Below, one piece after another: positions 1-64,000 of a stretch of DNA of 64,000 bases. Numbering within the stretch: the stretch's first letter is position 1; each line of letters opens with the position of its first letter. The stretch spans positions 1 to 64,000 of the forward strand of contig JANNXQ010000099.1 of assembly GCA_031409655.1 (NCBI GenBank), given 5' to 3'. The DNA is from Chthoniobacteraceae bacterium (lineage in GTDB: Bacteria; Verrucomicrobiota; Verrucomicrobiia; Chthoniobacterales; Chthoniobacteraceae). A program made the translations under genes and the position numbers. The notes below the pieces were generated by a model. The model saw only the letters and a list, made by a program, of their open reading frames with translations, was not told the DNA's origin and did no database searches.

Positions 1-145
1 GGCCGCCATCTGCCCCTCCCCTTCCCCCATGCCCCTGCTTTAATTCTCCCTGTGCCCATAAAAACCCCCCAACGGGTTGGGGCCCCCCCGCCCCCCTAAA
101 AAAAAGGGGGGGCGCCGCCGCCCCAACTCCTTGGCTAACGCCCGC

Positions 146-2431
146 ATGTCCACTCCTGCGCCACCCGCTGCCGAGGTCCCCGCGCGGTTTCAGGTCTCGC
201 GCTCGACGCTCGCATTCGACCGCTTCATGACGTGGTTCATCAAGCTCGGCGGCGTGATGGTGATCACGGCCGTCGCGGGCATCTTCGTTTTCATCCTCTC
301 GCAGATCCTGCCGCTCTTCCGCGGTGCGGAGGTGGTGGAGGAAAAGAACGTCGCGGTGGAGGCGAAGAGCTACCAGCTCCTCGGCGTGGATGAATGGTCG
401 GAGCTGCCCGTGCTCATCGAGCCGAAGGGCACGCTGATCTTTATCGACACGAAGGGCGCGCGACCGCCGCAGGTCGTCGTGCCGGAGTTTGCGGAGCAGC
501 GCGAGATCACCGCGCTGACCTATCGGCAGCAGGGGCAAAAGGTGATCGTCGGCACCGCGGACGGGCGCTTTGCCGTGGTGAATCTGAACTACTCGATGAC
601 CTTTGTGGACGGGCATCAGGAAGTCGTCCAGGCGGTGAAGGCGGATCCCTTTTACGCGATCGCTCCGGAAGGCGCGAAGGTGCTCGAGATTGCCTACGGC
701 GACTCCGGCGACACGAAGCTCGCCGCGGTCATCTGCGAAGTCGGCGGACAGATCGAAGTCCACGCCGCGACGCTCACCGAGAAGCGCACGCTGATGGGCA
801 AAGGCAGCATCCAGGTCGGAGGAAAATTCAATCTGACGCGCAAGCTGCGCGGCAAACCGACGCACGTGCGCGTGACCTCGAATGCCGACGGCGTGCTCAT
901 CGCGACCGACGCTGGCGAGATCGATTACTTCTTCCGCGTCGGCGACGAGATCGCGGTGCGGCAGACGATCAAGCCCTTCGCCGATCGCGCCGAGCGGCGT
1001 ATCGCGGAGATGGATTTCATCCTCGGCGACGTCTCGCTCGTCGTGACGAATGCCGCCGGCGAGAACCGCGTGTACAGCCTCTTCGTACCGAAGGACGGCG
1101 ACCAGCGTGTGTGGAGCCTGACGAAAACTTTCGGCACGCTGCCCGCCGCGCCCACTTTCTTTGCGAGCAGCCTGCGCAACAAATCCTTCCTCATCGGCAG
1201 CGGAAAATTTGCGTCATTGCGCTACAGCACCACCGAGACGGTGCGCTGGGAAGCGACGCTGCCGTTTGATGTTTCGCGCGCCGTCATCGCTGGCAAACAC
1301 GACCGCATCCTTTTCCTCGATACTGCCGGAAAACTGCACCTCCACCGGCTCAATGATCCGCACCCCGAGGCGAGCCTGAAGGCGCTCTTCGGCAAGCTCT
1401 GGTATGAAGGCGCGAGCGAGCCGAAGTACGAGTGGCAATCCACCGGCGGCACCGACGACTTCGAGCCGAAGCTCTCGCTCGTCCCGCTGATCATCGGCAC
1501 CTTCAAGGGCACCTTCTACGCGCTCCTCTTCGCCTTACCGATAGCCCTCCTCGCCGCGCTCTACACAGCGCTTTTTCTCGAGCCGAAATTTAAACGCGTG
1601 GTGAAGCCGGTGATGGAGATCATGGCCTCGCTGCCGTCCGTGGTGCTCGGCTTCCTCGCCGCGCTCTGGCTGGCGCCGATGCTGGAAACGCGGGTGCCTT
1701 CGGTGCTCACGATGGGCGTGCTCATCCCCACCGCCGCGCTGCTCTTCGGCTGGCTCTGGGCGGGACAGCGCTACGAAATCCGCCGCCGCATCCGGCCCGG
1801 CTACGAGCTCTTCGTCTTCGTCCCGATCCTCCTCCTCGTCGGCTGGCTCGGCTGGCAACTCGGCCCGGTCGCCGAGCGCATCTTCTTCACCGTCACCGAT
1901 CCCACGACCGGCGCGAAGATCGCCGACTTCCGCCAGTGGTGGCCGCACGTCACCGGCGCCGATTACCAGCAGCGCAACTCGCTCGTCGTCGGCTTCATCA
2001 TGGGCTTCGCGGTCATCCCGATCATCTTCACGATCACCGAGGACGCGCTCTCAAATGTCCCGCCCGCGCTGATCAGTGGCTCCGCGGCGCTCGGCGCGAG
2101 CCGCTGGCAGACGGCAATGTACGTCGTGCTGCCGACCGCGTCGGCGGGTATTTTCTCCGCCGTGATGATCGGCCTCGGTCGCGCCATCGGAGAGACGATG
2201 ATCGTCGTCATGGCCACGGGCAATACGCCCATCATGGACATGAACATCTTCTCCGGGATGCGCACGCTCTCCGCGAATATTGCCGTAGAACTCCCCGAAG
2301 CCCCGCATCACGGCACCCTCTACCGCACCCTTTTCCTCGGCGCGATGATGCTCTTCATCATGACCTTCGTGGTGAACACCGCCGCCGAAATCATGCGCCA
2401 GCGCCTGCGCGAGCGTTACAAGACCGTCTGA
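146..2431 (+). CDS. pstC: Phosphate ABC transporter permease PstC with large N-terminal periplasmic domain
   Basis: C-terminal permease motifs (EIMASLPSVVLG, EDALSNVP...GASRWQT, GRAIGETMIVVMATGN); followed by pstA/pstB/phoU. Start moved to ATG 146 because 77-145 is low-complexity sequence. Confidence 0.9.
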   Translation: MSTPAPPAAEVPARFQVSRSTLAFDRFMTWFIKLGGVMVITAVAGIFVFILSQILPLFRGAEVVEEKNVAVEAKSYQLLGVDEWSELPVLIEPKGTLIFIDTKGARPPQVVVPEFAEQREITALTYRQQGQKVIVGTADGRFAVVNLNYSMTFVDGHQEVVQAVKADPFYAIAPEGAKVLEIAYGDSGDTKLAAVICEVGGQIEVHAATLTEKRTLMGKGSIQVGGKFNLTRKLRGKPTHVRVTSNADGVLIATDAGEIDYFFRVGDEIAVRQTIKPFADRAERRIAEMDFILGDVSLVVTNAAGENRVYSLFVPKDGDQRVWSLTKTFGTLPAAPTFFASSLRNKSFLIGSGKFASLRYSTTETVRWEATLPFDVSRAVIAGKHDRILFLDTAGKLHLHRLNDPHPEASLKALFGKLWYEGASEPKYEWQSTGGTDDFEPKLSLVPLIIGTFKGTFYALLFALPIALLAALYTALFLEPKFKRVVKPVMEIMASLPSVVLGFLAALWLAPMLETRVPSVLTMGVLIPTAALLFGWLWAGQRYEIRRRIRPGYELFVFVPILLLVGWLGWQLGPVAERIFFTVTDPTTGAKIADFRQWWPHVTGADYQQRNSLVVGFIMGFAVIPIIFTITEDALSNVPPALISGSAALGASRWQTAMYVVLPTASAGIFSAVMIGLGRAIGETMIVVMATGNTPIMDMNIFSGMRTLSANIAVELPEAPHHGTLYRTLFLGAMMLFIMTFVVNTAAEIMRQRLRERYKTV

Positions 2432-2434
2432 CCC

Positions 2435-4075
2435 ATGGGCGCACCTCCTTCACGTCCCATCGTCCGCACCAAGGGCGAGCAGTACGTCTGGATGACCTCC
2501 ATGGGCCTCGCGATCGGCCTGCTCATGGTCGTGTATCTCCTGTGGCTCATCGTCTCGCAGGGCGTCGCCGTTTTCTGGCCGTCGAATGTGCCCCAGATCA
2601 CGCTCAAGGCGGGCGTGAAAAACGGGATCAACGATTCGTCGATCACCGGCGGCGAAATCGTGAAGAAGCAACTACGCTCCGGCGACAGTGGTGAAGAGTG
2701 GCAGCTCTTCGTGGCCAATCGCGATGCCTATGGGCTGAGTTTCAAATACGTGAACGCGGCGGACGTCGAGCGCGTGGAGTTCCCGCCGGAGGTCATGGTC
2801 ATCGAGCGGATCGAATACGGCGACGCCATCGGCTTCCCGTCATTTTTCGAGATGAAAGGCGGCGAAAAAACCGCGGCGAATGATCCGAAGTTTTCCGAAC
2901 GTCTCGCGGCTTCGGTCCGCGAGGCAGATGCGCGCCGACGCACCATTCAGAAGATCGAGAAGGGCCAGATCGGCGACATCAGCGCCGAGATGCAAAAGCT
3001 GAAGCTCCGCAAAGCGAACGCCGAAAAGAACGGCCAGACCGGCATGATCCCCGCGCTCGATGAACGCACCGCCGCCCTCCAATCCGAATACGAAGCGCTC
3101 GCCGCCCAAGCCTCCGAACTCCGCGCGCAGCAGGCAAACGCCACCTTTGGCTACCGGCTGCTCACCGGCGAAGAACGCACCATCCCCGCTGGCCAGATCG
3201 TCCACTACTACCGCCCAAATGCGCTCGGTCTCGGGGCCAAGCTCAGCCTCTTCGCGCATAACTTCTGGGTCTTCCTGAGCGAAGAACCGCGCGAGGCGAA
3301 TACCGAGGGCGGCATCTTCCCCGCGATCTTCGGCACCTTCGTCATGACGCTCCTGATGAGCGTCGCGGTAATGCCCTTTGGCATCGTCGCCGCGATCTAC
3401 CTGCGGGAATATGCGCGCCAGGGATTCTTCGTCCGCGCGGTGCGCATCGCGGTGAACAATCTCGCCGGTGTGCCCTCCATCGTCTTCGGCGTCTTCGGCC
3501 TTGGGTTCTTCGTCTATTTCGTCGGCGGCACCATCGACAAAGTCTTCTTCAGCGACACCCTGCCCACGCCCACTTTCGGCACCGGCGGCATCCTCTGGGC
3601 CGCGCTCACCCTCGCGCTGATGACCGTGCCCGTGATCATCGTCGCGACCGAAGAAGCGCTCGCCGCCGTCCCGCGGGGCGCCCGCGAAGCTTCGCTCGCG
3701 TGTGGCGCGTCGAAGTGGCAGACGATCCAGAACATCGTGCTGCCCGCGAGTTCGTCCGGCATCCTCACCGGCCTCATCCTCGCCATGGCGCGCGGCGCGG
3801 GGGAAGTCGCGCCGCTGATGCTCGTCGGCGTCGTGAAACTCGCGCCGAGTCTGCCGCTCGATCTCACCTTCCCCTTCTTCCATCTCGATCGGAAGTTCAT
3901 GCATCTCGGCTTCCACATCTACGACCTCGGCTTCCAATCGCCCGACTCCGAAGCCGCCAAACCGATGGTCTTTGCGACCACGCTCTTTCTCATCCTCCTC
4001 GTCGTCGTCCTCAATCTCTCCGCCATCCTCCTCCGCGAACGTCTGCGCCGTAAATATGCGACGGGGGCGTTTTGA
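2435..4075 (+). CDS. pstA: Phosphate ABC transporter permease PstA with periplasmic/coiled-coil insertion
   Basis: PREANTEGGIFPAIFGT, NNLAGVPSIVFG, EASLACGASKWQT and ARGAGEVAPL motifs; operon context. Confidence 0.93.
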   Translation: MGAPPSRPIVRTKGEQYVWMTSMGLAIGLLMVVYLLWLIVSQGVAVFWPSNVPQITLKAGVKNGINDSSITGGEIVKKQLRSGDSGEEWQLFVANRDAYGLSFKYVNAADVERVEFPPEVMVIERIEYGDAIGFPSFFEMKGGEKTAANDPKFSERLAASVREADARRRTIQKIEKGQIGDISAEMQKLKLRKANAEKNGQTGMIPALDERTAALQSEYEALAAQASELRAQQANATFGYRLLTGEERTIPAGQIVHYYRPNALGLGAKLSLFAHNFWVFLSEEPREANTEGGIFPAIFGTFVMTLLMSVAVMPFGIVAAIYLREYARQGFFVRAVRIAVNNLAGVPSIVFGVFGLGFFVYFVGGTIDKVFFSDTLPTPTFGTGGILWAALTLALMTVPVIIVATEEALAAVPRGAREASLACGASKWQTIQNIVLPASSSGILTGLILAMARGAGEVAPLMLVGVVKLAPSLPLDLTFPFFHLDRKFMHLGFHIYDLGFQSPDSEAAKPMVFATTLFLILLVVVLNLSAILLRERLRRKYATGAF

Positions 4076-4117
4076 AACGCCTGCCGAAGGCCTGCGCACC
4101 GGTTCCAGTATGAAAAC

Positions 4118-4226
4118 AACATCGAACATCCAACGTCGAACACCGAACGTCGAACAGGTCGCGTTTCGTTCGATGTTCGACGTTCGACGTTCGACGTTCG
4201 ACGTTCGACGTTCGACGTTCGATGTT
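4118..4226. repeat. Inverted pair of heptamer tandem arrays (AACRYCS x5 / CGAYGTT x8)
   Basis: Left arm aacatcg aacatcc aacgtcg aacaccg aacgtcg aac (4118-4155); right arm cgatgtt (cgacgtt)x6 cgatgtt (4171-4226), which is the reverse-complement unit. Confidence 0.9.
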
Positions 4227-4284
4227 TCCGCCCACGCCTGAGCACTGCGCGCTTGCTCCTCCCCATCCATCGCCACCAACCTCC

Positions 4285-5130
4285 ATGCCCACCATGACCG
4301 ACCCCGCCAGCCGCGAACCCACGCGCGTCACGTCATCCGCCGCCCTCATGGAAACCCGCACCGAGCCCGCGCCGAATCCCGCCTTCATCCAGGTGAAGGA
4401 GTACGACTTCTTCTACGGGAAGTCGCAGGCGCTGCATGGGATCAATATGTGCATCCCCGAGCGCCAGGTCACCGCGTTGATCGGCCCCTCGGGTTGCGGC
4501 AAAAGCACCCTGCTCCGCAATTTCAACCGCATGAACGACCTCATCGACGGCGTCCGCCACACCGGCGACATCGTGGTGAATGGGCAGAGCCTCTATGATC
4601 CCGACCTCGAAGTCATCGCCCTGCGCAAACGCATCGGCATGGTCTTCCAGAAGTCGAACCCCTTCCCGAAATCCATCTACGAAAATGTCGTCTATGCCCT
4701 GCGGATGGCCGGCCAGACGGATCGGCGCGCCCTCGACGAAGTCGCCGAGCAGAGCCTCCGCGGTGCCGCCCTCTGGGATGAAGTGAAAGATCGCCTGCAC
4801 GCCAGTGCGCTCGGCCTTTCCGGCGGCCAGCAGCAGCGTCTGTGCATCGCGCGCGCCATCGCCAATCGCCCCGAAATCCTGCTCATGGACGAGCCCTGCT
4901 CCGCGCTCGATCCCATCGCCACGGGCAAGGTCGAGGAACTCATCCACGGACTGAAAAAGGAATTCACCATCGTCATTGTCACCCACAATATGCAGCAAGC
5001 CGGACGCTGCTCCGACCTGACCGCCTTCTTCTATCTCGGCAAGCTGATCGAGTTCGACAAAACCGGGAAAATCTTCACCAATCCCGCGCAAAAACAGACG
5101 GAAGAGTATATTACGGGACGCTTCGGCTAA
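4285..5130 (+). CDS. pstB: Phosphate ABC transporter ATPase PstB
   Basis: Walker [43 protein letters not shown]-terminal YITGRFG. Start uncertain (4285, 4294 or 4348). Confidence 0.95.
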
Positions 5131-5134
5131 AACC

Positions 5135-5212
5135 GGAGCAGAGGAGTCAGGGAGCAGGAGTCAGCCTCCTGTGGCCCGCTTCCTGATTCCCAACCTCCGA
5201 CTCCTGACCCCT
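5135..5212. repeat. Degenerate inverted heptamer array (AGGAGTC / GACTCCT)
   Basis: gaggagtcagggagcaggagtcag ... cctgattcccaacctccgactcctgacccct between pstB and phoU. Confidence 0.6.
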
Positions 5213-5221
5213 ACTTTCAAA

Positions 5222-5899
5222 ATGAGCCAATTCTGGGAACAACAACTCAACGAAATCCGCGAAACCCTGCTCCTCATGAGCAGCCTCACCGAACGCAATC
5301 TCGGCCTCGCCATGCGCGCGCTCGTCGAGCGCGATGACAAGCTCGCCGACACTGCGGAGGCCGAGGACTCGCAGATCGACGACCTCGAAATCCAGGTCGA
5401 TGAAAAGGTCGTCGCCTACATGGCCACGCACGGCCCGATCGCCAAGGACTGCCGCCTGATGCTTACCGCGTCGAAGATTTCCAACAACCTCGAACGCATC
5501 GCCGACCAGGCCACGAAGATCGCCCGCCGCGCCCGCGATCTAAACACCGAGCCGCTGCTCAAACCCCTCATCGACATCCCGATGATGGCTGACATCGCGC
5601 AGGAGATGTTGCGCGATTCGATCACCGCCTTCGTCGATCAAAACGTGGACCTCGCCATCGAGATCATCGGCCGCGACAAGTCCGTGGACAGCATCAACAA
5701 GCAGACCCACCGGGAACTCACCGAGCAGATGATTGCCGATCCAAAGTCGATCACCCGGGCGTTGCATCTGATGACCGTGGCCAAAGCCATCGAACGCGTC
5801 GCCGACCACTGCACCAACATTGCCGAGGAAGTCTTCTATTTGTACAAAGCGCGGGACATCCGCCACGACCACACGCTGAAGGGGCCAGCCGCAGCTTAA
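5222..5899 (+). CDS. phoU: Phosphate signalling protein PhoU
   Basis: Two PhoU repeats (LERIADQATKI; IERVADHCTNIAEEV); follows pstB. Confidence 0.95.
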   Translation: MSQFWEQQLNEIRETLLLMSSLTERNLGLAMRALVERDDKLADTAEAEDSQIDDLEIQVDEKVVAYMATHGPIAKDCRLMLTASKISNNLERIADQATKIARRARDLNTEPLLKPLIDIPMMADIAQEMLRDSITAFVDQNVDLAIEIIGRDKSVDSINKQTHRELTEQMIADPKSITRALHLMTVAKAIERVADHCTNIAEEVFYLYKARDIRHDHTLKGPAAA

Positions 5900-5964
5900 C
5901 GGCAGTTGCGGGCGTATACTTGATCGCGACGCCGGTCGCCGCCATCATCCACGCCCTTTTCCAA

Positions 5965-7254
5965 ATGCCCCACGATCCTGCCCTGCTCCGTTCGCTCGCC
6001 GAGAAAGTCGGCACTCCCTACTGGCTCTATGATGCCCGCGTGATCCGGCAGCGGATCGGCGATGTGCAGTTCATGTGCGACTCGCCCGGAGTGCAGGCGC
6101 GCTTTGCCATGAAGGCCTGCCCAGCGACGAAAGTGCTGCGTGAGATGAAGGCGGCGGGCATCTGGATCGACGCGGTCTCGGGCAATGAAGTGCTGCGCGC
6201 GCTGCACGCCGGACATCCGGCGGGGAACAATCCGCCAGTCATCGCGCTGACCTGCGATGTCTTCCGCGACAATGCGATGGCCGTGGTGCAGGAGCACGGC
6301 ATCCTGCCAAATATCGGCTCGCCGGGGCAGATCGCGGACCTGGTGCGCGCCGGGTATCGCGGGCCGATCTCGATCCGGGTGAATCCCGGCTTTGGCCACG
6401 GCCACGTGAACTCGTGCGACACCGGCGGGCCGAGCTCGAAGCACGGCGTCTGGCTCGACGACCTGCTGACAACGAAGACCGCGGCGGACGAAGCCGGCTT
6501 GGAGATCACGATGCTGCACGCGCACATCGGCAGCGGTCCGCAGTTTCAGGAGCTGCACGACAATCTCACCCGCCTCGCCGCAGAGTTCGTGGGTTTGCTG
6601 AAAAAGTTTCCGAAGCTCACGGCCGTGAGTCTCGGCGGCGGCATCCCGCATAACTACCGCGAGCACGGTGCACAGATCCCCGTCGAACCTTTGCGCGATC
6701 TTTTCCAGAGCTGCCACCAGCGCCTCGCCGCGGCGGCGCGTCGCGACCTGCGGCTCGAGATCGAGCCCGGTCGCTACTACGTCGCGCCGGGTTGCACGCT
6801 CGTCGCCCGCGTCACCGATGTGAAGCGCACCCAGGCGAACGCCAAGGGCAGCGGCGCGACTTTCGCGATGATCGACGCTGGCTTCGTCGATCTCGTCCGC
6901 CCCGCGATGTACGGCAGCTACCACGCGATCGACATCGTGGGCCGCGATGATGATGACCCGAATACCCCGCGCGAGCCCATCGTCGTGGCTGGTCCGCTCT
7001 GCGAAAGCGGCGACATCTTCACCCGCGACGATCGCGAACTGCTCGCCCCGCGCCAGCTCCCGCGCCCCATCCCCGGCGACCTCCTCACCCTGCGCGATGC
7101 CGGTGCCTACGGCTACGCGATGTCGAGCAACTACAATTCGATCGGGAAGGCTCCGCAGCTCTGGCTGGAAGAGGATGGCAGTATTGAAATGATCTCCCGC
7201 CGCGAATCCGTAGAGGATATCCTCAAGGCCGAGACGAGCGAACGGCTCGCGTAA
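5965..7254 (+). CDS. lysA: Diaminopimelate decarboxylase
   Basis: GTPYWLYD, RFAMKAC (PLP lysine), TGGPSSKHG, HAHIGS, EPGRY, GPLCESGD, GAYGYAMSSNYN. Confidence 0.9.
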   Translation: MPHDPALLRSLAEKVGTPYWLYDARVIRQRIGDVQFMCDSPGVQARFAMKACPATKVLREMKAAGIWIDAVSGNEVLRALHAGHPAGNNPPVIALTCDVFRDNAMAVVQEHGILPNIGSPGQIADLVRAGYRGPISIRVNPGFGHGHVNSCDTGGPSSKHGVWLDDLLTTKTAADEAGLEITMLHAHIGSGPQFQELHDNLTRLAAEFVGLLKKFPKLTAVSLGGGIPHNYREHGAQIPVEPLRDLFQSCHQRLAAAARRDLRLEIEPGRYYVAPGCTLVARVTDVKRTQANAKGSGATFAMIDAGFVDLVRPAMYGSYHAIDIVGRDDDDPNTPREPIVVAGPLCESGDIFTRDDRELLAPRQLPRPIPGDLLTLRDAGAYGYAMSSNYNSIGKAPQLWLEEDGSIEMISRRESVEDILKAETSERLA

Positions 7255-7261
7255 AGCCGGA

Positions 7262-9478
7262 TCAGGAGGTGTGGCGCTTCAGGCCGACGACCCCGAGCGG
7301 GGGCAGACGGAGGTAAAGCGAGTGGGACTTACCCTGCCACGGGGTTTCCTCGGCGTGGACGCCGCCGAAGTTACCCACGTTTGAGCCGCCGTAGGTCTGG
7401 GCGTCAGTATTCAGCACTTCCTCGTACCAGCCGCCGCCATTGACGCCGATGCGGTAGGCTTCGCGCGGGACGGGGGTGGCGTTGATGATGAAGACGAGGG
7501 ACTGGCCGGTCACGGATTTGCGCTTGAAGGCGACGACGGAGTTATCCGAGTCGTGGAAGTCGATCCACTCAAAGCCGGCATAAGTGTCGTCCTGATCCCA
7601 GAGAGCGGGCTCGGCGCGGTAGAGCCAGTTAAGATGTTGCACGAGGCGGCGCAGGCCGTCGTGTTCCGGTTGCTCGAGCAGGTGCCAGTCGAGCGAGGTG
7701 TCGTGATTCCACTCCGACCACTGGCCAAACTCGCCACCCATGAAGAGTAACTTCTTGCCAGGGTGGGCATACATCCACGCGTAGAAGAGTCGGAGGTTGG
7801 CAAACTTCTGCCACGCGTCGCCGGGCATCTTGTTGATCAGCGATCCTTTGCCATGGACCACTTCGTCGTGGCTGAGCACGAGGATGAAATGCTCGTGGAA
7901 GGCGTAGAGCAGCGAGAAGGTGATGGCTCCCTGATGAAAGCGCCGATAGATCGGGTCCAGCGACATGTAGTCGAGGAAGTCGTGCATCCAACCCATGTTC
8001 CACTTAAAGCCAAAGCCAAGGCCGCCGAGGTAAGTGGGCCGTGAGACGCCAGGCCAGGCGGTGCTTTCCTCCGCGATGGTCACGATGCCGGGATGCCGCT
8101 CGTAAGCCAGTTCATTGAAACGCTTCAGGAAGTAAATGGCTTCAAGGTTTTCCCGGCCGCCGTGGACGTTCGGAATCCATTCGCCGGGCTGGCGCGAGTA
8201 ATCGAGATAAAGCATCGAGGCGACGGCGTCCACGCGCAGGCCGTCGATATGATATTGGTCGAGCCAGAAGAGGCCATTCGCGATCAGGAAATTGCGGACC
8301 TCATTTCGGCCGTAGTTAAAGATGAGCGTGCCCCAGTCCATGTGCTCACCGAGGCGCGGGTCGGCGTGTTCGTAGAGGTCGGTGCCGTCGAATTCCGCGA
8401 GGCCATGCTGATCCTTGGGGAAGTGGCCAGGCACCCAGTCGAGGATGACGCCGATCCCACGCTGGTGGGCGCGGTCGATAAGATGGCGCAGCTCGTCCGG
8501 ATTTCCCCAGCGACTCGTGGGGGCAAAGTAACCGGTCACTTGATAACCCCAGGAGCCTTCGAAAGGATGCTCGACGAAGGGCATCATCTCGATGTGGGTG
8601 TAACCCATCTCACAAACGTATTCGATGAGTTGGTCGGCAAGTTCCAGGTAACTCAGGGAGCGATTGCCTTCCTCCACTTTCCGCCGCCAGGAGCCGAGAT
8701 GCACTTCATAGATGGACATGGGCGCGCGCTGCGTCTCGACGGCTTTGCGTTTCTCCATCCACTCGGCGTCACTCCATTGGTAGCGGTGGAGGTCGAAGAC
8801 CAGCGAAGCGGTGCTGAGGCCGTTTTGGCCGAAGAAAGCAAAAGGATCGCTCTTCAAAACGATCGCGCCATGGGCTTGCTTGATCTCGAATTTGTAGTGG
8901 GTGCCTTCATTCACGCCGGGCAGGAAAATTTCCCAAACGCCGCACCCGAGTAACTTGCGCATCGGATGCCGGCGCCCATCCCAGCCATTGAAATCACCGA
9001 CGACCGAGACGCGCTGGGCATTCGGCGCCCAGACGTGGAAGCAGGTGCCAGGAGCACCATCGACCTCCATGAGGTGCGCGCCGAGTTTGTCGTAGAGCTG
9101 CCAGTGCTGGCCTTCGGCGAAAAGGTGCAGGTCGAGCTGCCCGAGGATGACGCCAAAGGAGAAGGGATCGCGCTCCGTCCATTCGTGGCCGTCATGGCCG
9201 GTGAATCGCAACGTGTAGCGGAAGCGCTCCGGCGCGCCTTCGAGGATCGCTTCGAAGAAACCGTCCGGATGAACCTGCACGGCTGGGAAGATCGCGCCCG
9301 GATTGTCGAGACCCTGGACGGTCACCGCGCGCGCCTCGGGCCGGAGCACCCGGACCACGAGATGCTCCCCGGCCTGGTGCATCCCGAGGATCGCAAAGGG
9401 ATCGCCGTGCGACGCTCCGAGCATGGCGCTGAGCGCGCCGGCGTCGATGGTCGGGACGGAGATGGTGGAGATTTTCAT
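7262..9478 (-). CDS. glgB: 1,4-alpha-glucan branching enzyme
   Basis: [70 protein letters not shown]. Confidence 0.97.
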
Positions 9479-9638
9479 CAGAGAGCCAGTGTCCGCGGCA
9501 GCGCGAATGCGGGAAAGCACCAAATCCAAACCGTCCAGCGCTGGGGAAGCTCCTGCCGCGGCGGCGACCGTCTGGCCTTGCGCGCGGATTGCCTGGGCTT
9601 GCTCGCGGGGGATTCGGCCATTGCGCCACCCGGCCCTT

Positions 9639-9655
9639 TTGAGACTGATGCGCAA
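9639..9655. promoter_or_regulatory. Fur-box-like imperfect palindrome TTGAGACTGATGCGCAA
   Basis: Resembles the 7-1-7 Fur-box form TGAGAATnATTCTCA; lies about 45 bp upstream of the AraC gene. Confidence 0.45.
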
Positions 9656-9699
9656 TAATGCCTGACGCCCGCTGCCCACCCAGCCAGAGTGCGCTGGCC

Positions 9700-10659
9700 A
9701 TGTCCTCGCTCCCGACCACCGCCGTTTCCTTTGCCGAAGCGGCGATCTGGGCCGCGGTGCCGGGCGTGTGGCAGCCGCTCTACGGCGGCTTTGCCTCGTT
9801 CGGCGTGTCGGTGGAGTGGCACGATCTCCAGCCCGCGCGCGACGTCGATTGGGGGCGCAGTTTTCATCCGGGCAGTTTGGAAATCTGCCTGAACTTTTCC
9901 GGTTGGGCGCACTTTGCCGATGGGCTTGCGGAGCGCGAGTTGCCGCCGGGACACCTCGGCATCTACACGGCGCAAGCGGACGGACCGCGGGCGGTGCGGC
10001 GGTCGGGGTCGCTCCATCGTTTCCTCACCCTGGAGATCACGCCGGACTTCCTGCGCTCGCAGTGCGCGGGGCAGCTCGATCTACTGAAGCCGCCGCTGCG
10101 CCGCTTTGTGCGCGATGGCCATTCGTGGCCGCCTTTTCTCGAAATCGCGCCGCTCGGCACCTCACTACTGGCCTTGCGCGCGGACTTCGTGGAGCCACCG
10201 GTGCCGCAGGCGGCGCGCGCTGCATGGTATCGGGCGAAGGTGCTCGAGGTGCTCGCGCAGACGGTCTTTCGCGCGGATGAACCGGGCGAATTTTTCTGCG
10301 CAAAACATCAGCGGCAGAATCGCGAGCGGGTCGATCGCGCGCGTTATCTTCTGGAGCGCGATCTGGAGAATCCGCCGTCGCTCGAGATGCTCGCGCAGGA
10401 TGTCGAGTGCAGCACCTTTCACCTCAGCCGCATCTTCACGGACGAGACGGGGATGAGCATCCCGAAGTTTCTGCGCACGCGGCGCATCGAGAAAGCGGCG
10501 GAGTTTCTGCGCCAGGGAAAGATGAACGTGACCGAGGCCGCTTTCGCCGTGGGCTACGCGAGTCTCAGCGCGTTCAATCGCGCCTTCGTCGAGCAGATGG
10601 GCTGCTGCCCGGGGCTTTATCCGCGGGTGAAGATCGCGGGGCGCGCTGCGGGGAAATAG
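9700..10659 (+). CDS. AraC-family transcriptional regulator (PchR/YbtA-like architecture)
   Basis: C-terminal double HTH (LENPPSLEMLA...HLSRIF...NVTEAAFAVGYASLSAFNRAF); YRAKVLEVL helix as in siderophore/heme-responsive AraC proteins. Confidence 0.88.
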   Translation: MSSLPTTAVSFAEAAIWAAVPGVWQPLYGGFASFGVSVEWHDLQPARDVDWGRSFHPGSLEICLNFSGWAHFADGLAERELPPGHLGIYTAQADGPRAVRRSGSLHRFLTLEITPDFLRSQCAGQLDLLKPPLRRFVRDGHSWPPFLEIAPLGTSLLALRADFVEPPVPQAARAAWYRAKVLEVLAQTVFRADEPGEFFCAKHQRQNRERVDRARYLLERDLENPPSLEMLAQDVECSTFHLSRIFTDETGMSIPKFLRTRRIEKAAEFLRQGKMNVTEAAFAVGYASLSAFNRAFVEQMGCCPGLYPRVKIAGRAAGK

Positions 10660-10737
10660 CGGCGCGCAATTCCGGGCGCATCGGGCGCAAGGCGGCGGAA
10701 GCGGCGGGCGCGCTCACCAGTCAAGGTGCGCGGCGTC

Positions 10738-11664
10738 ATGCACTACACCAACTTCTCTTCCCGCTCGCGCATCCCACGACCCGCGGGAGTGGCGCGTCCA
10801 CGGTCTTCTCGATCGAGACCGACAAGCGCGGAACGCAAGACTGTCCTGCCCGGGAAAAAATGCGCGTTCTCGCTCATCGAGCTGCTCGTCGTCGTCGCGA
10901 TCATCGGCATCCTCGCCGCGATCCTCGTCCCGGTTGCGGGCCGGATGGCGCGGAAGGCTGGCAGCATCAAGGAAGTGAACGCGGGCCGGCAGATCATGAT
11001 GGCCTACGCCGCTTACGCGACCAACAACAACGGCGAGTTGCTCAAAGGTTACGACAAGAACGCGAGCGAAGTGGCCATGCCGGATGGCACCAGCGTCTCC
11101 GGCATCATGTGCGCGCGCTATCCGTGGCGGCTCGCGCCTTACATCGGCACGGCGATGGACGACATCTTCCTGATCAATGAGACGCGCAAAAAGACCGACG
11201 CGCTGCGGCACGATTCGCCGGACTATCAGTATCTCGCGAGCCTCTACCCCGCCCTCGGCATCAATGGTTACTGCGTCGGGGGCTACGACGATGGCTCGGG
11301 CAGCGGCACGTTTTCGTCCGACGTGGTCACGCGGCTCGCCGGAGCTTCGCGTTCCTCGCGGCTCATCGTCTTTTCCTCGGCGCGCTCCACCGACTCCTCG
11401 AGCGGGGGTAAAAATGCCGCGACTCCCGGCTTCCACATAGTCTCGCCGCCGATCCTCTGGCGCACGAAATGGACGCCGCGTTTTGATCCGAAAAAGCCGG
11501 CGTCGAGCTACGGCAATGTGGATCTGCGCTGGGACGGGAAAGCGGTCTGCGCCTTCCTCGATGGGCACGTCGAGATGCTTGGCGAGCCAGAGGTCGCGGA
11601 CATGCGCCGGTGGTCGAACACCGCCGCCGAGACCGACAACCCGACCTTCGCCGTGCCGCGCTGA
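10738..11664 (+). CDS. Prepilin-type N-terminal cleavage/methylation protein with H-X9-DG-like C-terminus
   Basis: AFSLIELLVVVAIIGILAAILVP type IV pilin leader; C-terminal DLRWDGKAVCAFLDGHVE. Start uncertain. Confidence 0.88.
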   Translation: MHYTNFSSRSRIPRPAGVARPRSSRSRPTSAERKTVLPGKKCAFSLIELLVVVAIIGILAAILVPVAGRMARKAGSIKEVNAGRQIMMAYAAYATNNNGELLKGYDKNASEVAMPDGTSVSGIMCARYPWRLAPYIGTAMDDIFLINETRKKTDALRHDSPDYQYLASLYPALGINGYCVGGYDDGSGSGTFSSDVVTRLAGASRSSRLIVFSSARSTDSSSGGKNAATPGFHIVSPPILWRTKWTPRFDPKKPASSYGNVDLRWDGKAVCAFLDGHVEMLGEPEVADMRRWSNTAAETDNPTFAVPR

Positions 11665-11669
11665 CTTCT

Positions 11670-13439
11670 ATGAAAAGCAACCTCCTCCTCCTTCTGGCAG
11701 CCAGTCTCGCCAGCGCCGCGCACCTCCATGCGCAGACCTTCTTCACCGCGACGCCGCGCTATCTCACGCCTTCGTGGCGGGGCACGGCGGGCACGGAGTT
11801 TTCCCATTGGGACGTGCTCTACTCGTCCTACGGCGATCCGCTCACGCCCGGCGACGGCTTGAACTATCCCGACTTCGCCGCGCCCAATGGCACCGGCGAT
11901 TTCGCCAGCGCCACGCCCGGCGCGATCGTCCCGGCCAATGCCAGCCCCGGCGATCCCTTCGCCTTCTGGCACACCGCGAATCCCACGCTGCGCCAGACGG
12001 GCACGAGTTCCGGCTTCATCGTCGGTCCCGGCACGGCCGGCAATCTCTACAGCTTCGCCGCGGCCACCCGTTACGAGATTGCCGACGCCACGCCTTTCAC
12101 CGCGGGCACCGTCGTCCTCCAGTGGCAGGCCGACGGGCAGCTCCTCGACTTCTCGACGCTCAAGCTCGTCGCGGGCGGCAACGAGTACGCGCCCACGAAT
12201 TTCGTCACGGAATACAAATCGAGCGGCTCGTCCTTTGGCGGCGTGACCAATCGCGCCGCAGCGCAGTGGGATCTCACCGGGCTCGGCATCACCGGCTACA
12301 CGCTGAAGATCGACGCGAACGGCAGCAGCAACAGCTTCCAGGAAGCGCGGCTCGACACCGCGCCCACCTATGTCGAGGCCGTGCCGAGTGCGCGTGCCCG
12401 CAGTGCGGCGAGCGGCCTCTGGAGTGAAAGCGCGAGTTGGGCGCCCGCGCTCGCGCCTTCCATCGGCGGCAATATCGCGATCACCACCGGCAGCGCGCTG
12501 ACGATCGACGGCGGGGTGCGCGAGATCGGCGAACTGCAACTCAGCGCGACCGGGAGCTACACCTTCGGCGCGAGTGGTGGCGGGGTTTTGAAAATCAACA
12601 GCGGCATCACTGCGACGCCGTCGAGCGCGACGACCTACGCCTTCAACACGCCAGTGCAATTCGGCAGCTACAACCTCACGATGCTGAACGCGCAGACGAC
12701 CGTCGCGTTTCAGGGCGGGGTCAGCGGCTCGGCGGGGATGTTCGTCGGCGGGGCAGGGCGCGTGATCTTCGAGGGCGCGAATACTTTCACCGGTCCGCTC
12801 TCCGTGGATGCCGACGCGACGGTGCTCGTGCATGGTTCGCTGAGCGGCAGCGGCGCGGTCACGCTGCTCGGTGGCACGCTGGGCGGCACGGGGACGATCA
12901 ATCGTCCGCTCACCCTTGACGGTGGCGACACTCTCGCGCCCGGGGCCAGCGTCGGCACGCTCACCACCGGCGCGCAGACTTGGGCCGCGGGCGGCAGGCT
13001 CGCGCTGGAGTTGCAAAACCCCAACGGCGTCGCCGGCACCGGCTGGGATTTGGTGAATATCAACGGCGCGCTTTCCATCACCGCGGACAGCGCCGGGCGC
13101 TTCACCCTCGCGCTTAGCACGCTGACTACTGGCGGCGTTCCGGGCGCGCTCGGTGGCTTCGATAGCGCGAATCCCTACGTCTGGAAATTCGCCGCGAGCA
13201 GTGGCGCGGGCGCGGCCATCAATAGCTTTGCCCCCACGGATTTTCTGATCGCCGCGAGCGGCTTCCAGAATGCACTCGGCGGCGGCAGCTTCAGCGTCAC
13301 GCGCACGGGCAACGATCTCGCGTTGCAATTCACCCCCGTGCCCGAGCCGCAGACTGGCGTGCTCGCCATCCTCGGTCTCGCGGCCTTTGCCGTGTGGCGC
13401 AATCGCACTGTGATCGCCGGTCACGATGTCCGCGACTGA
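11670..13439 (+). CDS. Secreted PEP-CTERM protein with autotransporter-associated beta-strand region
   Basis: Signal peptide MKSNLLLLLAASLASAAHLHA; G/T/S-rich; GAGRVIFEGANTFTG repeat, LGGTGTI...LAPGASVGTLT; C-terminal VPEP + hydrophobic helix + RNR. Confidence 0.9.
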   Translation: MKSNLLLLLAASLASAAHLHAQTFFTATPRYLTPSWRGTAGTEFSHWDVLYSSYGDPLTPGDGLNYPDFAAPNGTGDFASATPGAIVPANASPGDPFAFWHTANPTLRQTGTSSGFIVGPGTAGNLYSFAAATRYEIADATPFTAGTVVLQWQADGQLLDFSTLKLVAGGNEYAPTNFVTEYKSSGSSFGGVTNRAAAQWDLTGLGITGYTLKIDANGSSNSFQEARLDTAPTYVEAVPSARARSAASGLWSESASWAPALAPSIGGNIAITTGSALTIDGGVREIGELQLSATGSYTFGASGGGVLKINSGITATPSSATTYAFNTPVQFGSYNLTMLNAQTTVAFQGGVSGSAGMFVGGAGRVIFEGANTFTGPLSVDADATVLVHGSLSGSGAVTLLGGTLGGTGTINRPLTLDGGDTLAPGASVGTLTTGAQTWAAGGRLALELQNPNGVAGTGWDLVNINGALSITADSAGRFTLALSTLTTGGVPGALGGFDSANPYVWKFAASSGAGAAINSFAPTDFLIAASGFQNALGGGSFSVTRTGNDLALQFTPVPEPQTGVLAILGLAAFAVWRNRTVIAGHDVRD

Positions 13440-13460
13440 ACCGTGAGCGTATCCTCTTCC

Positions 13461-15698
13461 ATGCACCGCCTCCTCTTCGTCCTCGCCGCCACGCTCGCGC
13501 TCACCGCGCGGGCCGAACTCCCGCCGCTCCCGCAACCCGCGACCAGCTTCGGCGCCGCCATCTCCGGCGAATGGCTCTACGCCTACGGCGGCAACACCGG
13601 CAAGGCGCACGAATTCAATCGCGAGTGCGTGAAGGGCGACTTCTTCCGGCTAAGGCTGCCCGACGGTGCGGCGTGGGAAAAACTGCCCGGCGGCACCGCG
13701 CTCCTGAGCGTCTCGCTCGTCGCGTATGAGGGGAAAATCATCCGCATCGGCGGGATGAATGCGCGCAATGAAAAGGGCGCGAAGAACGATCTGCATTCGA
13801 CGGATGAAGTCGTGCAGTTCGATCCCGCCACGCAGCAGTGGACCGCGCTCCCTGCGCTGCCCGAGCCGCGCTCGAGTCACGATGCGGTGCTCGTCGGCGA
13901 TACGCTCTACGTCGGCGGCGGCTGGAAACTCGCGGGCGACGATGGCGAAGGCGTCCACGCTGCCTGGCAGCAGACTCTGCTCGCGCTCGATCTGCGCGCG
14001 CTGGAGCGTGGTTGGCGCTCCGTCGCGCAGACCTTCCAGCGTCGCGCGCTCGCCGCCGTCGCCGGTGGGGGAAAGCTGTGGTTTCTCGGTGGCATGGATG
14101 GCGAGGATGAGCCGTCGCGCGCGGTGGATTGGTACGAGCCGGCGACGGGAGCGTGGGGCAAAGGGCCGGACCTGCCCGATGGCTCGATGGCCGGCTTCGG
14201 CATCGCGGGTTGCGCGGCGGGCGGGCGCATCCTCGCGAGTCCGCTCTCGGGAAAAATCTCCGCGCTCAGCGCCAACGGTTCGCAGTGGGAGGAGATCGCG
14301 AAGCTCACCCCCGCGCGCTTTTTCCATCGCCTGCTCCCGCTCGCCGATGGCCGCGTGCTCGCCGTCGGCGGCTCGAATCGCCAGGGCCACGTGCAGACGC
14401 TCGAACTCGTCTCGCTCGACGCGAAGACTGCGCTGCTCCCCATCTCCAGCGGCACCGAACCAGCGCCGATCGCAGCCGCGAAACCACCGAGCGAGCCCAA
14501 CACCGGCGCGCCGTGGCCGCAGTGGCGCGGGCCGAATCGCGACGGCATCTCGACGGAAGCCGGGTGGCGCAAAGACTGGCCCGCAGAAGGACCGAAGGTC
14601 CTGTGGCGGGCGCAGGTGGGAGTCGGGATGAGTAGCAGCGTCGTCGCGGATGGCCGCCTCATCACGCAAGGCAACGATGGCGCGGGAAACGATCACGTCG
14701 TCGCGCTCGACGCCGCGACGGGCGCGGAACTGTGGCGCTTCACCCTCCCGTGCAAGACCGACTCCCACGAAATGCCGATCGTCCCGAGCGGCCCCGGGGC
14801 CACGCCCACCGTCACCGCGGGCCACGTCTTTGCGCTCAGTCGCGAGGGCGATCTGCTCTGCCTCGACGTGAACAATGGCCAGCCCGCGTGGCGGAAAAAT
14901 CTCGTCACCGATCTCGGCGGCAAACGCCCCGTTTATGGCTACGCGCAGAGTCCGCTGATCAGCGGTGGGCGGCTCTTCCTCGATCTCGGCGGCGCGAAAG
15001 ATTCCACCGCCGCACTCGATGCCGCGACCGGCGAAGTGCAGTGGCACGCCGGCAGCGGCGAGGCGGGCTACAGCGCCGCGCGCATTTTCGAACGCGATGG
15101 GCAGCGGCTCGTCGCGATGTTCAAAGGCGAAGCACTCGATGTCTTCGATCCCGCCGATGGCCGCGTGCTCTGGTCGCACCGCATCACCGGGCGCGATTTC
15201 ACGAACGCCGCGACGCCCGCCTTCGTCGGACACCGTGTGCTCGTGACGAATACCAGCGTCGAGATGGCCACCCTGCTCGATTGGGACGCCGGAGCCGCGC
15301 CGAATGTCCGCCCATCGTGGACGCACAAACAGTTCGCGCTCCTCTTCAACAGCGCCATCGCACACGACGGCTGCCTCTTCGGCTTCAACGAAAAGCGCCG
15401 CGGCCATCACGAGTTCACCTGCGTGGATGCGCAGACCGGCGAGACCCGCTGGGTCAGCGACGCCGTCCCCACGAGCACCTTCATCTTTGCCGATGGCCAC
15501 TGGATTTTCCTGACCCGCGAAGGCGAAGTGCTCCTCGCGCCCGCGACGGCGCGCGAACTGAAACCCACCGCACGTTTCAAAGCCCTGGAAGGAAAATGCT
15601 ACGCCACGCCGACGCTCGCCGCCGGCCGCCTCTCCGTCCGCGACAATACCGGCACCCTCGCCGTTTTCGATCTGCGACCAAGCTCGACGGCCCCATGA
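13461..15698 (+). CDS. Secreted Kelch-repeat + PQQ/BamB-like beta-propeller fusion protein
   Basis: Signal peptide; Kelch repeats (LYAYGG, LPEPRSSH..LYVGGG, WFLGG, VLAVGG); Pro-rich linker; WPQWRGPNRDG and ALDAATG.LW PQQ-like repeats. Confidence 0.88.
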   Translation: MHRLLFVLAATLALTARAELPPLPQPATSFGAAISGEWLYAYGGNTGKAHEFNRECVKGDFFRLRLPDGAAWEKLPGGTALLSVSLVAYEGKIIRIGGMNARNEKGAKNDLHSTDEVVQFDPATQQWTALPALPEPRSSHDAVLVGDTLYVGGGWKLAGDDGEGVHAAWQQTLLALDLRALERGWRSVAQTFQRRALAAVAGGGKLWFLGGMDGEDEPSRAVDWYEPATGAWGKGPDLPDGSMAGFGIAGCAAGGRILASPLSGKISALSANGSQWEEIAKLTPARFFHRLLPLADGRVLAVGGSNRQGHVQTLELVSLDAKTALLPISSGTEPAPIAAAKPPSEPNTGAPWPQWRGPNRDGISTEAGWRKDWPAEGPKVLWRAQVGVGMSSSVVADGRLITQGNDGAGNDHVVALDAATGAELWRFTLPCKTDSHEMPIVPSGPGATPTVTAGHVFALSREGDLLCLDVNNGQPAWRKNLVTDLGGKRPVYGYAQSPLISGGRLFLDLGGAKDSTAALDAATGEVQWHAGSGEAGYSAARIFERDGQRLVAMFKGEALDVFDPADGRVLWSHRITGRDFTNAATPAFVGHRVLVTNTSVEMATLLDWDAGAAPNVRPSWTHKQFALLFNSAIAHDGCLFGFNEKRRGHHEFTCVDAQTGETRWVSDAVPTSTFIFADGHWIFLTREGEVLLAPATARELKPTARFKALEGKCYATPTLAAGRLSVRDNTGTLAVFDLRPSSTAP

Positions 15699-16186
15699 AC
15701 GCCACCTCGGACACGCCGGTCGTGGCCATCTCGGTGACGCGCGAGATCCTGGAATATCGCATCGGCGCGGAGACCCGGCTCGTCGTGAACAGCGCAGAAT
15801 GTTTCCCGCAGGTCATCAAGCAGGCGCTGGCGGATAGCCCGGCCGCGACCTTCCTCGTGGAAGCTGTCGGTGGCTGGGAGACGGGCGTCGTCCGGGCGCT
15901 CCAGATGGCGCGCCTGCCTGTGGCCGTGGTCGAGAGCGGCGAGATCCAGCGGTACTTCGGGCTCGCGGAGCCGGAGAATGTGGACGCCGCGGTCGTGAGT
16001 CTTTACGCCCGGGCGATGTGGGAGACGCTCGGCCCGGCTGAGCGCGTCGAGCGTGTCGTCTCTGGCTACGCGGGGCGTCCACTGGTGAAGGGAAATTGGT
16101 GGACGCGCCTCTTTGGCCAGATGCGCTCCTCGCGACAGCGCCCGGCCGCCCGGTTGGAAGCACGTTTCCCCGCTCAATCCGGATAG
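15695..16186 (+). CDS. Stand-alone 163-aa protein resembling the IS110 transposase N-terminal DEDD (RuvC-like) domain, catalytically degenerate
   Basis: ATGA overlap with the upstream stop; GC-rich third codon positions; VVAISVT / FLVEAVGGWETGVVRALQMARLPVAVV / NVDAAVVSLYA parallel the IS110 motifs VGIDVS / VLEATGGYE..LV.AL..AGLPVAVV / DRIDA.VLA.FA. Confidence 0.7.
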   Translation: MNATSDTPVVAISVTREILEYRIGAETRLVVNSAECFPQVIKQALADSPAATFLVEAVGGWETGVVRALQMARLPVAVVESGEIQRYFGLAEPENVDAAVVSLYARAMWETLGPAERVERVVSGYAGRPLVKGNWWTRLFGQMRSSRQRPAARLEARFPAQSG

Positions 16187-16203
16187 GGAGCATTGGCCAC
16201 CAC

Positions 16204-16279
16204 TGGCGACCCCGCCGCCAATGATGATGGCGTCCGGGTTCACCAGCCAGACGGGATTGGCCAGCGCGCTGCCAATTTC
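16204..16279 (-). pseudogene. 76-bp fragment of the ROK kinase gene (direct repeat of 24647-24722)
   Basis: Manual alignment gives 69/76 identical nt; translates EIGSALANPVWLVNPDAIIIGGGVA versus EIGSALANAVWLVNPDAIIIGGGVA. Confidence 0.92.
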
Positions 16280-16352
16280 CTCGGTCGCGTGGCGCGTGAG
16301 TCGGATTATTCGATGATCCTTTTCCTCGCGGGATTTCGCATGAGCAGGTGAA

Positions 16353-19300
16353 ATGGAAACGCCGATGCCTCCCCCGACGCCACCACCTCGCCGTCCATCC
16401 GGCCCCCCGAAACCGCCCGAGCGACCGCAGCGGGTGGGGGTGCGCGCGGAGGCGACTTTCAACTCCGCGCTGGAGCGGCCGGTGGCAGAGCGTGAGGCGT
16501 TCATCGCGGAGGCTTGCGGTGCGGAAGCGGAGATGCACGCCGAAGTCTGCGCTCTGCTTGCGGCGCATGAGGCCGCGGGGGATTTCCTGAAAACGGACAC
16601 TCCGCTTTCGCCCGAAGCCGAGGAGCAGATGGCGCGGCTCAAGCCCGAGGAGGCGGGCGAGACGATCGGGCCTTACAAATTGCGCGAGCAGATCGGCGAG
16701 GGTGGCTTTGGCACGGTGTGGGTGGCGGATCAGGAGCGGCCGGTGCGGCGGCGCGTGGCGCTGAAGATCATCAAGATGGGGATGGACACGAAGGAGGTGA
16801 TCGCGCGCTTCGAACAGGAGAGGCAGGCGCTGGCGATGATGGATCACCCGAACATCGCGAAGATCCTCGACGCGGGCGTGACCCAGTGGGGGCGGCCGTT
16901 CTTCGTCATGGAGCTCGTGCGCGGGGTGAAGATCACGGAATACTGCGACGAGCAGCAGCTCTCGACGCGGGAGCGTGTCGAGCTGTTCATCACCGTTTGC
17001 CAGGCGGTGCAGCACGCGCACCAGAAAGGGATCATCCATCGCGACCTCAAGCCGTCGAACATCCTCGTGACGATCAACGACGGGAAGGCGGTGCCGAAGG
17101 TGATTGATTTCGGCGTGGCCAAGGCGACGCAGGGGCGGCTTACCGACGCGACGGTCTATACGCAGTTCCAGCAGATGATCGGCACGCCGCTCTACATGTC
17201 GCCCGAGCAGGCGGAGCTGACCTCGCTCGATATCGACACGCGCAGCGACATCTACTCGCTCGGCGTGCTGCTTTACGAATTGCTCACCGGCCACACGCCG
17301 ATCGAGCAGGACACGCTCGCGCGCGTCGGCCTGGATGAAATCCGGCGCCTCATCCGCGAGGTGGACCCGCCGCGGCCTTCGATGCGAATGAAGACGCTCG
17401 CCGGCAACGAACTCACCACGCTGGCGCAGCGTCGCCACACTGAACCCGCGAAGCTGCCCGGCACGATGCGCGGCGACATCGATTGGATCGTGATGAAGTG
17501 CCTGGAGAAAGATCGCGCGCGCCGCTACGACACGGCGAACGGTCTCGCCCTCGATCTCCAGCGGCACCTTAACAATGAGGTGGTCATCGCGCGTCCGCCG
17601 ACCACGGCCTACCTGCTCAGCAAACTCGTCCGGCGCAACAAGCTCGCCTTCGCCGCCGGCGCGGCCATCGCGGCGTCGCTCGTCATCGGCATCGCCGCCA
17701 GCGTGTGGCAGGCGGTGCGGGCGGAGCGCGAAGCGAAGCGCGCCGTCGCCGCGTTCGACGAACTGCGCGCGAGCGCCCCGGCCTTTGCCGAGCAGGCGCG
17801 GGCGCTGGCGACGCGGGAACAGTTCAGCGAGGCCATCGCGAAGCTCGACTACGCGATCAAGCTGCGGCCCGACGTGGCGGAGTATCTGGTGGCGAAAGCC
17901 GACCTGCTCCAGGGCGAGCTCAAGCTCGCGGAAGCCGCCGCTGTTTATCGCGAAGCGCTGCGCGTGAAGCCCGGCCTCGCGCGCGCCGAGGCTTCGGCAA
18001 AACTCTGCGACGAACTGCTCGCGGCGCCGCCGAACGCCGACGGCAAGCTCACCCGCGAAAACCTCGCCAAGCTGCACCTTGCGATGCAGCGGCAGCAGCG
18101 GCCCGCGGCGGAGCTCATGCCCGTGGCGCGACTGCTCGGCGAGGAGAAGAAGCTCCTCGTCGAATACTGGCTCGCGCGGCTCAAGGATCTGCCCGTGTCC
18201 GGTGAGCGGCCGCTTAAGGATCGCCTCACCGTGCGCGACGATGGCCGGCTCGCGCTCGATCTCAGCGACACCAAAGTCACCGACCTCTCGCCGCTCGCCG
18301 GCGCGCCGCTCGCGGCGCTGGACCTTTCGGAATGCAAAGAGCTGACCGACCTCTCCGCCCTGCGCGGTTTTGTTTTGCTCGAACTGAACGTCCGTGGAAC
18401 GAGGGTGGCGGACCTCACTCCGCTGCGGGAGATGCACTCGCTGGAGAAGCTGGAGTTGTCCGACAGCAAGGTGGCCGACCTCGCCGCGCTGAGCGCACTG
18501 CGGCTGAAAAGCCTCAACTTTCGAAACTGTCCGGTCAGCGACCTGACGCCGATCCGGATGATGCGCCTGGAGGAAATCATTCTGCGCGACACGCGCGTGG
18601 CCGACCTCTCGCCGCTCCTTGGCATGCCGATCAAAAGCATCGACCTCGCGTTTGCGCCGGTGCTGGACTTTTCGCCGCTCGCCCAGCTCCCGCTGGAAAA
18701 GTGTTACCTCCAGAGCAATCGGATCACCGACCTGGCGGTCCTGCGCGGCCGGCCGCTGAAGGAACTCGTCCTCTGGGGCTGCAACGCGGCGCGCAATTTC
18801 GCCGTCCTCGCCGAAATGCATTCGCTCGAACTCCTCCTGCTGCCCTCGCAGTATCGTTCCCTGCCGGAAAAGGATTACGAGGCGATTGGTTCGCTGCGCC
18901 GTCTACCAAAACTGCGGCAAATGGGGACGGACTACCTCACTGGCCTGGGCACCGCGGGCAACAATGTGTGGAGAAAGGCAGCGACCGGATCGGCAGACTC
19001 CCGCGGCGCCAACTACGTCGCCACGCCTTCGAAAGAGCTCTTCTGGCAGGATTGGGACCGTGAGCAGGCGTTCCTCCCGGCCCTACGCCAGAGCGGATTC
19101 AACTTCTCGCTCAGCAAGTATCCCAACGGCTTCTACTCCCTGGACATCCGCAGCCAACCGGTGCGGGACCTCTCCTTCCTCAAAGGCGCGCCACTGAGCG
19201 CCCTCTCGCTTTTGAAAACCGAAATCTCCGATCTGACTCCGCTCCGGGGCATGCCGCTCGAATACCTCCACTTGGGATGGAATCCGGTCAGCGATCTCAG

Positions 19301-20144
19301 TCCGCTGCGCGGCATGCCGCTGGAGCGGGTCTTCCTCACCGACACGAACGTCAGCGATCTCTCCCCGCTCGCCGGGCTGCCGCTCACCGATCTCTACATC
19401 GACGGTTGCGTGAAGGTGACCGATGTCGCGCCCCTCGCGGAAATTTCGACCTTGGAGAATCTCGTCTTTCCTCCGCAGGTGAAGAACATCGAGACGCTGC
19501 GCAAGCTGCCCAAACTGCGAAGACTGGGCCTGAAAGGCGTCGGCATGCAACCCGTGCTCCCGGACACCACCGCGGCGGAGTTTTGGCGGGAGTTCGACGC
19601 CCATGGCTGGATCCGGCGCTTGCGCGACACGGGGGTCAAGGTCAAGGCCTGGGAGCCACTGAAGGACGGCACCTGGAAGGTGGACCTCAGCGACTCCGCG
19701 ATCCAGGACCTCACCAGCCTGCAGGGGGCTCCGATCAGTGACCTCAATCTCATCGGTACGGCCGTCACGGATCTTGCCCCATTGCGCGGCATGCCCATCG
19801 CGGCGCTTCGGCTGCCCAAAACGATCGCCGACCTGAGTCCGCTCGCGGGGATGCCGCTCGAGTATTTACAAGCGGAATGGACTCGCGTGACCGACCTCAC
19901 GCCCCTTCGCGGAATGCCGCTGACCGACCTGAGGCTCTACTCCTCCACTGAACTCACGGACCTCTCGCCGCTCGCGGGGGTCAAACAGCTCCGCTATCTC
20001 GGTCTGCCCCCGAACGCGAAGAACCTGGATATCCTCCGCAACCATCCCAGCCTCAAACGGATCGGCTTCAGTTTTTTGGGAAGCGGCGAGCCCAATAAGA
20101 CTGCCGCGGAGTTTTGGCGGGAATACGACGCGAAGCGGAAATAG
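16353..20144 (+). CDS. Membrane Hanks-type Ser/Thr kinase with TPR-like and leucine-rich-repeat C-terminus
   Basis: IGEGGFGTVW, VALK, HRDLKPSN, DFG, GTPLYMSPEQ; TM helix LAFAAGAAIAASLVIGIAASVW; many DLSPLRGMPL-type LRRs. Confidence 0.95.
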   Translation: METPMPPPTPPPRRPSGPPKPPERPQRVGVRAEATFNSALERPVAEREAFIAEACGAEAEMHAEVCALLAAHEAAGDFLKTDTPLSPEAEEQMARLKPEEAGETIGPYKLREQIGEGGFGTVWVADQERPVRRRVALKIIKMGMDTKEVIARFEQERQALAMMDHPNIAKILDAGVTQWGRPFFVMELVRGVKITEYCDEQQLSTRERVELFITVCQAVQHAHQKGIIHRDLKPSNILVTINDGKAVPKVIDFGVAKATQGRLTDATVYTQFQQMIGTPLYMSPEQAELTSLDIDTRSDIYSLGVLLYELLTGHTPIEQDTLARVGLDEIRRLIREVDPPRPSMRMKTLAGNELTTLAQRRHTEPAKLPGTMRGDIDWIVMKCLEKDRARRYDTANGLALDLQRHLNNEVVIARPPTTAYLLSKLVRRNKLAFAAGAAIAASLVIGIAASVWQAVRAEREAKRAVAAFDELRASAPAFAEQARALATREQFSEAIAKLDYAIKLRPDVAEYLVAKADLLQGELKLAEAAAVYREALRVKPGLARAEASAKLCDELLAAPPNADGKLTRENLAKLHLAMQRQQRPAAELMPVARLLGEEKKLLVEYWLARLKDLPVSGERPLKDRLTVRDDGRLALDLSDTKVTDLSPLAGAPLAALDLSECKELTDLSALRGFVLLELNVRGTRVADLTPLREMHSLEKLELSDSKVADLAALSALRLKSLNFRNCPVSDLTPIRMMRLEEIILRDTRVADLSPLLGMPIKSIDLAFAPVLDFSPLAQLPLEKCYLQSNRITDLAVLRGRPLKELVLWGCNAARNFAVLAEMHSLELLLLPSQYRSLPEKDYEAIGSLRRLPKLRQMGTDYLTGLGTAGNNVWRKAATGSADSRGANYVATPSKELFWQDWDREQAFLPALRQSGFNFSLSKYPNGFYSLDIRSQPVRDLSFLKGAPLSALSLLKTEISDLTPLRGMPLEYLHLGWNPVSDLSPLRGMPLERVFLTDTNVSDLSPLAGLPLTDLYIDGCVKVTDVAPLAEISTLENLVFPPQVKNIETLRKLPKLRRLGLKGVGMQPVLPDTTAAEFWREFDAHGWIRRLRDTGVKVKAWEPLKDGTWKVDLSDSAIQDLTSLQGAPISDLNLIGTAVTDLAPLRGMPIAALRLPKTIADLSPLAGMPLEYLQAEWTRVTDLTPLRGMPLTDLRLYSSTELTDLSPLAGVKQLRYLGLPPNAKNLDILRNHPSLKRIGFSFLGSGEPNKTAAEFWREYDAKRK

Positions 20145-20170
20145 CGCGCGCGCACCTCCACTCACTGCCC

Positions 20171-23100
20171 ATGAGCACCCAGCCGGATCGTGGACCGACG
20201 GAGCCCGCACCGTCCAGCAGCCGCTGGGCGCTGGCGATTTTTGCGTCCGGCGAAGAGGGCCGCGAGGCACTGCGCGAACTGGCGGGGAGCTACGATTACT
20301 GCGTCTATGCCTGGTGGCGCCGCGCGGGGCGCGAGGCGGAGCCCGCGATGGCCGCGACGATCGCTGCTTTCGATCGTTGGCTGGGCGCGTCGCCGCCGCA
20401 GCGCACTGACTCGGGCAGCGAGCGGATGCGCACGTGGCTCGCGGAGCGGCTCGTCGAGCTGAACGAAGAAGACCTGGAGGCGCCGGTCGCGCCGTCGATC
20501 GCCCTCGATCCCGCGTGGTCCGAATCGCGTTACGCGGATGAACCGCCCGGCGAGCCGGACGCCATCTTCCAGCGCCGCTGGGCGCTGACGGTGCTGGAAT
20601 TCACCGTGGCGACGATGCGCGCGGAATATGCCGCGCGCGGGGAGGAGGCGCTCTTTCCCGAGCTGCTGCCCTTCGCCGGTTTCGCTTCGGGTGAAGACGA
20701 TCGCTACGCGGGCGCGGCGGAACGCACCGGCCGCACGGTCGGCGCGATGCACAAGGAGGTTTACGATTTCCGCCAACGCCAGCGCGAGCTGCTGCTTTAT
20801 TTTGCCGGCGACACGCTGCTCGATCCCGAGGAGGCGGAGAGCGAGATCACCGCGCTGCTCTGCGCCTGCGATGCTCCGGGACCGGAGGCCTCGGCGGCCC
20901 GGCTCCCAACCGAGATCGGCCATCTGCCCCCGGATCAAATGCTCTCGCGGGCAATGCAAAGCGTGCGCATGACCAGAAGCGGCGCGGATGGCTGGCAGCC
21001 GCCCACGGTCGCGGAGGCGGCGCGCCTTTTCCCACAGTATGAAGTGAGTGCGCTGCTCGGGCGCGGCGGCATGGGCGCCGTTTACCAGGGGCGGCAGACG
21101 GAGCTCGACCGACTCGTCGCGATCAAACTCCTGCCGCTGGAGGTGAGTGTGGACCGCGACTTCGCCGATCGTTTCCGCCGCGAAGCGCGCGCCATGGCGA
21201 AGCTGCAGCATCCGAACATCATCGACGTGCATGACTTCGGCACGACCGCCGAGGGGCATCTCTACTTCGTCATGGAATACGTGGACGGGACGAATCTCGA
21301 CGCGATGATCCGCGGCCCGGGCCTCGAGCCGGCGCAGGCGCTGCACATCATCGGCAGCGTCTGCGATGCGCTCGCCTACGCGCATGCGGAAGGCGTGGTC
21401 CACCGCGACATCAAGCCGGCCAATGTGATGGTGAGCAAAAAGGGCCGGGTGAAGGTCGCGGATTTCGGCCTCGCGCGGCTCGCCGATGCGGAAGCAGAGC
21501 AGCTCGGCCACACCGTCACCGGCACGGTGATGGGCACGCCGGATTACATGGCGCCGGAGCAAAAGCGCGGGATGAATGTCGATCACCGCGCCGACATCTA
21601 CAGCCTCGGCGTGATGCTCTACGAAATGCTCTGCCGCGAAGTGCCGCAGGGCATTTTCGATCCGCCGAGCCACCGCGTGGCCGTGGATTCGCGCGTCGAT
21701 CAGGTGGTGATCAAGGCGATGCAGCAGCAGCCCGACCGGCGGTATCAATCCACGCAGGAGATGAAGGCGGATGTGGACGCGGCGGGCACGCCGCAGCCCA
21801 AAGCGCTCGCCCTCGCCCGTCTGCCGCTGGGCGGGATGAGCCGGGCGATGACCATGCTCGCGCCCGGAACTGCGCCGCGATCGAAGAAGCGGCCGATCTT
21901 CGCGGGTCTGAGTTTTCTGGCCATCGGCGCGGCGGCACTTTCCTGCCTCCAGCCGTGGAAGAAGAGCGCGCCACCGAGCCCATCGCCTGCTCCGCAAATG
22001 GCCGCGTCCCCGACCGGGACGGGCAACCCTGGCGCTCTCACCAAGACCGCAGCTTTCGGCCCGTGGCAGCCGCTCTTCACCGAGGCGGAATGGAAGGAGA
22101 CCGTGCCGGGCCAGCGCGAGGTCGTGGATGGCCGCTTGCACTTGCTCGGCCCCGCTGTGGAGAAACCGCAATCCGCCGCGGATGGCGCCATCCGTGCCCG
22201 GATTCAGTATCAACCGGGGTCGAAGGCCATGGGCTTCACCGCTCGCGTGTCGGACGTGGGTCGGTATAAGCTTTCAATCGTGAACGACCGCAGCCTTGGG
22301 CTTCGTTTTTTCGGCGGTGCCAGATCGTCCAGCGCGAACATGCACAAGCTCGGGGACTACTACCTCCCAAAGCCCCTCCAGCCCGGCGACACGCTGTTGC
22401 TCGAACTGCGCCTGCAAGGCGACCGCCTGATTGTGCTCGTGGATGGCGCGGTGATCATCGATGCGCGCGACTCGCGCCTCACCGCTCCCGGTGAATGGGG
22501 TATCACCGCGGCTGACGGCTGGTTCGAGTCCGTGGAAGTGCAGACGCCGCTGCCCGCGCCCGCCGACGGCTGGGAAGACCTCCTCGCCAAACTCACCCCC
22601 GCCGTCGTCGCGCAGACCGGCCACGGGTGGACCCTGAAAGACGGCGAGCTTTTCAGCCCGGACACGAAATGGGCGACGCTGCCGCTGCCCGTGCAACTGT
22701 CCGGCATCAGCTACCGGGTGCGCGTGAAGCTGCGGCAACTGCCCTCGAAAGATGTTTTCCACATCGTCCTCCCCGTCGCGGACCGGATGTGCGGGTTCGA
22801 GTTGGAAGGATGGGGCCGCAATTACAGCGGCCTGGGCATGGTGAATGGGAAGCTGAACAAAGACGCGCCCGGAGTCGTGGTGGGCAAGCAGGTGAAGGAC
22901 ACCGTGCCGCACGATCTGGAAGTGACCGTGCGCCTCGACGGCGCGAACGCGACCATCACCACCACGCTCGACACCCGCCCACTCTACGCATGGAGCGGCC
23001 CCACCGCCGCCCTCAGCCAGGATAAGTATTGGGCCACCACCGCGCCCGGCGCCCTCGCCCTCGGCACCTACGTCGGCGGCTGGGCGGTCTCCGCGGTAAA

Positions 23101-23728
23101 AGTGAAGCGACTGGACGCGGGCGACGCCACGGAGGACGCGCGGCCGGCTCTCGCATCCGACGGCTGGGAAGACCTCGTCGCCCAGCTCACGCCCGAGCGG
23201 CTCAAGCAGAACGGCGACGGCTGGCTCCGGGAGGGCGACGCGCTGCGCAGCCCGAACAAACTCTTTGGAAGGCTGCCCCTCGGCCACTTTGCCGGCAGCA
23301 GCTATCGGGTGCGCGTCAAGCTGCGGCAACTCATCCCGAAGGACGGTTTCGCCATCATGCTGCCGGTCGGGGATCGCCTCGTCGGGTTCTCGCTCGATGG
23401 CCTGCCCAAGGACGGATATTTTACCGGCCTGAATGCCGTCGAGGGCAAGCGGGGCAAAGACCTGCCCGGAAGCATCCTCGGCCAGGTGGTGAAGGACACC
23501 ACGACGGCGCACGAGCTGGAAGTGACCGTCCGCATCGACGGCGCGCAAGCGAGCATCTCCTCCACCTTCGACGCCCGCCCGCTCTACGCCTGGACCGGCC
23601 CCATCGCCGCCCTCAAGCCGCCTTGGGCTGAACCCGCGAAGTTTGCGGGCACCCTCACCCTGCTCAGCTTCGCGGATGATTGGCTGGTCTCCGAGGTGAA
23701 GGTGAAACGGCTGGACTCGGGGAAGTAG
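20171..23728 (+). CDS. ECF-sigma-like domain fused to Ser/Thr kinase, TM helix and three beta-sandwich (DUF1080/lectin-like) domains
   Basis: N-terminal SRWAL...EALRELAGSY..CVYAWWRR...IFQRRWALTVLE...RAEY...LFPEL.PF...YA.AA...G.TVGAMH.EVY.FRQR.REL; kinase LGRGGMGAVY, HRDIKPAN, DFGLA, GTPDYMAPEQ; duplicated DGWEDL domain. Confidence 0.85.
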   Translation: MSTQPDRGPTEPAPSSSRWALAIFASGEEGREALRELAGSYDYCVYAWWRRAGREAEPAMAATIAAFDRWLGASPPQRTDSGSERMRTWLAERLVELNEEDLEAPVAPSIALDPAWSESRYADEPPGEPDAIFQRRWALTVLEFTVATMRAEYAARGEEALFPELLPFAGFASGEDDRYAGAAERTGRTVGAMHKEVYDFRQRQRELLLYFAGDTLLDPEEAESEITALLCACDAPGPEASAARLPTEIGHLPPDQMLSRAMQSVRMTRSGADGWQPPTVAEAARLFPQYEVSALLGRGGMGAVYQGRQTELDRLVAIKLLPLEVSVDRDFADRFRREARAMAKLQHPNIIDVHDFGTTAEGHLYFVMEYVDGTNLDAMIRGPGLEPAQALHIIGSVCDALAYAHAEGVVHRDIKPANVMVSKKGRVKVADFGLARLADAEAEQLGHTVTGTVMGTPDYMAPEQKRGMNVDHRADIYSLGVMLYEMLCREVPQGIFDPPSHRVAVDSRVDQVVIKAMQQQPDRRYQSTQEMKADVDAAGTPQPKALALARLPLGGMSRAMTMLAPGTAPRSKKRPIFAGLSFLAIGAAALSCLQPWKKSAPPSPSPAPQMAASPTGTGNPGALTKTAAFGPWQPLFTEAEWKETVPGQREVVDGRLHLLGPAVEKPQSAADGAIRARIQYQPGSKAMGFTARVSDVGRYKLSIVNDRSLGLRFFGGARSSSANMHKLGDYYLPKPLQPGDTLLLELRLQGDRLIVLVDGAVIIDARDSRLTAPGEWGITAADGWFESVEVQTPLPAPADGWEDLLAKLTPAVVAQTGHGWTLKDGELFSPDTKWATLPLPVQLSGISYRVRVKLRQLPSKDVFHIVLPVADRMCGFELEGWGRNYSGLGMVNGKLNKDAPGVVVGKQVKDTVPHDLEVTVRLDGANATITTTLDTRPLYAWSGPTAALSQDKYWATTAPGALALGTYVGGWAVSAVKVKRLDAGDATEDARPALASDGWEDLVAQLTPERLKQNGDGWLREGDALRSPNKLFGRLPLGHFAGSSYRVRVKLRQLIPKDGFAIMLPVGDRLVGFSLDGLPKDGYFTGLNAVEGKRGKDLPGSILGQVVKDTTTAHELEVTVRIDGAQASISSTFDARPLYAWTGPIAALKPPWAEPAKFAGTLTLLSFADDWLVSEVKVKRLDSGK

Positions 23729-23865
23729 GCCTCCGCCACGCAGGCCGCTCCGTTCGTGAAGACAAAGCGGTGAAGCAGCAGCCCCATGAGTCGCGAGATA
23801 CCTGAATCGTCCGCTGGCGACTTTTGGTTCGCCCCGCGGCGGTCTCGCGGGCAAGCTGGCCGGCG

Positions 23866-24423
23866 ATGCACGACGTCACGCGCCTCCTTGCCGCCATCGG
23901 GCGCGGGGATGCGCGTGCCGGGGAGGAATTGCTCCCGCTCGTCTATGCGGAACTGCGCCAGCTCGCCCGCGCGAAAATGGCCCGCGAGCAGTCGGGGCAC
24001 ACATTGCAAGCGACAGCGCTGGTGCATGAGGCCTGGTTGCGGCTGGGCGAGCAGCGCTTTGAAAATCGCGCCCATTTCTTCGGCGCCGCCGCCGAGGCGA
24101 TGCGCCGGATCCTCATCGAGGGCGCGCGCCGCAAGCTCGCCGCAAAGCACGGCGCCGGCGCCGAGCACGTGGACGTCGACGAAATCGAGATCGCCGCACC
24201 GACGCCAAAGGACGATGAACTCCTTGCCGTCCACGAAGCCCTCGATGCACTCGCCGCGCATGATCCGCGCAAGGCGGAACTAGTGAAGCTCCGCTATTTT
24301 GCCGGCCTCTCGATCGACGAAGCCGCCGACGTGCTCGGCATCTCCGCGCCGACGGCGAAGCGTGACTGGACTTACGCCCGGGCGTGGCTTTTCCGGGAGA
24401 TCCGGAACTCGGCCTCCGGTTAG
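23866..24423 (+). CDS. ECF sigma factor, kinase-associated type (TIGR02999-like)
   Basis: DVTRLL, LLPLVYAELRQLA, HTLQATALVHEAWLRL, AAAEAMRRILI, LRYFAGLSIDEAA..LGIS..TAKRDW. Confidence 0.93.
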   Translation: MHDVTRLLAAIGRGDARAGEELLPLVYAELRQLARAKMAREQSGHTLQATALVHEAWLRLGEQRFENRAHFFGAAAEAMRRILIEGARRKLAAKHGAGAEHVDVDEIEIAAPTPKDDELLAVHEALDALAAHDPRKAELVKLRYFAGLSIDEAADVLGISAPTAKRDWTYARAWLFREIRNSASG

Positions 24424-24497
24424 CAGAAGCGCGTTTTGGGGTCGCGCGCCGATCTCGACCGCCTTGCATCCGCGGAAGCGCTCGATCGCGCGCGGAC

Positions 24498-25430
24498 TCA
24501 GCCTTCGAGCACCAGTTCGGCGTTGCCGATGATGCCGGCGTCGTTGCCGAGGGTGGCGGGGAGGACTTGCAGCTTTTCGTGGAAGAGCTGGAGGGTGCGT
24601 TTGCGGATGGTGCGCCGGATCGGCTCGAAGACGAGTTCGCCAGCATTGGCGACGCCGCCGCCGATGATGATGGCGTCAGGGTTCACGAGCCAGACGGCAT
24701 TGGCCAGGGCGCTGCCGATTTCGGTGCCCACGGAATCCCAGAGGGCGCGGGCCGTGGCGTCGCCGCTCGCGGCGGCTTTGGCGAGATCGAGCGGAGTGCA
24801 GCGTTCGATGGGGACATTGCGGCCTGCCGCGCGGTAGAGTCCGGAGGCGCGTTCGGCGATTTGGTGATTGCCCACGAACTCTTCAAGCTCGCCGGGATTG
24901 CCGTAATGTCCGGGCCGGCCGCGGTAGTCGATGCTGGCGTGGCCGAGTTCGCCGGCGGCAAGTTGGGCACCGCGGAAAAGTTTCCCTTCCAGGATGAGCG
25001 CGCCGCCGACGCCGGTGCCGAGGGTGACGCAGATGACATGGCGAAAGCCGCGCGCGGCACCGTGCTTGAACTCGCCGTAGGCCATCGCGTTGGCGTCGTT
25101 TTCAATGATCGTCGGGAGTCCGGTGCGCGCCGCGAGCAGCTCGCGCAGCGGCACCTCGCGCCACCCGCGGACGTTCGTGAGCTCGTGGACGATGCCATTT
25201 ACGCTATCCACGAAACCCGGCAGCCCGCAGCCGATCCCGGCGACCTCCGGATGCACGGCGCGGAGGCTGCCGATCACTTCCACGATCGCGGCGATGAGCG
25301 CGTCCGAGGTGTGAAAGTGCTGGGTGTCGATGGGCTCGCCGCGCTCGATGAGGCAGCCGGCCTGGACGACGGCGGATTTGATGGAGGTGCCGCCGAAGTC
25401 GATCCCGATGGCTTTGCTGAGCATATTCAT
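24498..25430 (-). CDS. ROK-family sugar kinase (glucokinase-like)
   Basis: GIDFGGT, GLPG, ENDANA, TLGTGVGG, GELGH, NPDAIIIGGGV, LGNDAGIIG. Confidence 0.93.
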   Translation of the reverse strand: MNMLSKAIGIDFGGTSIKSAVVQAGCLIERGEPIDTQHFHTSDALIAAIVEVIGSLRAVHPEVAGIGCGLPGFVDSVNGIVHELTNVRGWREVPLRELLAARTGLPTIIENDANAMAYGEFKHGAARGFRHVICVTLGTGVGGALILEGKLFRGAQLAAGELGHASIDYRGRPGHYGNPGELEEFVGNHQIAERASGLYRAAGRNVPIERCTPLDLAKAAASGDATARALWDSVGTEIGSALANAVWLVNPDAIIIGGGVANAGELVFEPIRRTIRKRTLQLFHEKLQVLPATLGNDAGIIGNAELVLEG

Positions 25431-25832
25431 GGCGAAAGGTGGGGTAGAGTGCGGGGCCTGGGGGTTTTGGTCAATCGCCGGTGCGAGGCCACGCGCGGGA
25501 AGTGAAGTCCCGCCGCGCTTCAATCCACCAGAATCCAGTCTGGAACGCTCATTCACTGGCTGGAAGCCAGAGGAGTCGCATCACTTGTAAACTGGGCGAA
25601 AGGCAAGTGAGGAAGACAGCCAACGCCCATTTTTGGTCATCCAACCCTCTCGGCTTATAAGTGGTGTCGGCCCGAAAAAGGACTGGCATTCACGACTGGA
25701 CATTTTCTCGCGAATTCGGCTAGCAAACTCGCCGACCTCCCGTGGGTTCGTGCCCCTTCCACTTTACCAAAGCCTCCCGCACATCCCATTGCCAAGCTTT
25801 CCGCCCCTCGCTTCCATCGCCGCCCCCGCCGC

Positions 25833-27476
25833 ATGAACTGGCCTACGCTGAGCCCCGCGCGCGTGGGGTGGTTCCTGCTCGTCTGCTTGATCGCCGCGCC
25901 GCCTCTGCGGGCGCAGACGGTGAGTACGGTGCGTGAGACGGAGTTTCGCTCGCGCTGGGTGGATCAGCAGGTGGATCGGCCCGCTCAGGAGTTCCAGCCG
26001 GGGAGCGGAGCTTTGGATGGCGACGGAGACTTCACCACGCGAGTGGGGGACACCCTGCGGTCGTTTTTTCGCACCGGGCCGGTGGTGCTGCGAGCAGGGC
26101 TGAGCGCCGGATTTGAATACTCGAATCAACAGACCGTGGCCATTGGCAATCCACCGGCGAGCGAGGCCAGTTTTTTCGTCGCCCCGGTGGTTGCATTGTT
26201 CTATGACCGCGAGGTTGGGCCGTGGACGGTGTCGGCGCGCTACTCGGTCGGATATCTCTACTACTTCGATCGCGAGTATCTGGCTTTGGGGGGGCGGCAA
26301 GCGACGCCAGATACCACCCAGACCGTGGTCGTCGAGCCCGCGCAGCCAGAGCGGACGGTTCTCGTGCCGACGACTCCGCTCACGAATCTCGGCGGGATCA
26401 ACCAGCGCGTGCCCCAGTTTCGCACCGTGACGATTCCGGCGGTGCCGGCGGTTACCGAGGAGGTCACGGTTCCCGGCCTCAAGGCAGATCCACGCCGCAA
26501 TTCGCTCCCGTCGCAGACTCTCGGCCTCGATATCGCGCTCCAGTATTCCCGGCTGAAACTACGCTCCAACGGCGGTGGGTCTTACGGGAGCGGCTTTGAT
26601 ATCGAGCGTAGCGGACAATCAAACCGCCTCTCTCTATTTGAGACGCTCACGGCGGATTATCAACTCACGGAATATGTCCGGGCCGGGGTCGGATTCAATG
26701 CAGGATACGAAGGCAATGAGGGTGGGGCGGGAACGCAGGACTCGAGCACGCGTTTCAGCGGGTCGCTCTACGTGGACTACTTTCTCACGGGTAAGTCGCG
26801 CCTTCGGCTGGAAGCGAGCGCCGGGCGGGAGGCGCAGACGTTAGGCAATGGTGATCCTTTGGAGCGCACCTACTCCCAAGCGTTGCTCCGGTGGAATTTT
26901 CTCCCCACCGAGAAACTTTCCTTCGAGGTGGGGCTGGGGGTCGGCGTCCTCGACAGCTCCGGCGCGGCGACAACGGTCACGAACCAAGATGGTGGGCTGC
27001 GTGCGGTGTATTCGGTCAGGGCAAACTACGCGCCAACCAGCAAGATTGCAGCGGCATTTTATTTCGGATTGGAAACCACCTCCACGACTCCGGATCTCTC
27101 GCTCTCGTTGGACTGGCGCCCGCGCGAAACCACAGCCTTCAGGGTTTCACTATACCAGCTCAGCGGCGTTTCCACGATCTCCTTTTCCCAGAACCGTGTG
27201 TCCCGCGGGTTTCTGGTTCTCGCCCAGCAGCGCATCCTGCAGCGGGCCATGTTCAGTATCTCTGGCGGTGTGGAGGAATTTGAAGACCTCGACGTGGCTC
27301 AGGTGTCGCCGAATCAGGAGCCATATTCCTTCCTCGGCGCCGGATTCACCTATGAATTCAGCCGTTGGCTTTCCTTCGATTCGCAATATCGAACCGCTAC
27401 GGGGACCACTTCGGCAGGCCAGACTTCGACCTCCCGCGAAACCCGGGCGTCGGTCGGTTTGCGGTTGACTTTCTAA
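25833..27476 (+). CDS. Outer-membrane beta-barrel protein associated with polysaccharide export
   Basis: Signal peptide, alternating amphipathic strands, terminal SVGLRLTF; first gene before wza/wzc-like genes. Confidence 0.75.
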   Translation: MNWPTLSPARVGWFLLVCLIAAPPLRAQTVSTVRETEFRSRWVDQQVDRPAQEFQPGSGALDGDGDFTTRVGDTLRSFFRTGPVVLRAGLSAGFEYSNQQTVAIGNPPASEASFFVAPVVALFYDREVGPWTVSARYSVGYLYYFDREYLALGGRQATPDTTQTVVVEPAQPERTVLVPTTPLTNLGGINQRVPQFRTVTIPAVPAVTEEVTVPGLKADPRRNSLPSQTLGLDIALQYSRLKLRSNGGGSYGSGFDIERSGQSNRLSLFETLTADYQLTEYVRAGVGFNAGYEGNEGGAGTQDSSTRFSGSLYVDYFLTGKSRLRLEASAGREAQTLGNGDPLERTYSQALLRWNFLPTEKLSFEVGLGVGVLDSSGAATTVTNQDGGLRAVYSVRANYAPTSKIAAAFYFGLETTSTTPDLSLSLDWRPRETTAFRVSLYQLSGVSTISFSQNRVSRGFLVLAQQRILQRAMFSISGGVEEFEDLDVAQVSPNQEPYSFLGAGFTYEFSRWLSFDSQYRTATGTTSAGQTSTSRETRASVGLRLTF

Positions 27477-27513
27477 GTCCTATCACGATCTTCCAATCTC
27501 CTCGAACCCCTTC

Positions 27514-28233
27514 ATGAAAGGCACCTTCCCATATCTTGCTGCCTTTGGAGCGGCCCTGCTTTTCGTGGTCGCCCCAGCTCCCGCGCAGGCACCCCGGGCT
27601 GTAGCCGTCGCCCCGGTCTCCGCTCCCGCGCGCAGCGAGTCGCGGATCGAAGTCCCTTCTTTCGTTTCGAGCGAAAATCGGACAGCTCCGACTTCCAACG
27701 GTTCCGGGGGTGGAATCATATCCTCCGCCGCGGGGGACTATGTGCTTTCCACGGCCGATACCCTCGAGATGAGCATCTTCCGTGAGCCAGACCTGACGAC
27801 GCGGAGCAAGGTCGGGAGTGACGGGACGGTGCAACTCCCGCTGATCGGGGAGGTGAAAGTGTCCGGACTGACCATTCGCGAAGCTCGTGAAATCATCCGC
27901 AAGCGCTACGATGCCGACTACCTCGTTGATCCGCAGATCTATCTGAATCTGGTCGATTTTGCTCAACGCAAGTTCACCATCCTCGGGCAGGTGATGCGGC
28001 CGGGTTCGTATGAATTTCCGGGCGGTCGGCCGCTCGGGCTCCTTGAGGCCGTCGGCATTGCCGGCGGATTCACCCGGAGCGCTGACAAGGGGAAGGTGCT
28101 TGTCCGGCGCTCGGCCGATGGCGGCGCAGAGGGTTCCATCAAGGTCAATGCCAAGAAACTCTCCGACAGCAGCACTCAGTCCTTTAACGTTCTGCCCGGC
28201 GACGTCATCACGGTGGGGGAGAGTTGGTTTTGA
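27514..28233 (+). CDS. Polysaccharide export protein (Wza/OPX family, Poly_export + SLBB)
   Basis: YVLSTADTLEMSIFREPDL...VGSDGTVQLPLIGEV, GQVMRPG.Y, AGGFT, PGDVITV. Confidence 0.88.
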   Translation: MKGTFPYLAAFGAALLFVVAPAPAQAPRAVAVAPVSAPARSESRIEVPSFVSSENRTAPTSNGSGGGIISSAAGDYVLSTADTLEMSIFREPDLTTRSKVGSDGTVQLPLIGEVKVSGLTIREAREIIRKRYDADYLVDPQIYLNLVDFAQRKFTILGQVMRPGSYEFPGGRPLGLLEAVGIAGGFTRSADKGKVLVRRSADGGAEGSIKVNAKKLSDSSTQSFNVLPGDVITVGESWF

Positions 28234-28294
28234 TCTCCGTGCCGGAATATCACGATCGGCTGGCGTCCCCGCCCGTCGCGCTTTTTGTTCGTCC

Positions 28295-30457
28295 ATGAAG
28301 GATCAAGACCTCACCGCATTGCTGGCCCAGGCATCGGGTGCTCCCGCCGAGTCCACGGATTGGCGGGAGTACTATCATGCCGTCCGCCAGCGGCTTTGGA
28401 TCCCCCTTCTTTGCCTCGTGCTCGGCGGGATCTTCGCTGCGATCTACATGCTCCGGCAGGAGACGGTCTTCCGCGCGCGTGCCGTCCTCTTCCTCGAGCA
28501 GGAGCAGAGCCAAGTGCTGAACAACGTCAAAGGTGTCCGCGAGGAGCAAATTCGCAGCCTCGACATGATCAATACCATCGTCGATCTGCTCGGCAGTTAC
28601 TCCTTCGCGCTCCGCGTCAGTGAGCGGATGAAACTCAGCGAAGACCCGGCCTTCACCCGCCCATTGAAAACGATCGAGGAAGGAAGGCGCCCGACCTCCG
28701 CGGATGCCGCTGGCACGCTCCTGCGCATGGTCAACGCATCCTATCGGAAAAACACCCGTTTGATCGACGTCTTCGTCACCCACCCGGATGCGACGGTCGC
28801 CACGAAACTCGCGAATGCCTTCGCCGACGAATATCTCCGCTACATTTTCGAAAAGAAGACCGAGGCCAATCGCTCCGCCAATCAATTCCTCGTCGAGGAA
28901 GCTGATCGACTTGGGAAGAAGATGCGCGTTTCCGAAGAAGGCATGCAGAGTTTCCGGGAACGCGAACGAGTGGCCTCGCTCGAAAACATGCAGGAGTCCG
29001 CCCAGGTCCGTCTCACGGAGCTCACTGCAAAGATTTCTACCTTGGAGCAAAAGACCTATCAGCTCGATCTGGATATGAAAGTCGTGCGGAGCAATCCGAA
29101 GGATACGGACGAACTCTTGAGGCTTCCGAGCGTCGTCATCGAGCCCAAGATCGCCCGCCTCACCGAGGCGATCGCCGACCGGGAGCGTGACCTTCTCGTC
29201 ATCAGCCAGCGCTATCGCGCTCGCCATCCGACCTACATCGCCCTCCGCACTCAGTTGGACTCTCTGGTCGCTGACCGCAGATCCGCCCTGCAAAACGTCC
29301 TCGTGCTCCTGGAAAACGAACAGAAGCACAATCAGAGTCAGGACGAAGATTTGAAGAAATCGCGCGACGATCAAGAGGAGGAGTTGCTCAAGATCACGAG
29401 AAAAGGGGTCGAGTTTAATCACCTCAAGCGGGAGTCCGAAGCCGACCGGCTCATGTACGACTCCGTGATGGGGCGCGTGAAAGAAATCGACCTTACCAAG
29501 GGCCTCACGGATTCCCCCATTCGCATCCACGAGGCCGCCATGGGGGCTGGTCCGATTGGTGCAAATCTCGTGAAAGTCTATGCAATTGGCCTGATCTTGG
29601 GTCTGCTCGGCGGGGTCGGTCTGGCCATTGGGCTCAATGCGCTCGATTCCTCGATCAAAACCATCGAGCAAGCCGAGCATGCGACCGGGTTGCCGGTACT
29701 CGCCGCTGTCTCCCGCAAAAAAGGCCGGTCCGCCTCGGGGGCGAAAGGCTTGGACGTCTTCGCCAATCGCAGCGGTCTTATCGCGGAAGCGTTCCGCTCG
29801 CTCCGAGCCTCCCTCTCCATGCTCGCGGAGGCCGACGCCCGGCACACCTTCCTCTTCACCAGTGCCGTCCCGTCCGAGGGCAAGACCTTTACCAGTTCCA
29901 ACTTTGCCGCCTCTCTCGGTCAGCAAGGCTTCCGCACTCTTTTGATCGATGCCGATCTCCGCAAGCCCGCCGTCTCCCCGTTGTTTTTCGGCGACCATCG
30001 CAATCCAGGACTGAGCGACGTGCTCGCCGGTCGCATTGCCCTCTCCGAAGCAATCAACCCCTCGGAACTCGAAAACCTTTCCGTGCTCACTGCCGGCAGC
30101 CGCGCTCCCGACCCCGCCGAACTCCTCTCCACCAAGCGGATGAGGGACCTCCTCGAGGAAGCCGGCCGACTCTACGATCGTGTGGTCATCGACACCGCCC
30201 CGACGCTCGCCGTGAGCGACGCCTTGCTCCTCGCGCCGCAGGCCGATGTCGTCTGTCTGGTCATCCGTTCCTGTTCCACTTCCCGGAAATCGGTGGCCCG
30301 TGCGGTGAGATCCCTGTCCGACGCCGGTAGCCGCCCGGCCGGGATCATCTTGAATTTTATCCCGAGCGGCTCCAATCAAGACTCCTACTACTACTCCGGC
30401 AAGACCTACGGTTCCTATGGCGCCAAAGGTGTTTACGGAGCTGGCACTCATCAATAG
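28295..30457 (+). CDS. Polysaccharide co-polymerase / BY-kinase (Wzc/GumC-like)
   Basis: Two TM helices flanking coiled coils; AEAFRSLR, SAVPSEGKT, LLIDADLR, VIDTAP; Tyr cluster SYYYSGKTYGSYG. Confidence 0.93.
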   Translation: MKDQDLTALLAQASGAPAESTDWREYYHAVRQRLWIPLLCLVLGGIFAAIYMLRQETVFRARAVLFLEQEQSQVLNNVKGVREEQIRSLDMINTIVDLLGSYSFALRVSERMKLSEDPAFTRPLKTIEEGRRPTSADAAGTLLRMVNASYRKNTRLIDVFVTHPDATVATKLANAFADEYLRYIFEKKTEANRSANQFLVEEADRLGKKMRVSEEGMQSFRERERVASLENMQESAQVRLTELTAKISTLEQKTYQLDLDMKVVRSNPKDTDELLRLPSVVIEPKIARLTEAIADRERDLLVISQRYRARHPTYIALRTQLDSLVADRRSALQNVLVLLENEQKHNQSQDEDLKKSRDDQEEELLKITRKGVEFNHLKRESEADRLMYDSVMGRVKEIDLTKGLTDSPIRIHEAAMGAGPIGANLVKVYAIGLILGLLGGVGLAIGLNALDSSIKTIEQAEHATGLPVLAAVSRKKGRSASGAKGLDVFANRSGLIAEAFRSLRASLSMLAEADARHTFLFTSAVPSEGKTFTSSNFAASLGQQGFRTLLIDADLRKPAVSPLFFGDHRNPGLSDVLAGRIALSEAINPSELENLSVLTAGSRAPDPAELLSTKRMRDLLEEAGRLYDRVVIDTAPTLAVSDALLLAPQADVVCLVIRSCSTSRKSVARAVRSLSDAGSRPAGIILNFIPSGSNQDSYYYSGKTYGSYGAKGVYGAGTHQ

Positions 30458-30804
30458 GGTTCTTGGGTTAAGCATCCCGGCAAGCCGTTCCTGATCAGCT
30501 TCCCGCCGAGCACAACCTCGCCGCAGCATTCCCCCGTTCTTCCAGACTTCTTCCCGTTTCGAATCAGGGTTTTTACTGAAATCCGGCCAACTCCCGAAGG
30601 CCATGCCGATCACCCCGGCCAACAATCCAGCACGGCGAACCGTGACGCTAAACATCCGGTCTTCCGCGTCGGAAACGACCAAGTGCGGCAGCATGCCTGC
30701 GTGGCCGGACGTGCTCGCCGGAAGGTCCTCTCTCTCTCATGGATCCGTTTGTCATCCCTGTGATCGCGGCCTGCTCGAGGCGCTGGGGGTGGTGCCGGGG
30801 AACC

Positions 30805-32028
30805 ATGGCTGAGGGCGTCACCGTTGCCTACAGCGGCATTCACCAAGCCTGTCAACTTGCACTCGCCGCGCAAGAATCCGGGCTGCTGAAAACGTTCTAT
30901 TGTTCGATTTTCGACGCGCCAGGATTGTGGGGCGGAAAGCTCGCGCGGGTCTTCGGCAGCGCGGCTCTGGCCAACCGGCGCGTGGATGGGCTGCCGGTGG
31001 AGAAAGTGGTGGAGTTTCCCTGGCCGCTGCTCTGCCACCGACTGCGCGCCAGGTGGCGCCCGGATTCCGCGCACGATTTGCTCACCGCGCATGACGCTTT
31101 CGACCGCCAAGTGGCCAGCGCCTTGGATTGCTCGCCGAGCGCCGTCTTCGTCGGCACGGAAACCTGCGCTCAGCATGCCTTCAAAGTCTGCGCCCGCCGC
31201 GGCATCACCCGCTTGCTCGACTGCCCGCAATTACACCCGACCTACCTCACGACGGTCTTGGACGAAGCTGCCGACCGCGCCCAGATGCCCCAGCGCGCGC
31301 CGGTCGATACTCCGGGGATGGCGGCGCGCAAGGCCGAGGAATATGCGACCGCCGATCGCCTGCTCGTTTACTCCGAGGTCCACCGACGCAGCTTCCTGCT
31401 CGCCGGCTTCCCCGAGGAACGCCTGTTCGAATGCCCGCTCTGGGTCGATTCCGACCTGTGGTTTCCGGATGCCCCCGAGCAGACGACCCGATCCGGTAAA
31501 TTGCGGGTCCTCTTCGTGGGCGGCATCAACCTCCGCAAAGGAGTGCCCTTCCTGCTAGAGGCGGCCCGCAAGCTGGGTGACGGGATCGAACTCACCCTGG
31601 TCGGTGCAGTAGCGGCCGAGATGACGCCAATCCTCCGCGCCTACCCCGCACCGCTGACGCTCATCGAACCGCAGACGAAAGCCGCCTTGCGCACCATCTT
31701 CACCAGCCACGATATCCTCGTCCTGCCATCAATCGCCGACTCCTTCGGTTTTGTCGGCCTCGAGGCCATGGCGTGCGGCCTGCCGGTGATCGTCACGGAA
31801 AACTGCGGCGTCCCCGTGCCCGACCCCGCGTGGCGGGTGCCCGTCATGAACGGGCCCGCGCTCGCTGGCAGACTGGCCCATTACGCAGCCAATCGCGACG
31901 CCCTCGAAGCAGACCGCCAGGCCGCCCTGGCCTTCGCCGTGAATTTCACTCCAGCCCGTTACCGGGGCACGATCGGCCAGTTCCTTCGTGCGACCGTGGA
32001 TCGGTCTGCCCTACCCGGGAACTCCTGA
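30805..32028 (+). CDS. Glycosyltransferase family 4
   Basis: LFVGGINLRKG, LVLPSIADSFGFVGLEAMACGLPVI. Confidence 0.9.
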   Translation: MAEGVTVAYSGIHQACQLALAAQESGLLKTFYCSIFDAPGLWGGKLARVFGSAALANRRVDGLPVEKVVEFPWPLLCHRLRARWRPDSAHDLLTAHDAFDRQVASALDCSPSAVFVGTETCAQHAFKVCARRGITRLLDCPQLHPTYLTTVLDEAADRAQMPQRAPVDTPGMAARKAEEYATADRLLVYSEVHRRSFLLAGFPEERLFECPLWVDSDLWFPDAPEQTTRSGKLRVLFVGGINLRKGVPFLLEAARKLGDGIELTLVGAVAAEMTPILRAYPAPLTLIEPQTKAALRTIFTSHDILVLPSIADSFGFVGLEAMACGLPVIVTENCGVPVPDPAWRVPVMNGPALAGRLAHYAANRDALEADRQAALAFAVNFTPARYRGTIGQFLRATVDRSALPGNS

Positions 32029-32030
32029 TC

Positions 32031-33671
32031 TTGCACTCCCGTTCCCAGAGCAGCCTGCTGGATCACGTCCCCGGAGCCCGCTCCGCTTCGGCGCAACGCG
32101 ACACCAATCGTCCCGGTTGGCTCTCCTGGCTGCTCCCACTTTTCGCCCTCGCCTGCTGGACGCTCGCCATTCGGCACCTATCCCCGGAGTGGACCCTGAA
32201 CGAGCAATACCACTTCGGCTGGCTGGTTCCCGCCCTCGCCGCCTACCTCATCAAGGTCCGCTTCGAGCGACTCCCTGCTGAGGCTCCCGCACCCAGTCGG
32301 TGGCTCGTCAGCACCGCCGTTCTCTTCCTCGCCTTCGCAAGCGTCCTCATCATGCCGATCCGCGAGGCGAATCTGGACTGGCGCCTCGTCGAATGGTCGC
32401 TCGCCGGTGTGGCCATCGCCGCCAGCCTCGTCTGCTTCTGGCAACTCGGCGGCTTCCCTTGGGTACGTCAGTTCACCTTCCCTCTCTTTTTCTTCCTCAT
32501 CGCCGTCCCGCTTCCTCGCAACCTCGAGTACCCTTGGATGGATCGGCTGATGCTCAACAACGCCAGCATCTCCGTTGAGCTGCTCCATTGGCTTGGCGTG
32601 GACGCTCAAGCGAGGGGAAATCTCATCCAACTTCCCACGTGCACTCTGGGGGTTGAGGAAGCCTGCAGCGGCATCCGCTCCCTGCAGAGCACCTTGATGC
32701 TTAGCTTGTTTCTTGGGGAAATCCTCGCCCTGCGCTGGCCCCGCCGCCTCGTGTTGCTTGCCGCCGCCCTCGGCTGGGCGCTGGTCACCAACGTCGGCCG
32801 GACGGCGACCCTCGGCTGGCTCGCCGCCCGCGACGGCCTCCCCGCAGTGGACCGCTGGCACGACACTGCCGGCTTTTCCGTACTCGCCCTGTGCGCCATC
32901 ACCGTCACTTTCACTGCATGGCTTTTGCATCGCTCGTCCTTGGGGAATGCTCACCGCTCTCCCGATGCCCAGGCCTTCGATGCTGCGACCTTCGCCAGCC
33001 GCCTTCGTCCCGCCGCGACCGCAGGTGGCTTCAGCATCATCCTGCTTTTCGTCGGCCTTGGGCTGAACAAATTCTGGTTCGACCTCCACGAACGCGCGCT
33101 CACCGCGGTAACGGAATGGGAATTCCGTCTTCCGACCGAACAACCTTTCTACCGCGATCTCCCGATCTCACCCCTGACGCAAAGGATCCTTCATGCCAGT
33201 GAAGGGTACAGCGGTGGCTGGCAGGACACTTCAGGAACCCGCTGGCAGGCCTTCTATTTCCGTTGGTATGCCGGCAGGTCGGCCACGCAGACGGCGCGTA
33301 AACATGATCCGCGTGACTGCCTTGGAAGGATGGGGATGGAACTCTTGGGTGAATTACCGCGCGTCGAATTCAGCAAAGGAGATCTGACACTCCTGTTTAG
33401 AGCATATCACTTCCGCGATGGGCAACACGATCTCTATCTGTTCAACTGTTTGACTGAAGATCTTCGAGCCTTGGATCAGACGTACCGAGGTCGCGAATCC
33501 AATTCCCCATCCGCCCGTTTCGCTGCCGCAGTGGCCGGGCGGAGACAAGCCGGCCAGCGCCGCGTGGAAGTCGCAGTGTGGGGTGCTCCCGACGCGGCAA
33601 CGGCGGCCCGGCGCTTCTCCGCGTTACTTGCCCAGCAGATCCAGGTCGGAGGCCAATCGCTAAATCCGTAG
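32031..33671 (+). CDS. Exosortase with C-terminal EpsI-like domain
   Basis: NEQYHFGWLVP, FP..FFLIAVP, VEEACSGIRSL (Cys), N..R, WHDTAG (His), HDPRDCL. Start approximate (in-frame TTG 32031). Confidence 0.88.
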   Translation: MHSRSQSSLLDHVPGARSASAQRDTNRPGWLSWLLPLFALACWTLAIRHLSPEWTLNEQYHFGWLVPALAAYLIKVRFERLPAEAPAPSRWLVSTAVLFLAFASVLIMPIREANLDWRLVEWSLAGVAIAASLVCFWQLGGFPWVRQFTFPLFFFLIAVPLPRNLEYPWMDRLMLNNASISVELLHWLGVDAQARGNLIQLPTCTLGVEEACSGIRSLQSTLMLSLFLGEILALRWPRRLVLLAAALGWALVTNVGRTATLGWLAARDGLPAVDRWHDTAGFSVLALCAITVTFTAWLLHRSSLGNAHRSPDAQAFDAATFASRLRPAATAGGFSIILLFVGLGLNKFWFDLHERALTAVTEWEFRLPTEQPFYRDLPISPLTQRILHASEGYSGGWQDTSGTRWQAFYFRWYAGRSATQTARKHDPRDCLGRMGMELLGELPRVEFSKGDLTLLFRAYHFRDGQHDLYLFNCLTEDLRALDQTYRGRESNSPSARFAAAVAGRRQAGQRRVEVAVWGAPDAATAARRFSALLAQQIQVGGQSLNP

Positions 33672-33675
33672 GCTT

Positions 33676-34377
33676 GTGATGATCGACGCCCCTCCATCTC
33701 CGCCCAAACGTTTCCCGTCGGTTCGTCCCGCAACGGCTCGCCGAACTCCCCGGCGTATCTTCTCCCGAACCCTGGTCGCCTGCCTTGTTTCCGCTAGCGC
33801 CGTGCTCGGCAGCTTCTGGATTCTGCGAGTCCCAATCCTCACCGGGGTGGCAGACGCCTTCATCGTCGATGAGCCCTTGCCTGAGTCTGCCGATGCTATC
33901 GTCGTGCTCGGCGGTGGATTGGATAAACGGCCCGGAGAAGCCGCCAGACTCTACCATCTTGGCATTGCGCCAAAGATCCTGGTTGCATGCCCGGAAGTCA
34001 CTCCGGCAAGTCAACTTGGGATCATCCCTTCCGAAGGCGACATTGCGGTGCAACTGCTGGTCAGACTCGGCGTGCCAAGTCAGTCGATTGAAAAACTCGA
34101 TCGCAAAGTCACCAGCACTTACGACGAAGCGATGGCCGCGCGTGAATGGGTCGTCCGGACATCCGCTCGGAATATTGTGATTCCGACCGACATTTTCCAT
34201 ACTCGCCGAGTGAATTGGATCTTCACCAAGGTCATCCGCGGGACGGATGTCAGGGTCTGCGTAACGGCCATCCAATCAAAACAGTATTCCCATGCAGACT
34301 GGTGGCAGTACGAACTGGGAGTCACGAATTTTCAAAACGAAACTCTCAAGCTGCTTTTCTACTTTGCGAAGTACTGA
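33676..34377 (+). CDS. YdcF/DUF218 (ElyC/SanA-like) protein
   Basis: ADAIVVLGGG, STYDEA, IPTDIFHTRR, E.LK motifs; N-terminal TM helix. Confidence 0.85.
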   Translation: MMIDAPPSPPKRFPSVRPATARRTPRRIFSRTLVACLVSASAVLGSFWILRVPILTGVADAFIVDEPLPESADAIVVLGGGLDKRPGEAARLYHLGIAPKILVACPEVTPASQLGIIPSEGDIAVQLLVRLGVPSQSIEKLDRKVTSTYDEAMAAREWVVRTSARNIVIPTDIFHTRRVNWIFTKVIRGTDVRVCVTAIQSKQYSHADWWQYELGVTNFQNETLKLLFYFAKY

Positions 34378-34587
34378 ACGGATGTCGCGACTGATTGTAT
34401 TGCTCGACAATCGCTCCGCGATTGCATCCCGCGATCAAGTTTTGGTGTGTCACTTCATCGTTCATCCCCCCGATCCTGAGCACCCAAAGCAGCGGGTTGC
34501 GCAAAGAGTTGCGCAGCTAACGACACCGTCTATCTGATTCAGAGATCGTCAGGCGCGGCACAATCCCCGATAACGAGCCCCCCAGTC

Positions 34588-35877
34588 GTGGGTCGATGGT
34601 TGCGGTGGGGATCGATTTTGGGACGATTCGCTAGCGTTCAAGTGATCGTGCAGGCGGTGAATGCAGTCACCGGTCTCCTTTTGGTTCGCCTCCTTGACAA
34701 ACATGACTACGCTCTTTTTACGATCGCGAGTTCCATGCAGGCAATGCTGAATCTGTTTACGGATTGCGGCATCAATGCCGGGTTATTCGCTATCGGAGGG
34801 CGCGTGTGGTGCGACCGGAACGACATGGGCCGACTGATTGAGACGGCGCTTCGCCTGCGCCGCCAACTAAGCATCGTTGCCGTATTGGTCGTTTCTCCCA
34901 TTTCGCTTTGGCTCCTAATCAGTAATGGCGCCTCCGTCATGGAAGCTGCCTTGCTCACCGCGGTAGTGGTGGGAACTGTCCATTTCGTCACAGCAGCCGC
35001 CGTCTTTGGTGTGGTCACAAAGCTACACTCCAGATATTCCGAGATTCAACGGGTAGATCTCGCAGGCGCGCTCTCGCGCTTCGGTATGGTCCTCGCAGCG
35101 GCCGCAATATTTGTGAACGCTCTCCTCGCCGCCGTGGCCTCCTCAGTCTCGCAGATCGTCCAATGCTTTTTAGTTCGTCGTCAGGCATTCGCCTTGATCT
35201 CCGCCGATCAACCGGATGACTGCGGGTACCGAAAGCAGTTGCTCACAATGGTCAAGAGCCAGGCAATTTATTTCGTCTTCTACGCCCTGCAGGGGCAATT
35301 GAGCGTGGTGCTGATCAGCGCTCTTGGCACCACTGGGCAGGTCGCGGATGTTGGTGCCCTCAGCAGACTTGGCTTGATCTCCGGGGTCTTGGGTGCAGTC
35401 ATCAATCAGGTGATTGCCCCGGCGTTTGCCCGCATCCAAGACCGGCGGCACTTGTGTCGGACGTTTGCGCAGACTCTCTTGCTGACGCTGTTGTTCGGTC
35501 TGGGATGCATCGCCATTGGGCGTGTCTTTGCTCCGCGAATCCTCTGGCTGTTTGGGACGCCTTATTCGCATCTCACTGCGGAACTCGTCTGGATGATGGT
35601 CAGCATCGCGCTGGGTTTGGTGCTCGCGGTCATCTGGGCGCTCAATACCGCCAGAGGTTGGCTCCATGCGACATGGCTAATGGTGCCACTTACCCTTGCG
35701 ACCCAAGTGGCGTTGACTCAATGCCTGAACCTCTCCACCGTCCGTGGCGTTCTCCTTTTTTCCATCCTCGCTCAGCTTCCAAACCTCTCGGTCAGTGCGT
35801 GGTTGACCGCGCGGGGCTTTGTTCGATTTGAGAATCACCCTCCAGAGCCGCCAACCGGGCAAACTCTTCCAGCATGA
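34588..35877 (+). CDS. Polysaccharide flippase (Wzx-like)
   Basis: Multi-TM protein, LLVRLL...YALF..ASS....LFTDCG pattern; EPS locus context. Confidence 0.75.
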   Translation: MGRWLRWGSILGRFASVQVIVQAVNAVTGLLLVRLLDKHDYALFTIASSMQAMLNLFTDCGINAGLFAIGGRVWCDRNDMGRLIETALRLRRQLSIVAVLVVSPISLWLLISNGASVMEAALLTAVVVGTVHFVTAAAVFGVVTKLHSRYSEIQRVDLAGALSRFGMVLAAAAIFVNALLAAVASSVSQIVQCFLVRRQAFALISADQPDDCGYRKQLLTMVKSQAIYFVFYALQGQLSVVLISALGTTGQVADVGALSRLGLISGVLGAVINQVIAPAFARIQDRRHLCRTFAQTLLLTLLFGLGCIAIGRVFAPRILWLFGTPYSHLTAELVWMMVSIALGLVLAVIWALNTARGWLHATWLMVPLTLATQVALTQCLNLSTVRGVLLFSILAQLPNLSVSAWLTARGFVRFENHPPEPPTGQTLPA

Positions 35878-36605
35878 AGTCCTTCATTCGGAGAATGCTT
35901 TCAATGGCAGTGCCGCGGCGCTTTGACCTCCCATTAGCGTATTGGAATCAGCGCCGCTTGGGTGGCATCGAACCGGAAATTCTCTGCGCGCGTCGATGGG
36001 TGCGTCCAGGCGGTGTGGCCGTCGATATTGGGGCTAATTCAGGACTTTACACTTATGAACTGTCCCGATGGTTCGACCGCGTTGAAGCCCTCGAGCCAAA
36101 CATGCAAGTGAGTCAACGGATTCGCGACTGGGGAAAGGCGAATGTCAACCTGAGATCGGTGGGTGCCTCCTCTTCTGCCCTGCGAGCAGTTCTTCACGTG
36201 CCGGTTTCTGCGCGAGGGGTTGAGTATGCAGGATGGGGAACGCTTTACCCGGATTCCTTGGAGAGTCCGGCGTCAGTAAGGAGCACGAGCGTTGATCTGG
36301 TGAGTCTCGATTCACTTGAACTGAGGGAGGTCGCGTTCGTCAAAATCGACGTCGAAGGACACGAACAGAATGTCCTTGAAGGCGCATTGGAAACGATCTG
36401 CCGATGCCGACCGGTGGTTATGGTGGAGGTCAAACGTCAGTCTCGAGAATTCGTGGCTTCATACTTTCAACGGCTTCACCACCGACTGCACTTTCTCGAA
36501 GGAAGAGATTTGAAGCCTATCTCCGATGATCTCGCGCCCGATAACTGGCCACGGGAAAATGTCTTTGCCATACCGACTGCAGTTGAACATGCCCCAAGGC
36601 CATGA
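35874..36605 (+). CDS. FkbM-family methyltransferase
   Basis: VDIGANSG, LEP, KIDVEGHE..VLEGA. Confidence 0.9.
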   Translation: MKSFIRRMLSMAVPRRFDLPLAYWNQRRLGGIEPEILCARRWVRPGGVAVDIGANSGLYTYELSRWFDRVEALEPNMQVSQRIRDWGKANVNLRSVGASSSALRAVLHVPVSARGVEYAGWGTLYPDSLESPASVRSTSVDLVSLDSLELREVAFVKIDVEGHEQNVLEGALETICRCRPVVMVEVKRQSREFVASYFQRLHHRLHFLEGRDLKPISDDLAPDNWPRENVFAIPTAVEHAPRP

Positions 36606-37384
36606 ATATTCTCCGTCTGCTTTATCCCCTTCGACTCCGACAGAGTTTTTATTCCCGCATCATCTCAAAAAGGTTCGGATTTCCTCACCTGCCACCCTCA
36701 GGGTCTCGACTCCATTTCGCTGCTGCCTCCCTTCCGGCGCTCTTACCCACGGATTGGGGACATCGCCAGATCGCGTGGCTCGGATTCTATGAACTTGAAC
36801 TCAGTCGCCGCATCGTAGCGCTGGCACAGGAGGGTGGCCTGCTCGTCGATGTGGGTGCAAACATAGGCTACTTTTCGTGTCTCTGGGCTGCCGCCAGTTC
36901 GCGCAACTCAGTGTGCGCATTTGAGGCTTCGCCAAGGAATTTTCCGATGTTGCAACGCAACGTTGCGGCGCAGTCCGTTTCAGAGCGAGTGAAGTTGTTT
37001 GAGCAGGCGGTGGGCAAGGAGCAAGGCACACTCGCCTTTGACGTTGGGCCACAAGAACAAAGTGGTTGGGGAGGACTGACGAACTCGGCTTCGGCACAAA
37101 CTCTTGAAGTGAATGTGGGCAGACTCGACGATTTGCTTCCTGCGGAAAGCCAAGTCTCCGTCTTAAAGATCGACACCGAAGGCGCCGACGCGTGGGTTTT
37201 AGCTGGAGCAGAACGGTTACTGCGGAACCGCCAGATTCAGCACATCTTCTACGAGGAAAACCTGGAGCGAATGGCGCAGCTTGGTATTGCTCCCCGAACC
37301 GCGGTGCAATTCCTGACCGGCCTCGGATACAAGGTTTCCAACCTTGACCATTCACCCAATGAATTTCACGCTTCTCTTACATGA
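36602..37384 (+). CDS. FkbM-family methyltransferase
   Basis: VDVGANIGYFS, AFEASP, LKIDTEGAD..VL.GA. Confidence 0.9.
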   Translation: MNILRLLYPLRLRQSFYSRIISKRFGFPHLPPSGSRLHFAAASLPALLPTDWGHRQIAWLGFYELELSRRIVALAQEGGLLVDVGANIGYFSCLWAAASSRNSVCAFEASPRNFPMLQRNVAAQSVSERVKLFEQAVGKEQGTLAFDVGPQEQSGWGGLTNSASAQTLEVNVGRLDDLLPAESQVSVLKIDTEGADAWVLAGAERLLRNRQIQHIFYEENLERMAQLGIAPRTAVQFLTGLGYKVSNLDHSPNEFHASLT

Positions 37385-37570
37385 TTGGACGCGTTCCTCT
37401 GCGTCCGAAGCGGCATGTGGAGCGTTCCGGAAAGCCCGCTCTAACCCACCAAAAACGAACGACTGGTCGATGAAGTGCTTGCCAGTGGGCAACGCAACTT
37501 CGGCGATTCAAGCAGCAAAAGGCGGGAATTTGTTTTTCTGCCTACGCCTCTCGATTTCCAAAAAACCTCG

Positions 37571-38704
37571 GTGAGCGAAAGTGCCTCTGTGATCGGCGAG
37601 AAATCTCCTCTTGAGAATGTGATCCATGGGAAGGTGAGCGCTCCGCATCGGTTGCCGTGTTTGGACGGCCTTCGAGCGCTTTCTATTCTTGGCGTGATGT
37701 ATTCACACGCCCGTTTGACGTTTCCGTTCCATTCCGACTGGCTGGACATGCTATTCGAGCATGGTCATCTGGGAGTTTACATTTTCTTTGTCCTGAGCGG
37801 CTACTTGATCACATACCTGCTCCGGAAGGAGAACGAGGCGACCGGAGGAATTAACCTGTTCGATTTTTATGCACGCCGTGTCCTTCGAATATTTCCGGCT
37901 TTTTATGCGTTTGTCGCTGTACTCGCGGTTTTGACTGGACTCGGTTTATTGTCCATTTCCAAAGTGCATTTTATTTCGGCTGGATCGTTTGCTTGGAACT
38001 ACAAACACCTTTGGGATCATAGCGTCGGGAGCGGCAATTGGTTTTTAGGGCATATCTGGTCTCTCTCGCTGGAGGAGCAGTTTTACCTGCTTTGGCCGGT
38101 GACTCTCATCTTGTTTGGTTTTCGCCATGCACCGCGAATTCCCCTCGCCTTGATTCTTTGCCTCCCGCTTGTCCGGGTGATCACGTATTTCATCTGGCCT
38201 GAGGCCCGCGGGCAGTTGGGAATGATGGTCCATACATCTGCGGATCGACTGATGTTTGGGTGCCTGTTAGCTCTTTGGGATGGGCACCCGCGCTTTGAGC
38301 GAGCGATGCAGTCCTTCCGCCATCCGCTTTGGCCTGCTTTGGCTTCGATCGTGCTCGTTTTTGGTATTCCCAGTTTGGCGAGCAGATTTGGCGGCGCATT
38401 CGAATTGCCGATCGGGCTAACGCTGGAAGGCCTCCTGATTGGATTTCTTTTGGCTTGGCTCTTGCGGAATTCCGGTTGCTTGGCTGGTCGACTGCTCAAC
38501 TCGCGACCATTCGTCCACATTGGTGTCTTGTCTTACAGCCTGTATCTTTGGAATCCGCTGTTTCTCACTCCTCTCAACGACTCCTGGACAGGCCGGTTTC
38601 CGATGAACCTGCTATGCACCCTTGCTGCCGCGGAAATCTCGTTTTATTTGGTTGAGCAGCCAATTCTGAAGTTGCGGCGTTTCTTTCGATCAAGTTCTGG
38701 ATAA
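37571..38704 (+). CDS. Membrane O-acyltransferase (Acyl_transf_3/OafA-like)
   Basis: LDGLRA, GVYIFFVLSGYLI, FYARRVLRIFP, HIWSLSLEEQFY, SYSLYLW. Start uncertain. Confidence 0.9.
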   Translation: MSESASVIGEKSPLENVIHGKVSAPHRLPCLDGLRALSILGVMYSHARLTFPFHSDWLDMLFEHGHLGVYIFFVLSGYLITYLLRKENEATGGINLFDFYARRVLRIFPAFYAFVAVLAVLTGLGLLSISKVHFISAGSFAWNYKHLWDHSVGSGNWFLGHIWSLSLEEQFYLLWPVTLILFGFRHAPRIPLALILCLPLVRVITYFIWPEARGQLGMMVHTSADRLMFGCLLALWDGHPRFERAMQSFRHPLWPALASIVLVFGIPSLASRFGGAFELPIGLTLEGLLIGFLLAWLLRNSGCLAGRLLNSRPFVHIGVLSYSLYLWNPLFLTPLNDSWTGRFPMNLLCTLAAAEISFYLVEQPILKLRRFFRSSSG

Positions 38705-38809
38705 ATTCGTGAAAATTCATTGTTTTCGCAGGCGGTATTTAGTTGAATAAGGCGCTGGACACACAACCGGCGTTGCATACGGGCCGATGACGAATCCTTA
38801 TAATTTTTT

Positions 38810-39460
38810 ATGCCAGTCAACTTGAGTGCATCAACTACCAAAGACCAATACGTCCAATACGGCTGCGGCTGGAGCGCCCCAAATGGCTGGCTTAGTTTCG
38901 ACTGCAGTCCGACGTTGATCGTCGAACGACTGCCGATTGTTGGGAGATTTGTTAATCGCGAGGCCGGTCGCTTCCCGGACGCGGTGCGAATCGGTGATAT
39001 CCTGAAGGGTCTCCCCATCAGGAAAGAATGCTGCCAAGGCATTTATTGTTCTCATGTGCTCGAACATCTTTGTTTGGAAGATTCGTACACGGCATTGCGG
39101 CATACTTACGAATACCTGAAGCCAGGGGGGATTTTTCGCATCGTCCTTCCTGACCTGAAATTTCTGGCGCGACGTTACGTCGAGGATCAGAACATGAACG
39201 CCGCCTCCGAGTTCATGATCCACTCTGCGCTGGGCCAGAGGAAGCCCTTTCGCGGCGTGCGCGGCATGCTGCGAAGCTGGCTTGGGAAAAGCTATCATCT
39301 CTGGATGTGGGACGAAATCGCTCTCCGGCATGCGTTGGAGGAGCGCGGGTTCAGGGATATCCGTCGCGCCTGCTTCAATGATAGTGAGGATCCCATGTTT
39401 AAGCTGGTTGAAAACCCCGACCGGTTCGGCGATAACCTCGCAATGGAATGTCGAAAGTAG
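38810..39460 (+). CDS. Class I SAM-dependent methyltransferase
   Basis: QYGCG, YCSHVLEHL, LKPGGIFRIVLPDL, HLWMWD. Confidence 0.85.
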   Translation: MPVNLSASTTKDQYVQYGCGWSAPNGWLSFDCSPTLIVERLPIVGRFVNREAGRFPDAVRIGDILKGLPIRKECCQGIYCSHVLEHLCLEDSYTALRHTYEYLKPGGIFRIVLPDLKFLARRYVEDQNMNAASEFMIHSALGQRKPFRGVRGMLRSWLGKSYHLWMWDEIALRHALEERGFRDIRRACFNDSEDPMFKLVENPDRFGDNLAMECRK

Positions 39461-39594
39461 CGGGAAATGCCGTTAGCATCGACTTAGATTTTGTTTGACC
39501 AGTTCAAGTTCGTGTCGGAGCCACAGGCCAGCCGAGGGCGTGTTTCGGTATTGGCTAGGGCGCGTGTGGGTTGTAGCGTGCTTCTTTTTCGTCG

Positions 39595-40794
39595 ATGAAA
39601 CGCGTTGCCTACGTCGCCCCGCATCCGATTCAGTACCAGGCTCCTCTGTTGCGCCGCCTTGCCGCTAACGGCGAAATTGACTTGAAGGTTTTTTTCCTCA
39701 GCGACTTTTCGGTCCACGAACACCATGAGACGGCGTTTGGTCGGAGTGTTAAATGGGACGTGCCTCTGACTGAGGGCTATGCTTCGCAGGTGTTGCCAAG
39801 ATGGTTTATTGGCGATGCGAATCGAGCGCGACCAAACTGGCCGGTTCGCGGTTTGAGGCGTCGGCTGCGGGAGGGAAACTTCGATGCTCTATGGGTGCAT
39901 GGCTGGGGTCATCTAGGACTGCGGCAGGCGCTGGCTGCGGGTGCGGCGCTGGGCGTGCCGGTCCTGCTGCGCGGCGAGAGCACGCCTGACAGTTTGCAGG
40001 TCGGCGGATGGCGACGCCGATTGCGGGATTTGTTCTGCGCCCGCCTGTTTGCCCGGTGCGCGGCGATCCTCTGCATCGGAACACTGAATCGACAATTCTA
40101 TCGCGCGTTTGGTGTGCCGGAGGAACGCATGTTCATGGTGCCCTATGCGGTGGATAACGCGTGGTTCCAAACTCGGTGCGCAGAGGCTGCGCTGAGGCGG
40201 GAGGAATTTCGGCGGGAATTAGATCTGCAGCCAGGGCGTCCTATCATCCTCTTTGCGGCGAAATTCATCCCAGCAAAGGCCCCCGGCGACCTTCTGAGTG
40301 CGTATCTCCATTCCTTTCCGCTAGGGCCTGCTGTGCGACCATACTTGCTCTTCGTGGGCGACGGTCCCATGCGTGCGCAATTGGAGGCCCACGCTGGCCC
40401 TCAGATGGGGAACGACGTGCGATTCCTCGGCTTTCGCAATCAGACCAAGCTCCCTGCACTTTACGATCTGTGCGATGTCTTCGTCCTGCCGTCCCACTTC
40501 GAGCCGTGGGGGCTTGTTGTAAATGAAGTCATGAACGCGGGAAAACCTGTGATCGTCTCTGATCGCGTCGGCGCCGCTCCGGATCTCGTGCGGGCGGGCA
40601 AAACTGGCTGGATCTTTCCCGCTGGCGATGTAATGGCGCTTGGCGGACTCTTGCGCGAATCCTGTTTCGACGCCGGACGGCGGGCGGCGATGGGCGCACG
40701 CGGCCTCACGCGCATCGCGGAATGGGATTTCGCAGCGGACGAACGGGGCCTGCTCGACGCTTTCGCATATGTGAAGCGACATTCACGCCGCTAA
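39595..40794 (+). CDS. Glycosyltransferase family 4
   Basis: HPIQYQAPL, DVFVLPSHFEPWGLVVNEVMNAGKPVIVSD. Confidence 0.92.
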   Translation: MKRVAYVAPHPIQYQAPLLRRLAANGEIDLKVFFLSDFSVHEHHETAFGRSVKWDVPLTEGYASQVLPRWFIGDANRARPNWPVRGLRRRLREGNFDALWVHGWGHLGLRQALAAGAALGVPVLLRGESTPDSLQVGGWRRRLRDLFCARLFARCAAILCIGTLNRQFYRAFGVPEERMFMVPYAVDNAWFQTRCAEAALRREEFRRELDLQPGRPIILFAAKFIPAKAPGDLLSAYLHSFPLGPAVRPYLLFVGDGPMRAQLEAHAGPQMGNDVRFLGFRNQTKLPALYDLCDVFVLPSHFEPWGLVVNEVMNAGKPVIVSDRVGAAPDLVRAGKTGWIFPAGDVMALGGLLRESCFDAGRRAAMGARGLTRIAEWDFAADERGLLDAFAYVKRHSRR

Positions 40795-40821
40795 GGCGCA
40801 TCAGTTTCACGATATTTTTGC

Positions 40822-41247
40822 ATGCACGGTGGTCACTTAGCCTTGACTTACGACAATGAACAACGGGGCAGCGTGGGTGCCCGCGGATTCCGATATATTC
40901 AGGGGGGGGCGGTCTTGTTTGATCCGGACGCGGTTGATTCGTTCTCGGCGATAGGCGTAGCACGAGAAGTGGCCGCTCAATTCGCTCCAACGGATTGCAA
41001 CCGATGGTTTATCGGCACCCTGCGATTGCACAACGAACAGAATCACTCATCGGTCGTTGCATTGAAAAAAGGCCGTGTAAAAACTGATCCATCCGTATCG
41101 TGGACGGTCGGAGTTACACGCGGGGATTTGAATCGCGGCCTTGGTGGAAACCTGAAACCAGAACCAGAGCCGCATTTTCGATTGAACCTGGCAAAGACGT
41201 ATTCTGTTCGAATTCATTTGCAACCGGGAACGATGCCGTGTCGCTGA
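40822..41247 (+). CDS. Hypothetical protein or gene remnant
   Basis: 141-codon ORF co-oriented with the locus in a lower-GC gap; no motif recognised. Confidence 0.25.
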   Translation: MHGGHLALTYDNEQRGSVGARGFRYIQGGAVLFDPDAVDSFSAIGVAREVAAQFAPTDCNRWFIGTLRLHNEQNHSSVVALKKGRVKTDPSVSWTVGVTRGDLNRGLGGNLKPEPEPHFRLNLAKTYSVRIHLQPGTMPCR

Positions 41248-41408
41248 TCCCCGATGTCCCGTGATGAAAACCGGTAACCTCCATATCCGAGATTTAGCGT
41301 TAGAAATGAGATGACTCAAGCGATAATAACGCAGAATACATCAATATTCCACCTTGCAGAACCCTCTTCAATCAAGGGTTTTGAAAGCTGGTTAACGTTA
41401 CCCCTGCT

Positions 41409-42617
41409 GTGAGCAGAGGAGTAACAGTAGGGTACTTTGGCGTTCACCAGGCGTTTCAAATTGCGTTGGCGGCACAAGAGGCCGGATTTCTCGATGAGTT
41501 TCTTTGCTCTGTGTATTCCGCGTCCGGCAAGTGGGGAGGCATTCTGACGAGATACCTCGGAACTGAAGCGATGATAAATCGCAGTGTGGCCAAACTCAAT
41601 ATCAGTAAAGTTCGTGAAAATCCATGGCCTCTATTCCTGCATCACTTTAGGACCACGCTCAAGCTCGCGCATTCAGACGATTGGTTTTCCGCAAACGATC
41701 GCTTTGACCGGTGGACTGCGCGTCAGTTGGGAACGGGGTCTAGTAGTGTTTTCGTAGGAACCGAGACATGTGCGCAGCGTTCGTTCGAGATTTGCGCCAA
41801 GCAGGGGATCCGGCCGGTGCTTGATTGCCCACAGTTGCACCCTGCATTTCTTTCCAAGGTACTTGCCACGGCAGCAGATCGACTAAAAATTGCTTCCCGA
41901 AAGCAAGTGGATACGGCAGAGATGTCAGAAAGAAAGGAATTTGAGTATTCTGCTGCTGATTATCTCCTTGTTTACTCCGACGTGCATCGTCGGAGTTTCA
42001 TGGAAGCCGGGTTTGCTGGGTCGCGTCTAATTGAGTGCCCCCTGTGGGTGGATTCGAAAACATGGTTTCCGACACTAGAGAAACGTACACACAGGAATGG
42101 AAAACTTCGCGTATTGTTTGTCGGTAGCCTTTCGATGCGGAAGGGTATTCCGTTCCTACTTGAGGCAGTTCGATTGCTAGGCGATGCTGTAAGTCTAACG
42201 CTCGTTGGGTCAATTCACCCAGAAATGTTGTCTACACTCGCTGCTTATGAGGATACCTTTGAGCTTCAAGCACCAAAAACCAAGGCGGTTTTACGCGAGA
42301 TCTACGTGCAACATGATGTTTTGGTGTTGCCGTCACTGGGGGATTCTTTTGGGTTCGTCGGTATCGAGGCAATGGCCTGCGGGATCCCTGTGATTGTTAC
42401 GGAGAATTGTGGCGTACCTGTGCCGGATTTGACTTGGCGTATACCGGTAATGGATTCGGAAGCGATTGCGATGCGCTTGCAGCACTACATAATGTCCGAT
42501 GGAGCATTGGCGGAAGATGGCACGAAGGCGACAACATTTGCGCGTGAATTCTCTCCGCAACGGTATCGATGCTTTATTGGCCAATTTTTTAAGAGCTTGG
42601 TAGGGCAGAGTTTATAG
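41409..42617 (+). CDS. Glycosyltransferase family 4 (close homologue of 30805-32028)
   Basis: Shared FVGTETCAQ, LDCPQLHP, ECPLWVDS and EAMACG.PVIVTENCGVPVPD motifs. Confidence 0.9.
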   Translation: MSRGVTVGYFGVHQAFQIALAAQEAGFLDEFLCSVYSASGKWGGILTRYLGTEAMINRSVAKLNISKVRENPWPLFLHHFRTTLKLAHSDDWFSANDRFDRWTARQLGTGSSSVFVGTETCAQRSFEICAKQGIRPVLDCPQLHPAFLSKVLATAADRLKIASRKQVDTAEMSERKEFEYSAADYLLVYSDVHRRSFMEAGFAGSRLIECPLWVDSKTWFPTLEKRTHRNGKLRVLFVGSLSMRKGIPFLLEAVRLLGDAVSLTLVGSIHPEMLSTLAAYEDTFELQAPKTKAVLREIYVQHDVLVLPSLGDSFGFVGIEAMACGIPVIVTENCGVPVPDLTWRIPVMDSEAIAMRLQHYIMSDGALAEDGTKATTFAREFSPQRYRCFIGQFFKSLVGQSL

Positions 42618-43699
42618 TGAGATTTTTGGTGCAAATCGTGCCGCGCCTAGCACCTTCAGTGAGCGGCGTCGGCGATTACGCTGGGTTAATGGCCCGAGAG
42701 TTATTGGGGACGTATGCTGTGAGTACTATATTCGTTGTTTGTGACTTGGGATGGTCAGGACCGAGATCATTGCATGAATTTCCCATCGTTCGTCTTAGGT
42801 TCCACAACGCTGCCCACCTGCGCGAGACACTGGAACTAATTGTGCCGCCGGGGACACCCGTGTTTCTCCACTACGTAGGCTACGGTTACCAAAAGCGAGG
42901 CTGTCCGCGTTGGCTGGCCCAAGGCTTGGAACGGTGGCGGCGCAACGGCAAGGAGCGTCGCCTTGCCGTGATGTTTCATGAGTTGTTTGCCTTTGGCCCA
43001 GTGTGGACGAGTTCGTTTTGGTTGTCCTTTTTGCAGCGTCGCATTACAGCCCGTGTAGCGCGGTTGGCGGATACTTGTGTGACGAACATGAGCATGTATG
43101 CGAACCGGCTGGGCCGATTTGCGCCGCGCCATGCGGGAAAAGTGACCGTAATGCCGGTTTTTTCGACAATGGGGGAGCCGGCGGATCTTAGACCATCGAG
43201 GCAGCGGCAACCTTGGTTGGTGCTGTTCGGCGGGGGCGCCTGGACCACGGATGCGGTCGCAAAACACGCCGCGAAACTCGATCAAGCATGCGCAGCCCTC
43301 AGCTGTGATCGCATCATCGCCATCGGAGCGCCGGGTCGGATTGCTTGGTCGGGCCACGCGGCCTTTGAGGAAACCGGCATTCTACCCGCAGCGGAAGTCA
43401 GTACAATCCTTGGACAAGCTCGTGCCGGATTTTTGGGTTACTTTCCCGGTTATCTCGGCAAGTCCACGATCTTCGCGGCCTACTGTGCTCACGGTCTGCT
43501 CCCGATTTTTCCTGAACCAAATCCCTCCGAACTCGACGGAGTGATGCACAGGATTCACTACCTGACTTTGGATGATTTGATCGAAGATTGTCCGCTAGAA
43601 ACCATCGATTCGGTGGTTGCAAATTCGCGGCAATGGTATCAACGCCATGACCTTGCGAAAGCCGCAGGGACCGTTGCGCAGATATTGCCTGCCCCTTGA
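42617..43699 (+). CDS. Putative GT-B glycosyltransferase
   Basis: GVGDYA, LHYVGYGY, VMFHEL, GKSTIFAAYCAHG; EPS context. Confidence 0.7.
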   Translation: MRFLVQIVPRLAPSVSGVGDYAGLMARELLGTYAVSTIFVVCDLGWSGPRSLHEFPIVRLRFHNAAHLRETLELIVPPGTPVFLHYVGYGYQKRGCPRWLAQGLERWRRNGKERRLAVMFHELFAFGPVWTSSFWLSFLQRRITARVARLADTCVTNMSMYANRLGRFAPRHAGKVTVMPVFSTMGEPADLRPSRQRQPWLVLFGGGAWTTDAVAKHAAKLDQACAALSCDRIIAIGAPGRIAWSGHAAFEETGILPAAEVSTILGQARAGFLGYFPGYLGKSTIFAAYCAHGLLPIFPEPNPSELDGVMHRIHYLTLDDLIEDCPLETIDSVVANSRQWYQRHDLAKAAGTVAQILPAP

Positions 43700-44340
43700 G
43701 TATGCTAGTAAGTCTCTGGGGCCAGCGCGAGCGACCACCTATTGGATCGGTCCAATGGTTTCGTTCTTGGGCAAAACGATTTTTAAGCCTTAAATCGATA
43801 CTTGCCAGCGATTGGCGACTGCATCGCCTTACCCAAAAGGGAGCATGCGTTGGAAAGACCGTTTTTCTCTCGAAAGCGAATATCGCGGGTACGCTTGGAA
43901 AGCTATCCATTGGAGATAGTTCATTTCTGGGCAGGGTGACAATTCAAGTCTTGAACGAAGTTCGGATCGGACGTTGCGTTTGCATCAATGACGGAGTGAC
44001 CATCTTGTCGGCCAGCCACTGCCTGGACGATCCTGGGTGGGGCATGTTCTCGAAACCAATCACCATTGACGACTATGCATGGATCGCCGTGGGGGCGCTG
44101 ATTCTCCCGGGAGTGCGCATCGGCCGTGGCGCTGTCGTGGGTGCCGGCGCCGTGGTTAGCCGCGATGTCCCTGCCTTTGCGGTGGCGACTGGCAATCCCG
44201 CGCGGATCTTGGAAAACCGGCGTATTCGCCAGCTTGATTATTCACCGGTGAATTCTCTTGCCGGCTTTCGTGCGTGGTGTGGTGCCGGAATGCCCTCGGG
44301 CAAAACCGATTCGCTCCTCAATTATCCTCCCGTTTCCTAA
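43696..44340 (+). CDS. Hexapeptide-repeat acetyltransferase
   Basis: ITIDDYAWIAVGALILPGVRIGRGAVVGAGAVVSRDV...GNPAR. Confidence 0.9.
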   Translation: MSMLVSLWGQRERPPIGSVQWFRSWAKRFLSLKSILASDWRLHRLTQKGACVGKTVFLSKANIAGTLGKLSIGDSSFLGRVTIQVLNEVRIGRCVCINDGVTILSASHCLDDPGWGMFSKPITIDDYAWIAVGALILPGVRIGRGAVVGAGAVVSRDVPAFAVATGNPARILENRRIRQLDYSPVNSLAGFRAWCGAGMPSGKTDSLLNYPPVS

Positions 44341-44407
44341 CAAATAAGGCTCGAGCACCCTGAACTCTACCAATAAATGGCTGAAGATTTGCACCCGTGC
44401 AGCGCTT

Positions 44408-45748
44408 GTGCTTGTCGTCGTCGAGGGAGCAATTCGTAAGTGGCTGCTGCCCGAGCTAAATGAGTTTGTCTATTTTGCTAAGGATGGTGTGCTGGGCATC
44501 GCTTATATTTTGGCTCTCTTGCATCCGGACCGGTTGCATCACGGAGACCGATTCAAGATGCTATTCCCGTTCGTCTTTCTTGCCGCGTCCTTGCTAGTTG
44601 CCGGTGTATTTAATCCATCTTTGGGATCGGTGATCGTTGGCGCTTTTGGGGCGAAGGCATATTTATGGTACATCCCTTTAATATGGATCGTTCCGAGCAC
44701 TTTCAATTCCACGACGGAACTGCAAAAGTGGTTTCGCAACTACCTCCTCCTCGTAATACCGGTCTGTTTGCTTGGCACCGCTCAATTTGCAGCGCCCCCG
44801 GATTCAGTGTTAAACCGTTATAGCAACACTAGCGACGAGCAGGCTGTGGCTACGTTTGGTGAGGATACCAAGGTCGCGCGCATCACCGGTACGTTTTCGT
44901 ATATTTCCGGGCACACCAGCTACATCACAGCAATGGCCATCTTCCTCCTAGCGCTAATGGTGCAACCTGCCGGCGGGTGGTGGTTCCTAGCGGGGATGCT
45001 CGAGTTCATGCTAATTGTGGGAAATGCGTTGATGTCGGGTTCGCGGGCAGGGGTTTTGATTGTAGCGGCTGCCGCCGTTGTCTTTCTCCTGTCAACGGCT
45101 GGCCAAGACGCTCCCGCGCTTCGCAGGTTTCGTTGGCTGGTTATCGGCATGATGGTTCTAGGATGCGGAGCTGCTCTTTACGGCTTTCAGGATGCGCTGA
45201 GCGCCTTTGCCCACCGCGTTGAGACGGCGGAGGATACTGAGGAGCGCATGGCGTTCGTGAGTATCGAGCGTCTCGATGAAGCCATGAATGCCGCCGGTTT
45301 GCTCGGATATGGCACCGGAGCAACACACCCCGGCGGTTTCGCACTCCGTCGCGCATTCAATCTCGGTCCCGCATTCGACGATCCGCCTCCCGCGGAACTT
45401 GAGTATCATCGAGTCATGCTGGAGCTTGGCCCGATTGGATTCCTCTTTTGGAATGTGTTGCGCATCTTCCTCTTATTTGCATTGTTCGCAACTTGGCGGA
45501 GGATGCGAATCTCATTTCTTCGTCAAATGGCCTTTGCTGCCTTCTTTCTGCACGTGGTAAACCTTAATGGTGCAATCGTCCTGAATCACACGATGGGGGT
45601 CTATTATTGGTTTAGTGCGAGCTTCATCTTTCTTTTGCCAAAACTGGAGGCATTGGATTTTGCGCGCGTGAGGCTTGCGTCGCAGATTCCCGGCTTTCGG
45701 CCTCCTCAAGTCATGCCGGCGCGCAGGAAGCTCACGGTCCCTCAATGA
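44408..45748 (+). CDS. Putative Wzy polymerase / O-antigen-ligase-like membrane protein
   Basis: Multi-TM; EGAIRKW, RITGTFSY, SGSRA, GYGTG, ELGPIG. The frame is open back to a CTG at 44360. Confidence 0.7.
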   Translation: MLVVVEGAIRKWLLPELNEFVYFAKDGVLGIAYILALLHPDRLHHGDRFKMLFPFVFLAASLLVAGVFNPSLGSVIVGAFGAKAYLWYIPLIWIVPSTFNSTTELQKWFRNYLLLVIPVCLLGTAQFAAPPDSVLNRYSNTSDEQAVATFGEDTKVARITGTFSYISGHTSYITAMAIFLLALMVQPAGGWWFLAGMLEFMLIVGNALMSGSRAGVLIVAAAAVVFLLSTAGQDAPALRRFRWLVIGMMVLGCGAALYGFQDALSAFAHRVETAEDTEERMAFVSIERLDEAMNAAGLLGYGTGATHPGGFALRRAFNLGPAFDDPPPAELEYHRVMLELGPIGFLFWNVLRIFLLFALFATWRRMRISFLRQMAFAAFFLHVVNLNGAIVLNHTMGVYYWFSASFIFLLPKLEALDFARVRLASQIPGFRPPQVMPARRKLTVPQ

Positions 45749-46935
45749 TGTCTTCGGCGATGAAGGGCTGCCACGTCCACATCTGGATTCCCGACTATGA
45801 GTCGGCCAAGGGGGGGATTCAGGTTTTCAGCAATTTCTTCATCAAAGCGGTGTGCCATTTCCTCCCGGACGCGAAAATCACCGTCTTCTCCAAGAATGAC
45901 GTCTCTTACCCGGCTCTGCCGCTACATCATCCTGCGGTTGAGTTTCGCCCTCTGGGATGGTGGTCCCCTCGGTTGCGCACGATGGCATTCAGTGCTGCTC
46001 TTCTTGCTGCCGGGTTGCGGGAAAAGCCGGATGCGATCCTGAGCACGCATGTGAATTTCGCTCCGGTCGCGCACTGGTTGAAGCGGCTCCAAGGGACGCC
46101 ATTCGCAGCGGTGGCGCACGGGGTCGATGTCTGGACGATGACGGGCGGCATGGTGCCGAGGGCGCTCCAAGCAGCGGATCGGGTGCTTGCGGTCAGTCGG
46201 TTCACCCGGGACCGCCTGGTGGAAGGGATGCACCTGCGGCCTGAGAAAGTGGGAATTCTGCCCAACGCGTTTGACGAGCTCGAATTTTCGCCTGGGGACA
46301 AACCAAGGTATCTTCTCCGGCGGTTTGGTCTGGCGCCGAAGCAACCGATCATTCTGACGGTGGCCCGCCTCGCGGGCGAGGAGCGCTACAAGGGGTACGA
46401 TCAAGTGTTGCGCGCACTGCCGGCGGTAAGGCGAGTGGTGCCCGATGTGCATTATGTGCTGGGTGGGCGGGGGCCGGACCGCTCGCGGGTCGAGGTGCTG
46501 GTGAAGGAGTTGGGTCTGATGGATTGCGTGACCCTTGCAGGGTATATTCCGGATCACGAGTTACGGGACTTTTATCGGTTGAGTGACGTGTTTGCCATGC
46601 CGAGTAAAGGCGAGGGGTTCGGGATTGTCTTTCTCGAAGCGATGGCGAGCGGTCGGCCGGTGATCGCCGGGAACAAGGATGGGTCGGTGGATGCCCTGCT
46701 CGATGGGAAAGCGGGTGTCTTGATCGACCCTGATAGCCGGACGGAACTCGAAAAGGCGCTGGTGCAAACGCTCTCCGGCACGCATCCGCTGGCGATTTTG
46801 CGCGATCCCGCTGGCTTGCAGGAACAAGCGATTGCGGCCTTTGGCTACGCGCGGTTTGCGACCAAACTGGCGGAGGAACTCCGGGCCCTCGGCCTTCCGG
46901 CAGTCCGACCGACGGAACCTGCGTTCGCAGCTTAA
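45745..46935 (+). CDS. Glycosyltransferase family 4
   Basis: GGIQVF, RYKGYD, DVFAMPSKGEGFGIVFLEAMASG. Confidence 0.92.
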   Translation: MMSSAMKGCHVHIWIPDYESAKGGIQVFSNFFIKAVCHFLPDAKITVFSKNDVSYPALPLHHPAVEFRPLGWWSPRLRTMAFSAALLAAGLREKPDAILSTHVNFAPVAHWLKRLQGTPFAAVAHGVDVWTMTGGMVPRALQAADRVLAVSRFTRDRLVEGMHLRPEKVGILPNAFDELEFSPGDKPRYLLRRFGLAPKQPIILTVARLAGEERYKGYDQVLRALPAVRRVVPDVHYVLGGRGPDRSRVEVLVKELGLMDCVTLAGYIPDHELRDFYRLSDVFAMPSKGEGFGIVFLEAMASGRPVIAGNKDGSVDALLDGKAGVLIDPDSRTELEKALVQTLSGTHPLAILRDPAGLQEQAIAAFGYARFATKLAEELRALGLPAVRPTEPAFAA

Positions 46936-46939
46936 GACC

Positions 46940-48787
46940 ATGTGCGGAATCGCGGGACTCGTCACGGATCGCCTCACCCCGGCAGAGATAGAGTCGCGGC
47001 TCCGGGCCATGCAGGCGAGGTTGCGGCATCGCGGACCGGACGATGCAGGGCTCTTCGTCGGTCCTTCTGATCACACATCGGCTAGCGGGCCGAATCCGCT
47101 CCTTTGTGGCCTCGCGCATACGCGGCTGGCCATCCTCGATCTCAGTCCGGCGGGGCATCAGCCGATGTTTTCGGAGGATGGGCGTTTCGCCCTAACTTTC
47201 AACGGGGAGATTTATAATTTCGCCGCGCTCCGACGGGAATTGGAACAGGACGGCGAGCGGTTTCGATCGACTTCGGACAGCGAAGTCATCCTGCGGATGT
47301 ATTCGCGGTATGGACCCGAAGTGGTTCGGGAGTTCGAAGGCATGTTTGCCTTTGCCATCTGGGATCGGAGGGAAGGCACCTGTTTCCTGGCGCGCGACCC
47401 GCTGGGCATCAAGCCGCTCTATCTTTGGATTGAGAACGGGACCATGGCCTTTGCCTCTGAGGTTCGGGCCTTACTCGTGGTCGGGATGGCCCGTCCAGAA
47501 TTGTCCCCCGAAGCGCTGCAGAATTATTTCCTTTTTGGATCCGTTCCGGAACCGAAGACGCTGGTCCGCGGGGTGGAGGCGCTTCCCGCTGGACATAAGC
47601 TGCTCTGGAAGGGCGGGCGGGGACGCGTCCAACGGTTCTGGGAGTTGCAGATCCCGGCGGACTCGGGGTCGGTCGAGGAGTCGATCCCGCTCGCTCGCGC
47701 GGCGTTAGAGGATTCCGTGCGGCGGCATTTTGTGAGCGATGTGCCGGTGGGGATATTTCTGAGTGGAGGAATCGATTCCACAGCGCTGGTGGCACTGGCC
47801 CGCCGGATCGGTGCAGGACCGTTGCAGACGTTCTGCCTATCCTTCGACGATGCCGCGCTCGACGAAGGCGCCGTGGCGGCCCGCACGGCCGCCCATTTCG
47901 GCACTCGACACCACGACCTGCGGCTGGGGGCGGGAGTCGGGCGGGCTTTGCTCACGAGTTTTCTGGATCGGCTGGATCAGCCGTCGATTGATGGGTTTAA
48001 CACGTTCTGTGTCTCCAAACTCGCGCATGATCAGGGTGCGAAGGTGGTCTTGTCAGGCCTTGGGGGCGATGAAGTCTTCGGCGGTTACCCTTCATTCCAG
48101 ACGGTCCCACGCCTCGTCGGTTGGAACCGGGCGCTTTCGTTGATGGGTCCTGTTCGCTGCCTGTTCGGTCGCGCCTTGGAGGAGCACGGGCTCCAGCCGC
48201 GGCATCGTCGTTTGGGTACTTTTATGACCGGGCCGCCGAGCGCGGCCACAGCGTATTGGGCCATGCGCGGCATTTTCACGCCGCCAGAAGTAAAACAGCT
48301 TCTGAGGCAATATGGGCAGGTCACGGCAAGCAGCGAGGAACTGGCTGCCGTGGCCTTTCATGTGCCTGCGCAGCCCACGCTGGAGGATGTCGTGAGTTAT
48401 CTTGAATTGACCCGTTACATGCGGAATCAACTGCTCAGGGATAGCGATGTCACGAGCATGGCCTGGGGGTTGGAACTTCGTGTGCCCTTCGTGGATCGAA
48501 AGCTCATCGAGACTCTCATCCGACTTCCAGCCAGGGTCCGTCTGGCGCGCGGCAAGAGACTGCTTTTGGATGCAGTTCCTGAGGTGCCGGAGTGGGTGGC
48601 CGGCAAGCCTAAACGCGGATTTGTCTTTCCCTTTGAGCAGTGGTTCGCCGCCGACTGGCAAGAATTGTTTGGCCACATCAAGCGCGTCAACGGTGCGGGG
48701 GTCCAAGGATGGTATCAGAAGTGGAGCCTCTTCGTGCTCGATCACTGGTGTCAGGCGAACGGCGTCGCGAGGTTTGGAGAGAGTTAA
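46940..48787 (+). CDS. asnB: Asparagine synthase (glutamine-hydrolysing)-like amidotransferase
   Basis: MCGIAG, HRGPDD, RLAILDLS..GHQPM, FNGEIYN, LSGGIDS, SGLGGDE. Likely a polysaccharide-amidating paralogue given the context. Confidence 0.88.
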   Translation: MCGIAGLVTDRLTPAEIESRLRAMQARLRHRGPDDAGLFVGPSDHTSASGPNPLLCGLAHTRLAILDLSPAGHQPMFSEDGRFALTFNGEIYNFAALRRELEQDGERFRSTSDSEVILRMYSRYGPEVVREFEGMFAFAIWDRREGTCFLARDPLGIKPLYLWIENGTMAFASEVRALLVVGMARPELSPEALQNYFLFGSVPEPKTLVRGVEALPAGHKLLWKGGRGRVQRFWELQIPADSGSVEESIPLARAALEDSVRRHFVSDVPVGIFLSGGIDSTALVALARRIGAGPLQTFCLSFDDAALDEGAVAARTAAHFGTRHHDLRLGAGVGRALLTSFLDRLDQPSIDGFNTFCVSKLAHDQGAKVVLSGLGGDEVFGGYPSFQTVPRLVGWNRALSLMGPVRCLFGRALEEHGLQPRHRRLGTFMTGPPSAATAYWAMRGIFTPPEVKQLLRQYGQVTASSEELAAVAFHVPAQPTLEDVVSYLELTRYMRNQLLRDSDVTSMAWGLELRVPFVDRKLIETLIRLPARVRLARGKRLLLDAVPEVPEWVAGKPKRGFVFPFEQWFAADWQELFGHIKRVNGAGVQGWYQKWSLFVLDHWCQANGVARFGES

Positions 48788-48788
48788 A

Positions 48789-50000
48789 ATGAAGGTGCTG
48801 CACGTCATCCCGTCGCTTTCGCACTCCCAGGGTGGGCCGAGCTTCGCCTTGCCGCTCATCGCGCGGAGTCTCATTCAGCGCGGCATCAAGGTGGACGTGG
48901 CCACGACCGACGACGACGGTCCCGGCAAGCGGATCGCCGTACCGCTCGGCGTCCCGGTGGAGAGGGATGGATTCTCGGTGCGGTATTTCAAAAAGCAGAC
49001 CCAGTTCTACAAGGTTTCGCTGCCTTTCAGCAGATGGATGCGGAAGCACGCGGGCGAATACGATGTCGTGCATATTCATGCCTTGTTTTCGTACACGAGC
49101 ATCAGCGCGGCGCGTGAGGCGCGACGGGCCGGGGTGCCCTACGTGGTGCGCCCGATTGGCGTGCTGAATCGGTGGGGGATGCGAAATCGGCGGCGGCTGA
49201 TCAAGGCCTTGTCGTTCCGATTCATCGAGGGGCCGATCCTGCGCCATGCGGCGGCCATTCATTACACAAGCCGGCAGGAACGGGTGGAGGCGGAGCAGGC
49301 CGGAGCGTCCGCGATGGCTGCGGTGATCCCGCTCGGAGTCTCGGTGCCGGGAGTCGGAGATCTGGATGCGGCGGAGCGATTTCGGGTGCGCTACCCGGAG
49401 ACCCGCGGGCGACGGGTGGTCCTCTTCCTCTCGCGATTGGATGTGAAAAAGGGGATCGAGTTATTGCTGCCGGCGTTTGCCGCAGTCCGGCAGGCACATC
49501 CCGATGCGGTGTTGGTGCTGGCCGGGGATGGCGACCAGGAATACGTCGAGGGACTGCGGAAAATGACGGTGGCGCTCAGCCTTGCGGAGTGTGTGGTGTG
49601 GGCGGGCTTTCTCGGCGGTGAGGAGAAGCGGGACGCCTTTGCCGCAGCGACGGTGTTTGTGCTCCCGTCTTATTCGGAGAATTTCGGGATCGCGCTGGTC
49701 GAGGCGCTGGCTGCTGGGTTGGCCAGCGTGACGACGGAGGGCGTGGCCGTGGCCGCCGACATCCGCGAGCACGAGGCCGGTCTCGTCGTGCCGTCCGAGA
49801 TCCAGCCCCTCCGCACCGCACTGGACGACCTTTTGCGCGACGCCGAGCTACGTACTCGCCTCGGAGCGAACGCTCGAAGGCTGGCGATTGAGCGATTCTC
49901 CCTCGACGCGATGAGCGCGGCCTTGGTCCGCCTTTACGAGAATAGTATCACCCGTCGCGTCGACGAAATCCAACCCGTACCCTCCTGTCTATGCCCGTAA
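48789..50000 (+). CDS. Glycosyltransferase family 4
   Basis: MKVLHVIPS..GGP, FLSRLDVKKG, FVLPSYSENFGIALVEALAAG. Confidence 0.92.
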   Translation: MKVLHVIPSLSHSQGGPSFALPLIARSLIQRGIKVDVATTDDDGPGKRIAVPLGVPVERDGFSVRYFKKQTQFYKVSLPFSRWMRKHAGEYDVVHIHALFSYTSISAAREARRAGVPYVVRPIGVLNRWGMRNRRRLIKALSFRFIEGPILRHAAAIHYTSRQERVEAEQAGASAMAAVIPLGVSVPGVGDLDAAERFRVRYPETRGRRVVLFLSRLDVKKGIELLLPAFAAVRQAHPDAVLVLAGDGDQEYVEGLRKMTVALSLAECVVWAGFLGGEEKRDAFAAATVFVLPSYSENFGIALVEALAAGLASVTTEGVAVAADIREHEAGLVVPSEIQPLRTALDDLLRDAELRTRLGANARRLAIERFSLDAMSAALVRLYENSITRRVDEIQPVPSCLCP

Positions 50001-51745
50001 TTCTTGGTATCAATGCCTTCCACGCCGATTCGGCGGCCTGTGTCGTCGTCGATGGTGAATTGAAAGCGGCCGTCGCCGAAGAGCGGTTGGGCGCACGGCA
50101 GAAGCACTGCCCGGATTTTCCCGCCAATGCCATCCGTGCCGTCCTGAAGATGGCCGGGGTGAGCTTGCGCGATGTGAGCCATGTGGCCATCGCGCGCGAT
50201 ACCAAGGCCAATATGGGTGCCAAGGCGGCCTATGTGCTTTCCAAACCGGTGAAGACCATGGCGGCGGTCTGGGAGCATCTCAGCCGGAGCAAGCGCACGA
50301 GCGATACCTTCACCCAGCTCGCGGAGATCTGTGGTGAGCCGGCGGCGCACGCGCGTTTTCAATTAGTACCGGTCGAGCACCATCTCGCACACATCGCCAG
50401 TGCTTACTACTTGTCGCCGTTCGAGTCGCTGACCGCAGGGCTTTCTTACGATGCATCGGGCGACTTTGTGAGCATGATGGCGGCCCGTTGTGAAGGCACG
50501 AAGATCGAAGTGCTCGATCGCGTCCACCTGCCGCACAGCCTTGGGTTCTTCTACACGGCGCTTTGCCAGTTCATCGGCTTCGATGAGTTTGGCGAGGAGT
50601 ATAAGGTGATGGGTCTCGCGCCATATGGTGAGGATCGCTTTCCCGAAATCATGCGGAAGATCGTGAAACTGCCAGCGGAAGGTTGGTTCGCGCTGGCGCG
50701 GGGATACTTTGGGATGCACGAGGGCGGGCAGAGTGGGGCGCTGGATGAACGCGGGCATCTCGTCGCCGGGCGGATGTTCACGGACAGACTCGTCGCCGAA
50801 CTCGGACAGGCCCGGAAGCGTGCTGAGCCGCTCACGCAGCGGGAGAAGGACATCGCCCGCTCCTGCCAGGTGCGCTTTGAAGAGGCGGCAGTGCATTGCT
50901 TGAAGCGCTTGCATTCGCGGGTGCCGACCGAGCGGTTCGTGATGGCCGGCGGTTGCGCGCTCAACGGTGTAGCCAATGCCCGCATCCTGCGCGATACGCC
51001 ATTCAAGACCCCATACCTGCAATCCGCCTCTTCTGACGACGGCACCTGCCTGGGCGCGGCGTATTGGTGCTACCACAATGTCTGCGGCGGCACGCAGCGC
51101 TTTCACATGCGGCATGCCTACTGGGGGCCGGAGTATTCGGACGCCGACCTGAGCGCCGCCGCAGGCAAGAGCGGCCTGCCCGTCGAACGCCTCACTGGTG
51201 ACGAGCGGGCAGATCGTGTGACCGATCTGCTCCGTGAGGGCAAAGTGGTGGGGTGGTACCAAGGCCGCAGCGAGTGGGGGCCACGGGCGCTCGGGAATCG
51301 GTCCATCCTCGCCGATCCAACGCATCCGGACATGAAGGAGATCATCAACGCCAAGATCAAACGCCGCGAATCCTTCCGCCCCTTCGCCCCGAGCGTCCTG
51401 GCGGAAAAGGCGGGCGATTACTTCGAGCAGAGCGTGATGAGCCCTTTCATGATGCATGTGGTCAAATTTCGTCCCGAATGGCGGACGCGGCTGCCAGCGG
51501 TGGTGCATGTCGATGGCACCGGACGGCTTCAGACCGTCAGCGCGGACGAGAATCCTGCCTACCACGGGCTCATCCAGCGATTTAGCGAGAAGTCGGGCGT
51601 CGGCATCGTGCTCAACACCAGCTTCAACGAGAACGAACCCATCGTGGATACTCCGCAGCAGGCGCTCGATTGCTTCCTGCGGACCGATATGGACGCCCTC
51701 TGTCTGGGAGAATATCTCATGGTGAAGCCTGCCGGTGGTCCTTGA
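49991..51745 (+). CDS. Carbamoyltransferase (NodU/CmcH family)
   Basis: HADSAA, AEERL, HHLAH..SAY, EYKVMGLAPYG, GPRALGNRSIL, KRRESFRPFAP, HVDGTGRLQ, LNTSFN. Confidence 0.93.
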   Translation: MPVILGINAFHADSAACVVVDGELKAAVAEERLGARQKHCPDFPANAIRAVLKMAGVSLRDVSHVAIARDTKANMGAKAAYVLSKPVKTMAAVWEHLSRSKRTSDTFTQLAEICGEPAAHARFQLVPVEHHLAHIASAYYLSPFESLTAGLSYDASGDFVSMMAARCEGTKIEVLDRVHLPHSLGFFYTALCQFIGFDEFGEEYKVMGLAPYGEDRFPEIMRKIVKLPAEGWFALARGYFGMHEGGQSGALDERGHLVAGRMFTDRLVAELGQARKRAEPLTQREKDIARSCQVRFEEAAVHCLKRLHSRVPTERFVMAGGCALNGVANARILRDTPFKTPYLQSASSDDGTCLGAAYWCYHNVCGGTQRFHMRHAYWGPEYSDADLSAAAGKSGLPVERLTGDERADRVTDLLREGKVVGWYQGRSEWGPRALGNRSILADPTHPDMKEIINAKIKRRESFRPFAPSVLAEKAGDYFEQSVMSPFMMHVVKFRPEWRTRLPAVVHVDGTGRLQTVSADENPAYHGLIQRFSEKSGVGIVLNTSFNENEPIVDTPQQALDCFLRTDMDALCLGEYLMVKPAGGP

Positions 51746-52277
51746 TGGCAATGATCCTGGAACGAAGGCGACCAGCGATTGCCGGAGAATCCGCAGGTTG
51801 GCTCATCGGCTCGGATGATGTTTTTTGCCGGCAGACCCCAGCCGTCATTCCCCGCATTGCCACCGGCTTCCTGGCTTGGGAGCGCGGGAAACTACTCTCG
51901 GTGTATGGCGCGTTCCGAGCACCGCAGCGCCCCCTGCGCGGTAGCGCTATCCCGGCAGATGGGCCGCCTGGCAAGCCCTTTGGCATGGCGCTCGGAGCGC
52001 GCCATCCACCAGAGTTCGCGCCGTAGCTTCGCCATTTGATGCGATAGGTGCCGGATACTCGGATATTCGGCTTGCTGAATTTAACGATTTCGACTTACCT
52101 ACTCCCCGAAATGCGGGGCACCTCTCGACGCTTTCCTCCGCCCGCCGACGCTTTAGAACTATGTTTTCGTTTCCTTTCAACGCAGTTCCCCCAAGCTTGC
52201 AGCCGCGGGAACAAACGGCGCGTGATGTCGGCGCACCTGTCCGTTTTAAAGGGTAACGCCCTCCAAACAACCGCTCA

Positions 52278-53168
52278 ATGAACGTCTCCGTCCTGATTCC
52301 GGCTCGAAACGAGGTCAGTAATATTGCTGACTGTCTGGAGTCTGTGGCCTGGAGCGATGATGTGGTCGTCGTGGATTCCAGTTCCACCGATGGCACCGTG
52401 GAACTGGCCCAGCGGCACGGAGCCAAGGTCGTGAATTTTTCCTGGAACCGACACTTCCCAAAAAAGAAGAATTGGGCTCTGGAGAATGTGCCGTGGAAGA
52501 ACGAATGGGTGCTGATTCTCGATGCGGACGAGCGGATTACGCCGGAGTTGGGCCAGGAAATCCTCCGCAAGGCCGCCGCTCCCGATGCGGATGGCTACTT
52601 CATCAATCGGCGCTTCATGTTCATGGGCCGATGGATTCGGCACTGCGGATACTATCCGAGTTGGAACCTGCGCCTCTTTCGCCACCGGCTCGGGCGGTAT
52701 GAAAAGCTGCACAAGGCCGACACCGGCTCGGGTGACAATGAAGTTCATGAGCATGTCGAGTTGACCGGGGCCGCGGCTTACCTTGAGCACGACATGCTGC
52801 ATTACGCTTATCCCGACATCAGCACGTGGATCGAGAAGCACAACCGATACTCGAACTGGGAGGCCAAAGTGGAGGTTGAGACGAGCGAAAAATCCGCGGA
52901 ATCAAACATCGGCGGACACCTGGCCGGTCGGCGCCGGATGCGCGAATGGTCGCGCCGGATGCCGTGCCGCCCGCTGCTCCGGTTCCTCTACAGCTACGTG
53001 TTCAAACGGGGATTTCTGGACGGCCGCGAAGGGTTTATGTTCTGCCGTCTGCTCGCCACCTACGAAATGTTCAGCGTCTTCAAGGCGCACGAACTGCGCA
53101 ACCGCTTGCGTCCAGGCAACAAGCAGCCCGGCGCAGCGGGATTGCCGCTTGCACTGCCAGGAAAATAG
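52278..53168 (+). CDS. Glycosyltransferase family 2
   Basis: SVLIPARNE, VVDSSSTDGT, WVLILDADE, EVHEH, KHNRYS, GFLDG. Confidence 0.92.
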   Translation: MNVSVLIPARNEVSNIADCLESVAWSDDVVVVDSSSTDGTVELAQRHGAKVVNFSWNRHFPKKKNWALENVPWKNEWVLILDADERITPELGQEILRKAAAPDADGYFINRRFMFMGRWIRHCGYYPSWNLRLFRHRLGRYEKLHKADTGSGDNEVHEHVELTGAAAYLEHDMLHYAYPDISTWIEKHNRYSNWEAKVEVETSEKSAESNIGGHLAGRRRMREWSRRMPCRPLLRFLYSYVFKRGFLDGREGFMFCRLLATYEMFSVFKAHELRNRLRPGNKQPGAAGLPLALPGK

Positions 53169-53283
53169 GCTTCCGCCGTGGCACCACTGGACCGTCCACG
53201 GGCGTCAGGAAAGGGATCAAAAGTGGCGAGTGCGTGCGGCGCGCCCGGCTGCGAAATCTGAGCACACACCAACAACCAACTTC

Positions 53284-55224
53284 ATGAGCTTCGAGAGTGT
53301 CATTAAGTATCTGGTGGTCTTCGGCGCGGCTCTGGCGACGGCGCTGCTGGCCACTCCGCTCGTGATCCGGCTGGCGATGCGGCTCGGGATGGTCGATCAG
53401 CCGGACGCCCGCCGGGTGCATACGCGGCCCACGCCCCGGGGCGGAGGGCTGGCCGTGGTGCTGGCCTTTCACGTGGCTTGCGCGGTGATCTTCCTGCCGC
53501 CGTGGGCTCAATTCTCCGGTCGCCTCACGGAGCAATGGTGGCTGAATTTTCTCGTCCTCTCGGGCGGCCTGACGGTCGTCGGTTTTCTCGATGACTTCCT
53601 CTCGCTGCGCGCGTCGGTCAAGCTCTGTGGGCAGATCGCGGTCGCGGTGGGAGCCTGGTTCCTCGACTTCCGCGTCGGGTCGATGTTTGGGGTGAATCTG
53701 CCGGATTGGGTGGACCTGCTCCTGACGGTGTTCTGGTTCGTCGCGCTGATGAACGCCTTCAACCTCATCGATGGCATGGACGGCGTCGCGGCCGGGCTCG
53801 GCAGCATCGCATCCGCGGCGCTGATCGGATCGTTTTTGCTCCGCGGTCAGCCCGCAGACTGTCTCGTGACGCTCGGCCTCCTCGGCGCGTGCCTCGGCTT
53901 TCTGCAATACAACTTCCATCCCGCCCGGGTCTTCCTCGGCGATACCGGGAGCATGTTCATCGGCTTCACCCTGGCGGCGATCTCGCTCAGCACCTACACG
54001 AAGGGCACTGCTTTCACCGCCCTCGCCGTGCCGGCCTTGGTCGTCGGGGTGCCGCTCTTCGATACCTTCCTCGCGGTGTGGCGCCGGACGGCCCGGAAGA
54101 TCCTCGGTCACGCCGACAAGCGGAAAGGCGCGGGCAAAGATGGCGGTGTCTTCGGCGCAGATAAGGATCATCTGCACCATCGGCTGCACGCGACGGGACG
54201 GTCGCAGAAGAAAGTGGCGCTGCTGCTCTACGTGGCGGCGCTGACGCTCGCGGCGGTGGGGCTGCTCGCGCAGATTTTTCATGATCTGGCGGGCGGCATC
54301 TACCTCCTCGCCTTCGTCGCCGGCACTTTCGTGATCGTCCGGCATGTCGCGCATGTGGAGCTTTGGGACAGCGCCTCGGCCCTGGTGCATGGACTTTCCC
54401 GTCCGCTGCGCCGGGAAGTCGTCGTGCCGCTCTACATCGCCGGGGATCTGGCGATCCTGGTCTTCTCGCAATTCCTCGCGCACGTGATCATTCGCGGCAG
54501 CGTCGGCAGCGGTGCCTTGCGGCAGGGGATTGTCCAAGACATCGGCTTCCAGGTGGCCATCCCCTTTGTCGCCGTGGCACTCGCCGGGATGTATCGGCGC
54601 ATCTGGAGTCGCGCGCGGCTCATGGATTTCCTCTCTCTGGCGACGGCGCTCTGTGGGGGGCTTGCCGTCGGGTTTGCGATTGTGAGCATGGTCGAGACGG
54701 AACTCACCAAGCTGCGCCTGCTCGAGACGGCGATTCAGGGTGGCTTTGCCCTCGCGCTCATGGCCGGTTTGCGGCTCTTCCGCCGCATCGCGGCGGACGT
54801 GCGCGGCAGCGTGATGGCCCGCGGGCTGACCACGACCAAGGATCTCCAGCGCGCGCTCATCTACGGGGCCGGGCACACCGGGTTACTCTTTCTGCATGCC
54901 GAAGGCGATGCCGCTCCGGGGAGCGGGCGAGGCTATCGCGTCGTGGGCTTCCTCGACGACGACACGAACATCCACGGGCGCATCATGCACGGCTTCCCGG
55001 TGCTCGGTGGCCGCGAGAATCTCTCCACGCTGCTGCCCTCCACGGCGGCGGATCTGGTCATCGTCGCGGCGCGACTCCAGCCCGAGTCCCTCTGCGCGTT
55101 GCTTGCTGCCGCCGGCGCCTGTGGCGCGCGCGTCCTCGAATGGCGCACCGGCCTCGAAGACATCAGCGAACCGTGGCCCGGAAAATCCGAGCGCGATCTC
55201 GCCAGCCGCACCCATCCCGCCTGA
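53284..55224 (+). CDS. WecA/MraY-family phospho-sugar transferase with C-terminal membrane + Rossmann-like extension
   Basis: PTPRGGG, GFLDD, NAFNLIDGMDG, NFHPARVFLGDTG, DKDHLHH; extension ALIYGAG..G, VVGFLDDD. Confidence 0.88.
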   Translation: MSFESVIKYLVVFGAALATALLATPLVIRLAMRLGMVDQPDARRVHTRPTPRGGGLAVVLAFHVACAVIFLPPWAQFSGRLTEQWWLNFLVLSGGLTVVGFLDDFLSLRASVKLCGQIAVAVGAWFLDFRVGSMFGVNLPDWVDLLLTVFWFVALMNAFNLIDGMDGVAAGLGSIASAALIGSFLLRGQPADCLVTLGLLGACLGFLQYNFHPARVFLGDTGSMFIGFTLAAISLSTYTKGTAFTALAVPALVVGVPLFDTFLAVWRRTARKILGHADKRKGAGKDGGVFGADKDHLHHRLHATGRSQKKVALLLYVAALTLAAVGLLAQIFHDLAGGIYLLAFVAGTFVIVRHVAHVELWDSASALVHGLSRPLRREVVVPLYIAGDLAILVFSQFLAHVIIRGSVGSGALRQGIVQDIGFQVAIPFVAVALAGMYRRIWSRARLMDFLSLATALCGGLAVGFAIVSMVETELTKLRLLETAIQGGFALALMAGLRLFRRIAADVRGSVMARGLTTTKDLQRALIYGAGHTGLLFLHAEGDAAPGSGRGYRVVGFLDDDTNIHGRIMHGFPVLGGRENLSTLLPSTAADLVIVAARLQPESLCALLAAAGACGARVLEWRTGLEDISEPWPGKSERDLASRTHPA

Positions 55225-55249
55225 GGGAACCTCCACTCCCGTCCGCCCG

Positions 55250-55282
55250 AAACGCCCTGCACCCGCAGGGCGTTTTTTGTTT
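55250..55282 (+). terminator. Rho-independent terminator ending the EPS locus
   Basis: aaacgccctgc-accc-gcagggcgttt followed by tttgttt. Confidence 0.8.
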
Positions 55283-55366
55283 CGGGGCTCGTGCGGCGGA
55301 GGCATCGATCTCGGCTGCAGTCCGCCAGGCTCCACGAAAATGCCTCCACGCCGGGTCAGAAAAAAA

Positions 55367-55460
55367 CCGCCAGAGAGCTACGACAAGGAGAGTCAAACTG
55401 CCGTTGCTGCCTTCCGGCCCTGGCGGGGTTCATCTGCTCTCAATCCATAGTCCCTGACGG
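55367..55460 (-). ncRNA. ffs: Small bacterial SRP RNA (4.5S)
   Basis: Minus strand GAACCCCGCCAGGGCCGGAAGGCAGCAACGG matches the SRP domain IV motif; ends CCGTCAGGGA / TCTCTGGCGG pair; followed by a T7 tract. Confidence 0.9.
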
Positions 55461-55467
55461 AGGTGTG

Positions 55468-55495
55468 AGTATGGGCCCGCCACGGACGATGACAA
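55468..55495 (-). promoter_or_regulatory. Sigma70-type promoter for ffs
   Basis: TTGTCA-16 nt-CATACT on the minus strand, 7 nt before the SRP stem. Confidence 0.6.
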
Positions 55496-55629
55496 ATAAT
55501 TTGTTAGGCAATTTCCATTTAACCGCTTGCATTGATTTTTTTGTTGGCGCAAAAACCTCCGCCCCAATCTTGCGGCTGGATTTTCCTCCGCTTCCCCTCT
55601 AACCTTACAGCAACCAGCGTCACCCATTT

Positions 55630-56424
55630 ATGGCCAAAGTTTTCCTCGGACTAGCGATTGCCTTGATGATTGCCACCGCAGTCGTCGGATTCCTCGCGAA
55701 AGGCAACATCGACACGATCCAAGGAAACCTCAAGGACACGAAGTCAACCTTGGCGACCACGACCTCGACTCTCAAGAAAACCGAAGGCTCGCTGAAGGCG
55801 ACCCAGGAGGAACTAGCGGTGGCGAAGACGGCGCTGGACGAGGAGAAAGCGGCCGTTGCGAAGGCCAAGGCGGACTTGGAAGACGCCGTGAAAAAGGCCA
55901 CCGAGGCGGCGGTTTTGGTGGAGGCGAAGACCAAGGAAATGGCTGATCTCCAGGCGAAGATCGCCGCGATGTCTGATGGCGATAAGGGCATCCCGATAGA
56001 ACAGTTCAAAGTGGAAATGGACAAGGTGCGGGCCGAATTGGAAAAGGCACAGATTCAACTCACAGAGTCCGAGCAAATCCAAAAGACGCTCAATGCGCGG
56101 GTGAAAGAGACCGAGGAAAAATTTAACGGGCTGAATAGCGAGGTGAACCGGTATCGCGCGAATGTCGCGAAGAACGGTCTCTCCGGTCGGATCATGGCTG
56201 TGAACCCTGGCTGGAATTTCGTGGTGCTGAGCGTGGGCGACAAGCAGGGCGCGGCAGTCGGCGCAAATATGCTCGTCCTCCGGGGCGGTGAGCCAATCGG
56301 GAAAGCGAAGATCACTTCCGTGGAGCCATCGACCTCGATTGCCGACATCATTCCCGGATCGGTGCGGGCGGGGATCACGGTGCAAGCTGGAGACAGCGTC
56401 GTGTACGAAGGCCAGCGGAAGTAG
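55630..56424 (+). CDS. Membrane-anchored coiled-coil protein with C-terminal beta domain
   Basis: N-terminal TM helix, long K/E/A heptad region, C-terminal VNPGWNFVVLSVGDKQG beta-rich domain. Confidence 0.8.
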   Translation: MAKVFLGLAIALMIATAVVGFLAKGNIDTIQGNLKDTKSTLATTTSTLKKTEGSLKATQEELAVAKTALDEEKAAVAKAKADLEDAVKKATEAAVLVEAKTKEMADLQAKIAAMSDGDKGIPIEQFKVEMDKVRAELEKAQIQLTESEQIQKTLNARVKETEEKFNGLNSEVNRYRANVAKNGLSGRIMAVNPGWNFVVLSVGDKQGAAVGANMLVLRGGEPIGKAKITSVEPSTSIADIIPGSVRAGITVQAGDSVVYEGQRK

Positions 56425-56431
56425 CCTTCGC

Positions 56432-56599
56432 ATGAAGCGATTTCTCGCGCTGCTCCTGCTCGTTGGTACCAGCATTTTCCTGCCGGGCTGCGCGAGCACG
56501 GAGCCGGAAGATCCGAACCGGGTGAGCACGATCCCGTGGAACCGTCCGGAGAAGTGGGAGGGTCAGGGCCCGCTCGGCGGATTCGCGCCGAATCAGTAG
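56432..56599 (+). CDS. Small lipoprotein (55 aa)
   Basis: MKRFLALLLLVGTSIFLPG-C lipobox; mature part contains IPWNRPEKWEG. Confidence 0.75.
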   Translation: MKRFLALLLLVGTSIFLPGCASTEPEDPNRVSTIPWNRPEKWEGQGPLGGFAPNQ

Positions 56600-56638
56600 T
56601 TGCCGTCGCTTTCGTTCGCGGATTTCTCCTCCGCTCCG

Positions 56639-57562
56639 GTGAAGCCGCGCATCCTGATCATTCGCGGCGGGGCAATCGGTGACTTCATCCTCACGCTCCC
56701 GGCGATCCGGCTCATCCGGGAGGCCTTCCCCGCGGCGCACCTCGAAATCCTTGGCTACCGGCACATCGTGGCTGTGGCCGAGGGCCGCTACTACGCGGAC
56801 GCGGCGCGCTCCATCGAGTACAGCGCCATGGCCGCATTCTTTGTCCCGCGTTCCGACCTGGCAGCGGACTTGGTGGAATACTTCGCCAGCTTTCAGCAGG
56901 TCATCAGTTACCTCTATGACCCGAGCAAGTTCTTCGAGGGAAACCTCCGCCGCGCGGGCGTGAAGAACTTCCTCAGCGCCTTTGCCAGGATCGACGACAC
57001 CGCGCACGCGGCCCAGCAACTCGCCCGTCCCCTCGACCGCCTCGCGCTCTACCTCGAGAGCCATGCGGCGGTCGTTTTTCCGACCGACGACGATCGCGCG
57101 ATGGCGGCGCGGGAACTCGCGGATGTCGATCAACCCACCATCGCCATCCACCCCGGGAGCGGGAGTGCGCGGAAAAATTGGCCGATTGCGAACTGGCGTG
57201 CTCTCGGTCAGCAACTCATGGATCGCCACCCGCGACCGCGGCTGATGCTGGTCGGCGGCGAGGCGGACCGTCCGCAACTTGCCGAACTCGCCACCGCCTG
57301 GCAGGCCGGCCATCCCATCCTTGCCTGCGATCTCCCTTTGCCGGAACTCGCCGCGCGCCTCGAGCGTTGTGCGCTCTTCCTCGGGCACGACAGCGGCGTC
57401 TCCCACCTGGCGGCGGCCGTCGGCACCCCGTGCGTTCTGCTCTTCGGGCCGACCGACCCGGCGATCTGGGCTCCGGCAAATGCGAACGTCACGGTTGTCG
57501 TCGCGCCGGATGGCGACTTGGAGCAGCTCTCCGTCGAGCAGGTCAAAGCGGTGCTCCCGTGA
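56639..57562 (+). CDS. Glycosyltransferase family 9 (heptosyltransferase-like)
   Basis: IRGGAIGDFIL, IHPGSGS..KNWP, LGHDSGVSHLAAA, LFGPTDP. Confidence 0.9.
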   Translation: MKPRILIIRGGAIGDFILTLPAIRLIREAFPAAHLEILGYRHIVAVAEGRYYADAARSIEYSAMAAFFVPRSDLAADLVEYFASFQQVISYLYDPSKFFEGNLRRAGVKNFLSAFARIDDTAHAAQQLARPLDRLALYLESHAAVVFPTDDDRAMAARELADVDQPTIAIHPGSGSARKNWPIANWRALGQQLMDRHPRPRLMLVGGEADRPQLAELATAWQAGHPILACDLPLPELAARLERCALFLGHDSGVSHLAAAVGTPCVLLFGPTDPAIWAPANANVTVVVAPDGDLEQLSVEQVKAVLP

Positions 57563-57628
57563 CGATCCGCGCACCGCGGCAGAAATCATTTGCCGGTGCG
57601 CACGGCGTCCGCTACCTCTCCCGCCCCT

Positions 57629-57931
57629 ATGACTGAAGAAACCAAACCCGCTCCCCCGACCATCGACGCTTCGAACCTCAAGACCGTCTATGCCAATGTC
57701 TGCCGCATCGCCCAGACGCCGAATGAAGTCATCGTGGACTTCGGAATGAACCCCAACTTTTTCGGCAACATCCTCGATGAACCGCTGAAGCTCGAGAATC
57801 GCGTGATCATGTCGCACGACGCCGCCAAGCGCCTCTGCATCCACCTCACGGCCACGATCCAGGCCTTTGAGGCAAAGTATGGCCCCGTCGAGCTCGACGT
57901 GACCAAGCGCCTCAAGCAGCAGGCGCAATAG
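57629..57931 (+). CDS. DUF3467-like small protein
   Basis: VYANVCRI..TPNEVIVDFG...RVIMS..AAKRL......FE.KYG. Confidence 0.8.
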   Translation: MTEETKPAPPTIDASNLKTVYANVCRIAQTPNEVIVDFGMNPNFFGNILDEPLKLENRVIMSHDAAKRLCIHLTATIQAFEAKYGPVELDVTKRLKQQAQ

Positions 57932-58038
57932 CCGCGAGGGGAAATCCCCGCGCTCGATTTTTCCAAGAAGCCCCAAGCTGGGAGGCGTGCCTGAGATCCG
58001 GGCGCCCTTTGAGCTTGGGGTTTTCTTTGCCCCGATCG

Positions 58039-58746
58039 CTATTTCTCGAGGCCGTCCACTTCCAGATACGTCGGCGCGCGATCTTCCCGGCCGCTCCGCG
58101 TCGCCTCCATCCCCTCGATGCGCATTTGCTTCAGCAGCCACGCCCCGTCGATCTTCTGCGGGGAGATGACCTTGAAGCGGCGCGCGAGTTTGCCGTCGTG
58201 GCCATAGGCCTCCGCTTGCATCAGCGCGCCCGTCTCCTTGTCGATCCAAAGCACAGCCTTGCTGTATTGCGAATCACTTTTCGCCGGCGGCTCGGTGCGG
58301 ATGATCCAGCATTTGCGCAGGATCATGATCTGGTCGCCCTCGACGGTGGCCTTCGTCCAGTAGAGAAATTTCATCGCGAGATCCTCGTAGGTGATGTCGC
58401 TGTCGCGCACCTTGTCGTCAAAGCGCGCCGCCGTGACCTTCTTCGTGGCCCCGCCGACGATCTCCTCGAGGCGCGATTCTTTCTCGAGCAACCGCAACTG
58501 AATCACCTGCGCCGGGTCGGAAAATTCCCAGCGCAGCGTCCCATTCTCCGCGAGGAGCCGGAAGGGGATGGACTTCCCAGCCGTCCGCAGCCGTCCCCGG
58601 ATCACCTGCTTTTGCGCGGTCTGCGCGGAGCGCACGCCTCCGAGGATGGCCCGCGCGTCGGGCGTCTCGGCAGCGCCCGCCGCACCGCTCCAGCAAAGGA
58701 GCGCGGCCAGGGCCAATCGTGTCTTTACATGAAATGTCGTCGCCAT
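58039..58746 (-). CDS. Outer-membrane lipoprotein-sorting (LolA-like) protein
   Basis: Signal peptide; DSDITYEDL, YSKAVLWIDKE...EAY...GKL.R motifs. Confidence 0.75.
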   Translation of the reverse strand: MATTFHVKTRLALAALLCWSGAAGAAETPDARAILGGVRSAQTAQKQVIRGRLRTAGKSIPFRLLAENGTLRWEFSDPAQVIQLRLLEKESRLEEIVGGATKKVTAARFDDKVRDSDITYEDLAMKFLYWTKATVEGDQIMILRKCWIIRTEPPAKSDSQYSKAVLWIDKETGALMQAEAYGHDGKLARRFKVISPQKIDGAWLLKQMRIEGMEATRSGREDRAPTYLEVDGLEK

Positions 58747-58756
58747 AGGGTCGGAG

Positions 58757-58859
58757 GAGTTGAGTGTCGGGAGTTGAGCGTTGAGTGATCCAAATTGGAG
58801 CGCGGAGCGCTGCCGATGGGTGGCCACACGGCGGATTCTCAGCACTTAACTCTCAACTT
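58757..58859. repeat. Inverted degenerate heptamer arrays (GAGTTGA / TCAACTC)
   Basis: gagttga gtgtcgg gagttga gcgttga gtg ... ctcagca cttaact ctcaact in a divergent intergenic region. Confidence 0.65.
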
Positions 58860-58865
58860 CTCCCG

Positions 58866-59513
58866 ATGGACCAACAGCTTCTTTTTCTGATCAACCGCGA
58901 ATGGACGAGCGCACCGCTCGATCTCTTCATGGCGGCGCTCTCGAGCCTGGATGCGTGGATGCCCATCATCATCGCCAGCGGCCTCGCCATGGCCATCTGG
59001 GGAAACTTTCGCTGCCGTGCTTTCCTCGCTGCGGCACTGATCGTCGTCGGGATCAATGACGGCCTCATTTCGCGCTCCCTCAAGCGTCTCGTGGATCGGC
59101 CCCGACCGCATCAATCCCACAACGACGTGCGCCAGGTGGATCTCGCCAAGGCCAAGCCGCGCGCGCTGGCCCTTTTCAAGCCCGTGAAAGTGAAACTCTC
59201 GCGCACCACCCTGCACGATGTGGATGGCCGCTCCTTTCCCTCCTCACACACCATGAACACGATCTCCGCCGCGCTCGTCGCCGTCTGCTTCTTCGGGCGC
59301 CGCGCGTGGTGGACCTTGCTCGTCGCGGCTCTCATCGCCTACTCCCGCATCTACACCGGCGCGCACTGGCCGACGGATGTGGTGACATCGATCTTCCTCG
59401 GCGTCGGCACGACGCTGCTTTGGCTCATGATGCTGGAGTGGCTCTGGCGCAGGCACGCTGGGCAATTGCTGCCGCGGCTGCACGCCCAGCACCCGAGCCT
59501 GCTGGCTGCCTGA
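58866..59513 (+). CDS. PAP2-family lipid phosphatase
   Basis: K...RPRP, SFPSSH, SRIYTGAHWPTDV. Confidence 0.92.
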   Translation: MDQQLLFLINREWTSAPLDLFMAALSSLDAWMPIIIASGLAMAIWGNFRCRAFLAAALIVVGINDGLISRSLKRLVDRPRPHQSHNDVRQVDLAKAKPRALALFKPVKVKLSRTTLHDVDGRSFPSSHTMNTISAALVAVCFFGRRAWWTLLVAALIAYSRIYTGAHWPTDVVTSIFLGVGTTLLWLMMLEWLWRRHAGQLLPRLHAQHPSLLAA

Positions 59514-59542
59514 CGGATGTTTCCCGCATCGCCTCTCCACCG

Positions 59543-61120
59543 ATGACCGCCCGCCGCCTCCTCTTCCTCTTCCTCGGCGCGCTCACCGTGCTGCGTCTCG
59601 CCTACGCCTCCCAGGTCGAGCTCTCGCCCGACGAGGCCTACTACTCTCAGTGGGCCCAGCGGCTGGACTGGAGCTACTTCAGCAAAGGCCCCGGCATCGC
59701 CGTGACGATGTGGTTGAGCACGCATCTCGCCGGCGTCAGCGAACTCGGCGTCCGCCTCTTCAGCCCGCTCCTCGCGCTCGGGACCTGCCTGCTCATGTTC
59801 TCCTTCACCCGCCGGCTCTACGGCGAGTCCGTGGCCGTGTGGACGGTGCTGATGATGAATTGCACGCCCATCTTCCAAGTGGGTGGACTCGTCATGACGA
59901 TCGATCCGCTCTCGATCTTCTTTTGGATGGCCGCCCTCTACGCCTTCTGGCTCGCCCTCGAGCGCAGCCCGGCATTTTCCCTCTGGTGGCCGGCGACGGG
60001 GCTGCTCATCGGGCTGGGATTCCTGGCGAAATTTACCGCCGCCATGCAGCTCCTCTCAGTCGTCTTGGCGCTGGTCATCATGCCCCGTTATCGCCGCGAA
60101 TTTCGCCGCCCCGGTTTCTACACGCTGCTCGCCGCCTTCGCGGTCTGCACCATTCCCCCGATAGTCTGGAATGCGCGGCACGACTGGATCACCGCCGTCC
60201 ACCTCCGCGCGCGCGGCGGGCTGAAAGGCAGCTTCGGCATCGACCTCGGCGAGTGGTTCAGCTTTGTCGGCGCGCATTTCGGCGTTTACTCACCGCTCAT
60301 CTGCGCGGGTTTCGTCGTCGCGCTCTGGTGGGGCTGGCGCGCCGCGCGCATCCACACCAAGCCGCAGTTTCTCCTCGTCTTCACGCTCCCGCTGCTCGCG
60401 CTCTACCTCTTCCTCGCGCTCAAGCAGGCCGGCGAAGCAAACTGGACCGCGCCCGCCGCGCTCAGCCTCGGCATCCTCGCCACCGCGCTCTGGCACGAAA
60501 AGGCCAGGGAACACGCCTGGGCGCGCACCTTCTGCATCGCCGCACTCGTCGTCGGCGCGGGGATGAGCCTGCTCACGCTCAACTCCGACGCCGTCCGCAC
60601 CCTCGGCCTGCCCCTTTCCTACGACCTCGATCCCTCCGCGCGCCTCCGCGGCTGGCACTCCGCCGCCGAGCGCATCGAAGAGTTCCGCCACCGCTACGAA
60701 GCCGAGCACGGCGAGCCCGTCTTCCTCATCGCGAACAACTATGGCAGCGCCGCCAGCCTCGCCTTTTACCTCAAGGACAAACGCCCCGAAGGTCCCGGCC
60801 ACCCGCCGGTTTATGTGCCCGAGTCCGCCTACCCGGAGAACCAATTTTTCTTCTGGCCGCGCTACGACGAGAACCTCGATCTCCCGCCCGGTGAACCTCC
60901 CCCCGGGCTGTACTACACCGAGGAAATGGGCTACAACCCCTTCCTCGGTCGCTCCGCGCTCTACATCACCGAACGCGCCGAGGAGCGCGCGCCCTCCTCC
61001 ATCAAGCGCGGCTTCGAGCGCGTGGAAATGATCGCCTGCATCGAGCAATCGCGCCGCGGTCAGCCGCTCCGCCAACTGCGCATCTTCGCCTGCCACCGCT
61101 ACAAGCAGGTCGATCTATGA
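59543..61120 (+). CDS. GT-C membrane glycosyltransferase (ArnT/PMT_2-like)
   Basis: LSPDEAYY..W, SKGPG, VRL, TIDP, GLGFLAKF, P.IVWN; multi-TM. Confidence 0.85.
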   Translation: MTARRLLFLFLGALTVLRLAYASQVELSPDEAYYSQWAQRLDWSYFSKGPGIAVTMWLSTHLAGVSELGVRLFSPLLALGTCLLMFSFTRRLYGESVAVWTVLMMNCTPIFQVGGLVMTIDPLSIFFWMAALYAFWLALERSPAFSLWWPATGLLIGLGFLAKFTAAMQLLSVVLALVIMPRYRREFRRPGFYTLLAAFAVCTIPPIVWNARHDWITAVHLRARGGLKGSFGIDLGEWFSFVGAHFGVYSPLICAGFVVALWWGWRAARIHTKPQFLLVFTLPLLALYLFLALKQAGEANWTAPAALSLGILATALWHEKAREHAWARTFCIAALVVGAGMSLLTLNSDAVRTLGLPLSYDLDPSARLRGWHSAAERIEEFRHRYEAEHGEPVFLIANNYGSAASLAFYLKDKRPEGPGHPPVYVPESAYPENQFFFWPRYDENLDLPPGEPPPGLYYTEEMGYNPFLGRSALYITERAEERAPSSIKRGFERVEMIACIEQSRRGQPLRQLRIFACHRYKQVDL

Positions 61121-61830
61121 CCGAGCCCGCCCTCTCCGTCGTCATCCCGCTCTACAACGAGGAGGACAACATCGTCCCGCTCCAGGAAGAGCTGGCCGCC
61201 GCGCTCGCCGGCATTGATTACGAACTCATCCTCATCGACGACTGCTCGCAGGACGCCACGCTCCAGCGCATCCGGCGCGGGCCGGAAGTGCGCATCATCG
61301 AGTTTGCAAAAAACACCGGCCAGAGCGCCGCGATGTACGCCGGCGTCAATGCCGCGCGCGGCGCGAAAATCGTGCTCCTCGACGGCGACCGCCAAAACGA
61401 TCCGGCCGATATTCCCCGCATGATCGCCAAGCTCGACGAAGGCTACGACCTCGTCTGCGGCTGGCGCGCCAAGCGGCAGGACAGTTGGTCAAAGAAACTC
61501 ACGAGCCGCTTCGCGAACTTCGTCCGCAGCCGTTTCACCCGCGACGGCGTCCACGACACCGGCTGCACCTTGAAAGTCATGCGGCGCGAATGCCGCGAAG
61601 CGCTCGTCCCTTTTTACGGCATGCACCGCTTCATCCCCGCGCTCATCAAAGGCCTGGGCTACCGCATCACCGAGCTGCCCGTTCATCACCGCCCCCGCGT
61701 CGCCGGCGTCAGCAAATACGGCTTCGGCAACCGCGCGCTCAAAGCCACCATGGACATGTTTGCCGTCCGCTGGCTGCTCGGCCGCCAGCTCCAGATCCGG
61801 ATCAAAGGCGAACTCAACGGCACTCCCTGA
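61117..61830 (+). CDS. Polyprenol-phosphate glycosyltransferase (GT2, ArnC/DPM1-like)
   Basis: SVVIPLYNEEDN, GQSAA, LDGDRQNDPAD, DTGCTLK, HRFIPAL, GVSKY. Confidence 0.9.
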   Translation: MTEPALSVVIPLYNEEDNIVPLQEELAAALAGIDYELILIDDCSQDATLQRIRRGPEVRIIEFAKNTGQSAAMYAGVNAARGAKIVLLDGDRQNDPADIPRMIAKLDEGYDLVCGWRAKRQDSWSKKLTSRFANFVRSRFTRDGVHDTGCTLKVMRRECREALVPFYGMHRFIPALIKGLGYRITELPVHHRPRVAGVSKYGFGNRALKATMDMFAVRWLLGRQLQIRIKGELNGTP

Positions 61831-61858
61831 GCCCCGCCGATCTCGTGGGCTGCTGACC

Positions 61859-62980
61859 ATGAAATCTCTTCGCGACTTCGCTCTCCTCATTGCCCTGCTC
61901 GGCTTGGGCGTGTTCTTCACCGTGCAGGTGCCGGACTTCCTCAGTGCGCGGAATCTCTCCCTCCTGATGATCGACTTCGCGATCACTGCGACGCTCGCCG
62001 TTGGCATGTTACTCGTGATCCTGCCGGGGCACATCGATCTCAGTGCGGGGAGCGGGGTCGGGCTCATTGGCGGCCTCACCGCGGTGCTGGTCAGCAATCA
62101 TCAGTGGCCTGCCCCATGGGCGATGCTCGTGGGTCTGCTCGTCGCGGTGGCGCTCTGGTTCACGATGGGCACGCTCATCGTGCGCGAGCGGATCCCGGCT
62201 TTCATCATCACCCTTGGTGGGCTGCTCGTTTTCAAAGGGCTCTTCTGGCTCGTCATCCAGAGCCACACGGTGCCCATCGTGGTCGGTGGCGGCTCGAATC
62301 TTTACTCGCAACTCACCACTTACTACCTGCCGCGTCCCATGGGTTACGCGCTTGCGGCGGTGGTGGTCGCCGGGCTTGCTTTCGTGCATCTCCGCAGCCG
62401 CGCGGCGCGACTGGCGCACGGCTTCGGCGCGGAGGATCGCGAGGCGGAATTCCTCAAGCTCTTCATCGCCGCGCAGATCGTTTTCCTCTTCGTCATCGTC
62501 ACGAATCAATTTCGCGGCGTGCCGCTCCCGGCGCTGATCCTCGGTGCCGTGGCCCTCGGCGTTTGGGTGCTCACCCAGCACACGCCGTGGGGCCGCTACC
62601 TTTACGCCATCGGCGGAAACGAAGAAGCCTCCGTGATCAGCGGCATCCCCGTGGCCCGCGTCACGGTGGGCGCTTTCACCCTCATGGGCGTCATCGTCGC
62701 CATCACCGGACTCATGCAGACGGCCTACGGCGGCGCGAGCACCACGACGGTCGGCGATCTCATGGAACTCGACGCCGTCGCCGCGTGCGTAATCGGCGGC
62801 ACATCGTTAAAAGGCGGACGCGGCACGGTGCTGGGCGTGCTCTTCGGCGCCCTCATTATGGCGTGTCTGATCAATGGCATGACGCTCATGGCGGTGAAGC
62901 CCGAGGCGAAATTCATCGCCCGCGGCCTCGTGCTCATCGGCGCCGTCTGGATGGACGTGCGAATGGCGCGCGGGAAGTAG
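61859..62980 (+). CDS. Sugar ABC transporter permease (XylH/GguB-like)
   Basis: GHIDLSAGS, IPAFIITLGG, GRYLYAIGGNEEA, ELDAVAACVIGGTSL.GGRG. Confidence 0.9.
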   Translation: MKSLRDFALLIALLGLGVFFTVQVPDFLSARNLSLLMIDFAITATLAVGMLLVILPGHIDLSAGSGVGLIGGLTAVLVSNHQWPAPWAMLVGLLVAVALWFTMGTLIVRERIPAFIITLGGLLVFKGLFWLVIQSHTVPIVVGGGSNLYSQLTTYYLPRPMGYALAAVVVAGLAFVHLRSRAARLAHGFGAEDREAEFLKLFIAAQIVFLFVIVTNQFRGVPLPALILGAVALGVWVLTQHTPWGRYLYAIGGNEEASVISGIPVARVTVGAFTLMGVIVAITGLMQTAYGGASTTTVGDLMELDAVAACVIGGTSLKGGRGTVLGVLFGALIMACLINGMTLMAVKPEAKFIARGLVLIGAVWMDVRMARGK

Positions 62981-63112
62981 CCCGGGAGCGCCGCCGTCCC
63001 GTGCGGCATCGTTCCAGGCGCGCGCAGCGCCACATTTCGTCGTTGGTATTTGCGAATAGGCGCTGCGCGCGCCATGCACGATGCCGCACGGGACGGCGGC
63101 GCTCCCGGCTAC
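62977..63112. repeat. GTAG...CTAC long inverted repeat (REP/REPIN-like element)
   Basis: gtagcccgggagcgccgccgtcccgtgcggcatcgt pairs with acgatgccgcacgggacggcggcgctcccggctac (one 1-nt indel); inner stem ggcgcgcgcagcgcc / ggcgctgcgcgcgcc. Confidence 0.85.
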
Positions 63113-64000
63113 AGTACCGTCCCGCGCAGGATGGCGGAGGCGGCGGTGAAGTAGATGATCAGGCCAGTGACATCGACCAGCGTGGCGACGAAGGGCGCCG
63201 AGGAGGTGGCCGGGTCGATCCCGCAGCGGCGTAGGAAGAGCGGGAGCATCGCACCGGAGATCGTGCCCCAGAGCACCACCCCCATGACCGCGGCCGACAC
63301 GGTGAAGGCGATCAAGAGGTAGTGTGGTCCGTAGGCTTCCGAAAAACGCGACCAGACGATGATCCGCAAGAAGCCGATCCCCGCGAGCAGTGCGCCGAGG
63401 AGCAGCCCGGAGGCGATCTCGCGCTTCATCACCCGCCACCAGTCGCCGATCTTGATCTCGCCGAGCGACAGCGCGCGGATGATGAGCGTCGAGGCCTGCG
63501 AGCCCGAGTTGCCGCCGCTGGAGATGATCAGCGGGATGAAAAGTGCGAGGACCAGCGCGCTCGCCAGTTCATGCTCAAAGACGCCCATCACCGTCGCCGT
63601 GAGCATCTGCCCGAGGAAAAGCACGACGAGCCACACCGCCCGCTTGCGCACGAGTTCAAAGAGCGGCGCGTCCATGTAGGGCTCCTCCAGCGCTTCCACG
63701 CCGCCGAGCTTCTGGATGTCTTCCGTCGCCGCCTGCTCCTGCACATCGAGGATGTCGTCCACCGTCACGATGCCGAGCAGTCGGTGCTCGCTGTCCGTCA
63801 CCGGGAGCGTATTGCGGTCATATTTTCGAAAAGCTTCGATCGCTGCCTCCTCGGGGTCCGTGGCCTTCAGCGCGATGAAGTGCGAGTCATGGATGTCGCG
63901 CACGCGAGTCTCCACGGAATGGAGGAGGAATTCGCGGATGCGCACGTCGTCGATCAGCCGTCCGTGCTCGTCGGTCACGTAGATCACATTCAGCGTCTCG
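63109..64000 (-). CDS. mgtE: Magnesium transporter MgtE (5' part lies outside the window)
   Basis: CBS domains, [34 protein letters not shown]. Confidence 0.95.

Follow-up and report, generated by a model that had tools for sequence, protein, structure and literature searches.

A gene at positions 20171-23728 (forward strand) of the 64,000-nucleotide stretch analysed here, referred to as the window, encodes a membrane Ser/Thr kinase that begins with a domain derived from an ECF sigma factor. The domain keeps the sigma fold but looks incapable of sigma function, and it is still under purifying selection. It is shown to descend from an ECF encoded upstream of this kinase family, and to have been fused to the kinase by the loss of one in-frame stop. 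Erosion of the sigma domain predates the fusion, an order of events that the initial annotation had not foreseen. With a probability of roughly 0.45, the pseudo-sigma regulates its own kinase as a cap or docking module in cis, relieved by autophosphorylation.

The reading frame is uninterrupted from the ATG at 20171 to the stop at 23726-23728. Its 1185 amino acids are arranged as pseudo-sigma, linker, Ser/Thr kinase, transmembrane (TM) helix and ectodomain, and the same layout is found in homologues. The initial annotation had described an ECF-sigma-like domain joined in frame to an intact membrane Ser/Thr kinase; the single ORF at 20171-23728 bears this out, and all the sequence motifs listed there are found in it. 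The extent given at the time ends with the kinase, at 21790, and has to be corrected: the TM helix (aa 575-593) and an ectodomain of 560 aa lie further on.

The sigma-derived domain covers aa 15-235 (20213-20875) and comprises sigma2 plus sigma4-like helices, as seen with phmmer, an AF2 model, VIA and Atlas features. The linker that follows (aa 236-289, 20876-21037) was once the N-terminal extension of the kinase gene. At loci where the two genes are split, the separate kinase gene opens with the same sequence, and the linker also resembles the start of the kinase at C177, elsewhere in the genome. Three linker positions, Ser264, Thr268 and Thr279, are conserved, with Ser/Thr in 93-98% of 54 rows.

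The Hanks-type Ser/Thr kinase domain (aa 290-545, 21038-21805) is of the RD type and has all catalytic motifs: G-loop 297-304, Lys319, Glu338, HRD 411-413, DFG 431-433, and APE to 463. Pfam places PF00069 (Pkinase) at aa 290-511 (E 5.9e-53), and the best Foldseek matches of the domain are to PknB (E 2e-19). HRD, DFG and APE are present in 26 of 26 fused genes. The single TM helix (21893-21949) follows a basic RSKKR stretch and has a mean hydropathy of 1.96; a comparable helix is seen in 54 of the 55 family proteins scored. Given its motifs and one TM helix, the protein is a Hanks-type receptor Ser/Thr kinase of predicted activity.

The extracytoplasmic region (22046-23725) consists of about three beta-rich units with an internal repeat (E 1e-57), units 2 and 3 being 52% identical over 187 aa. 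A Pfam search with these ~560 aa gave no match. Their language-model (Atlas) features lie at 0.95-0.96 to PF06439 clusters, and the resulting likeness to DUF1080 / 3-keto-disaccharide hydrolase domains is a lead only. A model of 533 residues (pTM 0.73) came without an error matrix and gives no measure of domain packing.

The sigma-derived domain and its working surfaces

Direct searches leave the N-terminus unnamed. Residues 1-250 match 0 Pfam families and no sigma model of NCBIfam, where the only hit is YebG (E 0.17); the domain does not match the Sigma70_r2, r4_2 or TIGR02937 models, and among alignment members compared with sigma models, 5 of 25 reach only E 0.034. The HMM search proposed in the initial annotation thus fails as a direct match, while sigma similarity is recovered through paralogues. 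With phmmer, aa 1-250 find 16 further ORFs in this genome, the best at E 2.9e-28. The two best of these, at C194 and C177, are stand-alone ECFs that both match Sigma70_r2 above cut-off, which makes the sigma ancestry solid.

Structure points the same way. The AF2 model of the domain has a pLDDT of 93.5, with sigma2 and sigma4-like helices both confident. Compared by VIA with 48,161 chains, it has ECF sigma2 at all of ranks 1-5 (Z 6.4-7.2; leading rows Z 7.2, rmsd 2.4-2.7 over 76-79 residues), scores that are middling, agree with the sequence evidence and are insufficient alone. Atlas features of the domain lie at 0.96-0.97 to clusters bearing Sigma70_r2. Searching with a profile of the domain returned 11,386 representatives, in which ECF-type proteins of 240-250 aa rank below the eroded clade. 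As in ECFs, the domain is made of sigma2 and sigma4 only, in a sigma fold. The same profile found 1 chance match among PDB sequences (E 1.1), and Foldseek with the domain model found none at E<=0.001, AlgU being first at E 0.36.

To compare working surfaces, 233 domains were aligned; after 10 fragments and 4 duplicates had been dropped, the comparison was between 83 fused domains, 111 canonical stand-alone ones and 25 that are eroded but stand alone. "Fused" denotes a kinase or long tail in frame, and takes in 3 long kinase-less proteins and 2 broken or cut loci. The canonical set comes mostly from the best 150 of the 11,386 profile matches, and one divergent canonical protein was reassigned by hand.

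Region 2 had been called eroded on account of PAMAATIAAF and a missing KRGG, and alignment to stand-alone paralogues confirms it. PAMAATIAAF (aa 58-67, 20342-20371) stands in place of DAEDLTQxFF, aligning to the DAEDLTQGFF of these paralogues, and the KRGG segment is absent. The DxxD residues of this motif bind the beta' clamp (PMC8999054, PMC8103513, PMC13147305; articles are cited by PMC number for the part of their text that was available). The core-binding Asp4 is found in 6/83 fused against 111/111 canonical domains, and Gln7 in 4/83 against 107/111. The KRG segment is present in 0/83 fused and 93/111 canonical domains; canonical and eroded domains were separated by the sigma2.4 segment, so this count is circular between those two sets, though not for the fused one. 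The segment has a median of 43 residues in fused and 52 in canonical domains (9 shorter), and none of the fused domains has kept the basic end of sigma2.4.

The DNA-reading surface is altered as well. Asp199 (20765-20767), mapped through a canonical paralogue to M. tuberculosis SigE, occupies the sigma4.2 site equivalent to E. coli sigmaE R176, a residue that bonds the -35 G and is called conserved across group IV sigmas (PMC1540707). At this site, which reads the -35 element, Arg or Lys stands in 109/111 canonical domains and in 1/83 fused ones, while Asp or Glu occupies it in 79/83 fused and 0/111 canonical domains. Mean net charge is -11.7 in fused and -0.6 in canonical domains, and the helix-turn-helix (HTH) region is 11-38 residues shorter in 6/83 fused domains. 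Of the two options raised in the initial annotation, a pseudo-sigma gains support from Asp199, the acidity and the HTH shortening on top of the region 2 erosion. Some sigma-like surface persists, because the R171-equivalent position is still Arg or Lys in 60/83 fused domains and Thr is found at DxxD position 4 in 32/83.

Despite its ECF43-like neighbour (below), the domain is not ECF43: it has no position-3 Thr and no PF07638 or TIGR02999 match. The ECF43 phosphosite at position 3 is Ser or Thr in 8/83 fused domains and Met in this protein. Somewhere in the four DAED positions, Ser or Thr occurs in 44/83 fused domains; this protein has none there. Thr63 was considered as an ECF43-like phosphosite and rejected, being motif position 6, where 85/110 canonical proteins also have Ser or Thr.

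Loss of these surfaces has not meant loss of constraint. In 26 fused genes compared by the Nei-Gojobori method, the domain has a median dN/dS of 0.29 over the 285 of 325 pairs that were unsaturated and so measurable; the kinase has 0.23 over 288 pairs. The 12 closest fused pairs give 0.11-0.45. The pairs are non-independent, and GC-rich DNA makes this method a rough one. The domain evolves at ~1.75 times the kinase rate. Among five close orthologues of the stand-alone eroded genes, dN/dS is 0.12-0.23. The sigma2.4 segment is fixed at 43 residues in most fused members. Residues not seen in canonical proteins have become near-invariant, among them Trp48, Trp49, Trp70, Trp89, Trp116, Pro76 and Asp214.

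Occurrence and origin of the fusion

The host family consists of bacteria of soil and freshwater. Searching the family at 1e-35 found matches in 36 of 151 genomes. Of the 30 loci listed, 17 are in one frame (in 17 genomes, including the source), 10 are stand-alone, 2 are frameshifted and 1 lies at a contig edge. The same fusion, which the initial annotation had suggested looking for in other genomes, is therefore in frame in at least 17 of the 151. The frameshifts fall inside the kinase at L011 and inside the domain and linker at L017; these loci are either pseudogenes or assembly errors. Among the named carriers are Chthoniobacter and Chthoniobacteraceae MAGs, the cultured Chthoniobacter flavus Ellin428, and two MAGs labelled Akkermansiaceae and Luteolibacter. 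Of 400 other genomes of the phylum searched at 1e-45, 5 matched, all in frames of 249-267 aa, and 0 were fused. Among database proteins of 651-2074 aa, the only size class searched (best 8000 candidates scored), all 55 other homologues of aa 10-260 carry Pkinase.

An assembly or frameshift artefact is ruled out by contigs across the junction, by the fused homologues and by the in-frame fusions in other family genomes, C. flavus included. The reads around the junction had been named as a point to check; contigs do cross it, and neither a stop nor a frameshift splits two genes. A contig of run X2 (record 10) spans 20088-21327 with 0 differences and 0 gaps; X2 and the possible source run, X1, come from one study. 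Related-strain contigs from two other studies are gap-free over 20631-20960 and 20851-21044.

The C. flavus fusion (L077:5902-7815) stops a few residues past the TM helix and has no ectodomain. Beside the fusion, its genome has an eroded pair still encoded as two genes, and 7 more matches, of which the two inspected are canonical pairs. Ectodomains of fused genes vary (FGE-sulfatase, lectin C of the C-type, LRR, DUF1080, NHL), and such free variation is expected for receptors. Fusion genes are often in tandem, in 2-4 copies. Arrays of 2-4 fusion genes with differing ectodomains are found at L036, L037, L038 and L039, and at L036 two fusion genes lie between an ECF43-like gene and another kinase.

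The source genome has a second fusion, with an LRR ectodomain, at G000:C265:2481-6248 (-), locus L033. Its HTH region is ~38 residues shorter and its kinase is degenerate (altered G-loop, HGD for HRD, short activation segment), so that this copy is possibly a pseudo-sigma on a pseudokinase. Four database proteins (P0022, P0053, P0054, P0055) begin at an internal Met of region 2.3; their starts are probably mis-called, hiding the first 85 residues. A fusion of an intact ECF was also sought: of the 9 longer homologues found for a canonical paralogue, 1 (P0209) includes a kinase, yet both its sigma4 end and its kinase end read as if out of frame. P0209 is a probable frameshift product, and that search is weak as evidence of absence.

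The order of events can be read from the eroded genes that still stand alone. These retain Asp4 in 1/25 cases, KRG in 0/25 and the sigma4.2 Arg in 11/25. A kinase lies directly downstream at 15 of the 16 distinct loci with context, the exception being L078, which has no kinase within 6 kb. At 8 of the 10 junctions read, a set that includes L022-L030, the kinase ATG is in frame, 9 nt after the sigma stop, and one in-frame stop plus 9 nt splits sigma and kinase. To judge from these junctions, read-through would yield the fused product. At L047 and L049 an eroded sigma-kinase pair has identical flanking genes.

When 86 domains were placed on a tree, the eroded forms grouped with the fused ones on a single branch (SH-aLRT 99); the neighbours of this branch, in no settled order, include the C177 and C194 paralogues. 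The fused label requires 4 changes on the tree, at least 2 of them forced by strong branches, and a single clade of all 36 fused rows is rejected (p-AU 2e-5; quick tree, LG+G4). Because the fused forms are not one clade and erosion is already present in stand-alone genes, erosion came first. The same lack of a single fused clade means that there was either more than one fusion event or a later reversal.

The extant series comprises canonical pair, eroded pair, fusion and HTH-less fusion. Its first three stages coexist in C. flavus Ellin428, a cultured organism in which the partnership of sigma and kinase is open to experiment.

Possible roles of the domain

Polymerase and DNA surfaces have been removed and the remainder kept, which points to a surface serving the partnership with the kinase. 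Since the domain is conserved despite having lost its grip on DNA and polymerase, it is probably now a kinase regulator. In the mechanism proposed, the protein would be a single-pass receptor Ser/Thr kinase with an N-terminal pseudo-sigma. Selection would preserve the ancestral sigma-kinase partnership, and if that partnership has been kept, the domain would now act on its own kinase. That the domain acts on the kinase is suggested by the strict linkage of the two together with the loss of the other surfaces.

The domain may be a cap or docking module in cis, as pseudo-substrate or adaptor. A ligand, here probably a carbohydrate, would bind the variable ectodomain and lead to autophosphorylation of the activation loop and the linker Ser/Thr. 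This would relieve the cap, and the kinase would then phosphorylate other proteins. Within this subclade, the adjacent ECF43-like sigma would be the obvious candidate substrate. Observations that count against this mechanism include the C. flavus fusion without an ectodomain, the kinase-less L078, the faster evolution of the domain than of the kinase, the residual sigma-like surface, and an ECF43-like gene near only 1 of 24 fused loci (below). Complex prediction for a natural split pair (the eroded sigma of L091 and its kinase) scored 0.01 against a mark of 0.32, and gives no answer.

The domain could instead act in trans, much as PhyR does. Once the kinase is active, the dead sigma, exposed on ligand binding, would be a decoy that titrates an inhibitor of the canonical ECF paralogues, a form of sigma mimicry driven by a Ser/Thr kinase. 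The titrated partner would possibly be the N-termini of the paralogues' own kinases, and release would free true sigma factors. PhyR is a precedent for a non-transcribing sigma-like domain fused to a phosphorylation module (PMC8999054). The genome has ~14 canonical paralogues with the same fold and many common core residues, and in C. flavus the 7 further matches accompany fused and eroded copies. Still, this reading is unlikely. The available text of PMC7826278 describes an anti-sigma for no kinase-associated ECF group except ECF267, the canonical parent ECF is found within 6 kb at 0 of 24 fused loci (many contigs being short), and the surface has diverged through gained Trp and acidic charge. 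If it were true, receptor arrays with swapped ectodomains would route many signals into the cell's ECF network, and pseudo-sigmas would be recognised as a conserved class, much as pseudokinases are, of which one culturable organism has both the stand-alone and the fused stage.

Gained acidity and conserved aromatics suggest a new binding surface. With it the domain might be a phospho-adaptor serving a third protein, or might act as an acidic competitor, at either RNA polymerase or some DNA-binding protein. Either role is improbable: the neighbourhoods inspected hold no conserved third gene, and the classic core-binding residues are the very ones lost.

About as improbable is that the domain is a structural passenger: read-through would have captured a dead sigma, which persists only because it must fold harmlessly for the kinase. 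One base change suffices for fusion, the HTH deletions, the degenerate C265 copy and the two frameshifted loci would fit such a history, and domain dN exceeds kinase dN. Stand-alone eroded genes could be lost freely, though, and their dN/dS nevertheless stays low; in addition, length is fixed and new residues have turned invariant.

Weakest is the other option of the initial annotation, a working one-component sigma tethered to the membrane, phosphorylated in cis, released by proteolysis and reading an unusual promoter: its sigma2 and sigma4-like helices are modelled confidently, ECF43 sigmas without DAED are activated by Thr phosphorylation (PMC8999054, PMC13147305), the membrane-tethered ECF IutY is released by proteolysis (PMC8999054) and 44/83 fused domains have Ser/Thr within the DAED positions, but it is contradicted by the lost core- and DNA-binding residues, the -35 Arg turned Asp/Glu in 79/83, the sigma2.4 basic end deleted in all, the HTH shortened in six members, the net charge of -11.7 and a phosphosite that is Ser/Thr in only 8/83, with no Ser/Thr in this protein, and is very doubtful.

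Known systems and neighbourhood

PMC7826278 (Casas-Pastor 2021) describes the ECFs of kinase-associated groups as neighbours of their kinase genes. That ECFs and kinases are normally separate neighbours, as the initial annotation had stated, holds for the canonical paralogues in this genome, which are full-length and mostly beside kinases. In ECF59-ECF62 and ECF217, an ECF stands beside a membrane Ser/Thr kinase with no anti-sigma, as it does here (PMC7826278). Their kinase position, +1 (or -2), is also that of the canonical paralogues and of 15/16 eroded stand-alone genes; the present gene differs in having its kinase fused. An N-terminal zinc finger is present in ECF62 kinases and also in several of the kinases next to canonical paralogues here. 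Compared by their descriptions, however, those groups are 100% Planctomycetes, separate genes with intact motifs, whereas the present domain is from Verrucomicrobiota, eroded and fused.

ECF43 sigmas with a kinase (EcfP-PknT, EcfK-PknS) share with the fusion an uncharged DAED site and a Hanks partner with a variable ectodomain. In the ECF43 sequences described, a conserved position-3 Thr (88%; sites of QTTA type) restores the charge and the DNA-reading residues are kept, whereas the domain of this protein is without both.

PhyR, of the ECF15 partner switch, likewise has a non-transcribing sigma fold on a phosphorylation module. It is soluble, with a receiver Asp and the anti-sigma NepR, whereas here the module is a membrane Ser/Thr kinase with no anti-sigma known. 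The present protein has no receiver domain, and its gene is flanked by one for a kinase and one for an ECF43-like sigma rather than by a NepR/EcfG locus. PhyR appears in the VIA list at rank 48 (Z 4.8), and no homology is claimed.

ECF57, IutY and SCO4117 likewise combine, in a single chain, a sigma domain with a TM helix on its C-terminal side; unlike in the fusion, the sigma still works and no kinase lies between it and the membrane. PknB-type Hanks kinases share the kinase fold and motifs, TM helix and extracellular sensor. The fusion differs from them in its sigma-derived N-terminus of 235 aa and a DUF1080-like rather than PASTA ectodomain, and it scores below the NF033483 cut-off.

Planctomycetes ECFs capture downstream genes as extensions (PMC7671368), and no kinase fusion is among those described in the available text of that article. 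The available supplement of PMC7826278, searched by term, mentions neither a kinase fusion nor Chthoniobacter. PMC11032199 and its supplement, in the parts searched by term, list kinase architectures without a sigma domain; a Pfam-based survey of this kind would miss it. Being invisible to Pfam and NCBIfam, the domain leaves its proteins annotated as plain kinases, missed by ECF and kinase censuses alike. A literature search with subscription journals largely outside its coverage found no published account of such a fusion. While every component has been described before, their combination seems to be new to the literature, and so does the pseudo-sigma lineage. How kinase-associated ECFs that retain DAED are controlled is called an open question (PMC8999054).

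The upstream neighbour (16353-20144, forward strand) is a Ser/Thr kinase with a TPR and LRR region, ending 26 nt before the fusion gene. Downstream (23866-24423, forward strand) lies an intact ECF43-like sigma (PF07638, TIGR02999) with QATA at the DAED position, a type of site covered by a motif rule in PMC13147305; it is a candidate substrate of the kinase. An ECF43-like gene adjoins the fusion in the window, at L059 and at L104, and lies within 6 kb at only 1 of 24 fused loci (many contigs being short); the output proposed above therefore does not apply generally. At L104 an ORF between the fusion and the ECF43-like gene (L104:13396-15252, -) has a partial match (60 bits) to an ECF43-like protein.

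Scanning for promoters and terminators gave 0 promoter-like sites and 6 terminator-like sites against 7.4 expected. Further along the window, 34001-46000 has a GC content of 0.53-0.56 against ~0.64 around it and is probably an acquired polysaccharide locus; genes at 25833-30457, upstream of this stretch, resemble polysaccharide export proteins. Upstream of the kinase cluster, 11610-16186 encodes a PEP-CTERM protein, a 751-aa fusion of Kelch and PQQ beta-propellers, and a short ORF that weakly matches the N-terminus of an IS110 transposase (E 0.1).
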